Assembly: GCA_965247095.1 (NCBI GenBank)
Contig: OZ251997.1
Span: 2,176,001 to 2,240,000, forward strand
DNA from: Candidatus Multivorans sp.
GTDB lineage: Bacteria; Acidobacteriota; Thermoanaerobaculia; Multivoradales; Multivoraceae
Direction: 5' to 3'
Length of the DNA stretch: 64,000 nucleotides
The position numbers and the translations under genes were made by a program. How positions within the stretch are numbered: the first letter of the stretch is position 1; the number at the start of each line of letters is the position of its first letter. Below are positions 1 through 64,000 of this stretch, one piece after another. The notes under the pieces are model-generated. The model made no database searches, was not told the origin of the DNA, and worked only from the letters and a program-made list of their open reading frames with translations.

Positions 1-1
1 C

Positions 2-790
2 GTGCTGCACGGCTACGAGCTGTTCCGGGAGGCTGCCGAAGGCGTCATCGGCGGGCGCCACGACATCGCCCTGCTGCCGATCGAGAACAGCACCGCGGGC
101 AGCATCAACGAGACCTACGACCTGCTGGCGGAAGGCGGCCTCGTGATCACGGCTGAAGTGATCAGCCAGGTCGCGCACTGCCTGCTCGCCCTGCCCGGCG
201 CAAGGATCGAGGAACTGCGCCTCGTTCTCTCGCATCCGCAGGCGCTCCGCCAGTGCGACCAGTTCTTCCGCGACCACAACTGGCTACGGCCGCAACCCGA
301 GTTCGACACCGCGGGCGCCGCCGCGCGCGTTCGCGAGAGCAACGACCCGAGCATCGGCGCCATCGCCAGCGAGCCGGCCGCACGCGTCTTCGGTCTCGAG
401 ATTCTCGCCTACAGCATCCAGAACGAGATCGGCAACTTCACCCGCTTCGTGGAAGTCGCCCGCGAGGCGGCGCCCTGTCCTCCGGAGCAGCCATGCAAGA
501 CCTCCCTGCTGCTCGCCACCGGGAATCACCCCGGAGACCTGGGCGAGGTTCTACGCAGCTTCTCCCGCCGAGGCGTGAACCTGACCAAGCTCGAATCACG
601 GCCGATCCCCGCCACACCCTGGCGCTACCGCTTCTATCTCGACATCGAGGGTCACGCCGCCTCCGCGCCGGTGACCGAAGCGCTGCAGGCGATCGAACCG
701 AAGACGGCCGAGCTGCGCATCCTCGGCACCTATCCCCGGGCCGAACTGCCGGCCGGACCCGCCGGCGAGGGCGGCGCGGCCGACGGCTGA
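2..790 (+). CDS. pheA: Prephenate dehydratase (PDT + ACT domain), 5'-partial
   Basis: Motifs LPIENSTAGSI, SHPQALRQC, NFTRF, and ACT domain NLTKLESRP...YRFYLDIEG. Runs off the window start. Confidence 0.92.
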   Translation: MLHGYELFREAAEGVIGGRHDIALLPIENSTAGSINETYDLLAEGGLVITAEVISQVAHCLLALPGARIEELRLVLSHPQALRQCDQFFRDHNWLRPQPEFDTAGAAARVRESNDPSIGAIASEPAARVFGLEILAYSIQNEIGNFTRFVEVAREAAPCPPEQPCKTSLLLATGNHPGDLGEVLRSFSRRGVNLTKLESRPIPATPWRYRFYLDIEGHAASAPVTEALQAIEPKTAELRILGTYPRAELPAGPAGEGGAADG

Positions 791-798
791 AGCCCGCG

Positions 799-2007
799 AT
801 GCCACAGCGCGCCGACGTCGTCTGCATCGGAGCCGGGATCATCGGCCTCGCCACCGCCCGCAGCCTCTCCCGCCGATACCGAGAGCTCGACATCCTCGTG
901 GTCGAGGCCGAACCGCGACCCGCCGTCCACCAGACCGGGCACAACAGCGGCGTCATCCACTCCGGCCTCTACTACAAGCCCGGCTCGCTCAAGGCGAAGA
1001 ACTGCGTCACCGGACGGAAACGGCTGATCGAACTCTGCGAGCGCCGTGAGATCCCCTACGAGATCTGCGGCAAGCTCGTCATCGCGACCGACCGGGAGGA
1101 GATCCCGCGTCTCGACGAGCTGGAACGGCGCGGCCGCGCGAACGGCCTTGCCGGCCTGGAGCGGGTGCCGCCCGAGCGCATCCCGGAGTTCGAACCCCAC
1201 GCCACCGGCGTCGACGCGCTGTGGGTCCCGGAGACCGGCATCGTCGACTACAAGGCCGTCGCGAATGCCTACGCCGACGAGTTGGAGGACGCCGGTGTCC
1301 CGCTGCACCTCCGAACCCGGGTCATGGGGATTGAGCCCCGGTGCGACGGCGTCGTCATCCAGACCACCGCCGGCGCTTTCGAAGCCGGCCACGCGGTCAA
1401 CTGCGCGGGCCTCCAGTCGGACCGGGTCGCCCGCATGGCCGGTCTCGACCCCGACGTCCGGATCGTCCCCTTCCGTGGCGAGTATTTCGACATCGCGCCC
1501 GAACGGCGCGAACTGTTGCGTGGCCTGATCTACCCCGTGCCCGATCCACGCTTCCCCTTCCTCGGCGTGCACCTGACCCGGCGCGTCGACGGCTCGGTCG
1601 AGGCGGGGCCCAACGCGGTGCTCGCCCTCAAACGCGAGGGCTACGCCCGCGGCAGCTTCAATGCGCGTGACACCTGGAGCAGCCTCAGCTACCCGGGCTT
1701 CTGGAAGATGTCCCTGCGCTTCTGGAAGGTGGGCATCGGCGAGATGGCCCGCTCCGGCAGCCGTAGCCGCTTCGCCCGCGACCTCCGACGCTTCGTCCCC
1801 GACATCCGCGACTCCGATCTGCTGCCCGGCGGCGCCGGCATCCGCGCCCAGGCCCTGGACCGCAAGGGAAACCTGGTCGACGACTTCGCGATCGAGACCA
1901 GCCCGAGGATGCTGCACGTTCTGAATGCCCCTTCGCCGGGCGCTACGGCGTCGCTGGCGATCGGCGACACGCTCGCCGACCGGGCGGCGAAGACGTTTGG
2001 GCTCTAG
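799..2007 (+). CDS. lhgO: L-2-hydroxyglutarate oxidase (FAD-dependent)
   Basis: IGAGIIG, HQTGHNSGVIHSGLYYKPGSLKA, PVPDPRFPFLGVH and NAPSPGATASL. ATG at 799 chosen within ORF 253..2007. Confidence 0.9.
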   Translation: MPQRADVVCIGAGIIGLATARSLSRRYRELDILVVEAEPRPAVHQTGHNSGVIHSGLYYKPGSLKAKNCVTGRKRLIELCERREIPYEICGKLVIATDREEIPRLDELERRGRANGLAGLERVPPERIPEFEPHATGVDALWVPETGIVDYKAVANAYADELEDAGVPLHLRTRVMGIEPRCDGVVIQTTAGAFEAGHAVNCAGLQSDRVARMAGLDPDVRIVPFRGEYFDIAPERRELLRGLIYPVPDPRFPFLGVHLTRRVDGSVEAGPNAVLALKREGYARGSFNARDTWSSLSYPGFWKMSLRFWKVGIGEMARSGSRSRFARDLRRFVPDIRDSDLLPGGAGIRAQALDRKGNLVDDFAIETSPRMLHVLNAPSPGATASLAIGDTLADRAAKTFGL

Positions 2008-2032
2008 CAGCACATGCCCGGCGCAGCCCGTC

Positions 2033-2722
2033 GTGAACCCCGTTCAGGCCGAAACAACCGAGACCAACTTCCCGGTCTCCGACAGCCAGCGGGTCAGCGC
2101 CCTCCTCCTCGAGCCCGAGAACGCGCGCTGCCTGCTCGTCTTCGCCCACGGCGCCGGCGCTGGCATGCGCCACGCGACAATGGAGACCTTTGCCCAGGGC
2201 GTGGCACGGCTTGGAATCGCCACGCTCCGATTTCGGTTTCCTTATCGTGAAACGGGCCGCCGCCCCCCGGACCCGCGGCTCCTATTGCAGCGATCCGTTC
2301 GGGCGGCGGTGGCCCAAGCCAAAACCATGCGGCCCGACTTGCCGCTTCTTGCAGGCGGACGGTCGATGGGAGGCCGCATGGCCTCAGGCGCCGATGCTAT
2401 CGAAGCCCTCGATGTCGCCGGCTTTGTCTTCCACGCCTTTCCGCTCCACCCTCCCGGCAAGCCCGGCACCTCCCGCGCAGACCACCTTGAGAAGGTTCAC
2501 AAGCCCATGCTCTTCCTGAACGGCACCCGCGACCGGCTCGCCGATCCCGACCTGCTGGCCGGCGTCTGCGACCGGCTCGGCTCCCGCGCGACGCTCCACC
2601 GAGTCGAAGGCGGAGACCACAGCCTCCACGTGCTGAAGCGGTCGAGCCGCAAGCAGGAAGATGTCGACCGGGAGGTGGCGGAGGCGGTCAGTGATTGGTG
2701 CCGGGAGGTGCTGGGACTGTAG
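2033..2722 (+). CDS. Alpha/beta hydrolase (KANSL3/dienelactone hydrolase-like family)
   Basis: AHGAGAGM, nucleophile elbow GGRSMGG, GTRD and GGDHS triad motifs. GTG at 2033. Confidence 0.85.
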   Translation: MNPVQAETTETNFPVSDSQRVSALLLEPENARCLLVFAHGAGAGMRHATMETFAQGVARLGIATLRFRFPYRETGRRPPDPRLLLQRSVRAAVAQAKTMRPDLPLLAGGRSMGGRMASGADAIEALDVAGFVFHAFPLHPPGKPGTSRADHLEKVHKPMLFLNGTRDRLADPDLLAGVCDRLGSRATLHRVEGGDHSLHVLKRSSRKQEDVDREVAEAVSDWCREVLGL

Positions 2723-2749
2723 GTCCTTCTGGATAGCGGCGGTGCCGTC

Positions 2750-2977
2750 TCAGCAAGCCGATTCGAGGACGAACCGCGCGCCTTCCAGGCGAAGCATCTG
2801 AAATGGCGTCATGCACTTGATTCCGAGACCGATGCACACGTCGGGGATCTTGACCTTGCGGATGGAGCCCGAAGGCTCACCGCGTTCCGAAGCCCAGTCG
2901 GACAGTTTCATCGCCCAGTCCGAGCACCTCATCTCCTGCGCCGTGATCATGACGTTCGCGTCCAGGAGATAGCGCAT
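2750..2977 (-). pseudogene. DUF4411-family PIN-like protein, internally deleted remnant
   Basis: Keeps family N-terminus MRYLLDANV, a mid fragment (DE-LSDWA, partly in another frame) and C-terminus KVKIPDVCIGLGIKCMTPFQMLR, but is only 75 aa. Confidence 0.7.
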
Positions 2978-3353
2978 CAGTAGCCAACCCCCAGCTTTCG
3001 GCCGAGCTCGCTGAAGGTCTCCATTTTCTTCACGCCGAGCAGCCCGAACGCCTCGGCAAACAGAGGTGGACAATGTCCAGAAGGTCGGGACTGGGCCGAC
3101 CCAGTTGAGCCTTGACTCCCGAACGGAAGTCGGGAATCGGCACGGACTCGACCGGCGGCTCCGCCAGGAACAGGTAGCCGATGGGCGCATGTGTCGCCTT
3201 CGCGAAGCCCTCCAACTGCTTGAACGTGGGCTGCATCTCGCCGCGCTCCCAGGCCTCGATCTTGGGGAAGCGCGGCGACAGTTCCTCCCTCGTGCGACCG
3301 GCCCGCTCACGGGCCCATCGAAGGAGATCAGGTTTCACAGGGACGCGGATCAT
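2977..3353 (-). pseudogene. XRE-HTH + ImmA/IrrE-family metallopeptidase, internally deleted remnant
   Basis: N-terminus MIRVPVKPDLLRWARERAG...WERGEMQPTFKQLEGFAKAT...IPDFR joined out of frame to the typical C-terminus FAEAFGLLGVKKMETFSELGRKLGVGY*. No HExxH domain remains. Stop overlaps the DUF4411 ATG (TGATG). Confidence 0.72.
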
Positions 3354-3363
3354 CGGTGGGACC

Positions 3364-3600
3364 TCAGGCTCGCTTGGCGCCAGCGTCTCGGCCAAGACTA
3401 GGCAAGCGGTTTGATCTCAGGTCATCCAGGTCACCAATCCAACCTGCCCCACGCATGCGACCCGCCTCTGCCAGCCTCAGGGCCTCAGAAGCCGGTGTCC
3501 CTGGTGTGGGTTTGAGGGCATCACGCTTCGCCTTCAGCCGTTCGCCGCGCACGGCCTTGGCACTTTCCTCGCTGTCCACGCCTAGCTCCGAGCTAGCCAT
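3364..3600 (-). CDS. Degenerate orphan VapB-like antitoxin (possibly pseudogene)
   Basis: 78 aa with LKAKRDAL and C-terminal MRGAGWIGDLDDLRS, resembling VapB antitoxins ending in RGxGWxGDLxxMR. No adjacent VapC. Confidence 0.5.
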   Translation of the reverse strand: MASSELGVDSEESAKAVRGERLKAKRDALKPTPGTPASEALRLAEAGRMRGAGWIGDLDDLRSNRLPSLGRDAGAKRA

Positions 3601-3698
3601 GCGCCAACCCTATACAGATCACACGCGCCTTCCCCATGGGAGTACCAACGTCACGGACTCACAAGGAGGCCTTGACGGCCGGGTGATACCTTGCCGAC

Positions 3699-4163
3699 GT
3701 GGTCGGCACAGGCTTCCTCGGCACAAGGGCCGACGCCTTCGTGGACTCCGCGGTGGTCTTCCTCGTGGCGGCGCCGTTCCTGATGGCGTACGCGATACGA
3801 CTCGCCAGGCAGCACCGCTACCGCCGGCACCGTAACCTTCAGGTGACCCTGTTGCTGGCCGGAATCGCGGCCGTCCTGCTGCTCGAGGGCAGCATCCGCT
3901 TCGGCAGCGCCCAGGAGGCCTTCGCACTGAGCTCGGCGACCGGTCCTTGGCGTGCCTGGCTCTTCTATGGGCATCTCGTCGTCGCCTTCGCGACCGCCAT
4001 CGCCTGGTTCACACTGGCAGTCCTGTCCTGGCGCCGTTTCACTCGCACCCTGCCGGGCCCCTTTAGCCCACGGCACCGGCGCTGGGGGCTGCGCACCTTC
4101 ATCGGCCTGTTCCTGACCTCAGCAAGCGGCACCGTCTTGTACGTCGTCTCCTTCGCGCTCTGA
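3699..4163 (+). CDS. DUF420-family membrane protein
   Basis: GFLGTRA N-terminus, four hydrophobic segments, HRNLQ and HRRWG motifs. Confidence 0.7.
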   Translation: MVGTGFLGTRADAFVDSAVVFLVAAPFLMAYAIRLARQHRYRRHRNLQVTLLLAGIAAVLLLEGSIRFGSAQEAFALSSATGPWRAWLFYGHLVVAFATAIAWFTLAVLSWRRFTRTLPGPFSPRHRRWGLRTFIGLFLTSASGTVLYVVSFAL

Positions 4164-4270
4164 CGACGCGGCAGACGGACCGTGCAGATCGCCCTGGCGA
4201 TGCCGGGAGCGGAAGCCGCCCTTCGCCAGAGCCGGCGTTGATGAAGCGCCGCCTATAATCGCGCCCCACT

Positions 4271-6445
<2,175 letters not shown>

Positions 6446-6458
6446 CTGAGCCCGGAAG

Positions 6459-6875
6459 ATGGCAACGCCCTACCGGCACACGATCCGCGTCCGCTACGGC
6501 GAGGTCGACAAGCAGGGCGTGGTCTACAACGCCCACTACCTGGCGTACATGGACGACGCCCTGGAGAACTGGCTGCTCGGCATCCGCGAACTCCGGGCGA
6601 AGCTTGGTTGGGAGATGATGCTCCGCCGCTGCACGATCGACTTCCTCGGTTCGGTCACCGACGGCGACTTGCTCGACATCGACCTCGCCATCCGGCACTG
6701 GGGCCGGACCTCGTGGACGCTCGGCTACCGCGGCGCCCACGAGGGACGGCTCGTGTTCACCGCGGAAGTGCTCTACGTCAGCGTGCACGATCCCGAGTAC
6801 ACGAAGATGGAGACCCCGGCCGAAATCCGCGCCTACATGGGGCCTGAGACGGATCTGGAAGAGGTAGCGGTCTGA
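6459..6875 (+). CDS. Acyl-CoA thioesterase (4HBT/YbgC hotdog family)
   Basis: VRYGEVDKQGVVYNAHYLAY motif. Confidence 0.88.
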   Translation: MATPYRHTIRVRYGEVDKQGVVYNAHYLAYMDDALENWLLGIRELRAKLGWEMMLRRCTIDFLGSVTDGDLLDIDLAIRHWGRTSWTLGYRGAHEGRLVFTAEVLYVSVHDPEYTKMETPAEIRAYMGPETDLEEVAV

Positions 6876-7576
6876 GTCCCGGCGCCGGTTCGGGCAACGA
6901 GCCCCTCCTGGTCGCCGACCTTCCGCCTCTCCCCCGCTCCTTCTACGCCCGCACCGCGCTCGACGTAGCGCCAGAGCTGCTCAACAAGGTCCTGATCCGC
7001 GGCCGCCGCGCCGCTCGCATCGTCGAAGTCGAGGCCTACGAGGGATCGAACGACCCCTCCAGCCACGGCCATCGCGGCATGACGAACCGCAACCGGACGA
7101 TGTTCGGGCCGCCGGGCCATCTCTACGTGTACTTCACCTACGGCATGCACCACTGTGCCAACGTCGTCTGCGGCGAGGAAGGCGTGTGTTCGGCCGTCCT
7201 GCTGCGTGCCGTCGCACCGTTAGCCGGCCAAGACATCATGCGCCGCGCCCGCAACGCGGCCAGCAGACGCCGCTCCACCAAGCCGTTTCGGTCCGTCGAC
7301 CTATGCTCCGGTCCCGCCCGCCTGTGCCAGGCCTTCGGTCTCGACCGCCGCGACGACGGCGCCGACCTGGTCACGGCATCGGCCGCCCTCAGTCGCCTGT
7401 CCATCTTCATCGTCGATGACGGCACCTCGCCGCCAACCGAGCCCCGCCGCAGCGGCCGCATCGGCGTCTCGAGAGCACCGAATCGCCCTTGGCGCTTCTA
7501 CGTCGCCGGAGATCCGAACGTGTCCAGGTCCCGCGGACCCAGCATCGGCAGCGGCCCTGGGTCCGGCACAGCCTGA
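6872..7576 (+). CDS. mpg: DNA-3-methyladenine glycosylase (MPG/AAG family); probable non-canonical CTG start
   Basis: The frame upstream of ORF 7079 encodes conserved LPRSFYAR...VAPELLNKVL...RIVEVEAYEG..DPSSH, followed by MFGPPGHLYVYFTYGMHHC, LCSGPARLCQAFG and RIGVS..PWRF. Confidence 0.88.
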   Translation: MSPGAGSGNEPLLVADLPPLPRSFYARTALDVAPELLNKVLIRGRRAARIVEVEAYEGSNDPSSHGHRGMTNRNRTMFGPPGHLYVYFTYGMHHCANVVCGEEGVCSAVLLRAVAPLAGQDIMRRARNAASRRRSTKPFRSVDLCSGPARLCQAFGLDRRDDGADLVTASAALSRLSIFIVDDGTSPPTEPRRSGRIGVSRAPNRPWRFYVAGDPNVSRSRGPSIGSGPGSGTA

Positions 7577-7602
7577 TGTTCGGGGGATCATCCCACCAGC
7601 CA

Positions 7603-7641
7603 TCCTTGCAATCATGGACCAAGAGTCCAGGATTGCAAGGA
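7603..7641. terminator. Inverted repeat, likely bidirectional terminator between convergent genes
   Basis: TCCTTGCAATCATGGAC-caaga-GTCCAGGATTGCAAGGA: 17-bp stem with one mismatch. Confidence 0.6.
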
Positions 7642-7667
7642 ACGCCAGCGGTTCCAGACCGCCCGGG

Positions 7668-8555
7668 TCACCCGCTCGAACGCTCGCTCATGGCCCGCAG
7701 GCGCGCAACCAGGCTCGACGTGTCCCAGCGCAGACCGCCGAGGGCGGTGACCTCGCTGTAGAACTGGTCGACGAGGGCCGCTAGCGGCAAGTGGGCGCCG
7801 TTCTGGCGGGCCTCGTCGAGGGCGATCCCGAGATCCTTGCGCATCCACTGGACGGCAAAGCCGTAGTCGAACTTGCCCTGGGCCATCGTTTCGGCCCGGT
7901 TCTCCATCTGCCAGGACCCGGCAGCGCCCGTTGAGATCGCGCCGACCACCGCCAGCGGATCGAGGCCGGCCTGCTCGGCGAAGTGGATGCCCTCGGAGAG
8001 GCCCTGGACGATGCCGGCGATGCAGAGCTGGTTGACCATCTTCGTCAACTGGCCGCTGCCGGCGGGGCCGAGCAGGGTCACAGCCCGGCTGTAGCAGTCG
8101 ATCACGGCGTTCACCCTCTCGAAGACGTCCGGCTCACCGCCACACATGACGGTCAAGACGCCGTTCTCGGCGCCGGCCTGACCGCCCGAGATCGGTGCGT
8201 CGAGGAAGCCGCAGCCACGCGCGGCGCAGGCTTCCGCAAGTTCGCGGGCAAGCCGCGCCGAAGCGGTCGTGTGGTCCACAAGCACGCTGCCCTCGGCCAT
8301 GCCTTCGAGCGCTCCGCCCGGGCCCAGGGTCACGGCCCGGACATCGTCGTCGTTGCCGACGCAGCAGAACACGAACTCGGCGCCTGCCGCCGAGTCGCCG
8401 GGCGTCGCGGCGCTCTCGCCGCCGTGCTCCTCGACCCATTGCTCCGCCTTCGCCGCGGTGCGGTTGTAGACCACGACCCGCTCGCCCGCGACCGCCAGAT
8501 GCCCGGCCATCGGGTAGCCCATGATCCCCAGTCCGATGAACGCAACGTCTGACAT
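7668..8555 (-). CDS. NAD(P)-dependent oxidoreductase, 3-hydroxyisobutyrate dehydrogenase family
   Basis: FIGLGIMGYPMAGHL, FLDAPISGGQAGA, GQLTKMVNQ and WMRKDLGI. Confidence 0.92.
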   Translation of the reverse strand: MSDVAFIGLGIMGYPMAGHLAVAGERVVVYNRTAAKAEQWVEEHGGESAATPGDSAAGAEFVFCCVGNDDDVRAVTLGPGGALEGMAEGSVLVDHTTASARLARELAEACAARGCGFLDAPISGGQAGAENGVLTVMCGGEPDVFERVNAVIDCYSRAVTLLGPAGSGQLTKMVNQLCIAGIVQGLSEGIHFAEQAGLDPLAVVGAISTGAAGSWQMENRAETMAQGKFDYGFAVQWMRKDLGIALDEARQNGAHLPLAALVDQFYSEVTALGGLRWDTSSLVARLRAMSERSSG

Positions 8556-8644
8556 CCGGCGTCCTCCCTTGCCGTGAGCGACTCGCGCCGCTTTGGTCTG
8601 ATCCGGTGAGGCGCGATCCTACCCGCGCACCGATGAACGAAACT

Positions 8645-8674
8645 GGGTGGTGAGCGCGCGGTCGCCCACCACCC
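8645..8674 (-). terminator. Putative intrinsic terminator downstream of the Spy/CpxP-like gene
   Basis: Minus strand GGGTGGTGGGCG-accgcg-CGCTCACCACCC (12 bp including one G:U), followed by AGTTTC. Confidence 0.5.
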
Positions 8675-8729
8675 CCGGCGACGGCGAGATGAGAAGCCGT
8701 CGCCCGTTCAATGTGTACGGGCCCCGCGA

Positions 8730-9239
8730 CTACTCCTCGCGCGGCCCCCGGCCCCGACGGCCGAAGGGGCCGCGGCGGCCGGAACGGTCGTTCTCGCGCA
8801 GAGCGTCCCAGCGGATCTTCTGCTCACGGTCGAGCAACCTCACCAGGTCCTTCTCCACTGCCCCCTGCGCCGCCGTCAGCCGCTGGGCCACGCCTCGCCG
8901 GTCGAGCTCCAACTGTCCGACCACGGCCGGGTCGGGCGCCGCACCGTTCGCCTCTTCCTCCAGTCGTTGCGACAGCTCGCGCATCTCACGCAACAGCGGG
9001 CGAACCTGAGCCCGGTGGTCCTCGCTCACGCGGCGCCACTCGGCCTTCTGGTCCTCGGTCAACTGGAGCACTCGAGCCATACGGTCAACGTCGAACTCCG
9101 CGGCGCCGGAGCGCCCGGAGCGCTTGGCGCCAGCCTTGTCACCCTCCTGCGCTCCGGCGAAGGCAGCCACAGCCGCAAGCGTCAGGCCGAGAAGAACGGT
9201 ACGGGCGATCAGGATGGAACGGTTCAAAGATGACTTCAT
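8730..9239 (-). CDS. Spy/CpxP-like periplasmic helical chaperone/accessory protein
   Basis: Signal peptide, LQLTEDQK and LLDREQK (LTxxQ-type) motifs, AGGAGG RBS before ATG 9239, divergent from a two-component system. Confidence 0.75.
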   Translation of the reverse strand: MKSSLNRSILIARTVLLGLTLAAVAAFAGAQEGDKAGAKRSGRSGAAEFDVDRMARVLQLTEDQKAEWRRVSEDHRAQVRPLLREMRELSQRLEEEANGAAPDPAVVGQLELDRRGVAQRLTAAQGAVEKDLVRLLDREQKIRWDALRENDRSGRRGPFGRRGRGPREE

Positions 9240-9317
9240 TGCAAGCACCTCCTATGTGCATAAATCAAACGTGGGAGAACGCTACGGGCCGCCGCCAGCG
9301 CCAGTCATCAAGCCCAG

Positions 9318-9342
9318 GCAAGATGTTTGTAACGCTTGTAAG
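9318..9342. promoter_or_regulatory. Possible OmpR/CpxR-type response-regulator binding site
   Basis: AT-rich GCAAG/GTAAC/GTAAG half-sites (TTGTAA twice, 9327 and 9336) between spy-like and kinase genes. Confidence 0.3.
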
Positions 9343-9374
9343 AGCGTGTCTTCCGCGGCGCTACACTGCCTCCG

Positions 9375-11161
9375 ATGGCTGTCCGGCGCATTCCCGGGCG
9401 CGCACCCGGCTCACGCAACCGCGGGTCCCTGATCGTTGCGGCCGTGGCGGCCGTACTGCTGGTGACCCTCGCCGTGCTCCAGTACCGGTGGACCGGCGAG
9501 TTGAGCGCTGCCGCCAACGAGCGGATGCGCGTGAACCTGGAGGAGTCGAGCCGCTTGCTTGCGAGCGACATCGAGGCTCCGCTGGCTCAGCTCTACAGCG
9601 GCTTCCTGCGCGCCGCGACCCTGACCGAGCCGCGCCGGGGCCGATCGGAGGGCACGCCGGAGCAGTTCGAGGGGTTCCTCTCCCGGGTTGTAGAGGACTG
9701 GCGCGAGAACGCGGAGTTTCCGGACATTCTCGACGAAACCTGGGCCGTGCTGACCGACCGGCGCGAAGGGACGCGCGAGGTCTTCCGGTTCGACGAAATC
9801 ACCGGGCGCCTGCAGCCTGATCCGGAGCCCGGCGACATGGAGGAGCTCCTTCGCGTTTGCGGCGGCCGGGACGCCAGACTCCGCCTCTACGGACCGACCG
9901 CCTGGTCGTCCCGATTCCCGCGCGAACTCGAAGCGGGCGGCCCGGGCGGCCCGGACCGCCGACCGGCCTGATCGTGGCGCGCCTGAGTGTGACCACCCTC
10001 GAACACGAGATGCTGCCTGCCGTCATCGAGCGGCACTTCGGCGCTCCCACCGCCCGCGGCGGACCGGAGTACCTGGTCTCGGTGACCGACCTGTCCAGTT
10101 CGCCGACCCGCCGGCTCTATCCGCGGCCGGACGGAGAACGAGCGAATGAAGCTGGCGCCACGTCGGGCCCCGCGGACATCGAGTTCTCGGCGCTGCGGAT
10201 GCGCGGCCCCTTGGGGCCGCCCGGCAGCCGCGGCCTGCGGCTCGCACGCGGCGAGCGCGGCGAAACCCGGGGCGCCCCGCGGTCCCCGGACCCACCCCCT
10301 GGAGCGTGGCAGGTGCGGATCACCCACCGCCGCGGTTCGCTCGAAGCCGCCACCGGCGCTGCACGGCGGCGGAATCTCTACATCAGCTCCGGCGCCCTGA
10401 CCCTGATCGCCATCGGCTTCGGCCTGACTCTGCTTGCGGCCCGCCGTGCGCAGACCCTGGCCGCCCAGCAGGTCGACTTCGTGGCCGGGGTGTCTCACGA
10501 ACTGAACACGCCGCTGCAGGCGATCCGCTCGGCGGGCGAGAACCTGCGCGCCGGTGTCATCCGGGAACCTGCCGACATCCGAGGATACGGTGAGCTGATC
10601 GAGCGCGAGGGCCGGCGGCTGATGCGGCTCATCGAACAGGTTCTCCACTACGCCGGCATCGGCCGCGGCGCCGCGCGAGCGCCGGCAGCGCAGGTCGACC
10701 TGGGCGAACTCCTCCGCACCGTGGAGAACGAGTCGAGCTGGTTCCTGGAGGAACACCGGGTCGAACTCGAGCTGTCCGGGCTCGACGATCTGCCCGCGAT
10801 CCAGGGCGACGGCGCCGCCCTGAACCTGGCCTTTGCCAACATCCTCCACAACGCGGCGAAGTACGGAGCGGACGACGACGGCGCGGTCCGCGTGCGCGTC
10901 GAAGCGGCCTGCGACGCGGATCGGCAACGGGTGACCGTCGCGGTCACCGACTGCGGCCCCGGCATTCCGGCAGACGAGCAGCAACGCATCTTCGAGCCCT
11001 TCGTCCGCGGCCGCCGCGCCACCGAGGGGACCGTCCCCGGCTCCGGCCTCGGACTGAGCCTCGCGCGGCAGACGATCCAAGCCCACGGCGGCTCGGTCAC
11101 CGTCGACAGCGAACCCGGCCAGACGACATTCCGCGTCTCGCTGCCGGCGAGCGGCCCATGA
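9375..11161 (+). pseudogene. Sensor histidine kinase, frameshifted near 9893-9896
   Basis: TM1 + periplasmic part in ORF 9375..9971. TM2, H-box SHELNTPL, N-box NAAKY, DCGPGI, IFEPF and GSGLGL in ORF 9857..11161 (different frame). Confidence 0.85.
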
Positions 11162-11865
11162 ACGCCCGGCGCCTGCTTCTCGTCGAAGACGAACCCAGCC
11201 TCGTCCGCACCCTGACCGACCGGCTGGCCGCCGAGGGCTACGAGGTCGAGACTGCGGCCGACGGCCCGTCGGGCGAACGAATGGCGGCGCAGGGCGGCTT
11301 CGACGTCGTGCTGCTCGACGTCAGCCTGCCCGGCAAGAACGGCTTCGACGTCTGCCGCGATCTCCGGCAGCAAGGCGTCGCGACGCCGATTCTCATGCTC
11401 ACCGCCCGCAACGAGCTCGTCGACCGGGTGCTCGGCCTCAAGCTGGGCGCCGACGACTACCTGGCCAAGCCGTTCGAGACCCTGGAACTGTTGGCACGGA
11501 TCGAGGCGCTGCTCCGCAGGGTCCCGGTCCAGCCCGATTCGGCACGCCTGAACGGCCACCGCTTCGGCAGCGTACGTGTCGACTTCGACCGCGCCCAGGT
11601 GTGGCGCGTCCGCGACGAAGGTGTCGAGTCCGAAATCGCCTGTTCCAGCCTCGAGTACCGGCTGCTCAAGTTCCTCATCGAGAACCGCGGTCAGGTCCAC
11701 GACCGCGACCGCCTGCTCGACGAGGTCTGGGGCTACGACGCCACGCCGACCACGCGCACCGTGGACGTCCACGTGTCGTCGCTGCGCCAGAAGATCGAGC
11801 CGAACCCGGGTAAGCCCGAGTACATCGTCACGGTGCACGGGCTTGGCTATCGGTTCGACGGCTGA
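11158..11865 (+). CDS. OmpR/PhoB-family response regulator
   Basis: [23 protein letters not shown] and w[22 protein letters not shown] overlap with the kinase. Confidence 0.95.
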
Positions 11866-11927
11866 ACGACGCGAAGCGACGTTCAGATAGCCTTCGCTGC
11901 TTCGCAGCAAGCCGCTCCCCCTCCGCC

Positions 11928-13628
<1,701 letters not shown>

Positions 13629-13691
13629 CCGGCGGCCGTGGCGCCCCTTCGTGCACCGGCGACGCCCGGTCCGTCCTACAATCAAGGAGAA

Positions 13692-14234
13692 ATGGCCGTC
13701 CCTCGATCCTCCGAACAGAGCCGCGCGACCGCGCGACTGCTGAGCCAGTACGACAACCTCCTGGACACCGTCCTCAAGGCCTGCAAGGCACACTACGGGA
13801 ACCGACTGGCCGCCCTCGCCGTCTACGGATCAGTCGGCCGCGCCACGCCCAGGGCCAACTCCGACATAGACCTCCTCCTCGTGGCGGACGATCTGCCGGA
13901 TGGCCGGATCGCTCGGGTCGAGGAGTTCCGAGCCATGGCGGACCGGCTCCGGCCGTTGTTCGACATGGCCGCCGACCTTGGAATCCAAACCCGGCTGGCG
14001 CCGATCTTCAAGACGCCCCGGGAACTGCGCCGCGGAACCCTGCTCCTGCTCGACATGACCGAGGATGCGCGCATCCTCCACGACCCCGACCGCTGTCTGG
14101 CCGACACCCTCGATCGCCTGCGCGACCGCCTCCGCGAACTGGGCTCGAAGCGGGTCTGGCAGAGCGGCGAGTGGTACTGGGACCTGAAGCCCGACTACAA
14201 GCCCGGCGATGTCTTCGACCTGTTCCCGAAATGA
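13692..14234 (+). CDS. Minimal nucleotidyltransferase (MNT) antitoxin
   Basis: YGSVGRATPRANSDIDLL (GSx10DxD). AAGGAG RBS before ATG 13692. Confidence 0.85.
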   Translation: MAVPRSSEQSRATARLLSQYDNLLDTVLKACKAHYGNRLAALAVYGSVGRATPRANSDIDLLLVADDLPDGRIARVEEFRAMADRLRPLFDMAADLGIQTRLAPIFKTPRELRRGTLLLLDMTEDARILHDPDRCLADTLDRLRDRLRELGSKRVWQSGEWYWDLKPDYKPGDVFDLFPK

Positions 14235-14647
14235 CGACGAACGGCGCTCTGGCGAGAAGCTACCTGGCCAAGGCGAGAGTGCGGCTCCGCGCCCTGGCTG
14301 TGTTCGTGGCCGAAGAGGCGCACTCAGACGTCATCCGGGAATCGCAGGAACTCGTGGAGCTCGCGCTCAAGGGAATGCTCCGGCAGGCAGGCGTGGAGCC
14401 GCCCCACTGGCACGACGTGGGCAGCCTGTTTCGGGAACGTGCCGACCGCTTCCCCGATCTCGACTCGGCGGACCTCGACCGAATCGCCGCCATCTCCTCG
14501 TGGCTGCACGCCGAACGGGAGCCTTCCTTCTACGGGGAACCGGGTCTGATCCCCACCGAGCGCTACACGGAAGCCGACGCGAGGCGGGCGTTCGAAGACG
14601 CCTCCTGGGTCGTCTCGGTCGCTGCTCGGGTGATCCCTGCAGAGTAG
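14231..14647 (+). CDS. HEPN domain protein (toxin partner)
   Basis: SQELVELALKGML, PPHWHDV and EREPSFYG. ATGA coupling with the MNT gene. Confidence 0.85.
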   Translation: MTTNGALARSYLAKARVRLRALAVFVAEEAHSDVIRESQELVELALKGMLRQAGVEPPHWHDVGSLFRERADRFPDLDSADLDRIAAISSWLHAEREPSFYGEPGLIPTERYTEADARRAFEDASWVVSVAARVIPAE

Positions 14648-14836
14648 GCTCCTTCAGGCATTTCGCTCACTCCAGCACCGCAACGAGAGCAGCAGTAGGG
14701 CGCCAGCCAAACTGGCTCCACAGCAGTACACGTTCGATTGCGATCCGGTCCGTTCTCATGGCGAGCAACAACTACTGTAGAAGCCTTGCTCCGCCCACCG
14801 CACTCTCACGGAGAGAGTCAAGCGGCTAATCCCTTT

Positions 14837-16339
14837 CTACCCGGAAGACTCTGGCAACCCCTCGAACCGCTTCTGCAGCTTCTTCATCCGCTTGCCGGAG
14901 ATGCCGTCGAGCGCCTTGATGGCGCGGCGGATGCGCGCGCGCACGAGGTCGGGGCCGAGAATCTCCATCGACTGGAACAGCGGCAACGAGGCCGTCTCGC
15001 CGGACATGGCGACGTAGCAGGGCCGGGTCAGGTCGCGCAGGCTCAGGCCGAGCGCCTCGGACAGGCGCCGGAACTGGCCCTGGATGACGTCGGCGGTGAA
15101 GGTCTGCTCGCGCTCCAGCACCCAGAGCACGCACTGCAACGCTTCGGCGACCTGGACCTCTTCGAGACCCTTGACGGCGAGCTTCTCCCGCTCCACCTCC
15201 GGCGCGTCGACGAAGAGGAAGTTCGTGAGTCGGCCCCAGTCGCCGAGCGTCTCGAGCCGCGGTTGGGCCAGGGCGGCGATTCCGGCAAGCCGCTCCTCTC
15301 CCATCGACCACTCGCGCACGAGCGCCGCCAAACCGGCCGCGTCGTAGTCCTCGCGCAGGTAGCGGGCGTTCAGCCAGCGCAGTTTGTCGAGGTCGAAGAC
15401 GGGACCGCCGAGCGAGATGTCCTCGAGGCGGAAGCCGTCCGCGAGCTGGTCGAAGCTGAACTTCTCCTCGCCTTCCGACCGGCTCGACACCATCAGGCCG
15501 AGGAAGTTGAGCAGCGCCTGGGGCAGGAAGCCGGCATCCCGGAACCAGGTGATCGAGGTCGGGTTGCGCCGCTTGGACAGCTTGGAGCGGTTCGCGTCAT
15601 TGTTGCGGAGCAACGGCAGGTGGCAGAACGTCGGCGGCTCGTAGCCGAGCGCCTCGTAGAGCCGCAGGTGCTTCGGCAGCGAGTTGATCCACTCCTCGCC
15701 GCGGATCACGTGGCTGATCGCCATTGCGTGATCGTCGACCACGCACGCCAGGTGGTAGGTCGGGTAACCGTCGGCCTTGAGGATGACCTGGTCGTCGATC
15801 AGTTCCCACTCGCGCCGGATCTCGCCGCGCAGCAGGTCCTGCATCACGCATTCGCCCTCGGTCGGCATCCCGATTCGCACCACGTGCTCTTCACCGGCGG
15901 CGACCCTCCGCTCCGCTTCTTCCCGCGAGAGGTTCCGGCAGCGCCGGTCGTAGCCGGGGAAGCGCTGCCGCGCGCGGTTCTCCCGCCGCATCTCCTCCAG
16001 GCGCTCGCGAGTGCAGAAGCAGCGGTAGGCGCTGCCTTCGGCCAGGAGCCGGTCGACCTCGACCCGGTACGACGCGAGCCTCTCGCTCTGGCGGTAGGGA
16101 CCCTCGTCCCAGTCCAGACCCAGCCAGCGCAGGGCGTCGAGGATCGCGGACTCCGACGCGCGGCTCGACCGCGCACGGTCCGTGTCCTCGATCCGCAGCA
16201 CGAAGACGCCGCCGCGGCTGCGCGCGAAGGCGAGGTTGACCAGCGCCTGGTAGGCGGTGCCGACGTGCGGGTCGCCGGTCGGCGACGGCGCCACGCGCAC
16301 TCGCACCGGAGCGCCGGCCTTGAGTCCCGAATCACTCAT
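14837..16339 (-). CDS. gltX: Glutamate--tRNA ligase
   Basis: RVAPSPTGDPHVGT, LRIEDTD, YRCFCT, HVIRGEEW and KLSKR. Confidence 0.96.
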   Translation of the reverse strand: MSDSGLKAGAPVRVRVAPSPTGDPHVGTAYQALVNLAFARSRGGVFVLRIEDTDRARSSRASESAILDALRWLGLDWDEGPYRQSERLASYRVEVDRLLAEGSAYRCFCTRERLEEMRRENRARQRFPGYDRRCRNLSREEAERRVAAGEEHVVRIGMPTEGECVMQDLLRGEIRREWELIDDQVILKADGYPTYHLACVVDDHAMAISHVIRGEEWINSLPKHLRLYEALGYEPPTFCHLPLLRNNDANRSKLSKRRNPTSITWFRDAGFLPQALLNFLGLMVSSRSEGEEKFSFDQLADGFRLEDISLGGPVFDLDKLRWLNARYLREDYDAAGLAALVREWSMGEERLAGIAALAQPRLETLGDWGRLTNFLFVDAPEVEREKLAVKGLEEVQVAEALQCVLWVLEREQTFTADVIQGQFRRLSEALGLSLRDLTRPCYVAMSGETASLPLFQSMEILGPDLVRARIRRAIKALDGISGKRMKKLQKRFEGLPESSG

Positions 16340-17760
16340 CCGCGCACCTTTCCTCGGTAGTCCTCGAGCCGCCGCCGGAGCGGTCGAAGCTCCGCCTCGC
16401 CGGTTCCGGCCCGCTCCAACGTTTCGATAACCTGTTCGATCCGCCGTCCCGCGTCATCGTAGAGACCGGCGCCACCTAGGGCGTCGGCCAGCTCCAGTTG
16501 GAGCTGGACCATCAGATCACGCAGGTGGGGCTCTGAGGCGCCGGCGGCGGCCGCCCGGTCCAGCCGCTCAAGCGCGCGGCCGACATCGTTCGCTCTCATC
16601 GCCAGCATCGTGGTCACGAGCAGCATGTGGACATCGGCGGGATCGTCCGCCAGCACCCGCTCCGCCTCGACCGCCGCCTGCTCGAAGCGCCCGAGCTTGA
16701 ACAGCGCGCCCGCCAGCACCGCGCGGCCGCCGGCAAGGTCGGCGTCGATCTCAAGCGCGCGCCGCGCCGACGCCGCTGCTTCCTGTGGCCGGTTCATCCG
16801 GTCGTAGACGCCGGCAGCGGCGAAGTGGGCCTGGGCGTTGCCCGGCTCGAACTCGATCAGCCGGAGAAGTTCCGCGAGCGAGGCCTGCAACTGGCCCGTC
16901 TCCCGGTAGGTCTTGCTGCGACGAAGGAAGCTCTCCGAGTCCACGGCCAGGACGTCGACCTGGGCCCGGCGCGGGTCGCGGTGGTGGATCATCGGCGGCA
17001 GCCCGCGGGCCGCCTGCGCCAGACGCCGTGCGCCGTCCCGATCACCTGCCCGGTGACGGGCGCGCGACAGCGTGGCCACGATCGCCTGGGTTTCGGGGCT
17101 CAACTGGTAGGCGCGCTCGAGATGTCGCACGGCCTGGGCGACCTCGCCGCGGGCGAGCGCCAGCCGGCCCAGGCCGAGATGCGCCACCGCGTTGTCCGGT
17201 TCGAGACGGGCCGCCTGCTGGTAGTGGGCGTCGGCTTCACCGGCCTGGCCCACCTTCTCCAGGCTCGCGGCGAGCCGGACGCGCGCGGGCGCGTAGCCCG
17301 GATCGATCTCGACCGCCTGCCGGTAGAGGCGCACGGCGGCAGCCGCGTCGTGGGCATCGGCGAGGACGGCTCGCAGGTAGACCCAGCGGAAGTCGGCGGG
17401 CGCGAGCCGGGAGGCTTCGCTGTAGACGACCCCGGCCTCGTCGTCGAACTGGTGGGCCTGGAGGACCATGCCGAGACGGCCCCAGGCCGCGGGCGACTCG
17501 GGTTGGCGGCCGGCGGCTCGAAGTTCGGTTTCGATCGCGGTGCGCACGCGGGGTTCGACAGCGGAAAGGTCGGGGGTGGGGAGGTCGGCGGCTTGTGTGG
17601 CGGTGGCGAGGAGGAGAATCGCTACGACGGTGCTGAACAACCGGATGCGGGCGAGACGCCCGCGTTCCATCCGTGCGCCCGATGACGGGCGTACGGAGTG
17701 GTTCACGGGTGGCGCGGTATCGCGCCACCCGGGTTCCCAGGTATGGACGGCGGGGATCAC
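16336..17760 (-). CDS. Secreted tetratricopeptide-repeat protein
   Basis: Multiple TPR motifs (AAWGRLG, ARVRLA, AHLGLG, AHFAAAG) and a signal peptide after MERGR. Start is either GTG 17760 (coupled GTGA) or ATG 17670. Confidence 0.85.
   Translation of the reverse strand: MIPAVHTWEPGWRDTAPPVNHSVRPSSGARMERGRLARIRLFSTVVAILLLATATQAADLPTPDLSAVEPRVRTAIETELRAAGRQPESPAAWGRLGMVLQAHQFDDEAGVVYSEASRLAPADFRWVYLRAVLADAHDAAAAVRLYRQAVEIDPGYAPARVRLAASLEKVGQAGEADAHYQQAARLEPDNAVAHLGLGRLALARGEVAQAVRHLERAYQLSPETQAIVATLSRARHRAGDRDGARRLAQAARGLPPMIHHRDPRRAQVDVLAVDSESFLRRSKTYRETGQLQASLAELLRLIEFEPGNAQAHFAAAGVYDRMNRPQEAAASARRALEIDADLAGGRAVLAGALFKLGRFEQAAVEAERVLADDPADVHMLLVTTMLAMRANDVGRALERLDRAAAAGASEPHLRDLMVQLQLELADALGGAGLYDDAGRRIEQVIETLERAGTGEAELRPLRRRLEDYRGKVRG
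17706..17741. repeat. Palindromic dispersed repeat (family 1), copy A
   Basis: Perfect 11-bp hairpin CGGGTGGCGCG-gtat-CGCGCCACCCG (17706-17731). 17719-17741 is the exact reverse complement of 63760-63782. Confidence 0.75.
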
Positions 17761-19502
17761 CGGCCCGCCCCGCGAGCGAGGACGACTTCGCTGCCGCTCG
17801 AAGCGCCGTCGAACTCCTCGACCTCGCCACCGGGCCAGGTCACCTCGAAGCGCTCGACACCGGTGGCTTCGCCGAGGCCGATGTGAACAGGCGCTTCGCC
17901 GCCGGTCAGGTAACCGCCCAGCGGCAAGACGCGGCGCCGAACCGGCCGGCCAGAGGTCCACGCGACGACGGAGGCGCCGAGGGCCGTGCGCCGCAACTCG
18001 GGATCGACCACTCGCAGACGCACCCAGCCGGTCGGGCCTGCGGTCGACTCGTTGCGGTAGATGCGCGCCGGCCCCTCCAGGTTGCTGACCAGGAGGTCGA
18101 GGTCGCCGTCGCCCTCCAGGTCGAACGGCACCAGACCGCGGCTCACGTCCAGCGCCGCGCCGAAGTCGCCCGAGGCGGCGCTGACGTCAACGAAGGCGCC
18201 CGCGCCGTCCCCCAGCATCAGCAGGTTCGGCTCCGCATAGCCCCGCCAGAACCAGTCGTCGCGGTCGGAGAGCGCGGCCGGACGCCGCTTCACCGCGCCG
18301 TTGACCACGGCGAGGTCGAGGTCGCCGTCGTTGTCGGCGTCGAAGAACGCGGTACCGAAGCCCGTGTACGGTGTGCTCGGCGCGGCCAGACCCGCCTCGG
18401 CCGCCAGGTCGTCGAAACCCGCGGATTCTCCCGGCGCACCCCCGAGGTTCACGTACAGGGTGTTCGTCTCCTCGATCAGGTGGCTCAGGAACAGGTCGAG
18501 GTCCAGGTCGCCGTCGATGTCACCCAGTGCTATGCCCATGCCCGCCTCGCCGACCCCGAACCGATTGTAGGCCGCTCCGAGCAGCACCGCGTCGTCCTCG
18601 AAGGTCCCGTCGCCCCGGTTGATCCAGAGCTGGTTCGGGTCGGCATCGTTGGCGACGTAGATGTCGGGCCGGCCGTCGTCGTCGAAGTCGGCGGCCGCGA
18701 CGCCCAGGCCGGCGTCCGCGATCAGCGACACACCGGCATCCCTGCTGCGGTCTACGAAGCGCCGGCCGCCCTCGTTGACGTAGAAGACGTCCGCCTCGCC
18801 CTCGAACTGCTGCGGACCGCAGTAGTCGACCCGCCCGCCCTGCACCTGGCACTCGCGGGCCTCGTTCCACTGGACGTAGCGGGCCACGTAGAGATCGAGC
18901 CAGCCGTCGAAGTCGGCGTCGAAGAACACCGCGGACGTGGACCATGCGGGCGTTGCGAGGCCCAACGCCGCCGTCGCGTCGACGAAGCGGCCGCCGCCCT
19001 CGTTCCGGTAGAGAACATCGGCGCCGAAGTTGGTCACGTAGAGGTCGAGATCGCCGTCGTTGTCGATGTCGCCGACCGCGGCGCCCATGCCGTACCCCGG
19101 GTTGTCGAGCCCGGAGTCCGCGGTCCCGTCGACGAAGCGGCCGCGCGGCCGCTGCAGGTACAGCCGGTTGCGCCCAGCCTCGCCCGTGACCGCGCTGCCG
19201 GCGTTCGGGAAGTAGAGGTCGAGCAGACCGTCGCCGTCGGCATCGAACACCGCCACACCGCCACCCATGATCGCCGGCATCGGAAACGACCCCGCCGAAC
19301 CCGTGGCGTGGACGAAGTCGAGTCCGGTCTCGGCGGTCACGTCGACGAAGCGGATGCCGGCCGGCGTCGCCGCATCCTTGGACGTCGACGGAGCCTCGGC
19401 CGTGACGGACGCCGGATCCCCGTCTGCCTGGGTGCAGCTCCAGGCCGCCAACAGGCTGGCGCCGAGGACGAGAGGCCCTTTCCACCCAGCCGTGGAGATC
19501 AT
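17757..19502 (-). CDS. CRTAC1/ASPIC-UnbV family FG-GAP repeat protein
   Basis: Repeated DxDxDGxxDL motifs and C-terminal ASPIC/UnbV (HIGLG...EVTWPGG). ATG 19502 coupled to the upstream stop. Confidence 0.9.
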   Translation of the reverse strand: MISTAGWKGPLVLGASLLAAWSCTQADGDPASVTAEAPSTSKDAATPAGIRFVDVTAETGLDFVHATGSAGSFPMPAIMGGGVAVFDADGDGLLDLYFPNAGSAVTGEAGRNRLYLQRPRGRFVDGTADSGLDNPGYGMGAAVGDIDNDGDLDLYVTNFGADVLYRNEGGGRFVDATAALGLATPAWSTSAVFFDADFDGWLDLYVARYVQWNEARECQVQGGRVDYCGPQQFEGEADVFYVNEGGRRFVDRSRDAGVSLIADAGLGVAAADFDDDGRPDIYVANDADPNQLWINRGDGTFEDDAVLLGAAYNRFGVGEAGMGIALGDIDGDLDLDLFLSHLIEETNTLYVNLGGAPGESAGFDDLAAEAGLAAPSTPYTGFGTAFFDADNDGDLDLAVVNGAVKRRPAALSDRDDWFWRGYAEPNLLMLGDGAGAFVDVSAASGDFGAALDVSRGLVPFDLEGDGDLDLLVSNLEGPARIYRNESTAGPTGWVRLRVVDPELRRTALGASVVAWTSGRPVRRRVLPLGGYLTGGEAPVHIGLGEATGVERFEVTWPGGEVEEFDGASSGSEVVLARGAGR

Positions 19503-20182
19503 CAGTTGACCCCGACGGCCGTCTCGGCTTCCGGCCGGCGGCGCCGGCGGGCGTAGCGCTGGATCATCCCGAGCATCGTGGCTTCGTCGTGGATGCCGCA
19601 CAGCGGGAAGGCGTCGAACATCAGGGTCGGTGCACCCTCCACGCCGGCCGCTGCTGCGCTGCGCGTGGCAACTGCCAGGCGGCGGCCGGCGGCCAGGTCG
19701 TCGAGCGAGGCGACGCCGTGCGTCCCGAAGTGGCCGCGACGCTCGAAGTTGCGGAAGAGCTGCTCGACTGCGACGGCCGCGGCAACCTGCTCGTAAAACG
19801 CCGCGAACGCGGCCTGCCGCCACTCCCGCTCGACTGCCGGGTCGAGTCCGCGGTCGATCGCGGTGTCAAGGGCCAGCGCCACCTCGCCGGCCAGACGCGA
19901 GTCCGGCCAGCGGGCCGGGGGATCGAGCTCCACCTTCAATGCCGAGGCAACCTCGATGAGGCTACGCCGGCGCTCGGCGTCCAGCAGCCGCCCGCGCTGG
20001 AAGCGGCCGATCCCGGTCAGATCGATCGCCTTCCAGCGCAGCTCGATCCGTTCCTCCGCAAGCTCCCCGTCGATCCGCGCCAACACCCGGTGGGCGACGT
20101 AGCTCAGGCAGGACGCGAAGTCGTAGTACACGAAGACCTCGAGCGGCGCGTCTCCGGCGCCCGGCCGGTCCTCGCCGCTCAA
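19502..20182 (-). CDS. DsbA-like thioredoxin-fold protein (HCCA isomerase/GST-kappa-like)
   Basis: VYYDFASCLSY N-terminal motif and GVEGAPTL cis-Pro motif. Confidence 0.7.
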   Translation of the reverse strand: MSGEDRPGAGDAPLEVFVYYDFASCLSYVAHRVLARIDGELAEERIELRWKAIDLTGIGRFQRGRLLDAERRRSLIEVASALKVELDPPARWPDSRLAGEVALALDTAIDRGLDPAVEREWRQAAFAAFYEQVAAAVAVEQLFRNFERRGHFGTHGVASLDDLAAGRRLAVATRSAAAAGVEGAPTLMFDAFPLCGIHDEATMLGMIQRYARRRRRPEAETAVGVN

Positions 20183-21204
20183 GTCCCGTAGCCCTCCAGG
20201 TTCTCGCTCTGCCAGCGCCAGGCATCGGCGCAGATGTCGTCGAGACCGCGCTCCGCCCTCCAGTTCAGCTCACGCTCGGCGAGCGCGGGATCCGCCCAAA
20301 CCGCCGTCGCGTCACCCGGCCGCCGGGGCTCCAGAACGCATGGCACTTCGCGGCCGCTGGCCCGGCGGACGGCCTCGATCACCTCGAACACCGTGGCGCC
20401 GCGACCTGTGCCCAGGTTGTACTCGGCGCAACCGCCAACGGCCGGCAAACGGTCCAGGGCCCGCAGGTGCCCGGTCGCGACATCGACGACGTGAAGATAG
20501 TCCCGGATCGCCGTGCCGTCCCGGGTCGGATAGTCCGTTCCGAAGACGCGAAGCTGCGGCAGCCTGCCGACGGCGACCTGCATCGCGCTCGGCAGCAGGT
20601 TCTCGGGGACGCCCCGCGGATCCTCACCGATGCGGCCGCTTGGATGGGCCCCGGCTGGATTGAAGTAGCGCAGCGACACGATGTGCCAGCCGTCCTCCGA
20701 CGCCGCAAGGTCGCGCAGCATCCGCTCGACGCAGAGCTTCGTGTACCCGTAGGGGTTCGACGCCGCAAGCGGCGCGCTCTCGGACAACGGGCACGCCTCC
20801 GGCGCCGGGTCGCCATAGACCGTCGCCGACGACGAGAACACGAGCCGGCGCACGTCGCGGCGCCGCATCGCCCGCAGCAGACTGAGCGTACCGCCCACGT
20901 TCGTGCGGTAGTAGCCGAGTGGATCCGCGCAGGACTCGCCAACCGCCTTCCTGGCGGCGAAGTGGATCACCGCCGCGCAGCCGCCCCCACCGAACGCCTC
21001 GTCCAGCGCCGCGTCGTCCAGCACGTCCCCTTCGACGAACCGCAGCCCGCGCCCGGCCAGCTCCTCCACTCGCCGCAGAGCCTCCCGCGAACTGTTCGAC
21101 AGGTCGTCGATCACCGTCACGTCCCAGCCCGCCGCCAGCAGCTCGACACACGTGTGGCTGCCGATGAAACCGGCCCCGCCGGTGACCAGAACGCGCTCCG
21201 CCAT
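20179..21204 (-). CDS. galE: UDP-glucose 4-epimerase
   Basis: VTGGAGFIGSH, FSSSATVYG, YGYTK, LRYFNPAGAH and DGTAIRDYLHV. Confidence 0.96.
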   Translation of the reverse strand: MAERVLVTGGAGFIGSHTCVELLAAGWDVTVIDDLSNSSREALRRVEELAGRGLRFVEGDVLDDAALDEAFGGGGCAAVIHFAARKAVGESCADPLGYYRTNVGGTLSLLRAMRRRDVRRLVFSSSATVYGDPAPEACPLSESAPLAASNPYGYTKLCVERMLRDLAASEDGWHIVSLRYFNPAGAHPSGRIGEDPRGVPENLLPSAMQVAVGRLPQLRVFGTDYPTRDGTAIRDYLHVVDVATGHLRALDRLPAVGGCAEYNLGTGRGATVFEVIEAVRRASGREVPCVLEPRRPGDATAVWADPALAERELNWRAERGLDDICADAWRWQSENLEGYGT

Positions 21205-21259
21205 GAGCCGGAGTCTATTGGCGGCCGCCCGGCCGGTAGACTGCCACCGAGGCGGCAAC

Positions 21260-21649
21260 ATGGCACAGCGATCGCAGGACTGGTGGAATCAGGCACGGCG
21301 CGACCTGGAGACCGCCGCGGAGAACCGGGCGAACGGCCGTCACGAATGGGCCTGCTTCGCCGCTCACCAGGCCGCGGAGAAGGCTGTCGAAGCCCTGCAC
21401 CTCGCCCACGGCCAGGAAGCCTGGGGTCACGTCGTGGCGCGGTTACTGACCGAGTTGCCAACGCCCGCGCCGGAGGAACTCATCGCCAGCGGCAAGGTAC
21501 TGGACAACTTCTACGTCCCGGCCCGGTATCCGAACGGCCACGCCGAAGGCGCGCCGTTCGAGCACTACGGTCCAATCCAGAGCGAACTGGGGCTGACTCA
21601 TGCCCGTTACATCCTCGACTTCGTCGATCAAGCGCTGGCCGAGCGCTGA
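21260..21649 (+). CDS. HEPN domain protein
   Basis: WACFAAHQAAEKAVEAL, AWGHVV and FYVPARYPN. Confidence 0.88.
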   Translation: MAQRSQDWWNQARRDLETAAENRANGRHEWACFAAHQAAEKAVEALHLAHGQEAWGHVVARLLTELPTPAPEELIASGKVLDNFYVPARYPNGHAEGAPFEHYGPIQSELGLTHARYILDFVDQALAER

Positions 21650-21971
21650 GGTTGTCCTGAGCGCGCTCAAGAACTGGAGTGCGGCGGCGGCCGAGGATCG
21701 CGATGACCTGATCGCCCTCGGCTACTTCGGCTCCTACGCCCGTGGCGACGCGGGCTTCGCCAGCGACCTGGATCTGATCGCGATCGTCCTGCGGGACGAT
21801 CGACCCGCGATGGACAGAGCCGGTGACTGGTCGACGGAGAAGCTACCGATTCCAACCGATCTGCTCGTGTACACCGCCGACGAGTGGGCGCGCCTGCAAG
21901 CCGAGGATGGCCGATTCGCGCGAACGCTCGCCGCTGACGTACGGTGGCTGGTAAGACCCGAGGCACCTTAG
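21600..21971 (+). CDS. Minimal nucleotidyltransferase (MNT)
   Basis: FGSYARGDAGFASDLDL and PTDLLVYT. Overlaps the HEPN gene by 50 nt. Confidence 0.88.
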   Translation: MPVTSSTSSIKRWPSAEVVLSALKNWSAAAAEDRDDLIALGYFGSYARGDAGFASDLDLIAIVLRDDRPAMDRAGDWSTEKLPIPTDLLVYTADEWARLQAEDGRFARTLAADVRWLVRPEAP

Positions 21972-22019
21972 CGGCCGCCCTTTCGCCAGCCACATGGAAC
22001 CAACAGCGATGTTCTGGCG

Positions 22020-22530
22020 CTAACGGTCTTCCGGCACCGGCACCGCGGCGGTCCTTGCTTCAAGATTGACGGGAGCGACCGCCGCGCCGTCACGGATGAC
22101 GACGCCCAGAACGTCGATCTCGGGCGCGGAGCGCAGGAAGGTAGCGGGTCGCCCGACCGGCCTCAACTCTGCGCAGCGGCGGCAGCAGCGTGTCCGTCGC
22201 CGGCCCGACCAGTAGAAGGGCCTCGGGCGCGGAACCTCCGCGACGTACCCGGACCCAACGCACGCCGGGCTCGGCGACCTCGAACGTGAAGCGGCCGTCT
22301 TGCGCCTGAACCGTCGCTTCGACGGGGTGGAGGCCGCCTGGACCGTCGTTCAGCACGGCGGCGAGCAGCTCGTAGAGCATCGGTGCCCGAACCAGGGAAA
22401 CCTCCACCGTGGCACCTTCCGGGGCGCCCTTCAGCGAGCCCCGCACTTCCACCGCCGCCGAGGCGCTGTGCGTGGCGGCGAACACGCCGACGCAGACTAC
22501 CGCGGCCGCCCGGTACCAGGCAGCAGTCAA
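22020..22530 (-). pseudogene. Truncated/internally deleted paralog of the neighbouring carboxypeptidase-regulatory repeat protein
   Basis: Signal peptide + N-terminal domain similar to the neighbour (FTFEVAEPGVRWV vs [13 protein letters not shown]; GPATD vs GPETD). It continues in another frame as IDVLGVVIRDGAAV, matching the neighbour's internal [13 protein letters not shown]. Confidence 0.65.
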
Positions 22531-22568
22531 CCGGCGCTCAGCACACGTGACAACACTTCTGCAAGAGC

Positions 22569-25500
22569 TTATGGATCCCGGACCGCCAGCGTCACATCCA
22601 CCTCGCCGGCCCCAAGGTCCACCGAAGCGGCCCCCAGTTCGGCTCCGGTGCTCAACCCACGTCGGGGCTCGCCAACCACCAACCGGTAGGGCGCCCTGAA
22701 GAGACCGCTCATCGCAAAGGAACCGTCCTCGGCAGTCCGTGTCGTCCGCATCAGGCCATGGTGCCGCGCCGTCTCAGCCGGCACGTTGGCGGGCGCCGCC
22801 GAAACTTCGAGGTTCGCCGCAGGCACGCCCGTTGACTCCGAGATGAGCCTGCCGCGGAGCGAAGCGGTCAGGACATCGAAATCGAGCCGCTTCGCAGTCT
22901 CGCCTCGCACTCGGACCGTCTTGCTCTGACCCACCGCGGCCACCCTGACCTCCGCGCCTTTCTCCAGACCATCGACTGTGAACGCGCCCCGGTGATCGGT
23001 CCACACGGTCCAGGGCGCGGGCCGCTGCGCGTCAAAGACCAGGACCGCTTCGCCGGCCCACGGTCCGCCGTCGACGGTCACAAGGCCCTCTATCTTCCCG
23101 TCCTTCTCGCCGTCGAACGCGATCTCCACTTCGGTCACCGTCCCGGAGTCAAGCTCGACCGTTCGCCGCCGCTCGCGGCCCGACGACGAAACGGCGGCCA
23201 CCACAGTCACAGCGCCCGATCGCATGCCCGATCCTTCGAAGATGGCGCCGGCTTCCTGCCCGGCGCGCTGCAACGACCAGCGCCCGGCATGGACCTGAAG
23301 CTCATTCTCCTCAGCCAGTGTCAGACCAAGGACGTGAACCCGCAAGCCGGCGCGCTCCCGGTCGCGCACTGTCACCACGACATAGGGGCGATCGCCGGCT
23401 TCCACCACGATCTCCTCGGTCCCCAATCCCACTCCGCCATCAGGCCCTGGGTACACGACGACGCTCTGGCGGCCTGGGAAGACCTCCAACTCGAACCGGC
23501 CCTCTTCGTCGCTCACCGTGCTCGGACCGAAAGGACCCGGGTTGGCAGTCACCATCGTTTCGCCGAACGGACTGCCGTCCTCACGCTGTGCCCTGCCGCT
23601 AAGGACGACCGGCGTCAAGTCCACCACGACCTCATTGACTCCAGGCTCAAGTTGCAGCCAACGCTCGAGCACCCACGCCGACGCACTCGGAAGCCACACA
23701 TCGAGACGGGCGTCGCCGGCCGGAGCTTGAAGCACGAAACGGCCGGAGGCGTCGGCGTGCGCCTCCCTGCGCGCGACCTGGATGCGGGCCCCAACCACGG
23801 GCGCGCCATTCCTGACCACGACGCCCTCGACCGTGGCGCCGCCACGGCTGAGGGCGATCTCTATCGGCTGTCGAGGCCGCGCCTCCAAGCGGCGGTGGAC
23901 CGCCTCGTAGGCCCTGGCGTCCACGCGCAAGACGCCCGCTCGATCCGGAACGCCGCGCAGGACGAACTTACCGTCCGGCGCCGACTGCTGGAGCGCCGAC
24001 GCGCCGCCCCCTTCCGGCACGAAGCGCACGAGGGCCTCCTCGACACTCTCGCCGGTCGACTCGTCCGTCAGATGAACGTGCAGTTCCACGCCCGTTTCCA
24101 ACTCGATGTCAAACGGCGCAGCCGCGGACGCCTGGTCGATCCGAACTCGCGGTAGTTCCCTGTACACGTACCCGCCCGCCTGGACCCCGAGGTCCAGGAG
24201 ATCGCCGTCACTCAGACCGTCGATCTCGAAACGGCCCGTCTCGTCCGAAACGGTGGACGCCACCGGCCGAAGAGACCGACCGCCCGGTCCGCTTCGGCTC
24301 CGCTGGCTGCGCGCGAAGCTCAGCTCCGCGCCTGCGATCGGGCGTCCGCCCTCGTCCGTAACGACTCCACCGAGGGACAGCCCCGGCTCGACGATCACGT
24401 CGCCCACGTCGAGCGGCTCGCTGCCGGCGCTCTCGATCGCTCGCCAAGTCGGCGTGTAGCCTGGAGCGGAGACGACGAGCCACTGGTTGCGGCCCGGTCT
24501 GACATCGGCGAAGACAAAGGCACCCCGGTCGTCCGCTGCGACCAACTCCAGTACGCTTGCCCCGCCGGCAGGCCACGCGCGACTCGGCTCCCACCAGCAC
24601 TCGACGGCGCCGACGAGCAACCCGGCGCCCGGCTGGGCGGCGCTGCGAACGATCGCGGCTGATCCCCGGAGGCCCTCGCCGCGGGGCGAAACCACGCGGC
24701 CCGTCAAGCCGGTCGGTCTTGCCAGCTCAAGCGCTACCGGCGACTTCAAGGGATCCACTCGAAGACCCTGCGAGCGGAACCCAGTCGCCGACGCGGCGAA
24801 TCCGGCCTGCCGCCGTGACCCCGGCAAATGGACCACAAAGCCGCCCTGCTCCGTCGTACGCGCCTGCCTGCGCGCCCCGTCTGGATCGCCGGCTGAAACG
24901 AGCACTTCCGCGTCGGCGATCCCGACCCCGTCGCGGTCCACTACCGTGCCCTCAATCGACCGAAGCGGACTCAGCCCGGGATCGCTGGGGGGGTTCTCCC
25001 AATCGATGGACAGCGTCTCGTAGCCGAACGCCATCACCGTGGTCCTGACCGCATCCGGGTGCCGAACCACACGGAGGCTCTCGGCGCCGGACCCGGCGGC
25101 CACGAACTTCACGACGTCCGATCCCAGGAGTTGTCCGTTCGCGAACCAGTGAGCGATGTGGGCCGCCGCGCTGGAAGGAGCGCTGCCGGCGCGGCCGGAC
25201 CGGACGCGGACTTCGACCGCAGGCCCGGCGGCGACCGGCAGCGGCACCTCGTATCGGCCGGCTTCACGCACCCTGATCCCGATCTCCGCATGATCCGCAG
25301 TGACCACCGAGTAGGAAGCGCGACGCGCACGGCAGCGACCGAGGTCGTCGGTCATGCACTCCGGCCAACCGTCTTCGGCGACCAGCACCGCCGCGGTTAG
25401 CGGCTCTCCCCCACGCTCCAAGACCACATCCACCGGGGCGCCGGGCCGGAAGGGCAAACGCACCGCCACCTCTCGGCCCGGTTCGCACATGTACGTCATC

Positions 25501-26090
25501 GGCTCACGCCCGGGGGCACCCACGACCACTTTGGCTCGCCCTTGAGACGCATCGAACCTGTAGGTCCATGCCCTTGCACGCTCGAGCCGCACCCACGGCC
25601 TCCACCGCTCCCAGACCTTCGGCCCTCCGGACCGACGGTCAAGCGGCCTGCCGTCGACCCAGGCCAACGCCGGGGCCTCCAGCACTAGCCGGCACGCATG
25701 CCGCGACCGGATACCACTCGGCCGCAAGCGCATGTCGGTCTCCGGGCCGGTCAGTCCGAAACCGCCGAACCATCCGTCGCGCGTCCCGACCAGCAAGCGC
25801 CAAACACCCGGCTCCGGTGCTTCGAACGCGAACCCTCCGTTCGCCTGAACCTGAACCGGCGTCCCGGAGGGCGTTTCGAACGTCCCATCGGCCATTCCCG
25901 CCAATCGCTCGTACCGGGACAGTCTGGGCGCGAGCTGGAGGAGGACAGGCTGCGCCCCTGCTTCGCGCTCGATGACGCCCGAAACCCGCACTCCCGCAGC
26001 CTCCAGGTCTCCGGACGAAGAGAACAAGAGCAACACGAGCGCAGCACATCGCGCGGCATGGGCCTCCTGCGATCCGCCTCTCCCGCGCAT
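22569..26090 (-). CDS. Large secreted protein with multiple carboxypeptidase-regulatory-like (Cna-B/transthyretin-like) domains
   Basis: Repeated GxVxDxxGxPIxxAxV...TDxxGxF...V.APGY units and a signal peptide. Confidence 0.8.
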
Positions 26091-26254
26091 GTCCCTACCT
26101 CTGCTATGCAGTTGCGATGGTGTCTGCCCATCTGGGTCTGAAAGCGACTCGTCGACTCTATCGGTACCGCACTCACTGGGACGCGACCCCTGGACCGCCC
26201 GCATCGCTGGGCGGTGCTACGATCGCGCGCCGGATTCTGGGAGGAAACCAAGCC

Positions 26255-27235
26255 ATGCAGACACCCGTTCGAGTCGCCGTCACCGGGGCCGCCGGTCAGA
26301 TCGGCTATTCCCTGATCTTCCGTATCGCCGCCGGCGAGATGCTGGGGCCGGACCAGCCGGTGAGCCTTCATCTATTGGAGATCCCGCCGGCGATGGACAC
26401 CCTCGCGGGCGTGGTCATGGAGCTCCGCGACTCCGCCTATCCCCTCCTGCACGACATCGTGCCCAGTTCCGACGCTGCCGAGGCCTTCGACGGCGTGGAC
26501 ATCGCCATGCTGGTCGGCGCACGGCCGCGCGGACCGGGCATGGAGCGCAAGGATCTGCTGCAGGCGAACGCCCAGATCTTCTCGGTCCAGGGCAAGGCGC
26601 TCGACCAGGGCGCCAGCCGTGACGTGCGGGTGGTGGTCGTCGGCAACCCGGCCAACACGAATGCCCTGATCGCGGCCAGCAACGCACCGAGCCTCGACCG
26701 GAGGCAGTTCACCGCGATGACCCGGCTCGACCACAACCGGGCGATCAGCCAGCTCGCCGAGAAGACGGGCGCTCACACCACCCAGGTGCGCCGGATGACG
26801 ATCTGGGGCAACCATTCGGCGACCCAGTACCCGGACCTCACCCATGCCCTGGTCCACGGCAAGCCGGCGCCCGAACTGGTCGACGAAGCCTGGACGCGCG
26901 AGGAGTTCATTCCCACCGTCCAGCAGCGCGGCGCGGCGATCATCAAGGCCCGCGGCGCCTCGTCCGCGGCCTCTGCGGCGGCCGCGGCGATCGACCACAT
27001 CCGCACCTGGGTGCAGGGCACCGCCGACGGCGACTGGGTGAGCATGGCGATCCCCGCCGACGGCAGCTACGGGGCCAGGGAAGGCGTGGTCTACTCCTTC
27101 CCGGTCACCACGAGCGGCGGCGACTACCAGATCGTCCAGGGTCTTGACATCGACGAGTTCAGCCGCGGGCGGATGCAGGGGACCCAGGACGAGTTGTTCG
27201 AAGAGCGCGCCGGCGTCGAAGAACTCCTTCCGTAG
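26255..27235 (+). CDS. mdh: Malate dehydrogenase (type 2)
   Basis: [43 protein letters not shown] and WGNHS. GGAGG RBS. Confidence 0.97.
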
Positions 27236-27304
27236 GGAACTGCCCGGGGTGCGGCGCTATGCTGACGCCGCGTCCAGTTCCAATTGCCCAACACAGAGGA
27301 CACG

Positions 27305-27832
27305 ATGGACCAGACACTCCACGACCGTCTGAATGCACACCTCCAACTCGAGTTCGAGGCCGCCCACCGCTATTTGTCGATGGCGCTCTGGCTCGAGCGA
27401 ATCGATCTTCCCGGTTTCGGCGCCTGGCTGCGCGGTCAGTCCGCCGACGAGCTGAGTCACGCTCACCGAATCATCGACCACCTCGCCGACCGCGATCTGC
27501 TGGTCAGCATCCCCGCGATTCCGGCCCAGCCGACGGAATGGGAATCGCCCGAGGCCGCGGTCGCCGCGATCCTCGAGAGCGAGCAGCGGGTGACCAAGGC
27601 GATCGAGGACCTCTACGACCTCTCCGAGAGCCTCCACGACCGCGCCGCATCGATCATGCTCCAGTGGTTCATCAACGAGCAGGTCGAGGAGGAGAACGTC
27701 GCCCGCACCCTGCTCGGCAGGTTGCGGCTGATCAAGGGCGACGGCGTCGGTATGCTGATGATTGATCAGGAACTGGCCACGGGCACCGTGCCCGGCGCGA
27801 TGGCGGCAGCCGGCGCCAGCGGCGCCGAATGA
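27305..27832 (+). CDS. ftn: Non-heme ferritin
   Basis: LEFEAAHRYLSMA, DELSHA and LQWFINEQVEEE ferroxidase motifs. Confidence 0.88.
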   Translation: MDQTLHDRLNAHLQLEFEAAHRYLSMALWLERIDLPGFGAWLRGQSADELSHAHRIIDHLADRDLLVSIPAIPAQPTEWESPEAAVAAILESEQRVTKAIEDLYDLSESLHDRAASIMLQWFINEQVEEENVARTLLGRLRLIKGDGVGMLMIDQELATGTVPGAMAAAGASGAE

Positions 27833-27849
27833 ACTCGTTTCGGAGCGAA

Positions 27850-29460
27850 ATGACGTCAACAGACCAGGACTCGCAGAACCCCAACCCCCAGGCGCCCGGC
27901 CGGCGGTACTCCAACTACGTCCTGGGCGTCCTCGTCCTGGTCTACGTCTTCAACTTCATCGACCGCCAGATCCTATCGATCCTGGCGGAGGACATCCGCG
28001 CCGATCTGGGCATCGACGACGCCCAGCTCGGCTTCCTCTACGGCACCGCGTTCGCCGTCTTCTACGCCATCTTCGGCATTCCGATCGGCCGTCTGGCCGA
28101 CATGTGGACCCGCAAGAACCTGATCTCGATCGGCTTGGCCGCCTGGAGCCTGATGACGGCGCTGTCCGGGACCGCACGCGGTTTCACGTCACTCGCCGCC
28201 TACCGGATCGGCGTCGGAATCGGCGAATCGAGCGCCGGCCCAGCGGCGTTCTCCATGCTCGGGGACTACTACCCGCCGCGGCTGCGCGCCACGGTAACCG
28301 CCATCTACTCGAGCGGGGTCTACATCGGCTCCGGGGTCGGCATCTTGATCGGCGGCCAGATCGTCGACCGGTGGAACGCCGCGTACAGCGACGGCGGGGC
28401 GCCGTTCGGCCTTGTCGGCTGGCAGGTCGCCTTCTTCGCCGTCGGCCTTCCCGGACTCCTCATGGCGATCTGGGTGTGGACCCTGCGGGAGCCCATAAGG
28501 GGCCAGAGCGAGGGCATCGTCACTCCCCCGCATCCCGAACCGTTCAAGGAACTGGGCCGGGAGACAGCCGCCATTCTCCCGCCGCTGACCGTGTTCTCGC
28601 TGTACCGCAACGGCGGCCACCGCGCGGTCGGTTCGAATCTGCTGATCGCGCTCGGGTGCGCCGGCAGCTCCTTCCTCCTGATCCAGATCTTCGGCAGGCC
28701 GGCGCAGTGGATCGCACTCGCGATCGGCGCCTACGCCTTCCTCTCCTGGGTGCAGGGACTCCGGGTGAGGGACCGGCCGACTTTCGAACTGATCTACGGC
28801 ACCCGATCGATGATCTACGGCATGATCGGCTTCGGCTGGATCGCGTTCGTCGGCTACGGCGCAGGCTTCTGGGCGCCGACGTTCTTCCGGCGAGTTCACG
28901 AGCAGAGCGCCGGCCAGGCCGGCCTGGTTCTCGGTCTCACTGCCGCGGTCGCAGGCTGGCTTGGAGTAGCCGGCGGCGGCTACTTCTCCGACTGGATGAA
29001 ACGAAGAAGGGCGAACGCCCGCCCACTTTGCGGCGCCTTCGCCGCCCTGGGGTCGATACCGCTCGGCGCAGCCTTCCTACTCACCGACAACGTGACCACA
29101 GCCTACGTCTTCAACTTCCTCTTCACGATCACCTCGGCGTGCTGGATCGGTTCCGCCGTTGCGATGGCCAACGACCTCGTGCTGCCCAGGATGCGTGGGA
29201 CGGCCTCCGCGTTCTACATCCTCACGATGACCTTCGTCGGCCTCGCCCTGGGCCCGTTCCTGATGGGCTGGATGAGCGGTACGTTCGAGGCCGGCGGCGC
29301 CGACTCCGGCCATTCCCTGCAGCTCGCCATGCTGATCGGTCTCGGCGCCTACCTCATCGGCGCGGTGTTCTTCTGGCTTGCCGGCCGCACCGTGGCCAAG
29401 GACGAGGAGAGCCGAATCGAACGAGCCCAGGCTGCCGGCGAAGTCGTCGAAGCGGCCTGA
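27850..29460 (+). CDS. MFS transporter (spinster-like)
   Basis: NFIDRQILSIL, GRLADMWTRK and RIGVGIGES. More than 12 hydrophobic segments. Confidence 0.9.
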   Translation: MTSTDQDSQNPNPQAPGRRYSNYVLGVLVLVYVFNFIDRQILSILAEDIRADLGIDDAQLGFLYGTAFAVFYAIFGIPIGRLADMWTRKNLISIGLAAWSLMTALSGTARGFTSLAAYRIGVGIGESSAGPAAFSMLGDYYPPRLRATVTAIYSSGVYIGSGVGILIGGQIVDRWNAAYSDGGAPFGLVGWQVAFFAVGLPGLLMAIWVWTLREPIRGQSEGIVTPPHPEPFKELGRETAAILPPLTVFSLYRNGGHRAVGSNLLIALGCAGSSFLLIQIFGRPAQWIALAIGAYAFLSWVQGLRVRDRPTFELIYGTRSMIYGMIGFGWIAFVGYGAGFWAPTFFRRVHEQSAGQAGLVLGLTAAVAGWLGVAGGGYFSDWMKRRRANARPLCGAFAALGSIPLGAAFLLTDNVTTAYVFNFLFTITSACWIGSAVAMANDLVLPRMRGTASAFYILTMTFVGLALGPFLMGWMSGTFEAGGADSGHSLQLAMLIGLGAYLIGAVFFWLAGRTVAKDEESRIERAQAAGEVVEAA

Positions 29461-29481
29461 GGGGCAAGTAGCCAACCGCCT

Positions 29482-32400
29482 CTACGGCGCGCAACTCTCC
29501 GGAAACGCCTTCCCGTCCGTGATCGCCGGCGCCGGGTGACCCGGCTCGTTGCGGTACTCCTTCGCCGTTCCCGTCACGGTGTCCGTGACCCGGATCGAAT
29601 AGCCCAGGTCCGTCGTCGACGCCGCGTACACCCATACATGACCGTTCAGCGCACAACCGTCCAGCACCTTGATCAGGACTTCCCAGTTCTCCCGGTTGAA
29701 GAACCGGAACAGGCCCGAGTCGTTGGTCCCTGCATGAACCACGCTGCCGCTGCCGCTCTTGCCGTCACCGGTCCACCAGTCGACAACGACGGTGTGCCGC
29801 GAATCCTGAAGGCACAGAGTCTCCCCGTCCGGCTCGCAACTGCCCGCCGGATCGCTCGCCACCACCAGGAGGTCCCGGCTCGCCGCGGACTCCGCACCCA
29901 GGCCGGAAACCACGAGATCGACCCGGTAGAAACCCGGCGAAGACCACGAGTGCTCCGGATCGCGCTCGCTCGACCGGAATCCATCGCCGAAGTCCCAGCT
30001 CCTCCCGGCCACCGTACCGCTGCTCAGGTCGCGGAACGTCACCTCGACGCCGGTGCGAACAACACACAGATCCTCCCCGCAGTCAGCGTTCAGTTCGAAC
30101 TGCGCCGCCGGCACAGGCCCCGCCTCGACTTCGACCGTCTCCGTCGCCGCGGCGAACTCGCAGAACTGGTCGACGCAGTCGCCGCCGCGCGCGACCTCCA
30201 GCCGCACCGTGTACGAACCGGGCTCGACGTACGTGTGCGACGGCTGCGACATCGTGCTCGGATGCGCGATCATGGCGCCGTCGCCGAAGTCCCAACTGTA
30301 GCTCTCAGCACCGCTTGAAGCGCTGCCGTCGAACGGCACGGGCACTCCCGTCTCCACCATCGACGGCGCCGCGAAGTTGGCCGCCAGGGGATCGGCGTCT
30401 GATGGAGGCGATGGAGGCGGGGGAGGCGGAGGCGGTGGAGGAGGAGGTGGAGACGGTGGAGGAGGCGGTGGAGACGGTGGAGGAGGCGGTGGAGACGGTG
30501 GAGGAGGCGGAGGCGGTGGCGGGCTCGCGCAGGCGACGCCGTTTCCGCCCGAACCTGTCGCCGTGCGATTCGTCACTCCCGTCCCGTCGTTGAGCGCGGC
30601 CTTGCCGACAAGATCGCGAAGTGGACTCGCGTTGGGCGTGTAACCCACCCCAACCTGCTCACCCGGACCCACCGCCGCGGCGAGCGTCAAGGTCACGTTC
30701 GCGCCGCTGATATCGACCGCACTGGCGGAGGTGCATCGCTCACCGCCATCGATCTCAACGACGAAACCGCCGGAATCGCGGGCGGCTGGATCCAGGGCCT
30801 CGGTGAACTCTACGATAAGCGTTGCGCCGTCGACCGAGCCTCCACCCCGCATGTACGGCCTGATCCCATCCACCTTGTGGCCCGACTGGGTGGCCAGCTC
30901 CGGGTGCGGGACGTTGACAACCCGGTTCGTGCCGTCCTCGATCACACCGCCGTTGAGCGCGATCACGCCCGCCTCGACGCTCAGACCGTCTTCGTCTTCA
31001 TCGCCTATGGGCGGCGCCTCGCGGCCGAGCAGGCGGAGGATCGTCACGAAGAATGCATCTGCGCCCACGGCGACCGTGTAGCTGAAGGTCAGCGCCGCCG
31101 AGCCCGAACCGCCGGCATAGACGGCTTCATGGGGACGAGAGCCCACCGCCAGCAGGATCGATGGCGCGCCGTTCGTCGTGTCCACGGTCACGTCCCGGTC
31201 GAACGTCAGGATCGCGTCGATCGCATCGCCGCCGGCATAGGTGTCGTCCGCGCCCGGCGCCGAACCGATCGCCACCGTCCGGACATTCGCGGCGTCCGGG
31301 TCAATAACCGGAGGAGGCGGCGGTGGCGTGTTGTTCTCCACGTAGGAAGATCCCACCTCCAGCGCTTCGTTGCCGAGGAGATCCCGAATTGGCGTCGTGC
31401 CGGGCACATAGGAGACCCACACGCTGTCGTCGTGCTCGATCGGCGTGTCGAGCGTCAAGGTGACGGCAGTTCCTGTCACGTTGACATGGGTCACGACTCG
31501 AAAATCATCCACCCGTCCACCGTCTACCGAGAGGTCCGCCGGATCCGGGATCGAGGACTCGTCGAGCGCTTCGACGAAGGAGATCGTGAGCGTGTCGCCG
31601 CTGAGCTCCGAGCGGCCACGCATCGTCGGGCCGACACCGTCCACCTTGTGCCCGGACTGCACCGGAAGCTCTGGGTGAGCGAGGTCGGCGTTGTTGTCGG
31701 TCGCGTTCCGGATCGTGCCGCCGTTCAACGCGATGCGACCCGCCTCGACACTCAAGCCGTCGGCGTCCTCGTCGCCCACGGTCAATGACCTGTTGGAGTG
31801 ATTGTTCAGAAAGACCGCGGCAAGGGGCGGGTACCCCTCGGCCACCGTGTGACGGAAGGTCAACGTCGCGGCGCCCGAGCCCTCCTCGTAGCCGGCATGC
31901 CTTGCCAGATCACCAACCATCAGACGGAGGGACGGCCTGCCGCTCGTCGTATTCACAGTCACGTTGTCATCGAAGGTCACCGTCACGTCGATGTCATCGC
32001 CACCCGCGTAGATGCCGTCCGATCCCGGGGTCGATCCGATCGCCATCCCGGTGACACTCGGTCCAAGAGGGTCAGGGGCCGGCTCAGGCGCCGCTGGCGT
32101 TTCGTTTGTCACCGCTGTGCCGGGAATCAAGAACGCCGCGTTGCCTGCCAGATCCCTCAGGGATGTCGAGTAGGCCACGGCGATCGATACTCCGTCTCCG
32201 TGGCTCACGGCGGGGTCGAGCGTCAGACTCACCGCGTTCCCAGCCAGCGCGACATCCGACACCGTGCGGTCATTGCCTCCGACCGTCACCGTGAAGACAC
32301 TCGCAGCCGGCGATACGGTGGAATCGAACTCTTCGCGGTAGACGAGCGTCAGCGCGGCGCCGTTCACCACCGGATCGAGCAGCAGACCAGGGCTGACGGA

Positions 32401-32976
32401 GTCCACTTTGTGACCGGACTGGGCCGGCAGTGCCGAGTACGCGAGATCGGCATCCTCGTTCAGGACGTTCCTGATCGTGCCTCCGTTCAGCGCAATCGTG
32501 CCGCCCTCGATACTCACGCCGTCGGTGTCCTCGTCGCCTGTCGTTTTGCTCAGGCCGAGATTGCCAGAGACGAGACGCGCCACATCCGGTGGATCGGAGG
32601 CCCATCTCAACCGATGCCCGAACACCAGCGCCGCCGTTCCGGAACCCCGGTCGTACTCCGCCAAGCGCGTCTCATCGCCCACCGTCAAGGCGATCGACGG
32701 TGTGCCGTCGTCGACGTTCACCGTCACGGTTTCATCGAACGTGACCGTCACCTCGATCACGTCGTGGCGCGTGTAGTAGCCGTCCGCCCCCGGATCCGAC
32801 GTGATCGCGATGCTGTTGACGCTTGCCGCTTGAGCGACTGCCTGGGGCTCCGGGCGGCGACCGTTCACTTGGCTGGACTGAGCTACTGCCTGTCCCTGCA
32901 TGAGGCAAATCGCCAGAGCGGCGAGCACGGCAGGACCCAGCATCCCCCCTCCGGTTCGCTTGCTCCACTTCCGCAT
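29482..32976 (-). CDS. Large surface protein: 3x (Ig-like + SwmB-like) repeats, poly-Pro linker, 2 PKD domains, C-terminal shared four-Cys domain
   Basis: Signal peptide; three ~255-aa tandem units each containing SGHKVD; PKD motifs YSWDFGDG and RSWDFGDG; terminal FFNRENWEVLIKVLDGCALNGHVW. Confidence 0.82.
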   Translation of the reverse strand: MRKWSKRTGGGMLGPAVLAALAICLMQGQAVAQSSQVNGRRPEPQAVAQAASVNSIAITSDPGADGYYTRHDVIEVTVTFDETVTVNVDDGTPSIALTVGDETRLAEYDRGSGTAALVFGHRLRWASDPPDVARLVSGNLGLSKTTGDEDTDGVSIEGGTIALNGGTIRNVLNEDADLAYSALPAQSGHKVDSVSPGLLLDPVVNGAALTLVYREEFDSTVSPAASVFTVTVGGNDRTVSDVALAGNAVSLTLDPAVSHGDGVSIAVAYSTSLRDLAGNAAFLIPGTAVTNETPAAPEPAPDPLGPSVTGMAIGSTPGSDGIYAGGDDIDVTVTFDDNVTVNTTSGRPSLRLMVGDLARHAGYEEGSGAATLTFRHTVAEGYPPLAAVFLNNHSNRSLTVGDEDADGLSVEAGRIALNGGTIRNATDNNADLAHPELPVQSGHKVDGVGPTMRGRSELSGDTLTISFVEALDESSIPDPADLSVDGGRVDDFRVVTHVNVTGTAVTLTLDTPIEHDDSVWVSYVPGTTPIRDLLGNEALEVGSSYVENNTPPPPPPVIDPDAANVRTVAIGSAPGADDTYAGGDAIDAILTFDRDVTVDTTNGAPSILLAVGSRPHEAVYAGGSGSAALTFSYTVAVGADAFFVTILRLLGREAPPIGDEDEDGLSVEAGVIALNGGVIEDGTNRVVNVPHPELATQSGHKVDGIRPYMRGGGSVDGATLIVEFTEALDPAARDSGGFVVEIDGGERCTSASAVDISGANVTLTLAAAVGPGEQVGVGYTPNASPLRDLVGKAALNDGTGVTNRTATGSGGNGVACASPPPPPPPPPSPPPPPPSPPPPPPSPPPPPPPPPPPPPSPPSDADPLAANFAAPSMVETGVPVPFDGSASSGAESYSWDFGDGAMIAHPSTMSQPSHTYVEPGSYTVRLEVARGGDCVDQFCEFAAATETVEVEAGPVPAAQFELNADCGEDLCVVRTGVEVTFRDLSSGTVAGRSWDFGDGFRSSERDPEHSWSSPGFYRVDLVVSGLGAESAASRDLLVVASDPAGSCEPDGETLCLQDSRHTVVVDWWTGDGKSGSGSVVHAGTNDSGLFRFFNRENWEVLIKVLDGCALNGHVWVYAASTTDLGYSIRVTDTVTGTAKEYRNEPGHPAPAITDGKAFPESCAP
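30413..30522 (-). repeat. Coding poly-proline/Ser low-complexity repeat (SPPPPPP)n
   Basis: Tandem GGAGGCGGT/GGAGACGGT units on the + strand, encoding the proline linker. Confidence 0.9.
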
Positions 32977-33035
32977 CGGCCGCCGCGTCGTGGCAAAGGC
33001 ACCGTACCACGCACCTGCGAGTCGCTCTGCGCCAG

Positions 33036-34094
33036 CTACCGGTTCGGGCCGCGTTCCATCGGCACCGGCTGCCAGCGTTCGAGTTCCACCCTGGGCAGCA
33101 CCGTGGGGTTGACGCAACTCATCGGCCAGCGGCCGGAGAGCGCCAGGGCCACCTCGCGGCCGACACGACGACGCGTCTCCGGACGCATGCGGGTCGTGGC
33201 CGAGGCGACGTGGGGCGTCAGGATCACGTTATCCATCGCCAGCAGCGGGTTGTCCTTGGCCGGAGGTTCCCTCTCCAGCACGTCGAGTGCCGCGGCGGCA
33301 ATCTGCTTCGTCTCGAGCGCCTCGATCAGAGCCCCCTCGTCGACCGTCGGCCCGCGGCCGGCGTTGATCACGACGGCGGTCTCCTTCATCGCCTCGAACT
33401 GGGGGCCCGAGAGCATGTGCCGGGTCTCATGGTTGAGCGGTGGGTGCATCGACAGGTAGTCGGACCGTTCCAGCAGCTCGCCGAAGCCGACCGGCTCGAC
33501 GCCTTCGCCGGTCATCTTCAACTCGCTGACGTAGGGGTCGTGGGCGATCACGTGCATACCGAAGGGCCTGGCGCGGCGGGCGACCGCCCGCGCCACGTTG
33601 CCGAACGAGATCAGGCCGAGCGTCTGTCCCCACAGCCGCGGCACGTCGTTCAGCAGAGGCCGGCCCTGGAACCAGTCGCCGCGCCTGACCATGGAGTCCA
33701 TTTCGCGCATCCGTCGCGCACCGGCGAGCAGCAGGGCCATCGTGTGGTCGGCGACCTCCTCGATGAACACATCGGGCACGTTCGTGACGACGATGCCCGC
33801 TTCGGTCGCGGCCTCGACGTCGACCATGTCGACCCCGACACTGCCGACACCGATGACGATGCACTCGTCCAGCCCCGCGATCACCGACCGGGAAATGCGA
33901 AAGCCCCACGACGTGATGACGGCAGCCGCATCGGAGGCCTCGGCCAGGAACTCCTCTTCCGTCTTCGCCGCGACCTCGACCAGCTCCGCCACCGGCAGCA
34001 GAGCCTCCAGCTCGAAGTGGTACCGCGTCTCGACCGACGCCGCCTTGGCGATGCCGGACAGTTGGACGACGACCTTCTGCTTCTTCACGATCAA
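33036..34094 (-). CDS. D-2-hydroxyacid dehydrogenase (CtBP-like)
   Basis: VGVDMVDV, TNVPD..EEVADH, INAGRG, LDVLEREP and LTPHVA. TTG start coupled (TTGA). Confidence 0.88.
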   Translation of the reverse strand: MIVKKQKVVVQLSGIAKAASVETRYHFELEALLPVAELVEVAAKTEEEFLAEASDAAAVITSWGFRISRSVIAGLDECIVIGVGSVGVDMVDVEAATEAGIVVTNVPDVFIEEVADHTMALLLAGARRMREMDSMVRRGDWFQGRPLLNDVPRLWGQTLGLISFGNVARAVARRARPFGMHVIAHDPYVSELKMTGEGVEPVGFGELLERSDYLSMHPPLNHETRHMLSGPQFEAMKETAVVINAGRGPTVDEGALIEALETKQIAAAALDVLEREPPAKDNPLLAMDNVILTPHVASATTRMRPETRRRVGREVALALSGRWPMSCVNPTVLPRVELERWQPVPMERGPNR

Positions 34095-35752
34095 GCCTCC
34101 GGCGAGGCGAGTTCGCCCACCGCCCACTCACGCAGTCCGTTGTAGTCGGCCTTGCCATTCGCCGCCCGTCCCACGCTGTCTCGCACCAGGACACGCTTGG
34201 GCGCCTTGTAGGACGCCAGTTCCCGCTTCACCCAACCGATCACATCCGGCTCGCTGAACCGCTCCGGAGCGTCGAGTTCGACCACGGCCGTCACCGCCTG
34301 CCCGAAGCGCTCGTCCGGCACTCCGACACAGACCGCATCCCGCACCGAGGGGTGGGTCTTCAGCACCTCCTCGACCTCCTCCGGGAAGATCTTCTCGCCG
34401 CCGCTGTTGATGCACGCGGAACCGCGGCCGTAGAGCTTGAGCGAGCCGTCCTCTTCGACGGTCGCGTAGTCCCCGGCCATCGAGTAGCGCACGCCGTCGA
34501 CTTCGACGAACATGGCCGCCGTCTTCTCGGGGTCCTTGTAGTACCCGAGCGGGATATGCCCGGTGACGGCGATCCGGCCCAGGACCCCCGAACCCGGTTC
34601 GACTTTCCTGCCGTCGTCGTCGAGCACGCTGGCGTTGTCGCCGAGCACAAAGGACGCCGTCTCGCTGGCCTCGCCGGCGGTCGAGTCCGAACGCCCCATG
34701 CCGATCGACTCCGACGACCCGAGGCTGTCCGTCAGCACCGTCTCCGCCGGGCAGTAGCGCAGGAAGCTGCGCTTGACCTCGGCGCTCCACATGGCGCCGG
34801 AGGACACCACGACCTCGAGGCTCGAGAGATCGAAACGGCCGGGCTGCTCATCGAGCGCCAGGACCATCGGCCGGGCGAAGGCGTCGCCCACGATCGCCAT
34901 CGCGTTGATCCCCTCGGCGGTGATCGCCTCGAGAGTGGCCACCGCGTCGAAGCGGCGGTTGGCGAGGGTGACCACACAGCCGCCGTTCAGCATGCCGCCC
35001 AGCGCGGTGAGGAACCCCGTGCCGTGCATCAGGGGGCAGGCGGGCAGCGAAATGCGCCGCATCAGGAGTTCGTCGAACTGGGGTTTCAGGCCTTCGACGC
35101 CGCCCGACAGGTCGAAGGGGTCGAGGCGGCCGTCGTTGCTGATCTGCCACAGGTCGTCCAACCGCCACATGACGCCCTTCGGCATACCGGTCGTGCCGCC
35201 GGTGTACAGCAGCCACAGGTCGTCGCCGCTGCGCGGCCATGGGGCTTCGAAGGCCAGGGAGTCGCCGGCGGCCGGCGACTGCGCCGCCGCCTGCTCGTAG
35301 GGAATCGCCCACTCCGGACAGGGCCCCGAACCGTCGTCGACCCACAGCCAGGTGTGAATCGCCTGCATCCTGGCCCTCAAAGCCTCGATCCGCGAGGCGA
35401 AACAGCCGTGGAAGACGACCGCCACCACATCCGCGTTGTCCCAGAGATAGAGCAGTTCGCCCTCAACGTAGCGGTAGTTCGTGTTGACCGGCACCAGGGA
35501 GGCCTTGAAGCAGGCCAGCGCCGACTCCAGGTACTCGGGCACGTTGTAAAGGTACTGCGCCACCTTGTCCTGGCGCTTGACGCCGCGCTCGATCAGCGTC
35601 GCCGCCACGCCGTTCGCGCGCCGATGCATTTCGGCCCGCGAGTAGCGGCGGCTCGGGCCGCCGCCCAGGGGATCGATGAAGGCTTGCGCCGGGGCCTCCG
35701 GCTGGTGCTCAGCGATCGCTTCGAGAATGTCCGCGTGATGCCAGTCGCTCAT
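34091..35752 (-). CDS. Acyl-CoA synthetase (FadD19-like AMP-binding enzyme)
   Basis: YTGGTTGMPKG, PLMHGTG, GRGSACINSGGEKIFPEEVE and GKADY. Confidence 0.92.
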   Translation of the reverse strand: MSDWHHADILEAIAEHQPEAPAQAFIDPLGGGPSRRYSRAEMHRRANGVAATLIERGVKRQDKVAQYLYNVPEYLESALACFKASLVPVNTNYRYVEGELLYLWDNADVVAVVFHGCFASRIEALRARMQAIHTWLWVDDGSGPCPEWAIPYEQAAAQSPAAGDSLAFEAPWPRSGDDLWLLYTGGTTGMPKGVMWRLDDLWQISNDGRLDPFDLSGGVEGLKPQFDELLMRRISLPACPLMHGTGFLTALGGMLNGGCVVTLANRRFDAVATLEAITAEGINAMAIVGDAFARPMVLALDEQPGRFDLSSLEVVVSSGAMWSAEVKRSFLRYCPAETVLTDSLGSSESIGMGRSDSTAGEASETASFVLGDNASVLDDDGRKVEPGSGVLGRIAVTGHIPLGYYKDPEKTAAMFVEVDGVRYSMAGDYATVEEDGSLKLYGRGSACINSGGEKIFPEEVEEVLKTHPSVRDAVCVGVPDERFGQAVTAVVELDAPERFSEPDVIGWVKRELASYKAPKRVLVRDSVGRAANGKADYNGLREWAVGELASPEA

Positions 35753-36084
35753 GGGCGAAGGAATCTAGCACTCGCGCCCTCATCGGCCGAAACGACTTGC
35801 TCCTGTAGCCGACAACCACGTCAACGTCGCTTCGGCAGCCCCGCGTCTGGCCTTGTCAGCGATCTCTCGTCTTCCTTCGCCCTGAGGCTCCCTCCCACCA
35901 GAGTCTCCCGAACCCAGAACCCCCGCAAAACTACGGGCCTCCTAGTGTCGGGTACCGACTCGCGGGCCCTTCCTACCCCCGCTCTCGTCTCAGCCCTGGC
36001 GCCGCTCGAACATGGCGTCGCTGAACGACGGGCAGGGTCCATGCAAACGGCCAACAACTCCGGCGAGTCGGAAGGAAAGCGACA

Positions 36085-37260
36085 ATGCGTGCCCAAGAAA
36101 CGAAAGAAAGAAAGCGAAACCGATCGAAGTCCAGCCTTGGGCGGCCAACCTGTCTAGCGACCCTGCCTGCGCTAGTGGCCTTGGCGGTTTCGGCCCCTCT
36201 CGCCGCGCAGCAGGGGCGGGATCTGTTGGCTTGGGAAGAACCGCTCCAGATCCGCGGCGAGCAGGTCTTCGTCAAGGAGGCCGTCGGCGCCGTGGCCGTC
36301 TATGAGGTCGGCGACCTCTCGTCCGTCCATGCGACGGCGTCCGAACCCACCGGGGTCGCTTCTGCCGCCACCACGGAGTACAAGTACGACGATGGTACAC
36401 CGGAGTCGTTCACTCGCATCACGAATGCTCATGAACAGGAGTACGCACAGCGATTCCGATTGCCTCGTGCCGGTACCGTCACTTCTGGGACGGTGTCTTT
36501 CGTCCTGACGTTTTACCGCAACTCCGGTGGGCGACCAGGAAGTCAGTTGGCATCGTACTCGGCGACGGCTTCTGGCCTGACCAGAGGCAGTGGGACCTGC
36601 GTATCGGTCGACAGAGGCGACATCACCCGGCAGCGGCTTGCCAGCGGCGATACATGGCTGACCGTCCGGTGGACGAACTCAAGCGGCAAGTTCTTCGCCG
36701 AGGATCGCAACGGACCAGGCGGCACGAGCAACTTCTGGCGGGCCCGATCCTCATCAGGAAGTAGCTGGGGTTCATGAAACGCCGAGACGGTAGCTACGGC
36801 GTACTTCATCCGCCTGGGGGTGGACCACGGCGGAAGCACGCCCGACCCAGACCCGGACCCGGACCCGGATCCGGACCCGGAGCCGCCTCCAATCACCGGC
36901 TGCACTCCAACGACGACGGCGCTCCAGTTCGACGGCGGCTACAAAGTCAGCATGTGCTACCGCACGCCCGCGGGAGAAGAAGGTCAGGCCAAGTCCGGCG
37001 TCTGGGCCTCCGGCCAGTCCGGCATCCTGTGGTTCTTCAACCGGGACAACGCAGAGGTTCTGGTGAAGGTGCTCGACGGCTGTGCCCACAACGGCTACCG
37101 CTGGGTCTTCGTGGCGCCGGTCACAACTGTGGAGTTCAACCTCTGGGTAACGGGTCCGAACGGCGACCGCTGGACCCATAGCAACCAGCAGAATGTGACG
37201 GCGGCAACCAAGAGCGATACGTCGGCATTCAAGTGCGCCGACGAACCCGATGGAGGGTAG
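36085..37260 (+). pseudogene. Secreted protein (YDDG-type beta domain + (PD)n linker + shared four-Cys domain) interrupted by an in-frame TGA at 36775-36777
   Basis: ORFs 36085..36777 and 36820..37260 are in the same frame. The junction reads SSWGS*NAETVATAYFIRLGVDHGGSTPDPDP. Confidence 0.75.
36841..36882 (+). repeat. (Pro-Asp)n linker hexamer repeat
   Basis: Tandem CCGGAC/CCGGAT units. Confidence 0.9.
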
Positions 37261-37288
37261 AAGGGTGACGGCGGGTACTTGGGTGGAG

Positions 37289-37355
37289 ACCCGCAGGTGA
37301 AACCGGAGGCGGGCCCTCCGCTGCTGGCGGAGGGAAACCGTGTCCGGTTGCGGGT
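37289..37355 (+). other. Nested intergenic inverted repeats (possible structured RNA leader or terminator)
   Basis: ACCCGC/GCGGGT, AACCGGA/TCCGGTT and CCCTCCGC/GCGGAGGG nest around a TGCTG loop. Confidence 0.5.
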
Positions 37356-37381
37356 AGGACAACGCCGCTAGGACGGCGAAC

Positions 37382-40300
37382 GTGAGATCGAAAAACCGCA
37401 GCACTGCGCGTTTTGTCGGAATGGTGGCCATGCTGGCGTTCGCCGGCGCCTCACTTGCGCGTGCCGAGACCGTCTTGAGCAGCGGTGAATACAGCGACTG
37501 CACGCCGAGCGCGGCGGCGTTGGTGTTCGATGGCGGCTACAGCGTGAGTCTTTGCTATGAAACGCCGGAAGGGCTTGTAGGCGAGGGTCGGGCCGGGATC
37601 TGGGCATCGGGCGAGTCGGGGCTGATGTGGTTCTTCAGTCGCGAGAACGCGGAGATGCTGGTCAAAGTGCTCAACGGCTGCGCCCACAACGGCTACCGTT
37701 GGGTGTTCGTGGCGCCCGTAACCGATGTGGCGTTCAACCTGCAGGTCACGAGCAGCCGCGGCAACCGTTGGCTCCACCGGAACAGACTGGGTGACACCGC
37801 GGCGACCAGCAGCGACATCACGGCGTTCGAATGTGAGACGAACGACGCGTACGGGGCGGATCTGACCGTCCGTTCGGTGTCGGTCCGCGACGCCGACCTC
37901 CGGCCGAGAGACTCCTTCACGCTGCGAGTGGTCATCGAGAATCGCGGCGCCAGCGAGGCACCCCCCACCACCCTCAGCTACTACAGTTCGCGGGATTCCA
38001 CGATCACCGTGAACGACCGAGCGGTCGGCACGGACTTGGTGAGGGGTCTCGCCGCGTCCGAGACAAGTACGAACTCGATCAGGTTGACGGCCCCGTCGAC
38101 CGCCGGTACCTACTACTACGGCGCCTGCGTCGACTCCGTGTCAGACGACGGGAACACCGCGAGCCACTGTTCTGACGCCGCCGCCGTCAAGGTGAGCGTT
38201 CCCGAGGCGCCGCCCGGGCTTGAGAGCGAAGTCGACATGGAGGTCGCCTCAGGCGATACGACCACCTGGTTCGTTGGGGTGGCGAACGCCGCCGGCGATC
38301 TGTACAGCTTCGGCTCATGGTCAGACCACGAAGACATCGCCGTCGTGGAGCAGGTGAGAGGTTCAAGATCGGAGCGATTGCTCCTTGTCACAGGAAAGAA
38401 GGCCGGAACGGCAACCATCACGGTTGTGGCCGCCAACAGCCGAGGCGAACCGTCGGGACTCTCGACCTTCGATGTGCGGGTCACGTCGCCCACTTCCGCG
38501 GCACCTGCTCTTGAGGTCGGGCGAGGCGACGACGCGCTCGATGTCGCGTTCCGCACCACGTTGCGGCCCTTGGAAACGCGGGCCTACGACTATCAGATTC
38601 GGCGGCGGAGACCCCAAACCGCATGGGCCGATGTGGGGTGTCAGCCGGTTCGCAACTCGTCGAACAGCGAAGCAACCGGTTCCGTCTCAACCGCGATCAG
38701 CGGGCTTCGGGCCGGTACAACCTACGAAGTGCGGTACCGATCCCGCCGCACCGCATCATGCGACACCGGTTCGCCCGACATCTGGTCGTCGGTGGGTACG
38801 GGCACGACGAGCGGCATCCCGATCAATGACCCGCCGACGTTCCCCGCCACCACTCCGGCGACCGTCTCGGTGAACGAGAACGCCGGCGAAGACATCAATG
38901 TAGGCCTCCCCGTCGCCGCCGTCGACCCCGACGGCGCCCGGGACATCCTCACCTACAGCTTGAAGGGACAGGACGCGGAGAGCTTTCGGGTCGTTCCCGA
39001 AACCGGGCAAATCCGCACCCGTAGCGGTCGCACCTACGACTTCGAGGCTCGGGACACCTACAACGTCACGGTGGAGGCGCGGGATGTGCATGACGAGACG
39101 GCGAGCTTCCCGGTCATGATCGAGATCCTGGACCTCGAGCAGGGTTGCTCCGCACCGCCGAGGCTACGCCTCAATCCCCAAGACCGGCTACTCGTCGTGC
39201 GATGGGATCCACTGGAGGACGACGACGAAACAGCCCCGGTGCAGGGCTACGAGATCGAGGGGCGCACCGGCTCGAATGGCGCCTGGGGCAACCGTGTCGT
39301 CGTCAGGGGGCGGGAGAAGGACCTCGTGTACTTGTCCGGGCTTACGAACCTCCAACGCTATGACGTTCGAATCCGTCCCTTCGGCCCGGAGGGGGATTGC
39401 GATTGGTCCGCACCGGTGTCCGGAATTCCGCAAACGGATCGGTCGCCGCTGGACCGCGAGGACTTTCAGGATCGGCTAGGGCCCGGCGGCAGGCTCAGCG
39501 ACCGGCGTTTCCTGGCAACCGGCAGGTTCAGCGAAGAGACAGACGGCCGGCGTGTCCACGGCAGCTACCACTACGAGAAGACCGGTCCCGACCGGAGCCT
39601 GATTACCCTCGAGTACGACGAGATCGGCCGCTCCGGCTGTTCGCTCTCCCTCTTGTTCTCCTCGCTTACCGCCGGTTCGTTCCTGGACGAATGCAAGGGC
39701 GCCGGTGTGAATACCGGCTTCGACCTCGAGGAGCCGCCACCGGAACCGGAGAATCTCGCACCGCGGAACCAGACGGAGTTCGGGAAACTGGTCCAGGGCA
39801 AGCAGTTCCTACCCGGCCTTCAGATTGGCGGTCGGTATCGCAACCGTAGCGGTACGGTGTCCATCGCTCTTGGTACCGACGCGGTGGTGCATTCGAGACC
39901 CTCAGGTGATGAAGAACGCCCTGTGAGGTCTCGCTTCGGGGGCCATGAATACGAACGTGTCGGCGCCAACACGGCTCGACTCGTCCTGTGCTTCGGACGT
40001 TTTGGATCGTGTAGCCCGGAATTGGACGAGCGGTGGATCTTCGATCTCGAGTTCATCTCCAGCGACGCAGCGAAATACACCGTCACGATTCACCGTAAGG
40101 GTCATGCGCCGCTCACGTTGGACGGGTTCATCGACTTCGGGAGCGGTGACTACCTCAGCAACTTCCCTCCGGAACTCGTACCGCCCGGCCACCCGCCCCA
40201 GGCTGCCGGCCGAGATCTGTTGGGTGTCGACGCCGCGACCGGTTCGACCTCACTGAGCATCGGCGCGGACTCGTTTCAGACCATTCTGCTGCGCGGCGAC

Positions 40301-40843
40301 GGAATCCAGGACATCGCGTACAGCCCCGGCGACTGGCTGGAGCCGAAGGATGGCGGCAATCAGCGGATGATGATCGTCGGGTCGGGCCCGGCGGCAGCGA
40401 AGTTCGCCGCCGCCAGCGGCGACAGAGCGCCAGGCCACGACGCAGTCGGGCCCGTCTTCGTTTCCAACGAGCAAGCGAATGTGACCGCACTGACAGTCGT
40501 CTGCATGCAGTTCGGAAGGGGAATCCCCATTCGCGGATCGAGGTACTTCTCGCAGCCAAAGGCGCCCAGTGGGGCCGTTCGAGCCTGCCAGCGCGACTGC
40601 GTTCGACGGGGTCTTGACCGCGTACAGGCCTGCGTATGGACCTGCGAGACGACCAACGCCGCATCGGCGGCGCCGGCTCTGAAGACCTCCGGTGGCGGAG
40701 TGCTGCCGCTTCAGCCACTACGCAAGGGCATCGAGTCGTTTGAGAACCTCGCCAGAGGAAAGCTGGCCGAGGCAGGCAGGGTGGAACCGCTGCCGGCGCC
40801 AGCCCCTTCGAGATTCCGCGCCGATCCGAGACGCAGGCATTGA
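37382..40843 (+). CDS. Large secreted multidomain protein: N-terminal shared four-Cys domain, CARDB, Ig-like, FN3, cadherin, FN3, unknown Cys-rich C-terminus
   Basis: Signal peptide; CARDB (DLTV..TAPSTAGTYYYGACVD); FN3 (GLRAGTTYEVRYR, GLTNLQRYDVRIR); cadherin (NDPPTF..SVNEN..DPDG..YDFE). Confidence 0.8.
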   Translation: MRSKNRSTARFVGMVAMLAFAGASLARAETVLSSGEYSDCTPSAAALVFDGGYSVSLCYETPEGLVGEGRAGIWASGESGLMWFFSRENAEMLVKVLNGCAHNGYRWVFVAPVTDVAFNLQVTSSRGNRWLHRNRLGDTAATSSDITAFECETNDAYGADLTVRSVSVRDADLRPRDSFTLRVVIENRGASEAPPTTLSYYSSRDSTITVNDRAVGTDLVRGLAASETSTNSIRLTAPSTAGTYYYGACVDSVSDDGNTASHCSDAAAVKVSVPEAPPGLESEVDMEVASGDTTTWFVGVANAAGDLYSFGSWSDHEDIAVVEQVRGSRSERLLLVTGKKAGTATITVVAANSRGEPSGLSTFDVRVTSPTSAAPALEVGRGDDALDVAFRTTLRPLETRAYDYQIRRRRPQTAWADVGCQPVRNSSNSEATGSVSTAISGLRAGTTYEVRYRSRRTASCDTGSPDIWSSVGTGTTSGIPINDPPTFPATTPATVSVNENAGEDINVGLPVAAVDPDGARDILTYSLKGQDAESFRVVPETGQIRTRSGRTYDFEARDTYNVTVEARDVHDETASFPVMIEILDLEQGCSAPPRLRLNPQDRLLVVRWDPLEDDDETAPVQGYEIEGRTGSNGAWGNRVVVRGREKDLVYLSGLTNLQRYDVRIRPFGPEGDCDWSAPVSGIPQTDRSPLDREDFQDRLGPGGRLSDRRFLATGRFSEETDGRRVHGSYHYEKTGPDRSLITLEYDEIGRSGCSLSLLFSSLTAGSFLDECKGAGVNTGFDLEEPPPEPENLAPRNQTEFGKLVQGKQFLPGLQIGGRYRNRSGTVSIALGTDAVVHSRPSGDEERPVRSRFGGHEYERVGANTARLVLCFGRFGSCSPELDERWIFDLEFISSDAAKYTVTIHRKGHAPLTLDGFIDFGSGDYLSNFPPELVPPGHPPQAAGRDLLGVDAATGSTSLSIGADSFQTILLRGDGIQDIAYSPGDWLEPKDGGNQRMMIVGSGPAAAKFAAASGDRAPGHDAVGPVFVSNEQANVTALTVVCMQFGRGIPIRGSRYFSQPKAPSGAVRACQRDCVRRGLDRVQACVWTCETTNAASAAPALKTSGGGVLPLQPLRKGIESFENLARGKLAEAGRVEPLPAPAPSRFRADPRRRH

Positions 40844-40975
40844 ACCTTCGTCTGATCGCGCCGGCCTGATCGCCTACCATCGTAGGGATCAACATCGGGT
40901 CTCAAGAAGAGCGGCCCGGTCCCGACAATGAGGCCCCATACTGGAAGCTGGGCCATGAAGAAGGAGGTTCTGGCC

Positions 40976-42883
40976 ATGGAAAGTCCCTTCGTATCGATCC
41001 GAGGTGCGCGGAGGAGTCTCGCGGCGTCGTCGCGCACTCTCTCGACGGTTGCATTCCTGCTGGTGGCGGCACTGCCAGCCTCGGCGCAGAAGAACAACGT
41101 CATCCTGTTCGTTGGCGACGGCATGGGGGTGTCGACTGTCACCTCCACTCGCATTGCGACGGTTGGCGTCGACGGGGAGCTGGCTCTTGACCGCATGCCG
41201 TACACCGCCATCTCACGGACCGCGTCGGCCGACTACATCACCCCCGACAGCGCGGCCACGATGTCGGCGATGATGACCGGCGTCAACACGAATTCGGGCG
41301 TGATCGGCTACGGCGCAACCACCGAGTACGGTGACTTCAACGGCAATGGCAACGGCCAGCGATTGACCAACATCGGCGAGTTGGCCACAGCCCGCGGCTA
41401 CGCGGTCGGGATCGTCACGACGACGCGCGTCACCCACGCGACGCCGGCGGCCGTGTTCGCACATGTAAACGACCGCAACCTGGAGAATGAGATCGCCGCG
41501 CAGATGGTGCCGGGCGGAGGGGGCTACAACGACAGACTCGGCCAGGGGCTCCACGTCATCTTCGGAGGCGGCAGGCGGCACTTCCTCCCCACCTCGGCGA
41601 CCGACGAGGAGGGGAGCCCGGGAAGTCGAGCGGACGGCCGCGACCTGCGAAACGAGCTGCAGCAACGGGGTTACACCTACGCCTGGAACCGTCAGGGGCT
41701 CAACGCGCTGGGCGGTTCCGGACGCGCGGTCGGTCTGTTCGCCTCGAGTCATCTGGCGTACGAAGCGGACCGGAACAGCGACCAGCCGAGCCTGGAGGAG
41801 ATGACGAGGAAGGCGATCCAGATTCTGGGCGCAACGGGAAAGCCGTACTTCCTGATGGTCGAGGCGGGCCGAATCGACCACGCACACCACGAAGGGAATG
41901 CCTTTCGCGCCTTCACCGACACCCGGATGTTCGATCGCGCGATCAACGCCGGACAGCGTAGCGTCAATCTCAACAGAACGCTGATCCTCGCGACGGCCGA
42001 CCACAGCCACGTCTTCACGATCGCCGGCTACCCGATGCGACCGCTCACCGATCTGAGCTACAACCCCCGCTCGGTGCCCGCGTCGTTCCGCAACCAGCCA
42101 CACAACGGCATCCTGGGGACGGTCCACGACATGGACAGCGGCGGGACGATCTCGGAGAGCGGAGACTCGGGGGGCATTCCCTACACGATCCTGGGCTACG
42201 CCAACGGGCCGGGACATCGGAGCGGTTCGCGCGTCAATCCGAACAGCGACAGGACGGCCGGCTACGGTGGCGCCGTTCCTTCGAGCAGCAGCGACTCGGC
42301 ATACCGGCAGGAGGCAACCGTCCCGCTGTTCTTAGAGACGCACGCCGGCGAAGACGTGATGATCTACGCGGTCGGCCGCACAGCGGAGAACGTGCGCGGC
42401 ACCGTGCCCAACACGAAGGTGTTCGACTGGATCAGAGACGGCTTCGCCGGGAGGGGCGGTACCCGCCCGCCTCAACCGGACCCGGACCCGGATCCGGACC
42501 CGGATCCGACCCCGGATCCGCCGTCTCAGTCCGAAGTCTGCACGCCGACTACCGCGGCGCTTCAGTTCGACGGCGGTTACGAGGTCAGCATGTGCTACCG
42601 GACCCCCAGCGGGGAGGAGGGTCAGGCCAAGGCCGGCGTCTGGGCATCCAGCCAGTCCGGCATCCTGTGGTTCTTCGACCGCGTCAACGCCGAGGTCCTC
42701 GTCAAGGTACTCGACGGCTGTGCGAACAACGGGCATCGCTGGATCTTCGTGGCGCCGGTGACCACACTGGAGTTCAACCTCTGGGTGACGGGTCCCGACG
42801 ACGGGCCGCCCTGGACGCATACGAACCGGCAGGGCGCAACCGCCGTCACGAAGAGCGACCTGATGGCGTTCCCCTGCCAATAG
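40976..42883 (+). CDS. phoA: Alkaline phosphatase (PhoA family) with (PD)n linker and C-terminal shared four-Cys domain
   Basis: NVILFVGDGMG, active site PDSAAT, THATPAA, VEAGRIDHAHH, TADHSH and ETHAGEDV. AAGGAGG RBS before ATG 40976. Confidence 0.9.
   Translation: MESPFVSIRGARRSLAASSRTLSTVAFLLVAALPASAQKNNVILFVGDGMGVSTVTSTRIATVGVDGELALDRMPYTAISRTASADYITPDSAATMSAMMTGVNTNSGVIGYGATTEYGDFNGNGNGQRLTNIGELATARGYAVGIVTTTRVTHATPAAVFAHVNDRNLENEIAAQMVPGGGGYNDRLGQGLHVIFGGGRRHFLPTSATDEEGSPGSRADGRDLRNELQQRGYTYAWNRQGLNALGGSGRAVGLFASSHLAYEADRNSDQPSLEEMTRKAIQILGATGKPYFLMVEAGRIDHAHHEGNAFRAFTDTRMFDRAINAGQRSVNLNRTLILATADHSHVFTIAGYPMRPLTDLSYNPRSVPASFRNQPHNGILGTVHDMDSGGTISESGDSGGIPYTILGYANGPGHRSGSRVNPNSDRTAGYGGAVPSSSSDSAYRQEATVPLFLETHAGEDVMIYAVGRTAENVRGTVPNTKVFDWIRDGFAGRGGTRPPQPDPDPDPDPDPTPDPPSQSEVCTPTTAALQFDGGYEVSMCYRTPSGEEGQAKAGVWASSQSGILWFFDRVNAEVLVKVLDGCANNGHRWIFVAPVTTLEFNLWVTGPDDGPPWTHTNRQGATAVTKSDLMAFPCQ
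42476..42520 (+). repeat. (Pro-Asp)n linker hexamer repeat
   Basis: Tandem CCGGAC/CCGGAT units, as at 36841. Confidence 0.9.
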
Positions 42884-42886
42884 GAG

Positions 42887-42920
42887 CTGGGTGCGCCGGT
42901 CTCTGGTCGTTCCGCCGCGC
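42887..42920 (+). repeat. REP-like dispersed repeat (family 2), shorter copy
   Basis: CTGGGTGCGCC-GGT-CTCTGGTCGTTCCGCCGCGC aligns with 54355-54400 minus 12 nt. Confidence 0.6.
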
Positions 42921-42932
42921 CGCGAGCAACGC

Positions 42933-45900
42933 CTACATGCTGCGGCGGTATTCGCCGCCAACCCGATACAGCGCGTCCGAGATCTGACCGAGCGAGCAGT
43001 GCTTCACCGACTCCATCAGCTCCTCGAACACGTTGCCGCGCCGCCGCGCCACCTCCTGTAGTTGCGCCAGGGAGGCATCGGAGTTCTCGCCGTGGCTGCG
43101 GTGGAAGGCGGCCAGGCTGTCGATCTGCTGCTGCTTCTCGTCGTCCGTCGAGCGGATGAGTTCCGCCTCGACGGTCTCCGCGAACTCCTGGCCCTCAGCC
43201 AGGAACGTGTTGACGCCGACCACCGGCAGGCTGCCGTCGTGCTTCTTCGCCTCGTACTCCATGCTCTCGTCCTGGATCTTCGAGCGCTGGTACATCGTGT
43301 CCATCGCCGCCAGCACGCCGCCGCGCTCGGCCAGGCGATCGAACTCCAGATAGACCGCCTCTTCGACCGCGTCGGTGAGCTGATCGAACGCGAAGGACCC
43401 CTGCCAGGGATTCTCGCTCCGGTTGAGCCCGAACTCCCGGTTGATGATCATCTGGATCGCCAGCGCCCGGCGCACCGACTGCTCGGTGGGCGTCGTGATC
43501 GCCTCGTCGAACGCGTTCGTGTGCAGGGAGTTGCAACGGTCGAGGATGCCGTAGAGCGCCTGCAGCGTGGTGCGGATGTCGTTGAACTGGATCTCCTGCG
43601 CGTGCAACGAGCGGCCTGAGGTCTGGATGTGGTACTTCAGCATCTGGCTGCGGGCCGAGGCGCCGTAGCGTTCGCGCATCGCCCGCGCCCAGATGCGGCG
43701 GGCCACCCGGCCGATCACCGCGTACTCGGGGTCCATGCCGTTCGAGAAGAAGAACGAGAGGTTGGGCGCGAAGTCGTCGATCTCCATGCCCCGAGCCAGG
43801 TAGTACTCGACGATCGTGAAGCCGTTGGCGAGCGTGAACGCCAACTGGGTGATCGGGTTCGCGCCGGCCTCGGCGATGTGGTACCCGCTGACCGAGGCGC
43901 TGTAGTAGTTGCGGACGTTGTGGTCGATGAAGTACTGCTGGACATCGCCCATCATCCGCAGCGAGAACTCGGTCGAGAAGATGCAGGTGTTCTGCGCCTG
44001 GTCCTCCTTGAGGATGTCGGCCTGGACGGTGCCCCGGACCCGGCTCAGAGCCGCCGACCGGATCCGCTCGTAGACCTCGCGCTCGACCACCTCGTCGCCC
44101 GAGATGCCGAGGAGCGCCAGCCCCACGCCGTCACTGCCTTCCGGCAGTTCGCCCCGATAGACCGGAACGTCGCCTTCGTGGCGGCGGTCGATCTCGGCGC
44201 GCGCGCGCTCGAGCCCGACCGTCTCCCGCAGGTGACGCTCCACCTGCTGGTCGATCGCGGCGTTCATGAAGAAGGCGAGGATGGTCGGCGCCGGGCCGTT
44301 GATCGTCATCGACACCGAGGTCGCCGGATCGCACAGGTCGAAACCCGAGTACAGCCGCTTGATGTCGTCGACGGTGGCGATCGAAACCCCCGAGTTGCCG
44401 ACCTTGCCCCAGATGTCGGGCCGGACCCCCGGGTCCGAGCCGTAGAGCGTGACCGAGTCGAACGCGGTCGACAGCCGGTTGGCCGGCTGCCCGCGCGACA
44501 CGTAGTGGAAGCGGCGGTTCGTGCGTTCCGCGATCCCCTCGCCCGCGAACATCCGCGTCGGTTCCTCAGAGCGGCGCCGGTACGGATAGACGCCGGCGGT
44601 GTACGGATAGGCGCCCGGCAGGTTGTGCTTCGAGAGGAAGCGCAGCAGGTCGCCCCAGTCCGAGTACTCGGGCAGCGCCAGCTTCGGCATCCGCAGATGA
44701 CTCAGGGTCGTGACGTAGTTGTCGCCGGTGACCTCGCGCCCGCGGACGGGGTAGCTGTAGCGTTCCGAGCGGGCAGCCGCCGCACGTTCGGGCCACTGTC
44801 GCAGGAGTTCGGCGGCCTCGCCGCCGACTCCCCCGAGAGCGTCCTGGTAGCGCCGGCGCAGGCGCAGGACGCTCTCGTCGGGCGCCGTCTCGAGCGCTCC
44901 GTCGGCAAACGCCGCGAGCGGTTCGGGAAGCTCCGGATCGTCCAGTTCGGCCAACGCCCGGTAGCAGCTCTGTGCTCTCTGGGCGGCCGCCGATCGGCGC
45001 TCGATATCCGCTTCCGCCCCACGCGCGGCCTCCGCGATCTCCGCCAGGTAGCGGCTGCGGTTGTCGGGGATCAGGACGGCAGCACGCGGCTCGCGCTCGT
45101 CCAGGTCGATCTCCGGCGTCCAGGCCGCCTCGTCCAGGTCGAGCCGCTCCCGCAACTGCCGGCAGACGTTCCAGAACATCCAGTTGACGCCGGGATCCTG
45201 GAACTGGCTGGCGATCGTCGGGTAGACGGGCACGTCCTCGTCGGCGGTCTGGAAAGCCAGCCGGTTGCGGCGCCACTGCTTGCGCACGTCGCGGAGTGCG
45301 TCCTGGGCGCCCCGGCGATCGAACTTGTTCAGCACGATGACATCGGCGAAGTCGAGCATGTCGATCTTCTCGAGCTGACTGGCCGCCCCGTAGTCCGAGG
45401 TCATCACGTAGACCGACAGGTCGACCAGATCGACGATCTCACTGTCGCTCTGACCGATGCCCGCGGTCTCGACCAGGACCAGGGAAAACCCGGAGGCCTT
45501 GAGCAGAGCGATCGCGTCGCCCAGCACCTCGCTGGTGGCGAGATGCTGCCGGCGCGTCGCCATCGAGCGCATGAACACCCGGTCGCTGCGCAGGCTGTTC
45601 ATGCGAATGCGGTCGCCGAGCAGGGCGCCGCCGGTGCGCCGCCGCGTCGGGTCCACCGCGAGGACGGCGATCCGCATCCCGTCTCCGGTTGACGGGAAGC
45701 ACTCCACGAAGCGGTTCAGCAGCTCGTCGGCGACGCTGCTCTTGCCCGAGCCGCCGGTGCCGGTGAGCCCCACCACCGGTACCCCGGCGCCGGCGAGTTG
45801 CCACTCCTTGCGCAGCCGTCGCAGCTCGGACTCGTCCACCGCGCCGCGCTCGGTCGCCGACAGCAGCCGGGACAGGTCGCCGTCGCCGCCGGGGTCCGAG

Positions 45901-46397
45901 GCCACCCGCACGCGGAACCGCGGCTCGGGCGCGGCCCGGCGCTTCGCATGCGCCCGCTCGACGACATCGTCGATCATCGCCGGCAGGCCCATCCTCAACC
46001 CGTCGTCCGGGTGGTAGATGCGCTCGACGCCGTAGGCCTGCAGCTCCGCGATTTCCCCGGGCGTGATCGTGCCGCCGCCGCCGCCGAAGACCAGCACGTG
46101 ACCGGCGCCCTCCTCCGCCAGACGATCGATCATGTAGCGGAAGAACTCCATGTGGCCGCCCTGGTACGAGCTGATGGCGATCGCGTCGGCGTCTTCCTGC
46201 ACGGCCGCGCGCACGATTTCGTCGACGCCGCGGTTGTGGCCCAGGTGAATGACCTCGGCGCCACGGTCCTGGATCATCCGCCGCATGATGTGGATCGCCG
46301 CGTCGTGACCGTCGAACAGCGACGCCGCGGTCACGAAGCGCAGCGGACTCGCATCCCGGTCGGGACGAAGACTGCGCCTTGGTTCGGGTGTGGTCAT
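42933..46397 (-). CDS. icmF: Fused isobutyryl-CoA mutase / MeaB-type GTPase
   Basis: B12-binding SLFDGHDAAI, P-loop GTGGSGKSS, ETAGIGQSD, NKFD, and mutase domain RLSTAFDSVTLYG and GTVQADILKEDQAQN. Confidence 0.95.
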   Translation of the reverse strand: MTTPEPRRSLRPDRDASPLRFVTAASLFDGHDAAIHIMRRMIQDRGAEVIHLGHNRGVDEIVRAAVQEDADAIAISSYQGGHMEFFRYMIDRLAEEGAGHVLVFGGGGGTITPGEIAELQAYGVERIYHPDDGLRMGLPAMIDDVVERAHAKRRAAPEPRFRVRVASDPGGDGDLSRLLSATERGAVDESELRRLRKEWQLAGAGVPVVGLTGTGGSGKSSVADELLNRFVECFPSTGDGMRIAVLAVDPTRRRTGGALLGDRIRMNSLRSDRVFMRSMATRRQHLATSEVLGDAIALLKASGFSLVLVETAGIGQSDSEIVDLVDLSVYVMTSDYGAASQLEKIDMLDFADVIVLNKFDRRGAQDALRDVRKQWRRNRLAFQTADEDVPVYPTIASQFQDPGVNWMFWNVCRQLRERLDLDEAAWTPEIDLDEREPRAAVLIPDNRSRYLAEIAEAARGAEADIERRSAAAQRAQSCYRALAELDDPELPEPLAAFADGALETAPDESVLRLRRRYQDALGGVGGEAAELLRQWPERAAAARSERYSYPVRGREVTGDNYVTTLSHLRMPKLALPEYSDWGDLLRFLSKHNLPGAYPYTAGVYPYRRRSEEPTRMFAGEGIAERTNRRFHYVSRGQPANRLSTAFDSVTLYGSDPGVRPDIWGKVGNSGVSIATVDDIKRLYSGFDLCDPATSVSMTINGPAPTILAFFMNAAIDQQVERHLRETVGLERARAEIDRRHEGDVPVYRGELPEGSDGVGLALLGISGDEVVEREVYERIRSAALSRVRGTVQADILKEDQAQNTCIFSTEFSLRMMGDVQQYFIDHNVRNYYSASVSGYHIAEAGANPITQLAFTLANGFTIVEYYLARGMEIDDFAPNLSFFFSNGMDPEYAVIGRVARRIWARAMRERYGASARSQMLKYHIQTSGRSLHAQEIQFNDIRTTLQALYGILDRCNSLHTNAFDEAITTPTEQSVRRALAIQMIINREFGLNRSENPWQGSFAFDQLTDAVEEAVYLEFDRLAERGGVLAAMDTMYQRSKIQDESMEYEAKKHDGSLPVVGVNTFLAEGQEFAETVEAELIRSTDDEKQQQIDSLAAFHRSHGENSDASLAQLQEVARRRGNVFEELMESVKHCSLGQISDALYRVGGEYRRSM

Positions 46398-46460
46398 GCT
46401 ACGGTGCGCTCGCCAAAAACGCCTGCTGGAAGTCTATCGCCGCCGGGAAGGACGTCACCC

Positions 46461-47105
46461 TTGAACGTTTCGCATGCCCTTTCCACCCTGGCCAGCCTGG
46501 CTGGCCTCCTCCTGGCGGTATCGCCTGCCGCGTCGCAGCAAGAGGCGGCCTCGAATCCGGACGACTCCAGCGCGGCGGTCCGGGAACGAGCCGAGGCCTC
46601 AGCCGCGGCCCGGCGGGAACAACTGCGCCGCTTCCGCTACGGCAACCTCGCCGAGATCGAGTTGAGCGGCAAGAAGGTGAAGGTCTCTTACGCCGATCTG
46701 GCGACGGACAGCGACGACTACCGCGCCTTCGAGGCTCTGCAGGCCGGCGAGGTCTCCGCCTGGCAGAGCGCCAAGGCGATCAAGCTCATCGCCCATGTCT
46801 CGCTCTCATTCCGCGACGTCACCGTGCCCTACGGCAATCACTCCCCGGACTACCCCGGCGTCTACAGCCTGTGGCCCAAGCGCACCGCGGACGGCTGGCG
46901 CCTGGTCTTCAACTCCGAGGGCGACATCTGGGGCACCCAACGCGACCCGGCCGCGGACGCGGCGGAAGTGCCTCTCGAGCATTCCCGGGCCGACGAACCC
47001 ACCGAGAAGCTGACGGTCGAATTCCTGGAGGTCTCGCCCGGCGCAGTTCTTCGTATCGCCTGGGGCGACCACCAGTTCCTGGCGGCGCTCGAAGCGGCGC
47101 CGTAG
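46461..47105 (+). CDS. Secreted DUF2911-like protein
   Basis: Signal peptide from TTG 46461; GVYSLW..W.LVFN..IWGTQ.DP and LRIAWGD motifs. Confidence 0.6.
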   Translation: MNVSHALSTLASLAGLLLAVSPAASQQEAASNPDDSSAAVRERAEASAAARREQLRRFRYGNLAEIELSGKKVKVSYADLATDSDDYRAFEALQAGEVSAWQSAKAIKLIAHVSLSFRDVTVPYGNHSPDYPGVYSLWPKRTADGWRLVFNSEGDIWGTQRDPAADAAEVPLEHSRADEPTEKLTVEFLEVSPGAVLRIAWGDHQFLAALEAAP

Positions 47106-47114
47106 CCGGAGCTG

Positions 47115-48443
47115 CTACGCCTTCGTGATTCCCGGCACCGCGACCGCGTAGCGGCCGTTCTCGTCCGGCACCGTCGGCGGGGCAGCGTCCCAGGCGTAGG
47201 TCGCCGGCGCCAGTGACACGTCCGACCCGATCGCTTCCTTCCAGGTGATCTTCTTGCCGGTGTAGGTCGCCATGCGGCCCATGACCGAGGTCATCGTCGC
47301 GATCGCGCCCCGCTTCGCTTCGTTGAACGGCTTGTCCTCGCGGATCGCCTCGAACAGGCGGTCGTGCTCGACCTGGTAGGGGTTCTTCTCGTCCTCCGGC
47401 TCCCGGTGATTCCACCCGCCCGGCGCTTCGATCAGCCCCGAAGCCAGGCTCGCCTTGCCCTTGCTGCCGTGGGCGTACTCAGCGACCTCGTCCCAGCAGT
47501 TCTGGATGTGCCGGCACTGGCTCAGCATCACCGCGCCGTCGTCGTAGGTGTACTCGACGAAGTGGTGATCGAAGATCTCGCCGTGGTCCGGACCGTTGCG
47601 CCACTGGCGTCCGCCCTGACCCTGGGCCTCGACCGGATGTCCGCCCTTGACCCAGTTGCCGACGTCGATGTTGTGGATGTGCTGCTCGACGATGTGGTCG
47701 CCGCAGAGCCAGTTGAAGTAGTACCAGTTGCGCATCTGGTACTCCATCTCGGTCTGCTCCGGCTTGCGCGCCCGCACCCAGACGCCCGAGCCGTTCCAAT
47801 AGACGCGCAGCGCCACGACATCGCCGATCGCGCCGTCGTGAATGCGCCGAATCGTCTCGTTGTACATCGCGCTGTGATGGCGCTGCAGGCCGACGCCGAC
47901 CTTGAGGCCGGCCTCCTTGGACGCCTTGGCGGCCTTGAGCACGCGTCGCACACCCGGCGCGTCGACCGCCACCGGCTTCTCCATGAACACATGCTTGCCC
48001 TGCTCGACCGCGTACTCGAAGTGCTCGGGCCTGAAACCCGGCGGGGTCGCCAGGATGACGACATCGACGCCGGAGTCGATGACCTTCCGGTAGGCGTCGA
48101 AGCCGGCGTAGCGGTTCTCGGCCGGCACCTGGAGGCGCTTGCCGTTCTCCAACGAACCGCCCTCACCAAGTTCGGCCAGGTGCCCGTAGCAGGTATCCAC
48201 CCGGTCCTCGAACGCATCGGCCATCGCCACGAGTTCAACCGGACCCGTAGTCGAAAGAGCCTGCGCCGCGGCGCCCGTGCCGCGACCGCCGCAACCGATC
48301 ACGCCGATCCGAAGCGTCGCGTCACCGCGTGCCCGCCCCACGTCCGATGTCGTGTTCGCTGCCGCGGTGGCGCCGCCGACTCCGCCGGCAAGCAGGGCCG
48401 CCGAAGCCCCCGTGATGAAACTGCGCCTGGAGGTTCCGTCCAT
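47115..48443 (-). CDS. Tat-exported Gfo/Idh/MocA oxidoreductase
   Basis: SRRSFI Tat motif, IGCGGRGTGA, ATPPGFRP, FMEKPVA and GDHIVEQHIHNID. Confidence 0.92.
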   Translation of the reverse strand: MDGTSRRSFITGASAALLAGGVGGATAAANTTSDVGRARGDATLRIGVIGCGGRGTGAAAQALSTTGPVELVAMADAFEDRVDTCYGHLAELGEGGSLENGKRLQVPAENRYAGFDAYRKVIDSGVDVVILATPPGFRPEHFEYAVEQGKHVFMEKPVAVDAPGVRRVLKAAKASKEAGLKVGVGLQRHHSAMYNETIRRIHDGAIGDVVALRVYWNGSGVWVRARKPEQTEMEYQMRNWYYFNWLCGDHIVEQHIHNIDVGNWVKGGHPVEAQGQGGRQWRNGPDHGEIFDHHFVEYTYDDGAVMLSQCRHIQNCWDEVAEYAHGSKGKASLASGLIEAPGGWNHREPEDEKNPYQVEHDRLFEAIREDKPFNEAKRGAIATMTSVMGRMATYTGKKITWKEAIGSDVSLAPATYAWDAAPPTVPDENGRYAVAVPGITKA

Positions 48444-48550
48444 GGTATCTCCCCGCACCCTGCCGGGTGCCGTCGTCGCCGATCCGCATCGGTCGAGCCC
48501 TGTTTCCTGATCGCAATACTCTAGCGGAGCCTCCGCTACCATCCGCCGCC

Positions 48551-48829
48551 ATGAACGACCTCGAAACGCTCCGCTTCGAACTGGCCGACAACGTCGCCCG
48601 GGTGACCTTCAACCGGCCCGACGCCGGCGCCGGGTTCTCGGTCGCCTCCGGCCCGACCTGGGCGTTCGGCGCCGCGAAGGAACTCGTCATGCGCTCGTTC
48701 TCTGAAGACCTCGAGTCGCAGATGGAGTTCGAGTCGCAGGCCATCGCCGACTCGGCCCGAACCGAGGACGCCGCGGAGGGCATCGCGGCCTTCTTCGAGA
48801 AACGCCGGGCAACCTTCCGTGGCCGCTGA
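48551..48829 (+). pseudogene. Enoyl-CoA hydratase/isomerase remnant with in-frame internal deletions
   Basis: 92 aa made of N-terminus (VARVTFNRPDAG), mid motif AGFS and C-terminus (ASGPT..AKEL...EDAAEGIAAFFEKRRATFRG). Most of the crotonase core is missing. Confidence 0.8.
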
Positions 48830-49931
48830 GGCCGTTCCGGTGCTGAAGGGGCTCCCGATCCTGGTCGCGCTGGTCGTCGCCGCGGTCCAGGAACCGGGCG
48901 CCGGGCGGTATCCGGACATGCCGCCGGGCCGGCCGCCGGCTGTCGATGCGCCGGCCGCCGTCGCGGCGACGCAGGCCGACATGCAGCCCTACCGGGAGCG
49001 GATCGTCGGTACCGGCGCCGACGGCGGCGAAATGAAGCTCGACATGGCGCCGGCGCCGGGCGGCGAGTTCCGGCTCGGGAGCCCGGAAAGCGAGCCCGGG
49101 CGTGGCGAGCTGGAGTCCCCGAGGCGCCGGGTGCGGGTCGGTCCCTTCTGGATGGCGACTCACGAGACGACCTGGGACCTCTACCGCGTGTTCATGTTCG
49201 ACACCGACCGCGGCGGCGACGAACCCGCAGCCGCCTGGGCCGACGCGGTGAGCAGACCCACACCGCCCTACCGGCCGATGGACTTCGGCATGGGCGTCGA
49301 CGGGTTTCCGGCGATCTCGATGACCCAGTTCGCGGCCCGGCAGTTCACGAAGTGGCTGTCGATGAAAACCGGCCGCTTCTACCGGCTGCCGACCGAGGCC
49401 GAGTGGGAGTACGCCTGCCGCGCCGGCAGCGACACCGCGTGGTCGTTCGGCGACGACGAAGCGGAGATGGACCGCTTCGCCTGGCATGCCGGCAACAGCG
49501 ACCGCCGCTACAGGAAGGTCGCGCAGCTCGAACCGAACGCCTGGGGCCTCTTCGACCTGCACGGCAATGTGGCCGAATGGACCCTCGACGCCTACGCGGA
49601 CTACGCCGCACGGGGCGAGGGCGAGATCCTGACCGACCCGATCGCCTGGCCGGTCAAGGAGTTTCCTCGCAGCGTCCGCGGCGGCTCGTGGCAAGACCAG
49701 CCGGCCGCGCTTCGCTGTGCCGCCCGCCGCGGCTCCCAGCTCTCCTGGAAGCGGATGGACCCCCAGATCCCGCAAAGCGTCTGGTACCACACGAACGCCC
49801 GCTTCCTCGGCTTCCGCGTGGTGCGGCCGCTGACCGAACCCCCCGTGGAGGAGCAGGCGAAGTACTGGGCGCCGGACCTGGACTCCGTGCGCCGGATCGT
49901 CGACCGCCAGAGGCGCGGCGAGCGCGACTGA
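48819..49931 (+). CDS. FGE-sulfatase/SUMF1-fold protein (non-catalytic type)
   Basis: FRLGSP, YRLPTEAEWEYACRAG, NAWGLFDLHGNVAEW, RGGSW and GFRVVR. Confidence 0.88.
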   Translation: MAAEAVPVLKGLPILVALVVAAVQEPGAGRYPDMPPGRPPAVDAPAAVAATQADMQPYRERIVGTGADGGEMKLDMAPAPGGEFRLGSPESEPGRGELESPRRRVRVGPFWMATHETTWDLYRVFMFDTDRGGDEPAAAWADAVSRPTPPYRPMDFGMGVDGFPAISMTQFAARQFTKWLSMKTGRFYRLPTEAEWEYACRAGSDTAWSFGDDEAEMDRFAWHAGNSDRRYRKVAQLEPNAWGLFDLHGNVAEWTLDAYADYAARGEGEILTDPIAWPVKEFPRSVRGGSWQDQPAALRCAARRGSQLSWKRMDPQIPQSVWYHTNARFLGFRVVRPLTEPPVEEQAKYWAPDLDSVRRIVDRQRRGERD

Positions 49932-49936
49932 ATTCG

Positions 49937-51064
49937 CTACTCGGGAACCTCGACCGCGAGCCGCAGCGTCGGGTGCGTCTCAGGCGCCACGATGGCGTTC
50001 AACACGGCGAAGGACAACTCGAAGTCCGAAGGGTTCTCCCCGGTCACACTGAGCTCCACCGTTCCGTGCGGCGGCACGTTGATTGTGGCGCCATGATCGT
50101 AGAAGCGCTGCGGGCCAACGCTCAGGAGATCGAACGACGCGTCGGAACGGTTCGCCAGCGTCACCGTCAGCACGCTGCCTTCCCGATACCTGACGTTCGA
50201 TACCTTCAGGGACGCTTCCAGCAGGGGCACGACGACATCCTCCCGTCCGATCAGCTCGTTGTCCTTCCATGCAGCCGTGCGGTTCGCATGCAGCGCCTCC
50301 CGGATCGACTCCGCCGTCCGCTCCTCGGCCAGCACCACGGTCGCCGTTCTGTGCCCGCCGCCGTGGACGTCGTAGTCCCAGTCGATCAGGCCGTGGACGT
50401 CACTCACGCCGAGAATGGCGAGGTCGTAGTCGAGGGCAATCTGGAACGCTTCGGCCGAGTAGGTGTGTTCGTTCGCGACCTCGATCCCGTGCAGCAGTCC
50501 GTCCGCGATCAACCGGCGGTGCATGTCCGTGAGCCTGGCCACTCCGTCCGACCTCTGAGGAATCCAGTTGGGGTGGTTCCAGAACACGAAGGCGTCCTGC
50601 CGGTTCGCCTCCTCGAACACTTCCATCACGTCGGCCTTGAGCAGCGCGTTCGCGTCGCTCAGGAAAACCGCGTTGACGTGGCCGGGCGGCATCTCCCGGG
50701 AGATCTCCGCGCCGTTGACCACGATCACCTCGGGAGCATTCTCGCCCGAGTACTCGGCCGCGACCGCGAACGAGCGATTGCGGTCAGGGTTCGGCACATC
50801 CGCGGCGCGGGGCTGGTGCTCCAGGTGTTCGGTCACGGCGAGCAGGGCGAGACCGTCCCGATCAGACTCCTGGACCCGGATGACGGGCCACACCGAACCG
50901 TCCGAGAACACGGAATGCGTGTGCAGGTCGACGGCGAGCGTGCGGTAGCCGCCCACATCCGGAAACTCGATGGCGCGCCTCTGAGCACCGGCCGGCGTCG
51001 CCGGCGTCACCGCCACCAGGGACAGGGCCAGCGCGACACCAGCCCCGCTCACCCGTTCGTTCAT
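49937..51064 (-). CDS. PHP-domain (Sb-PDE-like) secreted phosphodiesterase, paralog 2
   Basis: DLHTHSVFSDG, TEHLE, PGHVNA, WNHP and SDVH; signal peptide; ATGA coupling. Confidence 0.85.
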   Translation of the reverse strand: MNERVSGAGVALALSLVAVTPATPAGAQRRAIEFPDVGGYRTLAVDLHTHSVFSDGSVWPVIRVQESDRDGLALLAVTEHLEHQPRAADVPNPDRNRSFAVAAEYSGENAPEVIVVNGAEISREMPPGHVNAVFLSDANALLKADVMEVFEEANRQDAFVFWNHPNWIPQRSDGVARLTDMHRRLIADGLLHGIEVANEHTYSAEAFQIALDYDLAILGVSDVHGLIDWDYDVHGGGHRTATVVLAEERTAESIREALHANRTAAWKDNELIGREDVVVPLLEASLKVSNVRYREGSVLTVTLANRSDASFDLLSVGPQRFYDHGATINVPPHGTVELSVTGENPSDFELSFAVLNAIVAPETHPTLRLAVEVPE

Positions 51065-52269
51065 TCGACGGGGCTCGCCGGAGCGACCTCCACATCCAGC
51101 CGCAGGGTCGGGTGCGTTTCCGGCGCCACAATCGCGTTCAGCACTTCGAACGCCATCTCGAAGCTCGTGCGGGATTCGCCGCTGATCGCCAGGTCGAGGT
51201 CGCTGTGCGGCTCGATCCGCATCACCGACGGCGGACCATTGAAGCGGTGGCCACTCACAACACGCAGATCGAAGGCGGCGTCCGACACGTTGGAGAGCCT
51301 GATGTCGATCAACTCGTCGTCCTCGCTGCGTTCGACCTTCGTCAGCAGGAGCGAAGCCTCGATCAGCGGCACCAGAACGTCCTCCCGCCCGATCAGCCAG
51401 TTGGCCAGCCAGGCCACGGTGCGGTTCGCGTGGAGCGCCTGCTTGATCGACTCCGCGCTTCGCTCCTCGGCGAACGCCAGGGTCACCGTGCGGTGGTCGC
51501 CCTCGTGGATGTCGTACTCCCAGTCGATCAGGCCGTGAATGTCCGAGACGCCGAGGATCGCCAGATCGAGGTCCAGTGCGATCTGCAGGGCCTCGGCCGA
51601 ATAGAAGTCCCCGTTCGCCACCTCGATGCCGTGGAGCAGACCGTCGGCGACGAGCCCCCGATGCATGTCGGTCAGTCTCGCCACGCCGTCCGGGCGCTGC
51701 CGGGGCCAGTTCGGGTGATTCCAGAACACGAAGGCGCCCTGCCGGTTGGCCTCCTCGATCCCCTGCTGCGCCTCCCGCTCGCTCGCTTCCTGCTCCGCGG
51801 CCGTGGAGGGCCGGAGGCGAGTCATGTAGTCCACCCCGCCGGTCCTCACCAGGAGCGCGTTCGCATCCGTGATGAACACGGCGTTGACGTGGCCGGGCGG
51901 CATGCTGCGGGTGATCTCCGCGCCGTTGACCACGATCACCTCCGACTCCTCCTCCGCGGCGTACTCGCTGGCGACGACGTAGGACCGGTTCCTGTCCGGG
52001 TGCGGGATGTCCTCCCGCCGCGGCTGGTACTCCAGGTGTTCGGTGACCGCCATCAGCGTGAGCCCGTCCCGCTCGGACTCCTGCATGCGGATGACCGGCC
52101 ACACCATGCCGTCCGAGAACACGGAATGCGTGTGCAGATCGACTGTGAACGTGCGGTAGCCGTCGACATCGGGGAACTCGATGGCTCGCTCCTGCGCCGA
52201 GGCGGCCGACGCAGCCGCCAGGACCGCAACGGAGAGGATGAGTGTCCATGTGGCCCGTCGATTCGTCAT
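51061..52269 (-). CDS. PHP-domain (Sb-PDE-like) secreted phosphodiesterase, paralog 1
   Basis: Same PHP motifs; signal peptide; GAGG RBS before ATG 52269. Confidence 0.85.
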   Translation of the reverse strand: MTNRRATWTLILSVAVLAAASAASAQERAIEFPDVDGYRTFTVDLHTHSVFSDGMVWPVIRMQESERDGLTLMAVTEHLEYQPRREDIPHPDRNRSYVVASEYAAEEESEVIVVNGAEITRSMPPGHVNAVFITDANALLVRTGGVDYMTRLRPSTAAEQEASEREAQQGIEEANRQGAFVFWNHPNWPRQRPDGVARLTDMHRGLVADGLLHGIEVANGDFYSAEALQIALDLDLAILGVSDIHGLIDWEYDIHEGDHRTVTLAFAEERSAESIKQALHANRTVAWLANWLIGREDVLVPLIEASLLLTKVERSEDDELIDIRLSNVSDAAFDLRVVSGHRFNGPPSVMRIEPHSDLDLAISGESRTSFEMAFEVLNAIVAPETHPTLRLDVEVAPASPVE

Positions 52270-52355
52270 GTCGGATTCCTCGCCTGGTTGGGGATTGGAT
52301 GGGAAGTCGCTGCCGAGGATAGCCGCCGCAAGCGGCTCGCCGATCGACCCTGGCG

Positions 52356-53351
52356 TCAAGAGACGGCGTCCGCGCTCCGGCGCCGCCGCCAAACGTCGCT
52401 CGCCACCGCCAGCAGGATCGCGACGCCGGTGATGATCCGCTTGGTCGGCTCGGTGGCGCCGGCCTGGGCGAGCCCCGTCTGCAGCACGGCGATCACCAGC
52501 ACGCCGAGAAGCGTGCCCGTCACCGATCCCCGCCCGCCGAGAAGCGACGTGCCGCCGATGACCACCGCCGCGATCGCCGACAGCTCCATTCCGATGGCGG
52601 CGTTCGGATCCGCCGACTGCAGGTAGCCGACCTGGCAGAGGCCGGCGGCCGCCGCCAGCACCCCCCCGAGCGTGAACACCGCGAACTGCACCCGGGCGGG
52701 CCGAACCCCGCAGCGGTGGAGCGCCGAAAGGTTGCCGCCGACCGCAAAGACCCACCGCCCGAAGGAGGTGCGCGAGAGGACGAACTGCAGCGCTCCCACC
52801 AGGGCGAGCGAGCCGATGAAGGCAGCGGAGAGGCCGAGCACCGGCGTCGTCGCGCCGAGCGCCGAGACCCGGTCGCCCAGGTAGCTCGTCTTCGACGCGG
52901 TGACGAGGTAGGTCGAGCCGCGGGCGATCTCCAGCATGCCGAGGGTGACCAGGAAGGACGGAATCGACCAGCGCGCGACCAGGGCGCCGTTGATCGCGCC
53001 GCACAAGGCACCGACAGCGAGAGCAGCCAGCGCCGCCAGCACCAGGGGGAACCCCTGATCCACGGTCAGGACGCCCAGCACGGCCGCGGCCAGGGCCAGC
53101 ACCGACCCGACCGAGAGATCGATGCCGCCCGCGATCAGCACCAGCGTCAGGCCTGCCGACGCAACGACCAGGGGCGGCAACTGGTTCGCCAGGGTGCGGA
53201 ACGTCAGCGCGCTCCAGAAGTGGTCGGTGACCAGACCGAACGCGACGCAAAGGGCCAACAGGACGAGCACCAGTCCGCCCCTGTAACCCAGGACGAACCG
53301 CGGAAGAGCCAAACCGGATCCCGGCGCCGGCCCCCGGGAACCCGTCGTCAT
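52356..53351 (-). CDS. Sugar ABC transporter permease (RbsC-like)
   Basis: GGIDLSVGS, IPSFLVTLG and ELSAIAAVVIGGTSLLGGRG. Confidence 0.92.
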   Translation of the reverse strand: MTTGSRGPAPGSGLALPRFVLGYRGGLVLVLLALCVAFGLVTDHFWSALTFRTLANQLPPLVVASAGLTLVLIAGGIDLSVGSVLALAAAVLGVLTVDQGFPLVLAALAALAVGALCGAINGALVARWSIPSFLVTLGMLEIARGSTYLVTASKTSYLGDRVSALGATTPVLGLSAAFIGSLALVGALQFVLSRTSFGRWVFAVGGNLSALHRCGVRPARVQFAVFTLGGVLAAAAGLCQVGYLQSADPNAAIGMELSAIAAVVIGGTSLLGGRGSVTGTLLGVLVIAVLQTGLAQAGATEPTKRIITGVAILLAVASDVWRRRRSADAVS

Positions 53352-54301
53352 CAGCCGCCGGGCGCCGCGATCACGTCGACCGGGGTCTGACGGTCCTGGG
53401 CTTCCCCACCGCCCAGGATCTCGAGCGCCGCCTCGATCCCGAACACCGCGAGTTGATCGGCGTGCTGGTCGGCGGTGGCGAGGATCTCGCCCTGATCCAC
53501 GAGTTCCGCCACCGCGTCGATGTGGTCGAAACCGACGATCAGCACGTCGTCCCGGCCGCTCTGCCGGCGCGCCGCCAGCGCTCCGAGCGCCATCTGATCG
53601 TTCGCGCACAGGAGCGCCCGCAAATCGGGGTGCTCCCGCAGCATGGCGGCCGCGACGACGTTCGCCTGCGCCTGCTCCCAGCCGCCGCTCTGGACGTCGA
53701 CGATCTCGGCGCCGGCCGCGTTCATCGCCTCCTCGAAGCCGGCCTGGCGTTGCTGGGCGTTGAAGGCGGTGGGTATGCCGCCGATGATCGCCACCTGATC
53801 GCCCGGTTCGAGCCGCGCCGCCAGCACCTCGCCTACCCGGCGGGCGCCATCGCGGTTGTCGGGGCCCACGAAGGCCGCGTTGAGACCCACCCCGGCCGTC
53901 ACTTCCGCGTCCAGGCGGTTGTCGATGTTGACGACCACGACCCCACTCCCCTGGGCGCGTGCCAGAGCCGGCGCCAGGGCCTTCGAATCCGCCGGCGCAA
54001 TCACGATCGCATCGCTGCCGGAGGCCACCATCTGCTCGACCAGGGCGACCTGCTGGGCCAGGTCACTCTCGTTGCGGGTGCCGTTGACCACGAGGTCGTA
54101 GTCGCCGGCGTGGGCCTCGTGGTGCGCACGGGCGCCCTCGGCCATCGTCTCGAAGAACTCGTTGGCCAGGGACTTCATGACCAGGGCGATCTGGGGCCGC
54201 GCGACGTCTTCGACGCCGGGCCGGTCGCCGCCACAGCCGGCTACCAGCAGAGCGGCACTCAACAGGACCAAGAAGGTGTCACGGAGGTTCGCGTTTGCCA
54301 T
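53351..54301 (-). CDS. Sugar ABC transporter substrate-binding lipoprotein (RbsB-like)
   Basis: Lipobox VAGC, MKSLANEFF, IAPADS, VGPDN and CANDQMALG. Confidence 0.92.
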   Translation of the reverse strand: MANANLRDTFLVLLSAALLVAGCGGDRPGVEDVARPQIALVMKSLANEFFETMAEGARAHHEAHAGDYDLVVNGTRNESDLAQQVALVEQMVASGSDAIVIAPADSKALAPALARAQGSGVVVVNIDNRLDAEVTAGVGLNAAFVGPDNRDGARRVGEVLAARLEPGDQVAIIGGIPTAFNAQQRQAGFEEAMNAAGAEIVDVQSGGWEQAQANVVAAAMLREHPDLRALLCANDQMALGALAARRQSGRDDVLIVGFDHIDAVAELVDQGEILATADQHADQLAVFGIEAALEILGGGEAQDRQTPVDVIAAPGG

Positions 54302-54354
54302 GGCGCGCTACAGCGTACTGGAAGAAACTTCCCCGCCTACGGCGAAGGCCGGGA

Positions 54355-54400
54355 CTGGGTGCGCCAGCGTCCCCGCCGGCCTCCGGTAGTTCCGCCGCGC
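54355..54400 (+). repeat. REP-like dispersed repeat (family 2), longer copy
   Basis: CTGGGTGCGCCAGCGTCCCCGCCGGCCTCCGGTAGTTCCGCCGCGC; intergenic; similar to 42887-42920. Confidence 0.6.
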
Positions 54401-55614
54401 TAGCCGATCGCGAGCCCTACAGCGTCTCCAAACGCCCCCAGCGCACTCTCCGCCGCCGCACGATCCGCCGCCGGCGGCTGCGCCCCATCCGCCTCATAGC
54501 GCAGCGCCAGCACGTCGAGCCGCCCCTGCCGGCGGTGCGCCTTGAGGTCGTAGCGCGCCACCAGCCGGTCGCCCGCCAGCACCGGCAGGCAGTAGTAGCC
54601 GTAACGGCGCTTCGAAGCCGGCTTGAAGATCTCCAGGATCTGGTCGAAGCCGAACAGTTGCGCCACCCGCTTCCGGTCCCAGAGCACCGGGTCGAACGGC
54701 GACAGAAGGACGCCCCGGTCGGGCGACGGGCGCACCCGACGCAGGCGGGCAGCGAGTTCCAGGTCCGCCGCGCGCACCCACCCGGGCCGCCGCTTTCCGT
54801 CGGCGGCGATCAAGTCACACGGAACCGCCTCCCCCACCGACGCCAGGTCCTCCAGCGCGGCCCTGATTCCTGGCCGCACGTTCTTGAGACGCCACGTGTC
54901 GGCCAGGGTGCCGATCGTCGCCCAGCCGTGACCCTTGAGCGCACGCAGGATCAACGCCCGAAACGACTCCTCGAGGCTCCACTTCTGCCGGCGCCACTGT
55001 TCCGGGATCACCCGTTCGGGCAGGTCGAACGTGCGCTGGAAGTTCCGGCGCGACCGGATCGCCAGTTCGCCCGTCGACCAAAGCGAGTAGGCGACCCAAC
55101 GCTCCCGCTTCGACCGCCACATCTCGCCCATCATCGGCCCCCCGAGGTCGAGCGACCGCATCGGGCCCTCCGCCTCGACCCGGCGCAGGATCGCTTCCGC
55201 GACGTCCGGATGCTCACGTATCCCGCGATCCGCCCAGGTCTTTCCGCTCCGGTACTTCTCGCGCCGGAAACCGAACGCCGGGTACAGGTCGATCGGAATC
55301 CAGCTCGCCTCGTGGCCCCAGTACTCGAAGATCGGCGCGCCGGGTTGCAGGAGTTCCTCGGGCAGGTTCCGGTCGATTCCAGGCCAGCGGGACAGCGGCA
55401 CGAGTGCATGGGTCCTGGCCCCGGCAATCGAGATCGTGTCGAGTTGGAGGTAGCCGAAGCGCTCGATCAGGGCGAAGAGCGCGCGGCGGGCGCGCAGGCC
55501 GCGGCCGCCAGCCGATCGCGGCAGTCCCGTCCATTCGGGCTTGAGCAGCCCCGCCCGCGCCAGCGCCAGACGGCGGGCGTCGCGGACGGTGATCTCGAGA
55601 GCCGTAGCGGGCAC
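54400..55614 (-). CDS. YcaQ/AlkZ-family winged-helix DNA glycosylase (crosslink repair)
   Basis: LQLDTI (QxD motif), FEYWGHEAS, LLSPFDPVLWDRKR and KRRYGYY. Confidence 0.88.
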   Translation of the reverse strand: MPATALEITVRDARRLALARAGLLKPEWTGLPRSAGGRGLRARRALFALIERFGYLQLDTISIAGARTHALVPLSRWPGIDRNLPEELLQPGAPIFEYWGHEASWIPIDLYPAFGFRREKYRSGKTWADRGIREHPDVAEAILRRVEAEGPMRSLDLGGPMMGEMWRSKRERWVAYSLWSTGELAIRSRRNFQRTFDLPERVIPEQWRRQKWSLEESFRALILRALKGHGWATIGTLADTWRLKNVRPGIRAALEDLASVGEAVPCDLIAADGKRRPGWVRAADLELAARLRRVRPSPDRGVLLSPFDPVLWDRKRVAQLFGFDQILEIFKPASKRRYGYYCLPVLAGDRLVARYDLKAHRRQGRLDVLALRYEADGAQPPAADRAAAESALGAFGDAVGLAIG

Positions 55615-55632
55615 GCGTGGACTTGGGTCGGA

Positions 55633-56811
55633 CTACCGACCGGGGGTCGAGCCAGCCGCCAGGGCCTCCGCCAGGCGGCGACTGGCGACTTCGCCGTCCC
55701 CGAGTGAGCCGGCCCGCTCAGCGCGCTCGGCCACGCCCCGGTAGTAGTCGGCGTGGCGGGCCAGATCCTCACGGTTGACCAGCATTGGGTTGTCCTGCAG
55801 GCCGCGGAGCCAGGCGTGGTAGGCGAGGCCGGCCTTGTAGTGGCGGGTCGGCGGCTGGAAGATGAAGCGCGCGAGTTCCTCGGCGGGGGCCATCAGCTCG
55901 CGGTAGCGCTCGACATCGCCGTCGCCGAGCGCGCGAAGCGCCTTCGCCGCCGGCGCGGCGACCGCGTCGAAGGCGCCGAGCAGGGCGTGGCTGAAATCGC
56001 CCACGGCCACCCTGCGGCCATTCAGGTCGAACGACCCGTGGATCCTGGATGCCCCGGACTGCCCTTCCCCTTCCAGCAACTGAGCCCCTTCGAGAAGCCG
56101 GGCGAAGTGATGGTCGTCTCCTGTCAGCACGATCTGGCCCCGCACGGCGATCCGCCGGCGGAGCCGCACCTCGAACTCTTCGTCCAGCAGCGAGAGCTTG
56201 ACTCCGCGCACCTTCTCCGGTTGCCGGGCGAGGATGCGCTCCAGGCTGTTGCCCGGGAAGTAGCCGCGCATCGCCGGGTGGAACATCTCGCCCAGCCAGT
56301 GCAGGAACAGCGGCCCCTCGAGTTGATCGATGATCGCGCCGTACACATCCACGTACTCCCTCTCGGAGGCGCCCCTCGCCGCGAGCTGCTCCATCGGCAA
56401 CACAACGGGCACGCCGCCCAGCCCGTCGATGAACTCTGCCTGTTCCACCACCGCGTCGATCAGTTCGGACGTGCTCGCAATCGCATCGACCTGATCGCTG
56501 CCGGCGCCCGCGACGAAGCCGTTTCGCAGTTCGAGGGAGGCGCAGAGTTCGATCAACCGTCGAGCGCTCGGCCAACCGATCTCGAACCGCTGGGCCGTAT
56601 CCATCGCCTCGGCGACGCCGAAACCGAGCGAGTCCACCCAGCGGCGGAGGCCAGCCGTGGCCTCCCAGTCGATCCACTCCTCGATCTCTTCCGGCGCGCC
56701 CGGACGGTCGACCGAGTGCCCGGCCTCCGCGTAGTCGTGCCGAACGACGACATGGAGCGCGGCGTAGCAGAGCCGCGGCAACGACGGATCGGTATGCGAG
56801 GCGGCGCTCAC
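55633..56811 (-). CDS. DUF993-family (DHDPS-like TIM barrel) protein
   Basis: YAALHVV, GVAEAMDTAQR, GAGSDQ, LHWLGEMF, KLSLLD, TGDD and SHALLG. GTG 56811 coupled (GTGA). Confidence 0.82.
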   Translation of the reverse strand: MSAASHTDPSLPRLCYAALHVVVRHDYAEAGHSVDRPGAPEEIEEWIDWEATAGLRRWVDSLGFGVAEAMDTAQRFEIGWPSARRLIELCASLELRNGFVAGAGSDQVDAIASTSELIDAVVEQAEFIDGLGGVPVVLPMEQLAARGASEREYVDVYGAIIDQLEGPLFLHWLGEMFHPAMRGYFPGNSLERILARQPEKVRGVKLSLLDEEFEVRLRRRIAVRGQIVLTGDDHHFARLLEGAQLLEGEGQSGASRIHGSFDLNGRRVAVGDFSHALLGAFDAVAAPAAKALRALGDGDVERYRELMAPAEELARFIFQPPTRHYKAGLAYHAWLRGLQDNPMLVNREDLARHADYYRGVAERAERAGSLGDGEVASRRLAEALAAGSTPGR

Positions 56812-58301
56812 GAGGCCGCCGCCTCGCGCTTGATTTCCTTGATCCGGGCAAACTCGGGGCTCTGCCGGTAGTGCTCGTCCAGCGGGTAGCAGCCGCTGAC
56901 CATGTTGTTGCGCGGCCCCGTCGTGCAGTCGCTGAACGTCCGGCAGATACGCCGGCGCTCGAGCGGTCGTCCCGCCAGCACGTCCGCCGGCAGCCCGGGG
57001 TAGGCCAGGACCATCCGGCCCAGGCCCACGAAGTCGACGTGGCCGGCGCCGACCTCGGCCTCGGCGACATGGGGCAACCAGTCCTGCAGGTAGCTGTAGC
57101 CGGTCCCCACAAGGGGCAGTCGCGGGAACGCGGCGCGCACCGTGCGCACCGCGGCGAGCTGACGGAGCACCGAACGGAGCGGATCCTCGGGTGGCTGATA
57201 GCCGTCGGACGCCGGGTACGCGGCCGGCCGCGACAGGTGCGGACAACTGTAGGGCGAACCCATCGTCACGTTGACGATCTCGACTCCGGCCTCGACCAGG
57301 AGCCCGATGTAGCTGATCGCCTCGGCGCAGGTCGGTTCGGGCAGGGCGCAGTTCGAGGGATGGACGCCGAAGGCGAGACCGGCGGGGCCCGGACCTGACG
57401 CATCGCTGTCGGCGAAGGCGCCCACATCGGGCATGCCCACACCGGCGCCGTCGGCCGCGAACGGCGCCACATCGCCGACCGACAACCGCACCCCGATGCC
57501 GAGACCCGGACACGCGGAGCGCACCGCCGCGATGATCTCGAGCGACAGCCGCACCCGGTTCTCGAACGAGCCGCCGTACGGCCCCGGCCGGGTACGCGCG
57601 CCGAGCAGCTCGTGCAGCAGGTAGCCGTGGCAGCACTTGATATCGACGAATTCGTAGCCGGCACGCTCGGCACAGCGCGCGGCGCGGACGTAGGCGCCGA
57701 CGATTGCCTCCAACTGCTGGTCGCTGACCAGGGGCCGCTCGGCGGCCTTGCCGAGCCGACCGTCGAGCACCGGATGGACCTGCGCCCGCAACGGTCGCGG
57801 CGGCGCCGGCGGCGGATCGGGCCGCGACAGCCGGCCCGAGTGCGTCAACTGCAGGCCGATGACCGGTCGGTTTCCCCCGACCCCGCTGTCAGCGTGGCCG
57901 GCGAGGATCTCGCGACGCAGCTTCTCCATCCAGGCCGTGCACTCGTCCCGGCGCTCTGCGTCCACGCAGAGCTGATTCGGGTTCGCGCGACCCTCGGGGA
58001 CGACGGCAACCGCCTCCCCGCCCCAGACCAGCTTCGCGCCGCTCAGGCCGAAGCGTCGCCAGCGCCGACGCGTCAGGCCGCTGGGACTGCCGTCCCGATT
58101 CCCGTCCCAACCCTCCATCGGATGGACCGCGAATCGGTTGCCCGCTTCGCGGCCGAAGATCGTCAACGGTCGCGCCAACGGTCCTTCCGGTCCGAGCAAC
58201 TCCTCGCAGCAGTCGAAGGCCGGATCCAGGCTCCGCAAATGCTCCCGGAAGGCCGCAGCGGTCCTATGGTGGCCCGGAGGCGTGTAGCGCCGGCTCAACA
58301 A
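56808..58301 (-). CDS. NADH:flavin oxidoreductase (old yellow enzyme family)
   Basis: HPMEGWD, LQLTHSGR, DIKCCHGYLLHELL, YGGSFENR and C-terminal CRTFSDC...GC. Confidence 0.88.
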   Translation of the reverse strand: MLSRRYTPPGHHRTAAAFREHLRSLDPAFDCCEELLGPEGPLARPLTIFGREAGNRFAVHPMEGWDGNRDGSPSGLTRRRWRRFGLSGAKLVWGGEAVAVVPEGRANPNQLCVDAERRDECTAWMEKLRREILAGHADSGVGGNRPVIGLQLTHSGRLSRPDPPPAPPRPLRAQVHPVLDGRLGKAAERPLVSDQQLEAIVGAYVRAARCAERAGYEFVDIKCCHGYLLHELLGARTRPGPYGGSFENRVRLSLEIIAAVRSACPGLGIGVRLSVGDVAPFAADGAGVGMPDVGAFADSDASGPGPAGLAFGVHPSNCALPEPTCAEAISYIGLLVEAGVEIVNVTMGSPYSCPHLSRPAAYPASDGYQPPEDPLRSVLRQLAAVRTVRAAFPRLPLVGTGYSYLQDWLPHVAEAEVGAGHVDFVGLGRMVLAYPGLPADVLAGRPLERRRICRTFSDCTTGPRNNMVSGCYPLDEHYRQSPEFARIKEIKREAAAS

Positions 58302-58402
58302 GAGGACCCGAGCGAGAAAGGACCCCGCCCGACCCGTCCGCCGGAGGACTCAGGTGGACGGCGAGCGACAATCTGGTACCAGACCGCGGTATCATTTCGC
58401 CG

Positions 58403-58657
58403 GTGCGGAGGAAGCATCGTCGAACTCTGGAGGCAATCTCAAACGTCCAAGCGGATCTTGACTGGAACGATATCGAAGGGCTGTTTGTGGAACTGGGAGC
58501 CGAGATCAGAGAACGGGCAGGTTCCCGGGTGCGCTACCGGTTTCCCGACGGCACCCGCGCAGTCTTCCACAGGCCCCACCCTTCGAATCGGACCGGGCGG
58601 GCGACGGTTCGGGCGATTCGGGACCTGCTGAAGCGGATGGGAGTACGGCAGCCATGA
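58403..58657 (+). CDS. hicA: HicA-family toxin
   Basis: LDWNDIEGLF..LGA..RERAGSRV and FHRPHP motif. Confidence 0.85.
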   Translation: MRRKHRRTLEAISNVQADLDWNDIEGLFVELGAEIRERAGSRVRYRFPDGTRAVFHRPHPSNRTGRATVRAIRDLLKRMGVRQP

Positions 58658-58986
58658 TGGAGTACAAGGGCTACTTGGGGAAAGTCGAGGTCGAAGACGA
58701 CGAGTTCTACGGCGTCGTCGTCAATCTCCACCGCGACCACGTGGACTTCCGCGGCCGATCGATCGACGAAGTCCGAGAGGCCTTTCACGACTCAGTCGAC
58801 TTCTATCTGAATGGCTGCGAGGAAGACGGCGAGGAACCAGAGAGGCCGTTCTCGGGCCGGTTCGTCGTGCGCCTCCCTCCCTCAACGCACCGCCGGGCGA
58901 GCACTCTCTCCCGAGTAGAGAACCGGAGCTTGAACGCGGTGGTCACGGAAGCAATCGAGGCCTACTTGGCCGACCGCGGCCTATAG
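58654..58986 (+). CDS. hicB: HicB-family antitoxin
   Basis: MEYKGY, AFHDSVDFYL, PFSGRFVVRL and SLN RHH tail. ATGA coupling. Confidence 0.9.
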   Translation: MMEYKGYLGKVEVEDDEFYGVVVNLHRDHVDFRGRSIDEVREAFHDSVDFYLNGCEEDGEEPERPFSGRFVVRLPPSTHRRASTLSRVENRSLNAVVTEAIEAYLADRGL

Positions 58987-58995
58987 CCCAGCGAC

Positions 58996-60546
58996 CTACA
59001 GTCCGCCTCGGGCACCCTCCGGCGGCCGCCAGGGCTCCGGTCCGTCCGGCAGCGCGCTCAGGAACTCCGCGCCGACCTCCCCGTACCAGGCGTGGAGCCT
59101 CTCCCGCATCGCCGCGACGCGCTCGGGTTGCTCGGCCGCCAGGTCGTTCCGCTCGCCCACATCGGCTTCCAGGTCGTACAGGTGGACCTGGCCGTCCTCG
59201 TAGCGTTCGATCAGCTTGTAGCGGCCGCGTGCGATCGCGCCGCCCGGGAAGCCGCCCTGGTGGCCGTAGTGGGGGTAGTGCCAGAACAGGTCTCGTTCCC
59301 CGGCCGAAGCGGTCGCCGTTTCGGCGACCTCGCCGCCGCGCAGCACGTCGAGGAAGCTCACGCCGTCGATCTCGACCTCGGGAGACGGGTCGATCCCTGC
59401 AGCTTCGAGCAGGGTCGGATAGAAGTCCGTGCTGATGACAGGCGCCTCTGTCACGCCGCCCGCCGGCGCCACGGCCGGCCACCGGACGATCATCGGCTCA
59501 CGGATGCCGCCCTCGTACAGCCAGCCCTTGCCGCCCCGGAGCGGCAGGTTCGAGGTCGGGAACATCTCGGACGTAGACAGGCCGCCGTTGTCCGAGAAGA
59601 AGACGACGATCGTGTTCTCGGCCAGGGCCAGAGCGTCGAGGCGGTCGAGGATGCGACCGACGCTCGTATCCAGGCTCTCCACCATCGCCGCGTAGACGGG
59701 GTGGTTCTGGACCTCGCGAACACGGCGCGGCTCGTCGCGAGGCCAGATCTGCTCCTCGAACCCCAGGTCGTCGGGATCGGCCGGCGCCCCCGGTTCGACA
59801 CCGGCCTTCGCCGCGTACTTCGCGATCAGGTCGGCCGGAACCTGCAGCGGCGTGTGGACGGTGTAGTACGAGAGGTAGAGCAGGAAGGGCCTGCCTTCCT
59901 CGTCCGCCGCGTAGCCATCGAACAGGTCCAGCGCCTCGTCGGTCAGCCGTTCGGTGAGGTACTCGCCCTCGGGCCCGTCCTCGAGCCTCGGGTTCGAGTA
60001 GGGCGAGAAGTAGCTACTGGGCCTCCCCCGAACGTAGCCGCCGACGTTCACGTCGAAACCCTGTGCCTCCGGCCAGAACTCCTCCGTCGGCCCCAGGTGC
60101 CACTTGCCGAGGAAGGCCGTGTTGTAGTCGCCGTCCCGCAAGGCCTCGGCAAGCGTGTACTCCTCGACCGGCATCCAGTCGTTCAGCGGCGCCGGCGCGA
60201 AGTTCTCCACGCGGCGGCCGGGGAACCAGTTCGTAGCTCCCACCCGGGTCGGGTAGCGACCCGTCATGATGCTGAACCGCGTGGGACTGCACACCGGGTT
60301 CGCGGCGTAGCCGCGGTTGAAGCGCACGCCGCCGGCCGCCAACCGGTCGATGTTCGGGGTCTCGTAGAACGTGTCGGGATTGAAGGCGCCGACGTCCATG
60401 ACCCCGAGATCGTCGACCAGGAGGAAGACGATGTTCGGCGGTTCCGCGGGCAGTTCTCCGGATCCGCCGTCGTCGACCGGACCCGTGCAGGCAAAGGCCA
60501 CCATCGTCGACGCCGCCAGACTCCAGACCCTGCCACTGGTGCTCAT
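58996..60546 (-). CDS. Cys-type sulfatase lipoprotein, paralog 2
   Basis: PNIVFLLVDDLG, CSPTR, GKWHLG and SDNGG; lipobox AFAC. Confidence 0.94.
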   Translation of the reverse strand: MSTSGRVWSLAASTMVAFACTGPVDDGGSGELPAEPPNIVFLLVDDLGVMDVGAFNPDTFYETPNIDRLAAGGVRFNRGYAANPVCSPTRFSIMTGRYPTRVGATNWFPGRRVENFAPAPLNDWMPVEEYTLAEALRDGDYNTAFLGKWHLGPTEEFWPEAQGFDVNVGGYVRGRPSSYFSPYSNPRLEDGPEGEYLTERLTDEALDLFDGYAADEEGRPFLLYLSYYTVHTPLQVPADLIAKYAAKAGVEPGAPADPDDLGFEEQIWPRDEPRRVREVQNHPVYAAMVESLDTSVGRILDRLDALALAENTIVVFFSDNGGLSTSEMFPTSNLPLRGGKGWLYEGGIREPMIVRWPAVAPAGGVTEAPVISTDFYPTLLEAAGIDPSPEVEIDGVSFLDVLRGGEVAETATASAGERDLFWHYPHYGHQGGFPGGAIARGRYKLIERYEDGQVHLYDLEADVGERNDLAAEQPERVAAMRERLHAWYGEVGAEFLSALPDGPEPWRPPEGARGGL

Positions 60547-60591
60547 CGGTCAAAGCCTACCGCCAGCATCGAACCGGGGCCGTGCCAGCAG

Positions 60592-62133
60592 CTACGGGCC
60601 GCTCGGCGATCGCACCGGTAGCTGCCAGGGTTCCGCGCCGTCCGGCAGGGCACTCAGGAACTCGGCGCCGACTTCGCCGTACCAGGCGTGGAGCCGCGCC
60701 CGCATCGCCGCGACACGCTCGGGTTGCTCGGCCGCCAGGTCGTTCCGCTCGCCTTCATCGGCTTCCAGGTCGTACAGGTGGACCCGGCCGTCTTCGTAGC
60801 GTTCGATCAGCTTGTAGGGACCCCGCGAGATCGCGCCGCCCGGGAAGCCGCCCTGGTTGCCGTAGTGGGGGTAGTGCCAGAACAGGTCGCGCTCGGCGGC
60901 CTCGGCGGACGCGGATTCGCCCGCCTCGCCGCCGTGGAGCAGGTCGAGGAAGCTGCGACCGTCCAGTTCAAGGTCGGGCCGCGGGTCGATCCCTGCAGCT
61001 TCGAGCAGCGTCGGGTAGAAGTCGGTGCTGATGACCGGCGCGTTGACCTCGCGGCCCGGCGCCGCCAAAGCGGGCCAGCGAACGATCAGCGGCGCCCGGA
61101 TGCCGCCCTCGTAGAGCCAGCCCTTGCCGCCCCGCAGCGGCAGGTTCGACGTCGGCGCCCCTTCCGCCGTTGACAGGCCGCCGTTGTCGGAGAAGAAGAA
61201 GACGATCGTGTTGTCGGCCAGGTCCAGGGCGTCCAACCGTTCGAGGATGCGGCCGACGCTGGTATCCAGGGTCTCGACCATCGCCGCGTAGACGGCGTGG
61301 TTCTGTACCTCGCGCACCCGCCGCGGTTCGTCCCGCGGCCAGACTTGCTCCTCGTCGCCGAAGTCCGCCGGCCTGGCCGGCGCACCCACCTCGACCCCGG
61401 CCTTCGCGGCGTACTTCGCGACCAACTCCGCCGGCGCCTGCAGCGGGGTGTGGACCGTGTAGTACGCGAGGTAGAGCAGGAAGGGCCTGCCCTCGTCGTC
61501 GGTCGCGTAGCCGTAGATCAGGTTCAGGGCCTCGTCGGTCAGGCGCCCGGTGAGATGTTCGTCCTCAGGGCCGTCCTCCAGGGTCGGGTTCGAGTAGGGC
61601 GAGAAGTAACTCCGGGGCATACCGCCGCGGTGGCCGCCGACGTTCACCTCGAAACCCTGCGCCAGCGGCCAGAACTCCTCCGTCGGCCCCAGGTGCCACT
61701 TGCCCAGGAACGCTGTGCTGTAGCCGCCGTCGCGAAGCGCCTCGGCGAGGGTGTACTCCTCGATCGCCATCCGGTCATTGAGCGGCGCCGGCGCGAACGA
61801 CTCCTGGCGGCGGCCGCTGAAGTAGTTCGTGGCGCCCACCCGGGTCGGGTAGCGGCCGGTCATGATGCTGAACCGGGTCGGACTGCACACCGGGTTCGCG
61901 GCGTAGCCGCGCGTGAAGCGGACGCCGCCGGCAGCCAGCCGGTCGATGTTCGGCGTCTCGTAGAAGGTGTCCGGGTTGAAGGCGCCGATGTCCATCGCGC
62001 CCAGGTCGTCGACCAGCAGGAAGACGATGTTCGGCGGCTGGGCGGGTGGGCCGTCGGGCTCACCGCCGGCGCCCCCACAAGCGGTGAGGAGCACCAGAAG
62101 GGCCAGTACCACTGCCTTGGCGGCGCAATTCAT
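60592..62133 (-). CDS. Cys-type sulfatase lipoprotein, paralog 1
   Basis: Same motifs; lipobox LTAC. Confidence 0.94.
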   Translation of the reverse strand: MNCAAKAVVLALLVLLTACGGAGGEPDGPPAQPPNIVFLLVDDLGAMDIGAFNPDTFYETPNIDRLAAGGVRFTRGYAANPVCSPTRFSIMTGRYPTRVGATNYFSGRRQESFAPAPLNDRMAIEEYTLAEALRDGGYSTAFLGKWHLGPTEEFWPLAQGFEVNVGGHRGGMPRSYFSPYSNPTLEDGPEDEHLTGRLTDEALNLIYGYATDDEGRPFLLYLAYYTVHTPLQAPAELVAKYAAKAGVEVGAPARPADFGDEEQVWPRDEPRRVREVQNHAVYAAMVETLDTSVGRILERLDALDLADNTIVFFFSDNGGLSTAEGAPTSNLPLRGGKGWLYEGGIRAPLIVRWPALAAPGREVNAPVISTDFYPTLLEAAGIDPRPDLELDGRSFLDLLHGGEAGESASAEAAERDLFWHYPHYGNQGGFPGGAISRGPYKLIERYEDGRVHLYDLEADEGERNDLAAEQPERVAAMRARLHAWYGEVGAEFLSALPDGAEPWQLPVRSPSGP

Positions 62134-62277
62134 CAAAGTGAAGCCTAGCCTGCACGCGACACCCCAGGTCGGCGCCTGGGGCGGCGTCTCGCCCGCATCC
62201 GGCGCGAAGAGCCGGTCCGGCTGGGGCTACAATCGGGGACCGCCTCAGGGCGAGCTTCCGACTCGGGGAGAGAAGTC

Positions 62278-63738
62278 ATGTCCGCAATCACCCGCCGCGT
62301 ATTCCTTGGCTCCGCCGCCGCGGCCGCCGCCACGACCAGTCTGGGCTGCCGCGCGTCAGTGGGCGCCCCGAGCCCGAACGAGGCCCTCCGCGTCGCTGTT
62401 GTAGGACTGCGGAGTCGCGGGAACGATCACCTGAATCAGTTCGCCAAACTGCCCGGCGTCGAGGTCGCCGCGCTTTGTGACGTCGACCGCAACGTCCTCG
62501 AAGCGGCAAAGGCGAAGGCGGTCGAACTCGGCGCCGACCCGATGACGATCGTCGACTACCGCGACCTGCTGGCGCGCGACGACATCGACGCGGTGTCGAT
62601 CGCCACCCCGAACCACTGGCACGCGCTGATGGCGGTGTGGGCCTGCCAGGCGGGCAAGGACGTCTACCTGGAGAAGCCGGTCTCCCACAATGTCTGGGAG
62701 GGACGCCAGATCGTCCACGCGGCGAAGAAGTACGAGCGGATCGTCCAGACCGGCACCCAGATCCGCTCGTCACCGTCGATCCAGGACGCCCTGGCGTGGG
62801 TCAACGAGGGTCACCTGGGCGAGATCCAGCTCGCCCGCGGCCTCTGCTACAAGCCGCGCCAGAGCATCGGCCGGGTCGAGGGCGCCCAGAAGGTCGACCC
62901 CGCGGTCGACTACGACCTGTGGTGCGGTCCGGCGCCGAAGAATCCCTTGATGCGCGAGCGCCTGCACTACGACTGGCACTGGGTGTTCGACACCGGCAAC
63001 GGGGACCTGGGCAACCAGGGCATCCACCAGATGGACATCGCGCGCTGGGCCCTCGGCGAAAACGCCCTGCCGCCGCGCACGATCAGCGTCGGCGGCCGCT
63101 TCGGCTACCTCGACGACGGCAACACCCCGAACACCCAGTTCGTGTACCACGACTACGAGCGGGCGCCCCTGCTGTTCGAGGTCCGCGGCCTGCCGCGCGA
63201 CGCCGAGGCCCAGGCCGGCGAATGGCGCGAGGGCATGGACGACTACATGGGCGCCAGCATCGGCGTCATCGTTCACTGCGAGGGCGGCTATCTGCAGATC
63301 CCGAGCTACACGAGTGCAACGGCGTATGACAAGAAGGGCAAAAAGCTCGAGACCTGGAAGGGCGGCGGCAACCACTACGCGAACTTCGTCGACGCCGTGC
63401 ATAGCCGCCGGGGCGCGGACCTGACCGCCTCGATCGAGGACGGCCACCTCTCGAGCGCGCTTTGCCACCTGGGCAACGTGTCGTACATGCGAGGCGAAGC
63501 TGCCGGGCCCGCCAAGATCGCCAAGGTTGCCGGGAAGCTGCGCAACGCCGGCGATACCGCGGACCGGTTCCTCGATCACCTCGCCAAGAACGGCATCGAC
63601 CCCGAGATCGACCAGCCGATCGTCGGCCAGTGGCTCGAGATCGACCCGGATTCCGAGACGATCGAAGGCGACGAGCAAGCGAACCGCTTGCTCACCCGCG
63701 AGTACCGCGAGCCCTTCGTGGTGCCCGAGGTCGTCTGA
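62278..63738 (+). CDS. Tat-exported Gfo/Idh/MocA oxidoreductase
   Basis: TRRVFL Tat motif, IATPNHWH, YLEKPVSH and GNQGIHQMDIARW. Confidence 0.92.
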   Translation: MSAITRRVFLGSAAAAAATTSLGCRASVGAPSPNEALRVAVVGLRSRGNDHLNQFAKLPGVEVAALCDVDRNVLEAAKAKAVELGADPMTIVDYRDLLARDDIDAVSIATPNHWHALMAVWACQAGKDVYLEKPVSHNVWEGRQIVHAAKKYERIVQTGTQIRSSPSIQDALAWVNEGHLGEIQLARGLCYKPRQSIGRVEGAQKVDPAVDYDLWCGPAPKNPLMRERLHYDWHWVFDTGNGDLGNQGIHQMDIARWALGENALPPRTISVGGRFGYLDDGNTPNTQFVYHDYERAPLLFEVRGLPRDAEAQAGEWREGMDDYMGASIGVIVHCEGGYLQIPSYTSATAYDKKGKKLETWKGGGNHYANFVDAVHSRRGADLTASIEDGHLSSALCHLGNVSYMRGEAAGPAKIAKVAGKLRNAGDTADRFLDHLAKNGIDPEIDQPIVGQWLEIDPDSETIEGDEQANRLLTREYREPFVVPEVV

Positions 63739-64000
63739 TGGGCGGCTGGATCCTCCGTTCCTGGGAACCCGGGTGGCGCGATCCCGTGGCACTCGCCGCC
63801 CTTGGCGTGATCCTCGTCCTCTTCGGCGCCGGCGCCATCCAGGCCCAGTCCGGCGTCCTCGACGGCTACGAACTCGTCTACTCCCAGGACTTCGCCGACG
63901 CCTCGGCACTCGACGACTTCACCTTCAGCGACCAGCGGGCCTGGAAGTACGGCAACGAAGGAGGCCGCGGCTACCTCGATCTTGTAGGCGGCAGCAAGTA
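63738..64000 (+). CDS. Secreted hypothetical protein, 3'-partial
   Basis: ATG overlaps the upstream TGA (TGATG). Reads MGGWILRSWEPGWRDPVALAALGVILVLFGAGAIQA-QSG..YELVYSQDF and is open to the window end. Confidence 0.7.
   Translation, partial: MGGWILRSWEPGWRDPVALAALGVILVLFGAGAIQAQSGVLDGYELVYSQDFADASALDDFTFSDQRAWKYGNEGGRGYLDLVGGSK
63760..63795 (+). repeat. Palindromic dispersed repeat (family 1), copy B
   Basis: CCTGGGAACCCGGGTGGCGCGAT is identical to the reverse complement of 17719-17741. The second hairpin arm is degenerate (CGTGGCACTCG). Confidence 0.7.

What the first reader, a model, noticed from the sequence alone, without database searches (positions are those of the whole stretch)
29485..42880. 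Shared ~110-aa four-Cys domain on four unrelated secreted proteins: candidate lineage-specific surface anchoring/sorting module
Seen: the same domain occurs four times within ~13.5 kb, at about 29485-29840 (-, C-terminus of the SwmB/PKD protein), 36901-37236 (C-terminus), 37499-37834 (N-terminus, right after the signal peptide) and 42539-42880 (C-terminus of alkaline phosphatase). The core is SGx(L/M)xFFxRxNxE(V/M)L(V/I)KVLxGCAxNGxxW(V/I)(F/Y)xAxxT, with a leading CxP, a second early Cys and a terminal AF..C. All carriers have Sec-type signals and very different passengers (enzyme, adhesin-like repeats, CARDB/FN3/cadherin). Two are attached through (PD)n linkers. Recall (unverified): a similar motif recurs in uncharacterised Thermoanaerobaculia proteins, and I know no assigned function. 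Inference: it behaves like a portable cell-surface/S-layer attachment or secretion-sorting tag, analogous in logic to the T9SS CTD, PEP-CTERM or SLH. The N-terminal copy favours a non-covalent docking or assembly module over a cleaved C-terminal tag.
Basis: partly seen in the sequence, partly recalled or inferred. Interest (0 to 1): 0.85.

Follow-up and report, generated by a model that had tools for sequence, protein, structure and literature searches.

The report
Unnamed shared domain on secreted proteins
Four neighbouring genes for secreted proteins share a roughly 118-residue, four-cysteine beta domain that has no family name and no solved look-alike, is attached to dozens of different secreted enzymes and adhesin-like proteins per genome in one group of Acidobacteriota, and probably targets or holds them outside the cell, although that role is not proven.

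Summary
A profile built from the four copies finds exactly those four in the six-frame window (E 1e-59 to 1e-69, next best 0.54). No Pfam or NCBIfam model covers the domain. No PDB sequence matches it.

The family is large: 9549 representatives of 50%-identity clusters at E<=1e-3. Every organism name I could see is Acidobacteriota or plain 'bacterium'. One chromosome has at least 26 copies in 232 kb fetched.

AlphaFold2 gives a confident all-beta model (pLDDT 94.8). Foldseek finds no credible PDB or BFVD neighbour.

The domain occurs at C-termini, N-termini and internally, singly or in tandem. It has four conserved Cys. Its carriers are enriched for signal-peptide-like N-termini. Passengers include sulfatases, several protease families, GH92, alkaline phosphatase, cadherin, fn3 and LRR.

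The best reading is a portable extracytoplasmic targeting or retention module, not a cleaved C-terminal tag. Function is untested. One window carrier is interrupted by a TGA at a conserved Trp codon.

The parts
29485..29850 (-). Domain copy 1, subtype A (second Cys 8 residues after the first). It forms the extreme C-terminus of carrier 1 and directly follows two PKD domains.
   Evidence: HMM hit E 5e-59. Alignment A1. PKD positions. Subtype assignment.
29482..33117 (-). Carrier 1: a 1211-aa ORF as listed. The likely true start is Met47, at 32979 by my arithmetic (inference), which is followed by a signal-like stretch. It contains SWM_repeat x3, Big_5, a poly-Pro/Ser linker, PKD x2 and then the domain.
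   Evidence: Translation. Pfam. NCBIfam swm_rep_I.
36085..37260 (+). Carrier 2: one gene in a single frame, with a signal-like N-terminus, a roughly 200-aa passenger with no family, a (PD)n linker and the domain. It is interrupted by TGA at 36775-36777 and lacks 39 nt present in its closest relative.
   Evidence: same frame, one stop. (homologues P0050, P0053 and others have Trp at the stop). (L065 has TGG and an extra 39 nt). No Pfam or NCBIfam hit on either half.
36889..37248 (+). Domain copy 2, subtype B. It is preceded by a (PD)n linker at about 36838-36891.
   Evidence: HMM hit E 5e-69..
37382..40843 (+). Carrier 3: 1153 aa, with a signal-like N-terminus, the domain, then CARDB, Big_2 (weak), Cadherin, fn3 and about 470 aa with no family.
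37487..37846 (+). Domain copy 3, subtype B. It is N-terminal, starting about 8 residues after the predicted signal-peptide end (ARA|E).
   Evidence: HMM hit E 1e-64..
40928..42883 (+). Carrier 4: 651 aa, with a signal-like N-terminus, the alkaline phosphatase catalytic domain (residues 56-502), a (PD)n linker (about 42464-42523) and the domain.
   Evidence: The architecture is conserved in L025: catalytic 90.6%, linker 64.5% and domain 70.4% amino-acid identity.
42527..42880 (+). Domain copy 4, subtype B. It forms the extreme C-terminus and was the sequence modelled.
   Evidence: HMM hit E 3e-67. AlphaFold2 model m30c157507a31 has pLDDT 94.8 and pTM 0.88.

Best explanation
This is an undescribed, disulfide-stabilised, all-beta extracytoplasmic accessory domain of about 118 residues. 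It is greatly expanded in Thermoanaerobaculia-type Acidobacteriota; the window is syntenic with a Candidatus Multivorans chromosome. It is fused to dozens of otherwise unrelated secreted enzymes and adhesin-like proteins per genome, either through flexible linkers or behind a Calx-beta/PKD stalk.

Most likely it is a non-catalytic targeting or retention module. After signal-peptide-dependent export it folds and forms two disulfides. It then binds one common extracellular ligand, such as a polymer of the cell's own envelope or of the surrounding matrix, so that many different activities are held in the same place. It probably works as a pair of domains, since tandem copies are predicted to pack together.

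Shown: the domain, its distribution, its positions, its cysteines, its passengers, the confident fold and the absence of known relatives. Inferred: extracellular location, binding, the nature of the ligand and pairing.
For: - Real and specific: exactly four hits in the window at E<=5e-59, next best 0.54.
- Large family: 9549 representatives at E<=1e-3, 8146 at <=1e-10 and 2670 at <=1e-30, out of 1.84 billion.
- Rarely stands alone: only 15 proteins of 64-207 aa were found, most covering only part of the domain.
- Position-independent and modular. Among 361 stored carriers the position counts are C-terminal 247, N-terminal 60, internal 28 and both ends 26. Copy numbers are one in 44, two in 311 and four in 6, with a median gap of 34 aa between tandem copies. 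This set is biased toward high scores and therefore toward two copies.
- In the genome loci there are 133 carrier frames: 122 single-copy, and 122 ending within 15 aa of the stop.
- Extracytoplasmic. Four Cys occur in 75 of 76 copies. Three Cys columns are near-invariant (76/76, 75/76, 74/76) and one alternates between two places (61/76 or 15/76). Signal-like N-termini occur in 67/84 carriers against 114/262 background ORFs.
- One tag on many activities argues for a shared target rather than a substrate. In 35 of 84 carriers scanned, 19 carry an enzyme family: sulfatase 4, subtilase 5, M14 2, reprolysin-like 2, trypsin-like 2, arylsulfotransferase 2, GH92 1 and PPDK_N 1. PKD is present in 33/35 and Calx-beta in 18/35. 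Alkaline phosphatase, CARDB/cadherin/fn3 and SWM/PKD carriers lie in the window. Precomputed Pfam columns add matrixin, M64, M28, M8, lipase-type hydrolases, lactonase propellers, ricin lectins, LRR and endonuclease I.
- Dozens per genome: at least 26 copies in 232 kb fetched from one 4.98-Mb chromosome.
- Conserved as part of a carrier: the alkaline phosphatase-linker-domain architecture is kept in L025, with 70.4% identity in the domain and all Cys retained.
- Confident fold: pLDDT 94.8, ten strands and one short helix.
- Tandem pair: pLDDT 90.6 and pTM 0.86 despite a disordered linker of about 35 residues. I read this as the two copies being placed against each other. This is inference, because no PAE or coordinates were available.
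Against: - No ligand, partner or localisation was tested or predicted; binding is inferred only from architecture.
- In the Candidatus Multivorans loci the domain is almost always the very last element (122 of 133), usually behind PKD (33 of 35). That is also what a sorting tag would look like.
- No similarity to any known carbohydrate-binding, lectin or wall-binding family was found by sequence or by fold. The binding-module label therefore has no homology support.
- The taxonomic range is known only from 30 organism-named hits and from a genome scan that used two narrow peptide patterns.
- The signal-peptide test is a home-made heuristic with a high background rate of 44%.
Confidence: 0.42

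Rival explanations
1. Sorting or attachment signal. The domain is recognised by a dedicated, still unknown Acidobacteriota export or surface-attachment machinery, in the way the T9SS C-terminal domain is recognised in Bacteroidota. It may be removed or covalently processed afterwards.
For: In the genome loci 122 of 133 carrier frames end within 15 aa after the domain, so no other C-terminal signal fits behind it. The domain follows PKD in 33 of 35 scanned carriers. There are dozens of carriers per genome. All organism names seen are Acidobacteriota or unclassified. Passengers are exactly the kinds of exoenzymes and adhesins that sorting tags mark.
Against: N-terminal, internal and tandem copies are common: 60, 28 and 26 of 361 carriers, with 311 carrying two copies. 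The window itself has an N-terminal copy. Some homologues continue past the domain into a further Cys-rich tail. No neighbour family recurs in more than 5 of 66 loci, although machinery need not be linked. There is no sequence or fold similarity to T9SS C-terminal domains.
Confidence: 0.2
2. Self-association module. The domains pair with each other, within one chain or between chains, and so assemble the many carriers into dimers or a multi-protein surface network.
For: The tandem-pair model has pTM 0.86 despite a disordered linker. Copy numbers are mostly 1, 2 or 4: in stored proteins 44, 311 and 6, and in loci 122, 8, 1 (three copies) and 2. Flexible (PD)n or Gly/Ser/Ala-rich linkers would allow docking.
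Against: No direct evidence bears on this. The pTM reading is indirect, since no PAE or interface was seen. The predominance of two copies is partly a ranking artefact. Packing of tandem copies within one chain does not show association between chains.
Confidence: 0.15
3. Passive structural element: a stabilising cap, spacer or folding aid for large secreted proteins, with no ligand of its own.
For: It is a compact, disulfide-rich beta domain. It usually sits in line with other stalk-type domains, Calx-beta and PKD. It evolves faster than the catalytic domain it accompanies, at 70.4% against 90.6% identity.
Against: It is placed at chain ends on flexible linkers rather than between domains. 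Loop motifs such as FFxRxNxE and KVLDGC stay nearly invariant across 76 diverse copies and the family is very large, which suggests a specific function. The same domain serves enzymes of unrelated folds.
Confidence: 0.1
4. Catalytic or redox-active domain, for example a thiol-disulfide protein related to the PA_0111/PP_0108 family.
For: 9 of 76 copies, including window copy 1, give weak hits in the same register to NCBIfam NF058629. E-values are 0.004-0.16, scores about 12-17 bits, and domain residues about 23-88 align to model positions 28-94.
Against: The scores are far below the family cut-off of 230 bits and are not significant after 76 queries. The nine copies are homologous to one another, so the shared register is not independent evidence. 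The other 67 copies give no such hit. There is no CxxC motif, and the four Cys are spaced as structural disulfides would be.
Confidence: 0.03

Closest known systems
T9SS C-terminal sorting domain (Por_Secre_tail, TIGR04183/PF18962) of Bacteroidota. The description of this family is recalled.
   Same: It is a roughly 100-residue beta domain shared by dozens of unrelated secreted enzymes and adhesins per genome. It is usually the last element, often behind PKD or Ig-like stalks, and is confined to one lineage.
   Different: There is no sequence match and no fold match to anything in the PDB. The domain also occurs N-terminally, internally and in tandem. The host phylum is Acidobacteriota. No machinery was identified.
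SLH domains and carbohydrate-binding modules: non-covalent wall- or glycan-binding modules. Their properties are recalled.
   Same: They are position-independent (N- or C-terminal), often occur in tandem, are joined by flexible linkers, and are attached to many different exoenzymes and surface proteins to hold them at a common polymer.
   Different: There is no homology to any Pfam SLH or CBM family. SLH is helical whereas this domain is all-beta. No ligand is known, and four conserved Cys are not typical of those families.
Pre-peptidase C-terminal domain (PPC, PF04151) and PKD tails of secreted proteases. Their properties are recalled.
   Same: They are small beta domains at the C-terminus of secreted hydrolases, in series with PKD.
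   Different: There is no match to PF04151 on the domain itself. PF04151 appears as a separate domain in two carriers, P0329 and P0331. This domain is not limited to proteases and also occurs N-terminally.
Lineage-specific paralogous C-terminal domains catalogued in TIGRFAMs, for example the Solibacter uncharacterised C-terminal domain TIGR03437. Name and accession are recalled, not checked.
   Same: It follows the same logic: an uncharacterised domain repeated at the end of many proteins in one Acidobacteria lineage.
   Different: No NCBIfam/TIGRFAM model reached its cut-off on any of the 76 copies. This is a different class of Acidobacteriota, and the position is not restricted to the C-terminus.
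Dockerin-cohesin pairs of cellulosomes. Their properties are recalled.
   Same: A small module on flexible linkers is appended to many different enzymes so that they assemble at one place.
   Different: There is no sequence similarity, no scaffold protein was identified, and any partner would have to be another copy of the same domain or something unknown.

Membership tests
T9SS C-terminal sorting domain (PF18962 / TIGR04183) | Sequence match to the family model | tested here: not met
   No such hit on the four carriers, nor on any of the 76 isolated copies even at E<=10.
T9SS C-terminal sorting domain (PF18962 / TIGR04183) | Always the extreme C-terminal element of the cargo | tested here: not met
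   It is C-terminal in 122 of 133 locus frames. However, among 361 stored carriers it is N-terminal only in 60, internal only in 28 and at both ends in 26. Window copy 3 is N-terminal.
T9SS C-terminal sorting domain (PF18962 / TIGR04183) | Genome encodes T9SS machinery (PorK/L/M/N, SprA, PorU/V) | not testable with these tools
   Whole genomes could not be fetched, and nothing of the kind lies in the window (21 ORFs scanned). All hosts named are Acidobacteriota.
T9SS C-terminal sorting domain (PF18962 / TIGR04183) | Ig-like beta-sandwich fold similar to solved C-terminal domain structures | tested here: not met
   Foldseek against the PDB gave 0 matches at E<=1e-3, and the best TM-score normalised to the query was 0.39 (to antibody or TCR V domains).
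PEP-CTERM / exosortase sorting signal | Short C-terminal PEP motif followed by a hydrophobic helix and a basic tail | tested here: not met
   The three C-terminal window copies end in AFPESCAP, AFKCADEPDGG and AFPCQ, with no hydrophobic tail. In 122 of 133 frames 15 or fewer residues follow the domain.
SLH domain (PF00395) | Sequence match and helical SLH fold, typically in three copies | tested here: not met
   No Pfam hit. The model is all-beta with one 4-residue helix. Copy numbers are 1, 2 or 4.
Carbohydrate-binding modules and lectins (any Pfam or PDB family) | Homology or fold similarity to a known CBM or lectin | tested here: not met
   Among 76 copies the only lectin family seen was FB_lectin, in 2 of 76 at E>=0.025. 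Foldseek matches of the tandem model to laminin G and galectin entries have TM-scores of 0.13-0.15 and rmsd above 18 A, so they are not credible.
Carbohydrate-binding modules and lectins (any Pfam or PDB family) | Binds a glycan | not testable with these tools
   This needs recombinant protein and glycan or polymer binding assays.
PKD / Ig-like domains | Match to PKD, Big or fn3 models | tested here: not met
   PKD models match the segments just upstream of the domain, not the domain itself. No Ig-type family appears among the hits of the 76 copies except BigA_N, in 1 of 76 at E 0.2.
PA_0111/PP_0108 redox-active disulfide protein family (NF058629) | Score above the curated cut-off of 230 bits | tested here: not met
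   The best score is 17 bits (E 0.004). 9 of 76 copies hit, all far below the cut-off.

The most novel reading that the evidence does not exclude
The domain is the recognition and attachment handle of a protein-sorting or surface-display pathway specific to Thermoanaerobaculia-type Acidobacteriota and not yet described. It would have a fold not represented in the PDB. By this reading, dozens of exoenzymes and adhesins per cell are exported across or fixed to the outer membrane, or assembled into a scaffold-free multi-enzyme surface network through domain-domain pairing.
Probability: 0.2. Interest if true: 0.85.

Novelty: new variant of a known kind. Interest (0 to 1): 0.62.

Why it matters
- **Annotation gap.** A family with at least 9549 cluster representatives and dozens of copies per genome has no name, no model in Pfam or NCBIfam and no structural relative in the PDB. 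Defining it would annotate a large share of the predicted exoproteome of an uncultured class of Acidobacteriota.
- **Handle on the exoproteome.** The same module sits on sulfatases, many protease families, a GH92 glycosidase, phosphatases and cadherin/fn3/LRR-type proteins. Its ligand or machinery would therefore show how these bacteria organise their extracellular activities.
- **Possible new system or tool.** If it proves to be a sorting or anchoring handle, that would be a new system for a phylum in which surface display is poorly understood, and it could serve as a display tag.
- **Structure.** The predicted fold is a good target for structure determination.

Tried and rejected
- **Homodimer prediction** (complex prediction, two copies with alignment A2). 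The score was 0.30 against a mark of 0.42. The tool's verdict is 'no answer', so this counts neither for nor against binding.
- **tblastn against the plasmid collection.** Copy 1 and a divergent tandem pair from L006 both gave no match.
- **Foldseek against BFVD.** 0 matches at E<=1e-3.
- **ESM Atlas** (one search was unanswered and repeated as told). The nearest clusters are 'hypothetical protein', commonest phylum Acidobacteriota, with no common Pfam 38.1 family. No structure search was possible.
- **The listing of cluster members** for 10 divergent hits, to obtain organism names.
- **Search for a recurrent neighbour gene.** I clustered 494 non-carrier ORFs of the 66 loci. No family occurs in more than 5 loci, and the top ones are syntenic housekeeping genes.
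- **NF058629 lead**. It is too weak to use. A literature search for PA0111/PP_0108 (listing only) gave nothing about the family's structure.
- **Literature.** (listings) and passages of PMC13083261 contain nothing about this domain. I found no description in print, though only these word searches were made.
- **Recent duplication or gene conversion among the window copies.** Rejected, because nucleotide identity is 50-78%.
- **Recall of similar motifs outside Acidobacteriota.** I could not verify this with any call, so it is not used.
- **A slip in my own work.** The first signal-peptide count (69/88 against 115/264) included a few out-of-frame overlaps and duplicates. A first attempt at the alkaline phosphatase ortholog comparison used the wrong frame and was redone.

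Full report

Yes. ORF listing and translation show the same segment of about 118-122 residues in four genes within 13.4 kb. Aligned, the four copies share 35 invariant columns and 67% mean column identity (A1).

A profile built from them, run against every stop-to-stop frame of at least 40 aa in the whole 64-kb window, returns exactly those four frames at E 5e-59 to 5e-69. The next hit has E 0.54. In window coordinates the copies are:
- 29485-29850 (-)
- 36889-37248 (+)
- 37487-37846 (+)
- 42527-42880 (+)

The copies are not recent repeats: nucleotide identity is 50-78%.

There are two subtypes.
- Copy 1 has its second Cys 8 residues after the first ('subtype A').
- The other three have it about 18 residues after the first ('subtype B').

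In a 76-sequence alignment the two positions are alternatives: 61/76 against 15/76. The other three Cys columns are near-invariant at 76/76, 75/76 and 74/76, and 75 of 76 copies have exactly four Cys.

**2. The carriers**

- **Carrier 1** (29482-33117, -) has three SWM repeats, Big_5, a Pro/Ser linker and two PKD domains, followed by the domain.
- **Carrier 3** (37382-40843, +) has the domain directly after a signal-like N-terminus, followed by CARDB, weak Big_2, cadherin and fn3.
- **Carrier 4** (40928-42883, +) is an alkaline phosphatase with a (PD)n linker and the domain at its end.
- **Carrier 2** needs a correction. ORFs 36085-36777 and 36820-37260 are in the same frame, separated by a single TGA at 36775-36777. 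Full-length homologues have Trp at that position. The syntenic locus L065, which is 97.6% identical over 3.5 kb, has TGG and also 39 further bases that the window lacks. Carrier 2 is therefore one gene (signal-like N-terminus, a roughly 200-aa passenger with no family, a (PD)n linker and the domain). It is either a pseudogene or carries a base error.

All four N-termini read as signal peptides: a basic stretch, a hydrophobic stretch and an Ala-rich end. No dedicated predictor was available.

**3. Whose genome is this?**

The window aligns at 91-97.6% nucleotide identity, in the same gene order, with loci from records titled Candidatus Multivorans sp. (L065, L001, L027). That genus is filed under Thermoanaerobaculia, Acidobacteriota. 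The flanking genes are ordinary chromosomal genes: malate/lactate dehydrogenase, ferritin, an MFS transporter, 2-hydroxyacid dehydrogenase, an acyl-CoA ligase type enzyme, a fused methylmalonyl-CoA mutase/MeaB, sulfatases and an FGE-type enzyme.

**4. The family**

No Pfam-A or NCBIfam model covers the domain.
- It is absent from the hits on the four carriers.
- When all 76 aligned copies are scanned one by one at E<=10, no Pfam family is hit by more than 2 of 76.
- The only recurrent NCBIfam hit is a far sub-threshold one to NF058629. It is found in 9 of 76 copies, scores 17 bits or less against a cut-off of 230, and always aligns in the same register.
- Profile searches of PDB sequences give nothing better than E 0.039.
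- The ESM Atlas places it among 'hypothetical protein' clusters with no common Pfam 38.1 family.

Yet the family is large. The four-sequence profile finds 9549 cluster representatives at E<=1e-3, 8146 at <=1e-10 and 2670 at <=1e-30, in a library of 1.84 billion representatives. It almost never stands alone: a search restricted to proteins of 64-207 aa found only 15, most of which cover only part of the domain.

**5. Taxonomic range, as far as visible**

- All 66 of 66 genome loci fetched carry Acidobacteriota titles: Candidatus Multivorans 51, Thermoanaerobaculia 7, Holophagales 6 and Acidobacteria 2.
- Of the 120 listed hits, 12 carry an organism name, and all 12 are Acidobacteria, Acidobacteriota or Holophagales.
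- Of the 120 listed hits, which was queried with a divergent member, 18 carry one: 14 are Acidobacteriota or Thermoanaerobaculia and 4 are plain 'bacterium'.

Caveats apply. Only the best-scoring hits are listed by the protein searches. The tool that would have named more members was switched off. 'Lineage-specific' is therefore supported but not proven.

**6. Copy number and position**

In the fetched DNA alone, one 4.98-Mb chromosome has at least 26 distinct copies in 232 kb. Four other chromosomes have 12-19. The 66 loci hold 149 hits, or 143 after removing overlaps, often in runs of adjacent carrier genes as in the window.

In those loci there are 133 carrier frames (overlapping loci were not removed for this count). 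122 are single-copy, and 122 end within 15 residues after the domain.

In the 361 stored proteins (a set ranked by score and so biased toward multi-copy proteins):
- 44 have one copy, 311 have two and 6 have four.
- The domain is C-terminal in 247, N-terminal only in 60, internal only in 28 and at both ends in 26.
- The median spacer between tandem copies is 34 residues.

Both subtypes occur in all positions, though subtype A is mostly C-terminal.

**7. Passengers**

I scanned 35 of the 84 complete carriers of the loci against Pfam.
- 33 have PKD just before the domain and 18 also have Calx-beta.
- 19 carry an enzyme family: subtilase with P-domain 5, sulfatase 4, M14 carboxypeptidase 2, reprolysin-like 2, trypsin-like 2, arylsulfotransferase 2, GH92 1 and PPDK_N 1.
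- The rest carry cadherin, fn3, Spondin_N, He_PIG, Big_9 or SWM repeats, or nothing recognisable.

The precomputed Pfam columns add LRR with leishmanolysin, matrixin, M64, M28, M60-like, alpha/beta-hydrolase types, lactonase-type propellers, ricin-type lectins, PA plus Calx-beta, beta-helix repeats, VWA, endonuclease I and FGE-sulfatase. In neither list is any Pfam family common to all carriers.

The alkaline phosphatase-linker-domain architecture of the window is conserved in L025. Amino-acid identity is 90.6% in the catalytic part, 64.5% in the linker and 70.4% in the domain, with all Cys kept.

**8. Extracytoplasmic location (inferred)**

Two lines support this besides the passengers and the four conserved Cys. 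A simple rule (a basic residue followed by a 10-residue uncharged hydrophobic window near any of the first start codons) marks 67 of 84 carriers against 114 of 262 other long ORFs of the same loci (odds ratio 5.1, Fisher p 4e-9). A stricter rule on stored proteins, many of which are truncated gene calls, marks 163 of 244. These are crude measures, and the background rate is high.

**9. Structure**

AlphaFold2 with the 76-row alignment gives a confident model of copy 4: mean pLDDT 94.8, pTM 0.88, and 108 of 118 residues at pLDDT 90 or above. It has ten strands joined by short turns and one 4-residue helix at the DGCxxNG motif.

Foldseek against 350,542 PDB chains gives 0 matches at E<=1e-3. The best TM-score is 0.39, to antibody or TCR variable domains at rmsd 6-9 A, which is the level of chance for small beta domains. 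BFVD also gives 0.

A tandem pair from L031, modelled with a 107-row alignment, has pLDDT 90.6 and pTM 0.86, although residues of about 125-160 are disordered. For two independent 120-residue domains I would expect a pTM near 0.45. I therefore infer that the two copies are placed against each other with confidence. No PAE or coordinates were available to confirm this.

Foldseek with the pair gives two hits at E<=1e-3, but with TM-scores of 0.13-0.21 and rmsd of 19-25 A, so they are not credible. AlphaFold DB was not available, so 'new fold' is a candidate status only.

**10. What it most likely does**

One module, with conserved loops and disulfides, is joined by floppy linkers or a PKD/Calx-beta stalk to enzymes with unrelated substrates and to adhesin-like repeats. 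It can sit at either end of the chain and often comes doubled. This is the usage pattern of non-catalytic targeting modules such as SLH domains, CBMs or dockerins (comparison from general knowledge).

Because the passengers have no common substrate, the common target is more likely the cell's own envelope or a matrix polymer than a substrate. I put this reading at about 0.42.

The sorting-signal reading is kept at about 0.2. In the Multivorans genomes the domain is nearly always last and behind PKD. However, N-terminal, internal and tandem copies, and homologues that continue beyond the domain, speak against a cleaved C-terminal tag. No recurrent neighbour gene was found.

Self-association (about 0.15) is suggested only by the tandem model. 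A purely structural role (about 0.1) and a redox or catalytic role (about 0.03) are less likely.

**11. Comparison with known systems**

The domain works like a T9SS C-terminal domain, an SLH domain, a CBM or a dockerin in its usage. It is a member of none of them. Family models do not match, the fold does not match, and for the strictly C-terminal tags the position rule is broken.

**12. Novelty and score**

I found no description of the domain in the paper library with the word searches. These returned listings only, plus passages of PMC13083261 read, which concern Acidobacteriota biosynthesis and do not mention this domain.

I rate it a new variant of a known kind: an accessory module of secreted proteins, belonging to a new and very large family that may have a new fold. 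Interest is 0.62.

Noticed in passing
window 36775-36777 and about 36490: Carrier 2 is interrupted by an in-frame TGA where homologues have Trp and the 97.6%-identical locus L065 has TGG. The window also lacks 39 nt (13 codons) present in L065. It is either a pseudogene or a base error.
   Followed up: yes
loci L002-L022 (35 carriers), for example L011:4502-10366:+: In Candidatus Multivorans genomes the domain is the end of a recurrent tail, (Calx-beta)-PKD-domain. PKD is present in 33/35 carriers and Calx-beta in 18/35. The tail is attached to sulfatases, subtilases, M14, reprolysin-like and trypsin-like peptidases, GH92 and arylsulfotransferases.
   Followed up: partly
window 29485-29850 (-) and 8 locus copies: There are weak matches in a constant register to NCBIfam NF058629, the PA_0111/PP_0108 family of redox-active disulfide proteins. 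They occur in 9 of 76 copies at E 0.004-0.16, with scores of 17 bits or less against a cut-off of 230. They are not significant and remain unexplained.
   Followed up: partly
stored proteins P0103, P0048, P0052, P0054 and P0062 (homologues of window 36085-37260): These homologues continue past the domain into an acidic Gly/Asp/Asn linker and a Cys-rich tail of about 70 aa (…YNVGDVITTLP…YRYTC…). The window gene lacks this tail. It is another unnamed module.
   Followed up: no
window 36085-36774 (+): The roughly 200-aa passenger of carrier 2 has no Pfam or NCBIfam hit but is conserved in several homologues (QQGRDLL…YKYDDGT…AQRFRL…).
   Followed up: no
L006:16964-17815 (-): A divergent tandem pair sits behind a Spondin_N domain. 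In it the central Cys of the KVLDGC motif is replaced (KVLDGRA) and a Cys appears elsewhere near the end. This suggests a wider superfamily with a different disulfide pattern.
   Followed up: partly
window 36001-42000: GC content is 0.64-0.65 here against 0.66-0.73 in most of the rest of the window. This coincides with carriers 2-4.
   Followed up: no
window 42933-46397 (-): A fused B12-binding domain, MeaB-type GTPase and methylmalonyl-CoA mutase of 1154 aa (IcmF-like architecture) lies immediately downstream of carrier 4.
   Followed up: no
window 48819-49931 (+) and 58996-62136 (-): An FGE-sulfatase-type enzyme and two adjacent sulfatases without the domain lie in the window. Sulfatases with the domain are common in the related loci.
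   Followed up: no
window 39400-40843 (+), C-terminal ~470 aa of carrier 3: A long C-terminal region of carrier 3 after fn3 has no Pfam match.
   Followed up: no
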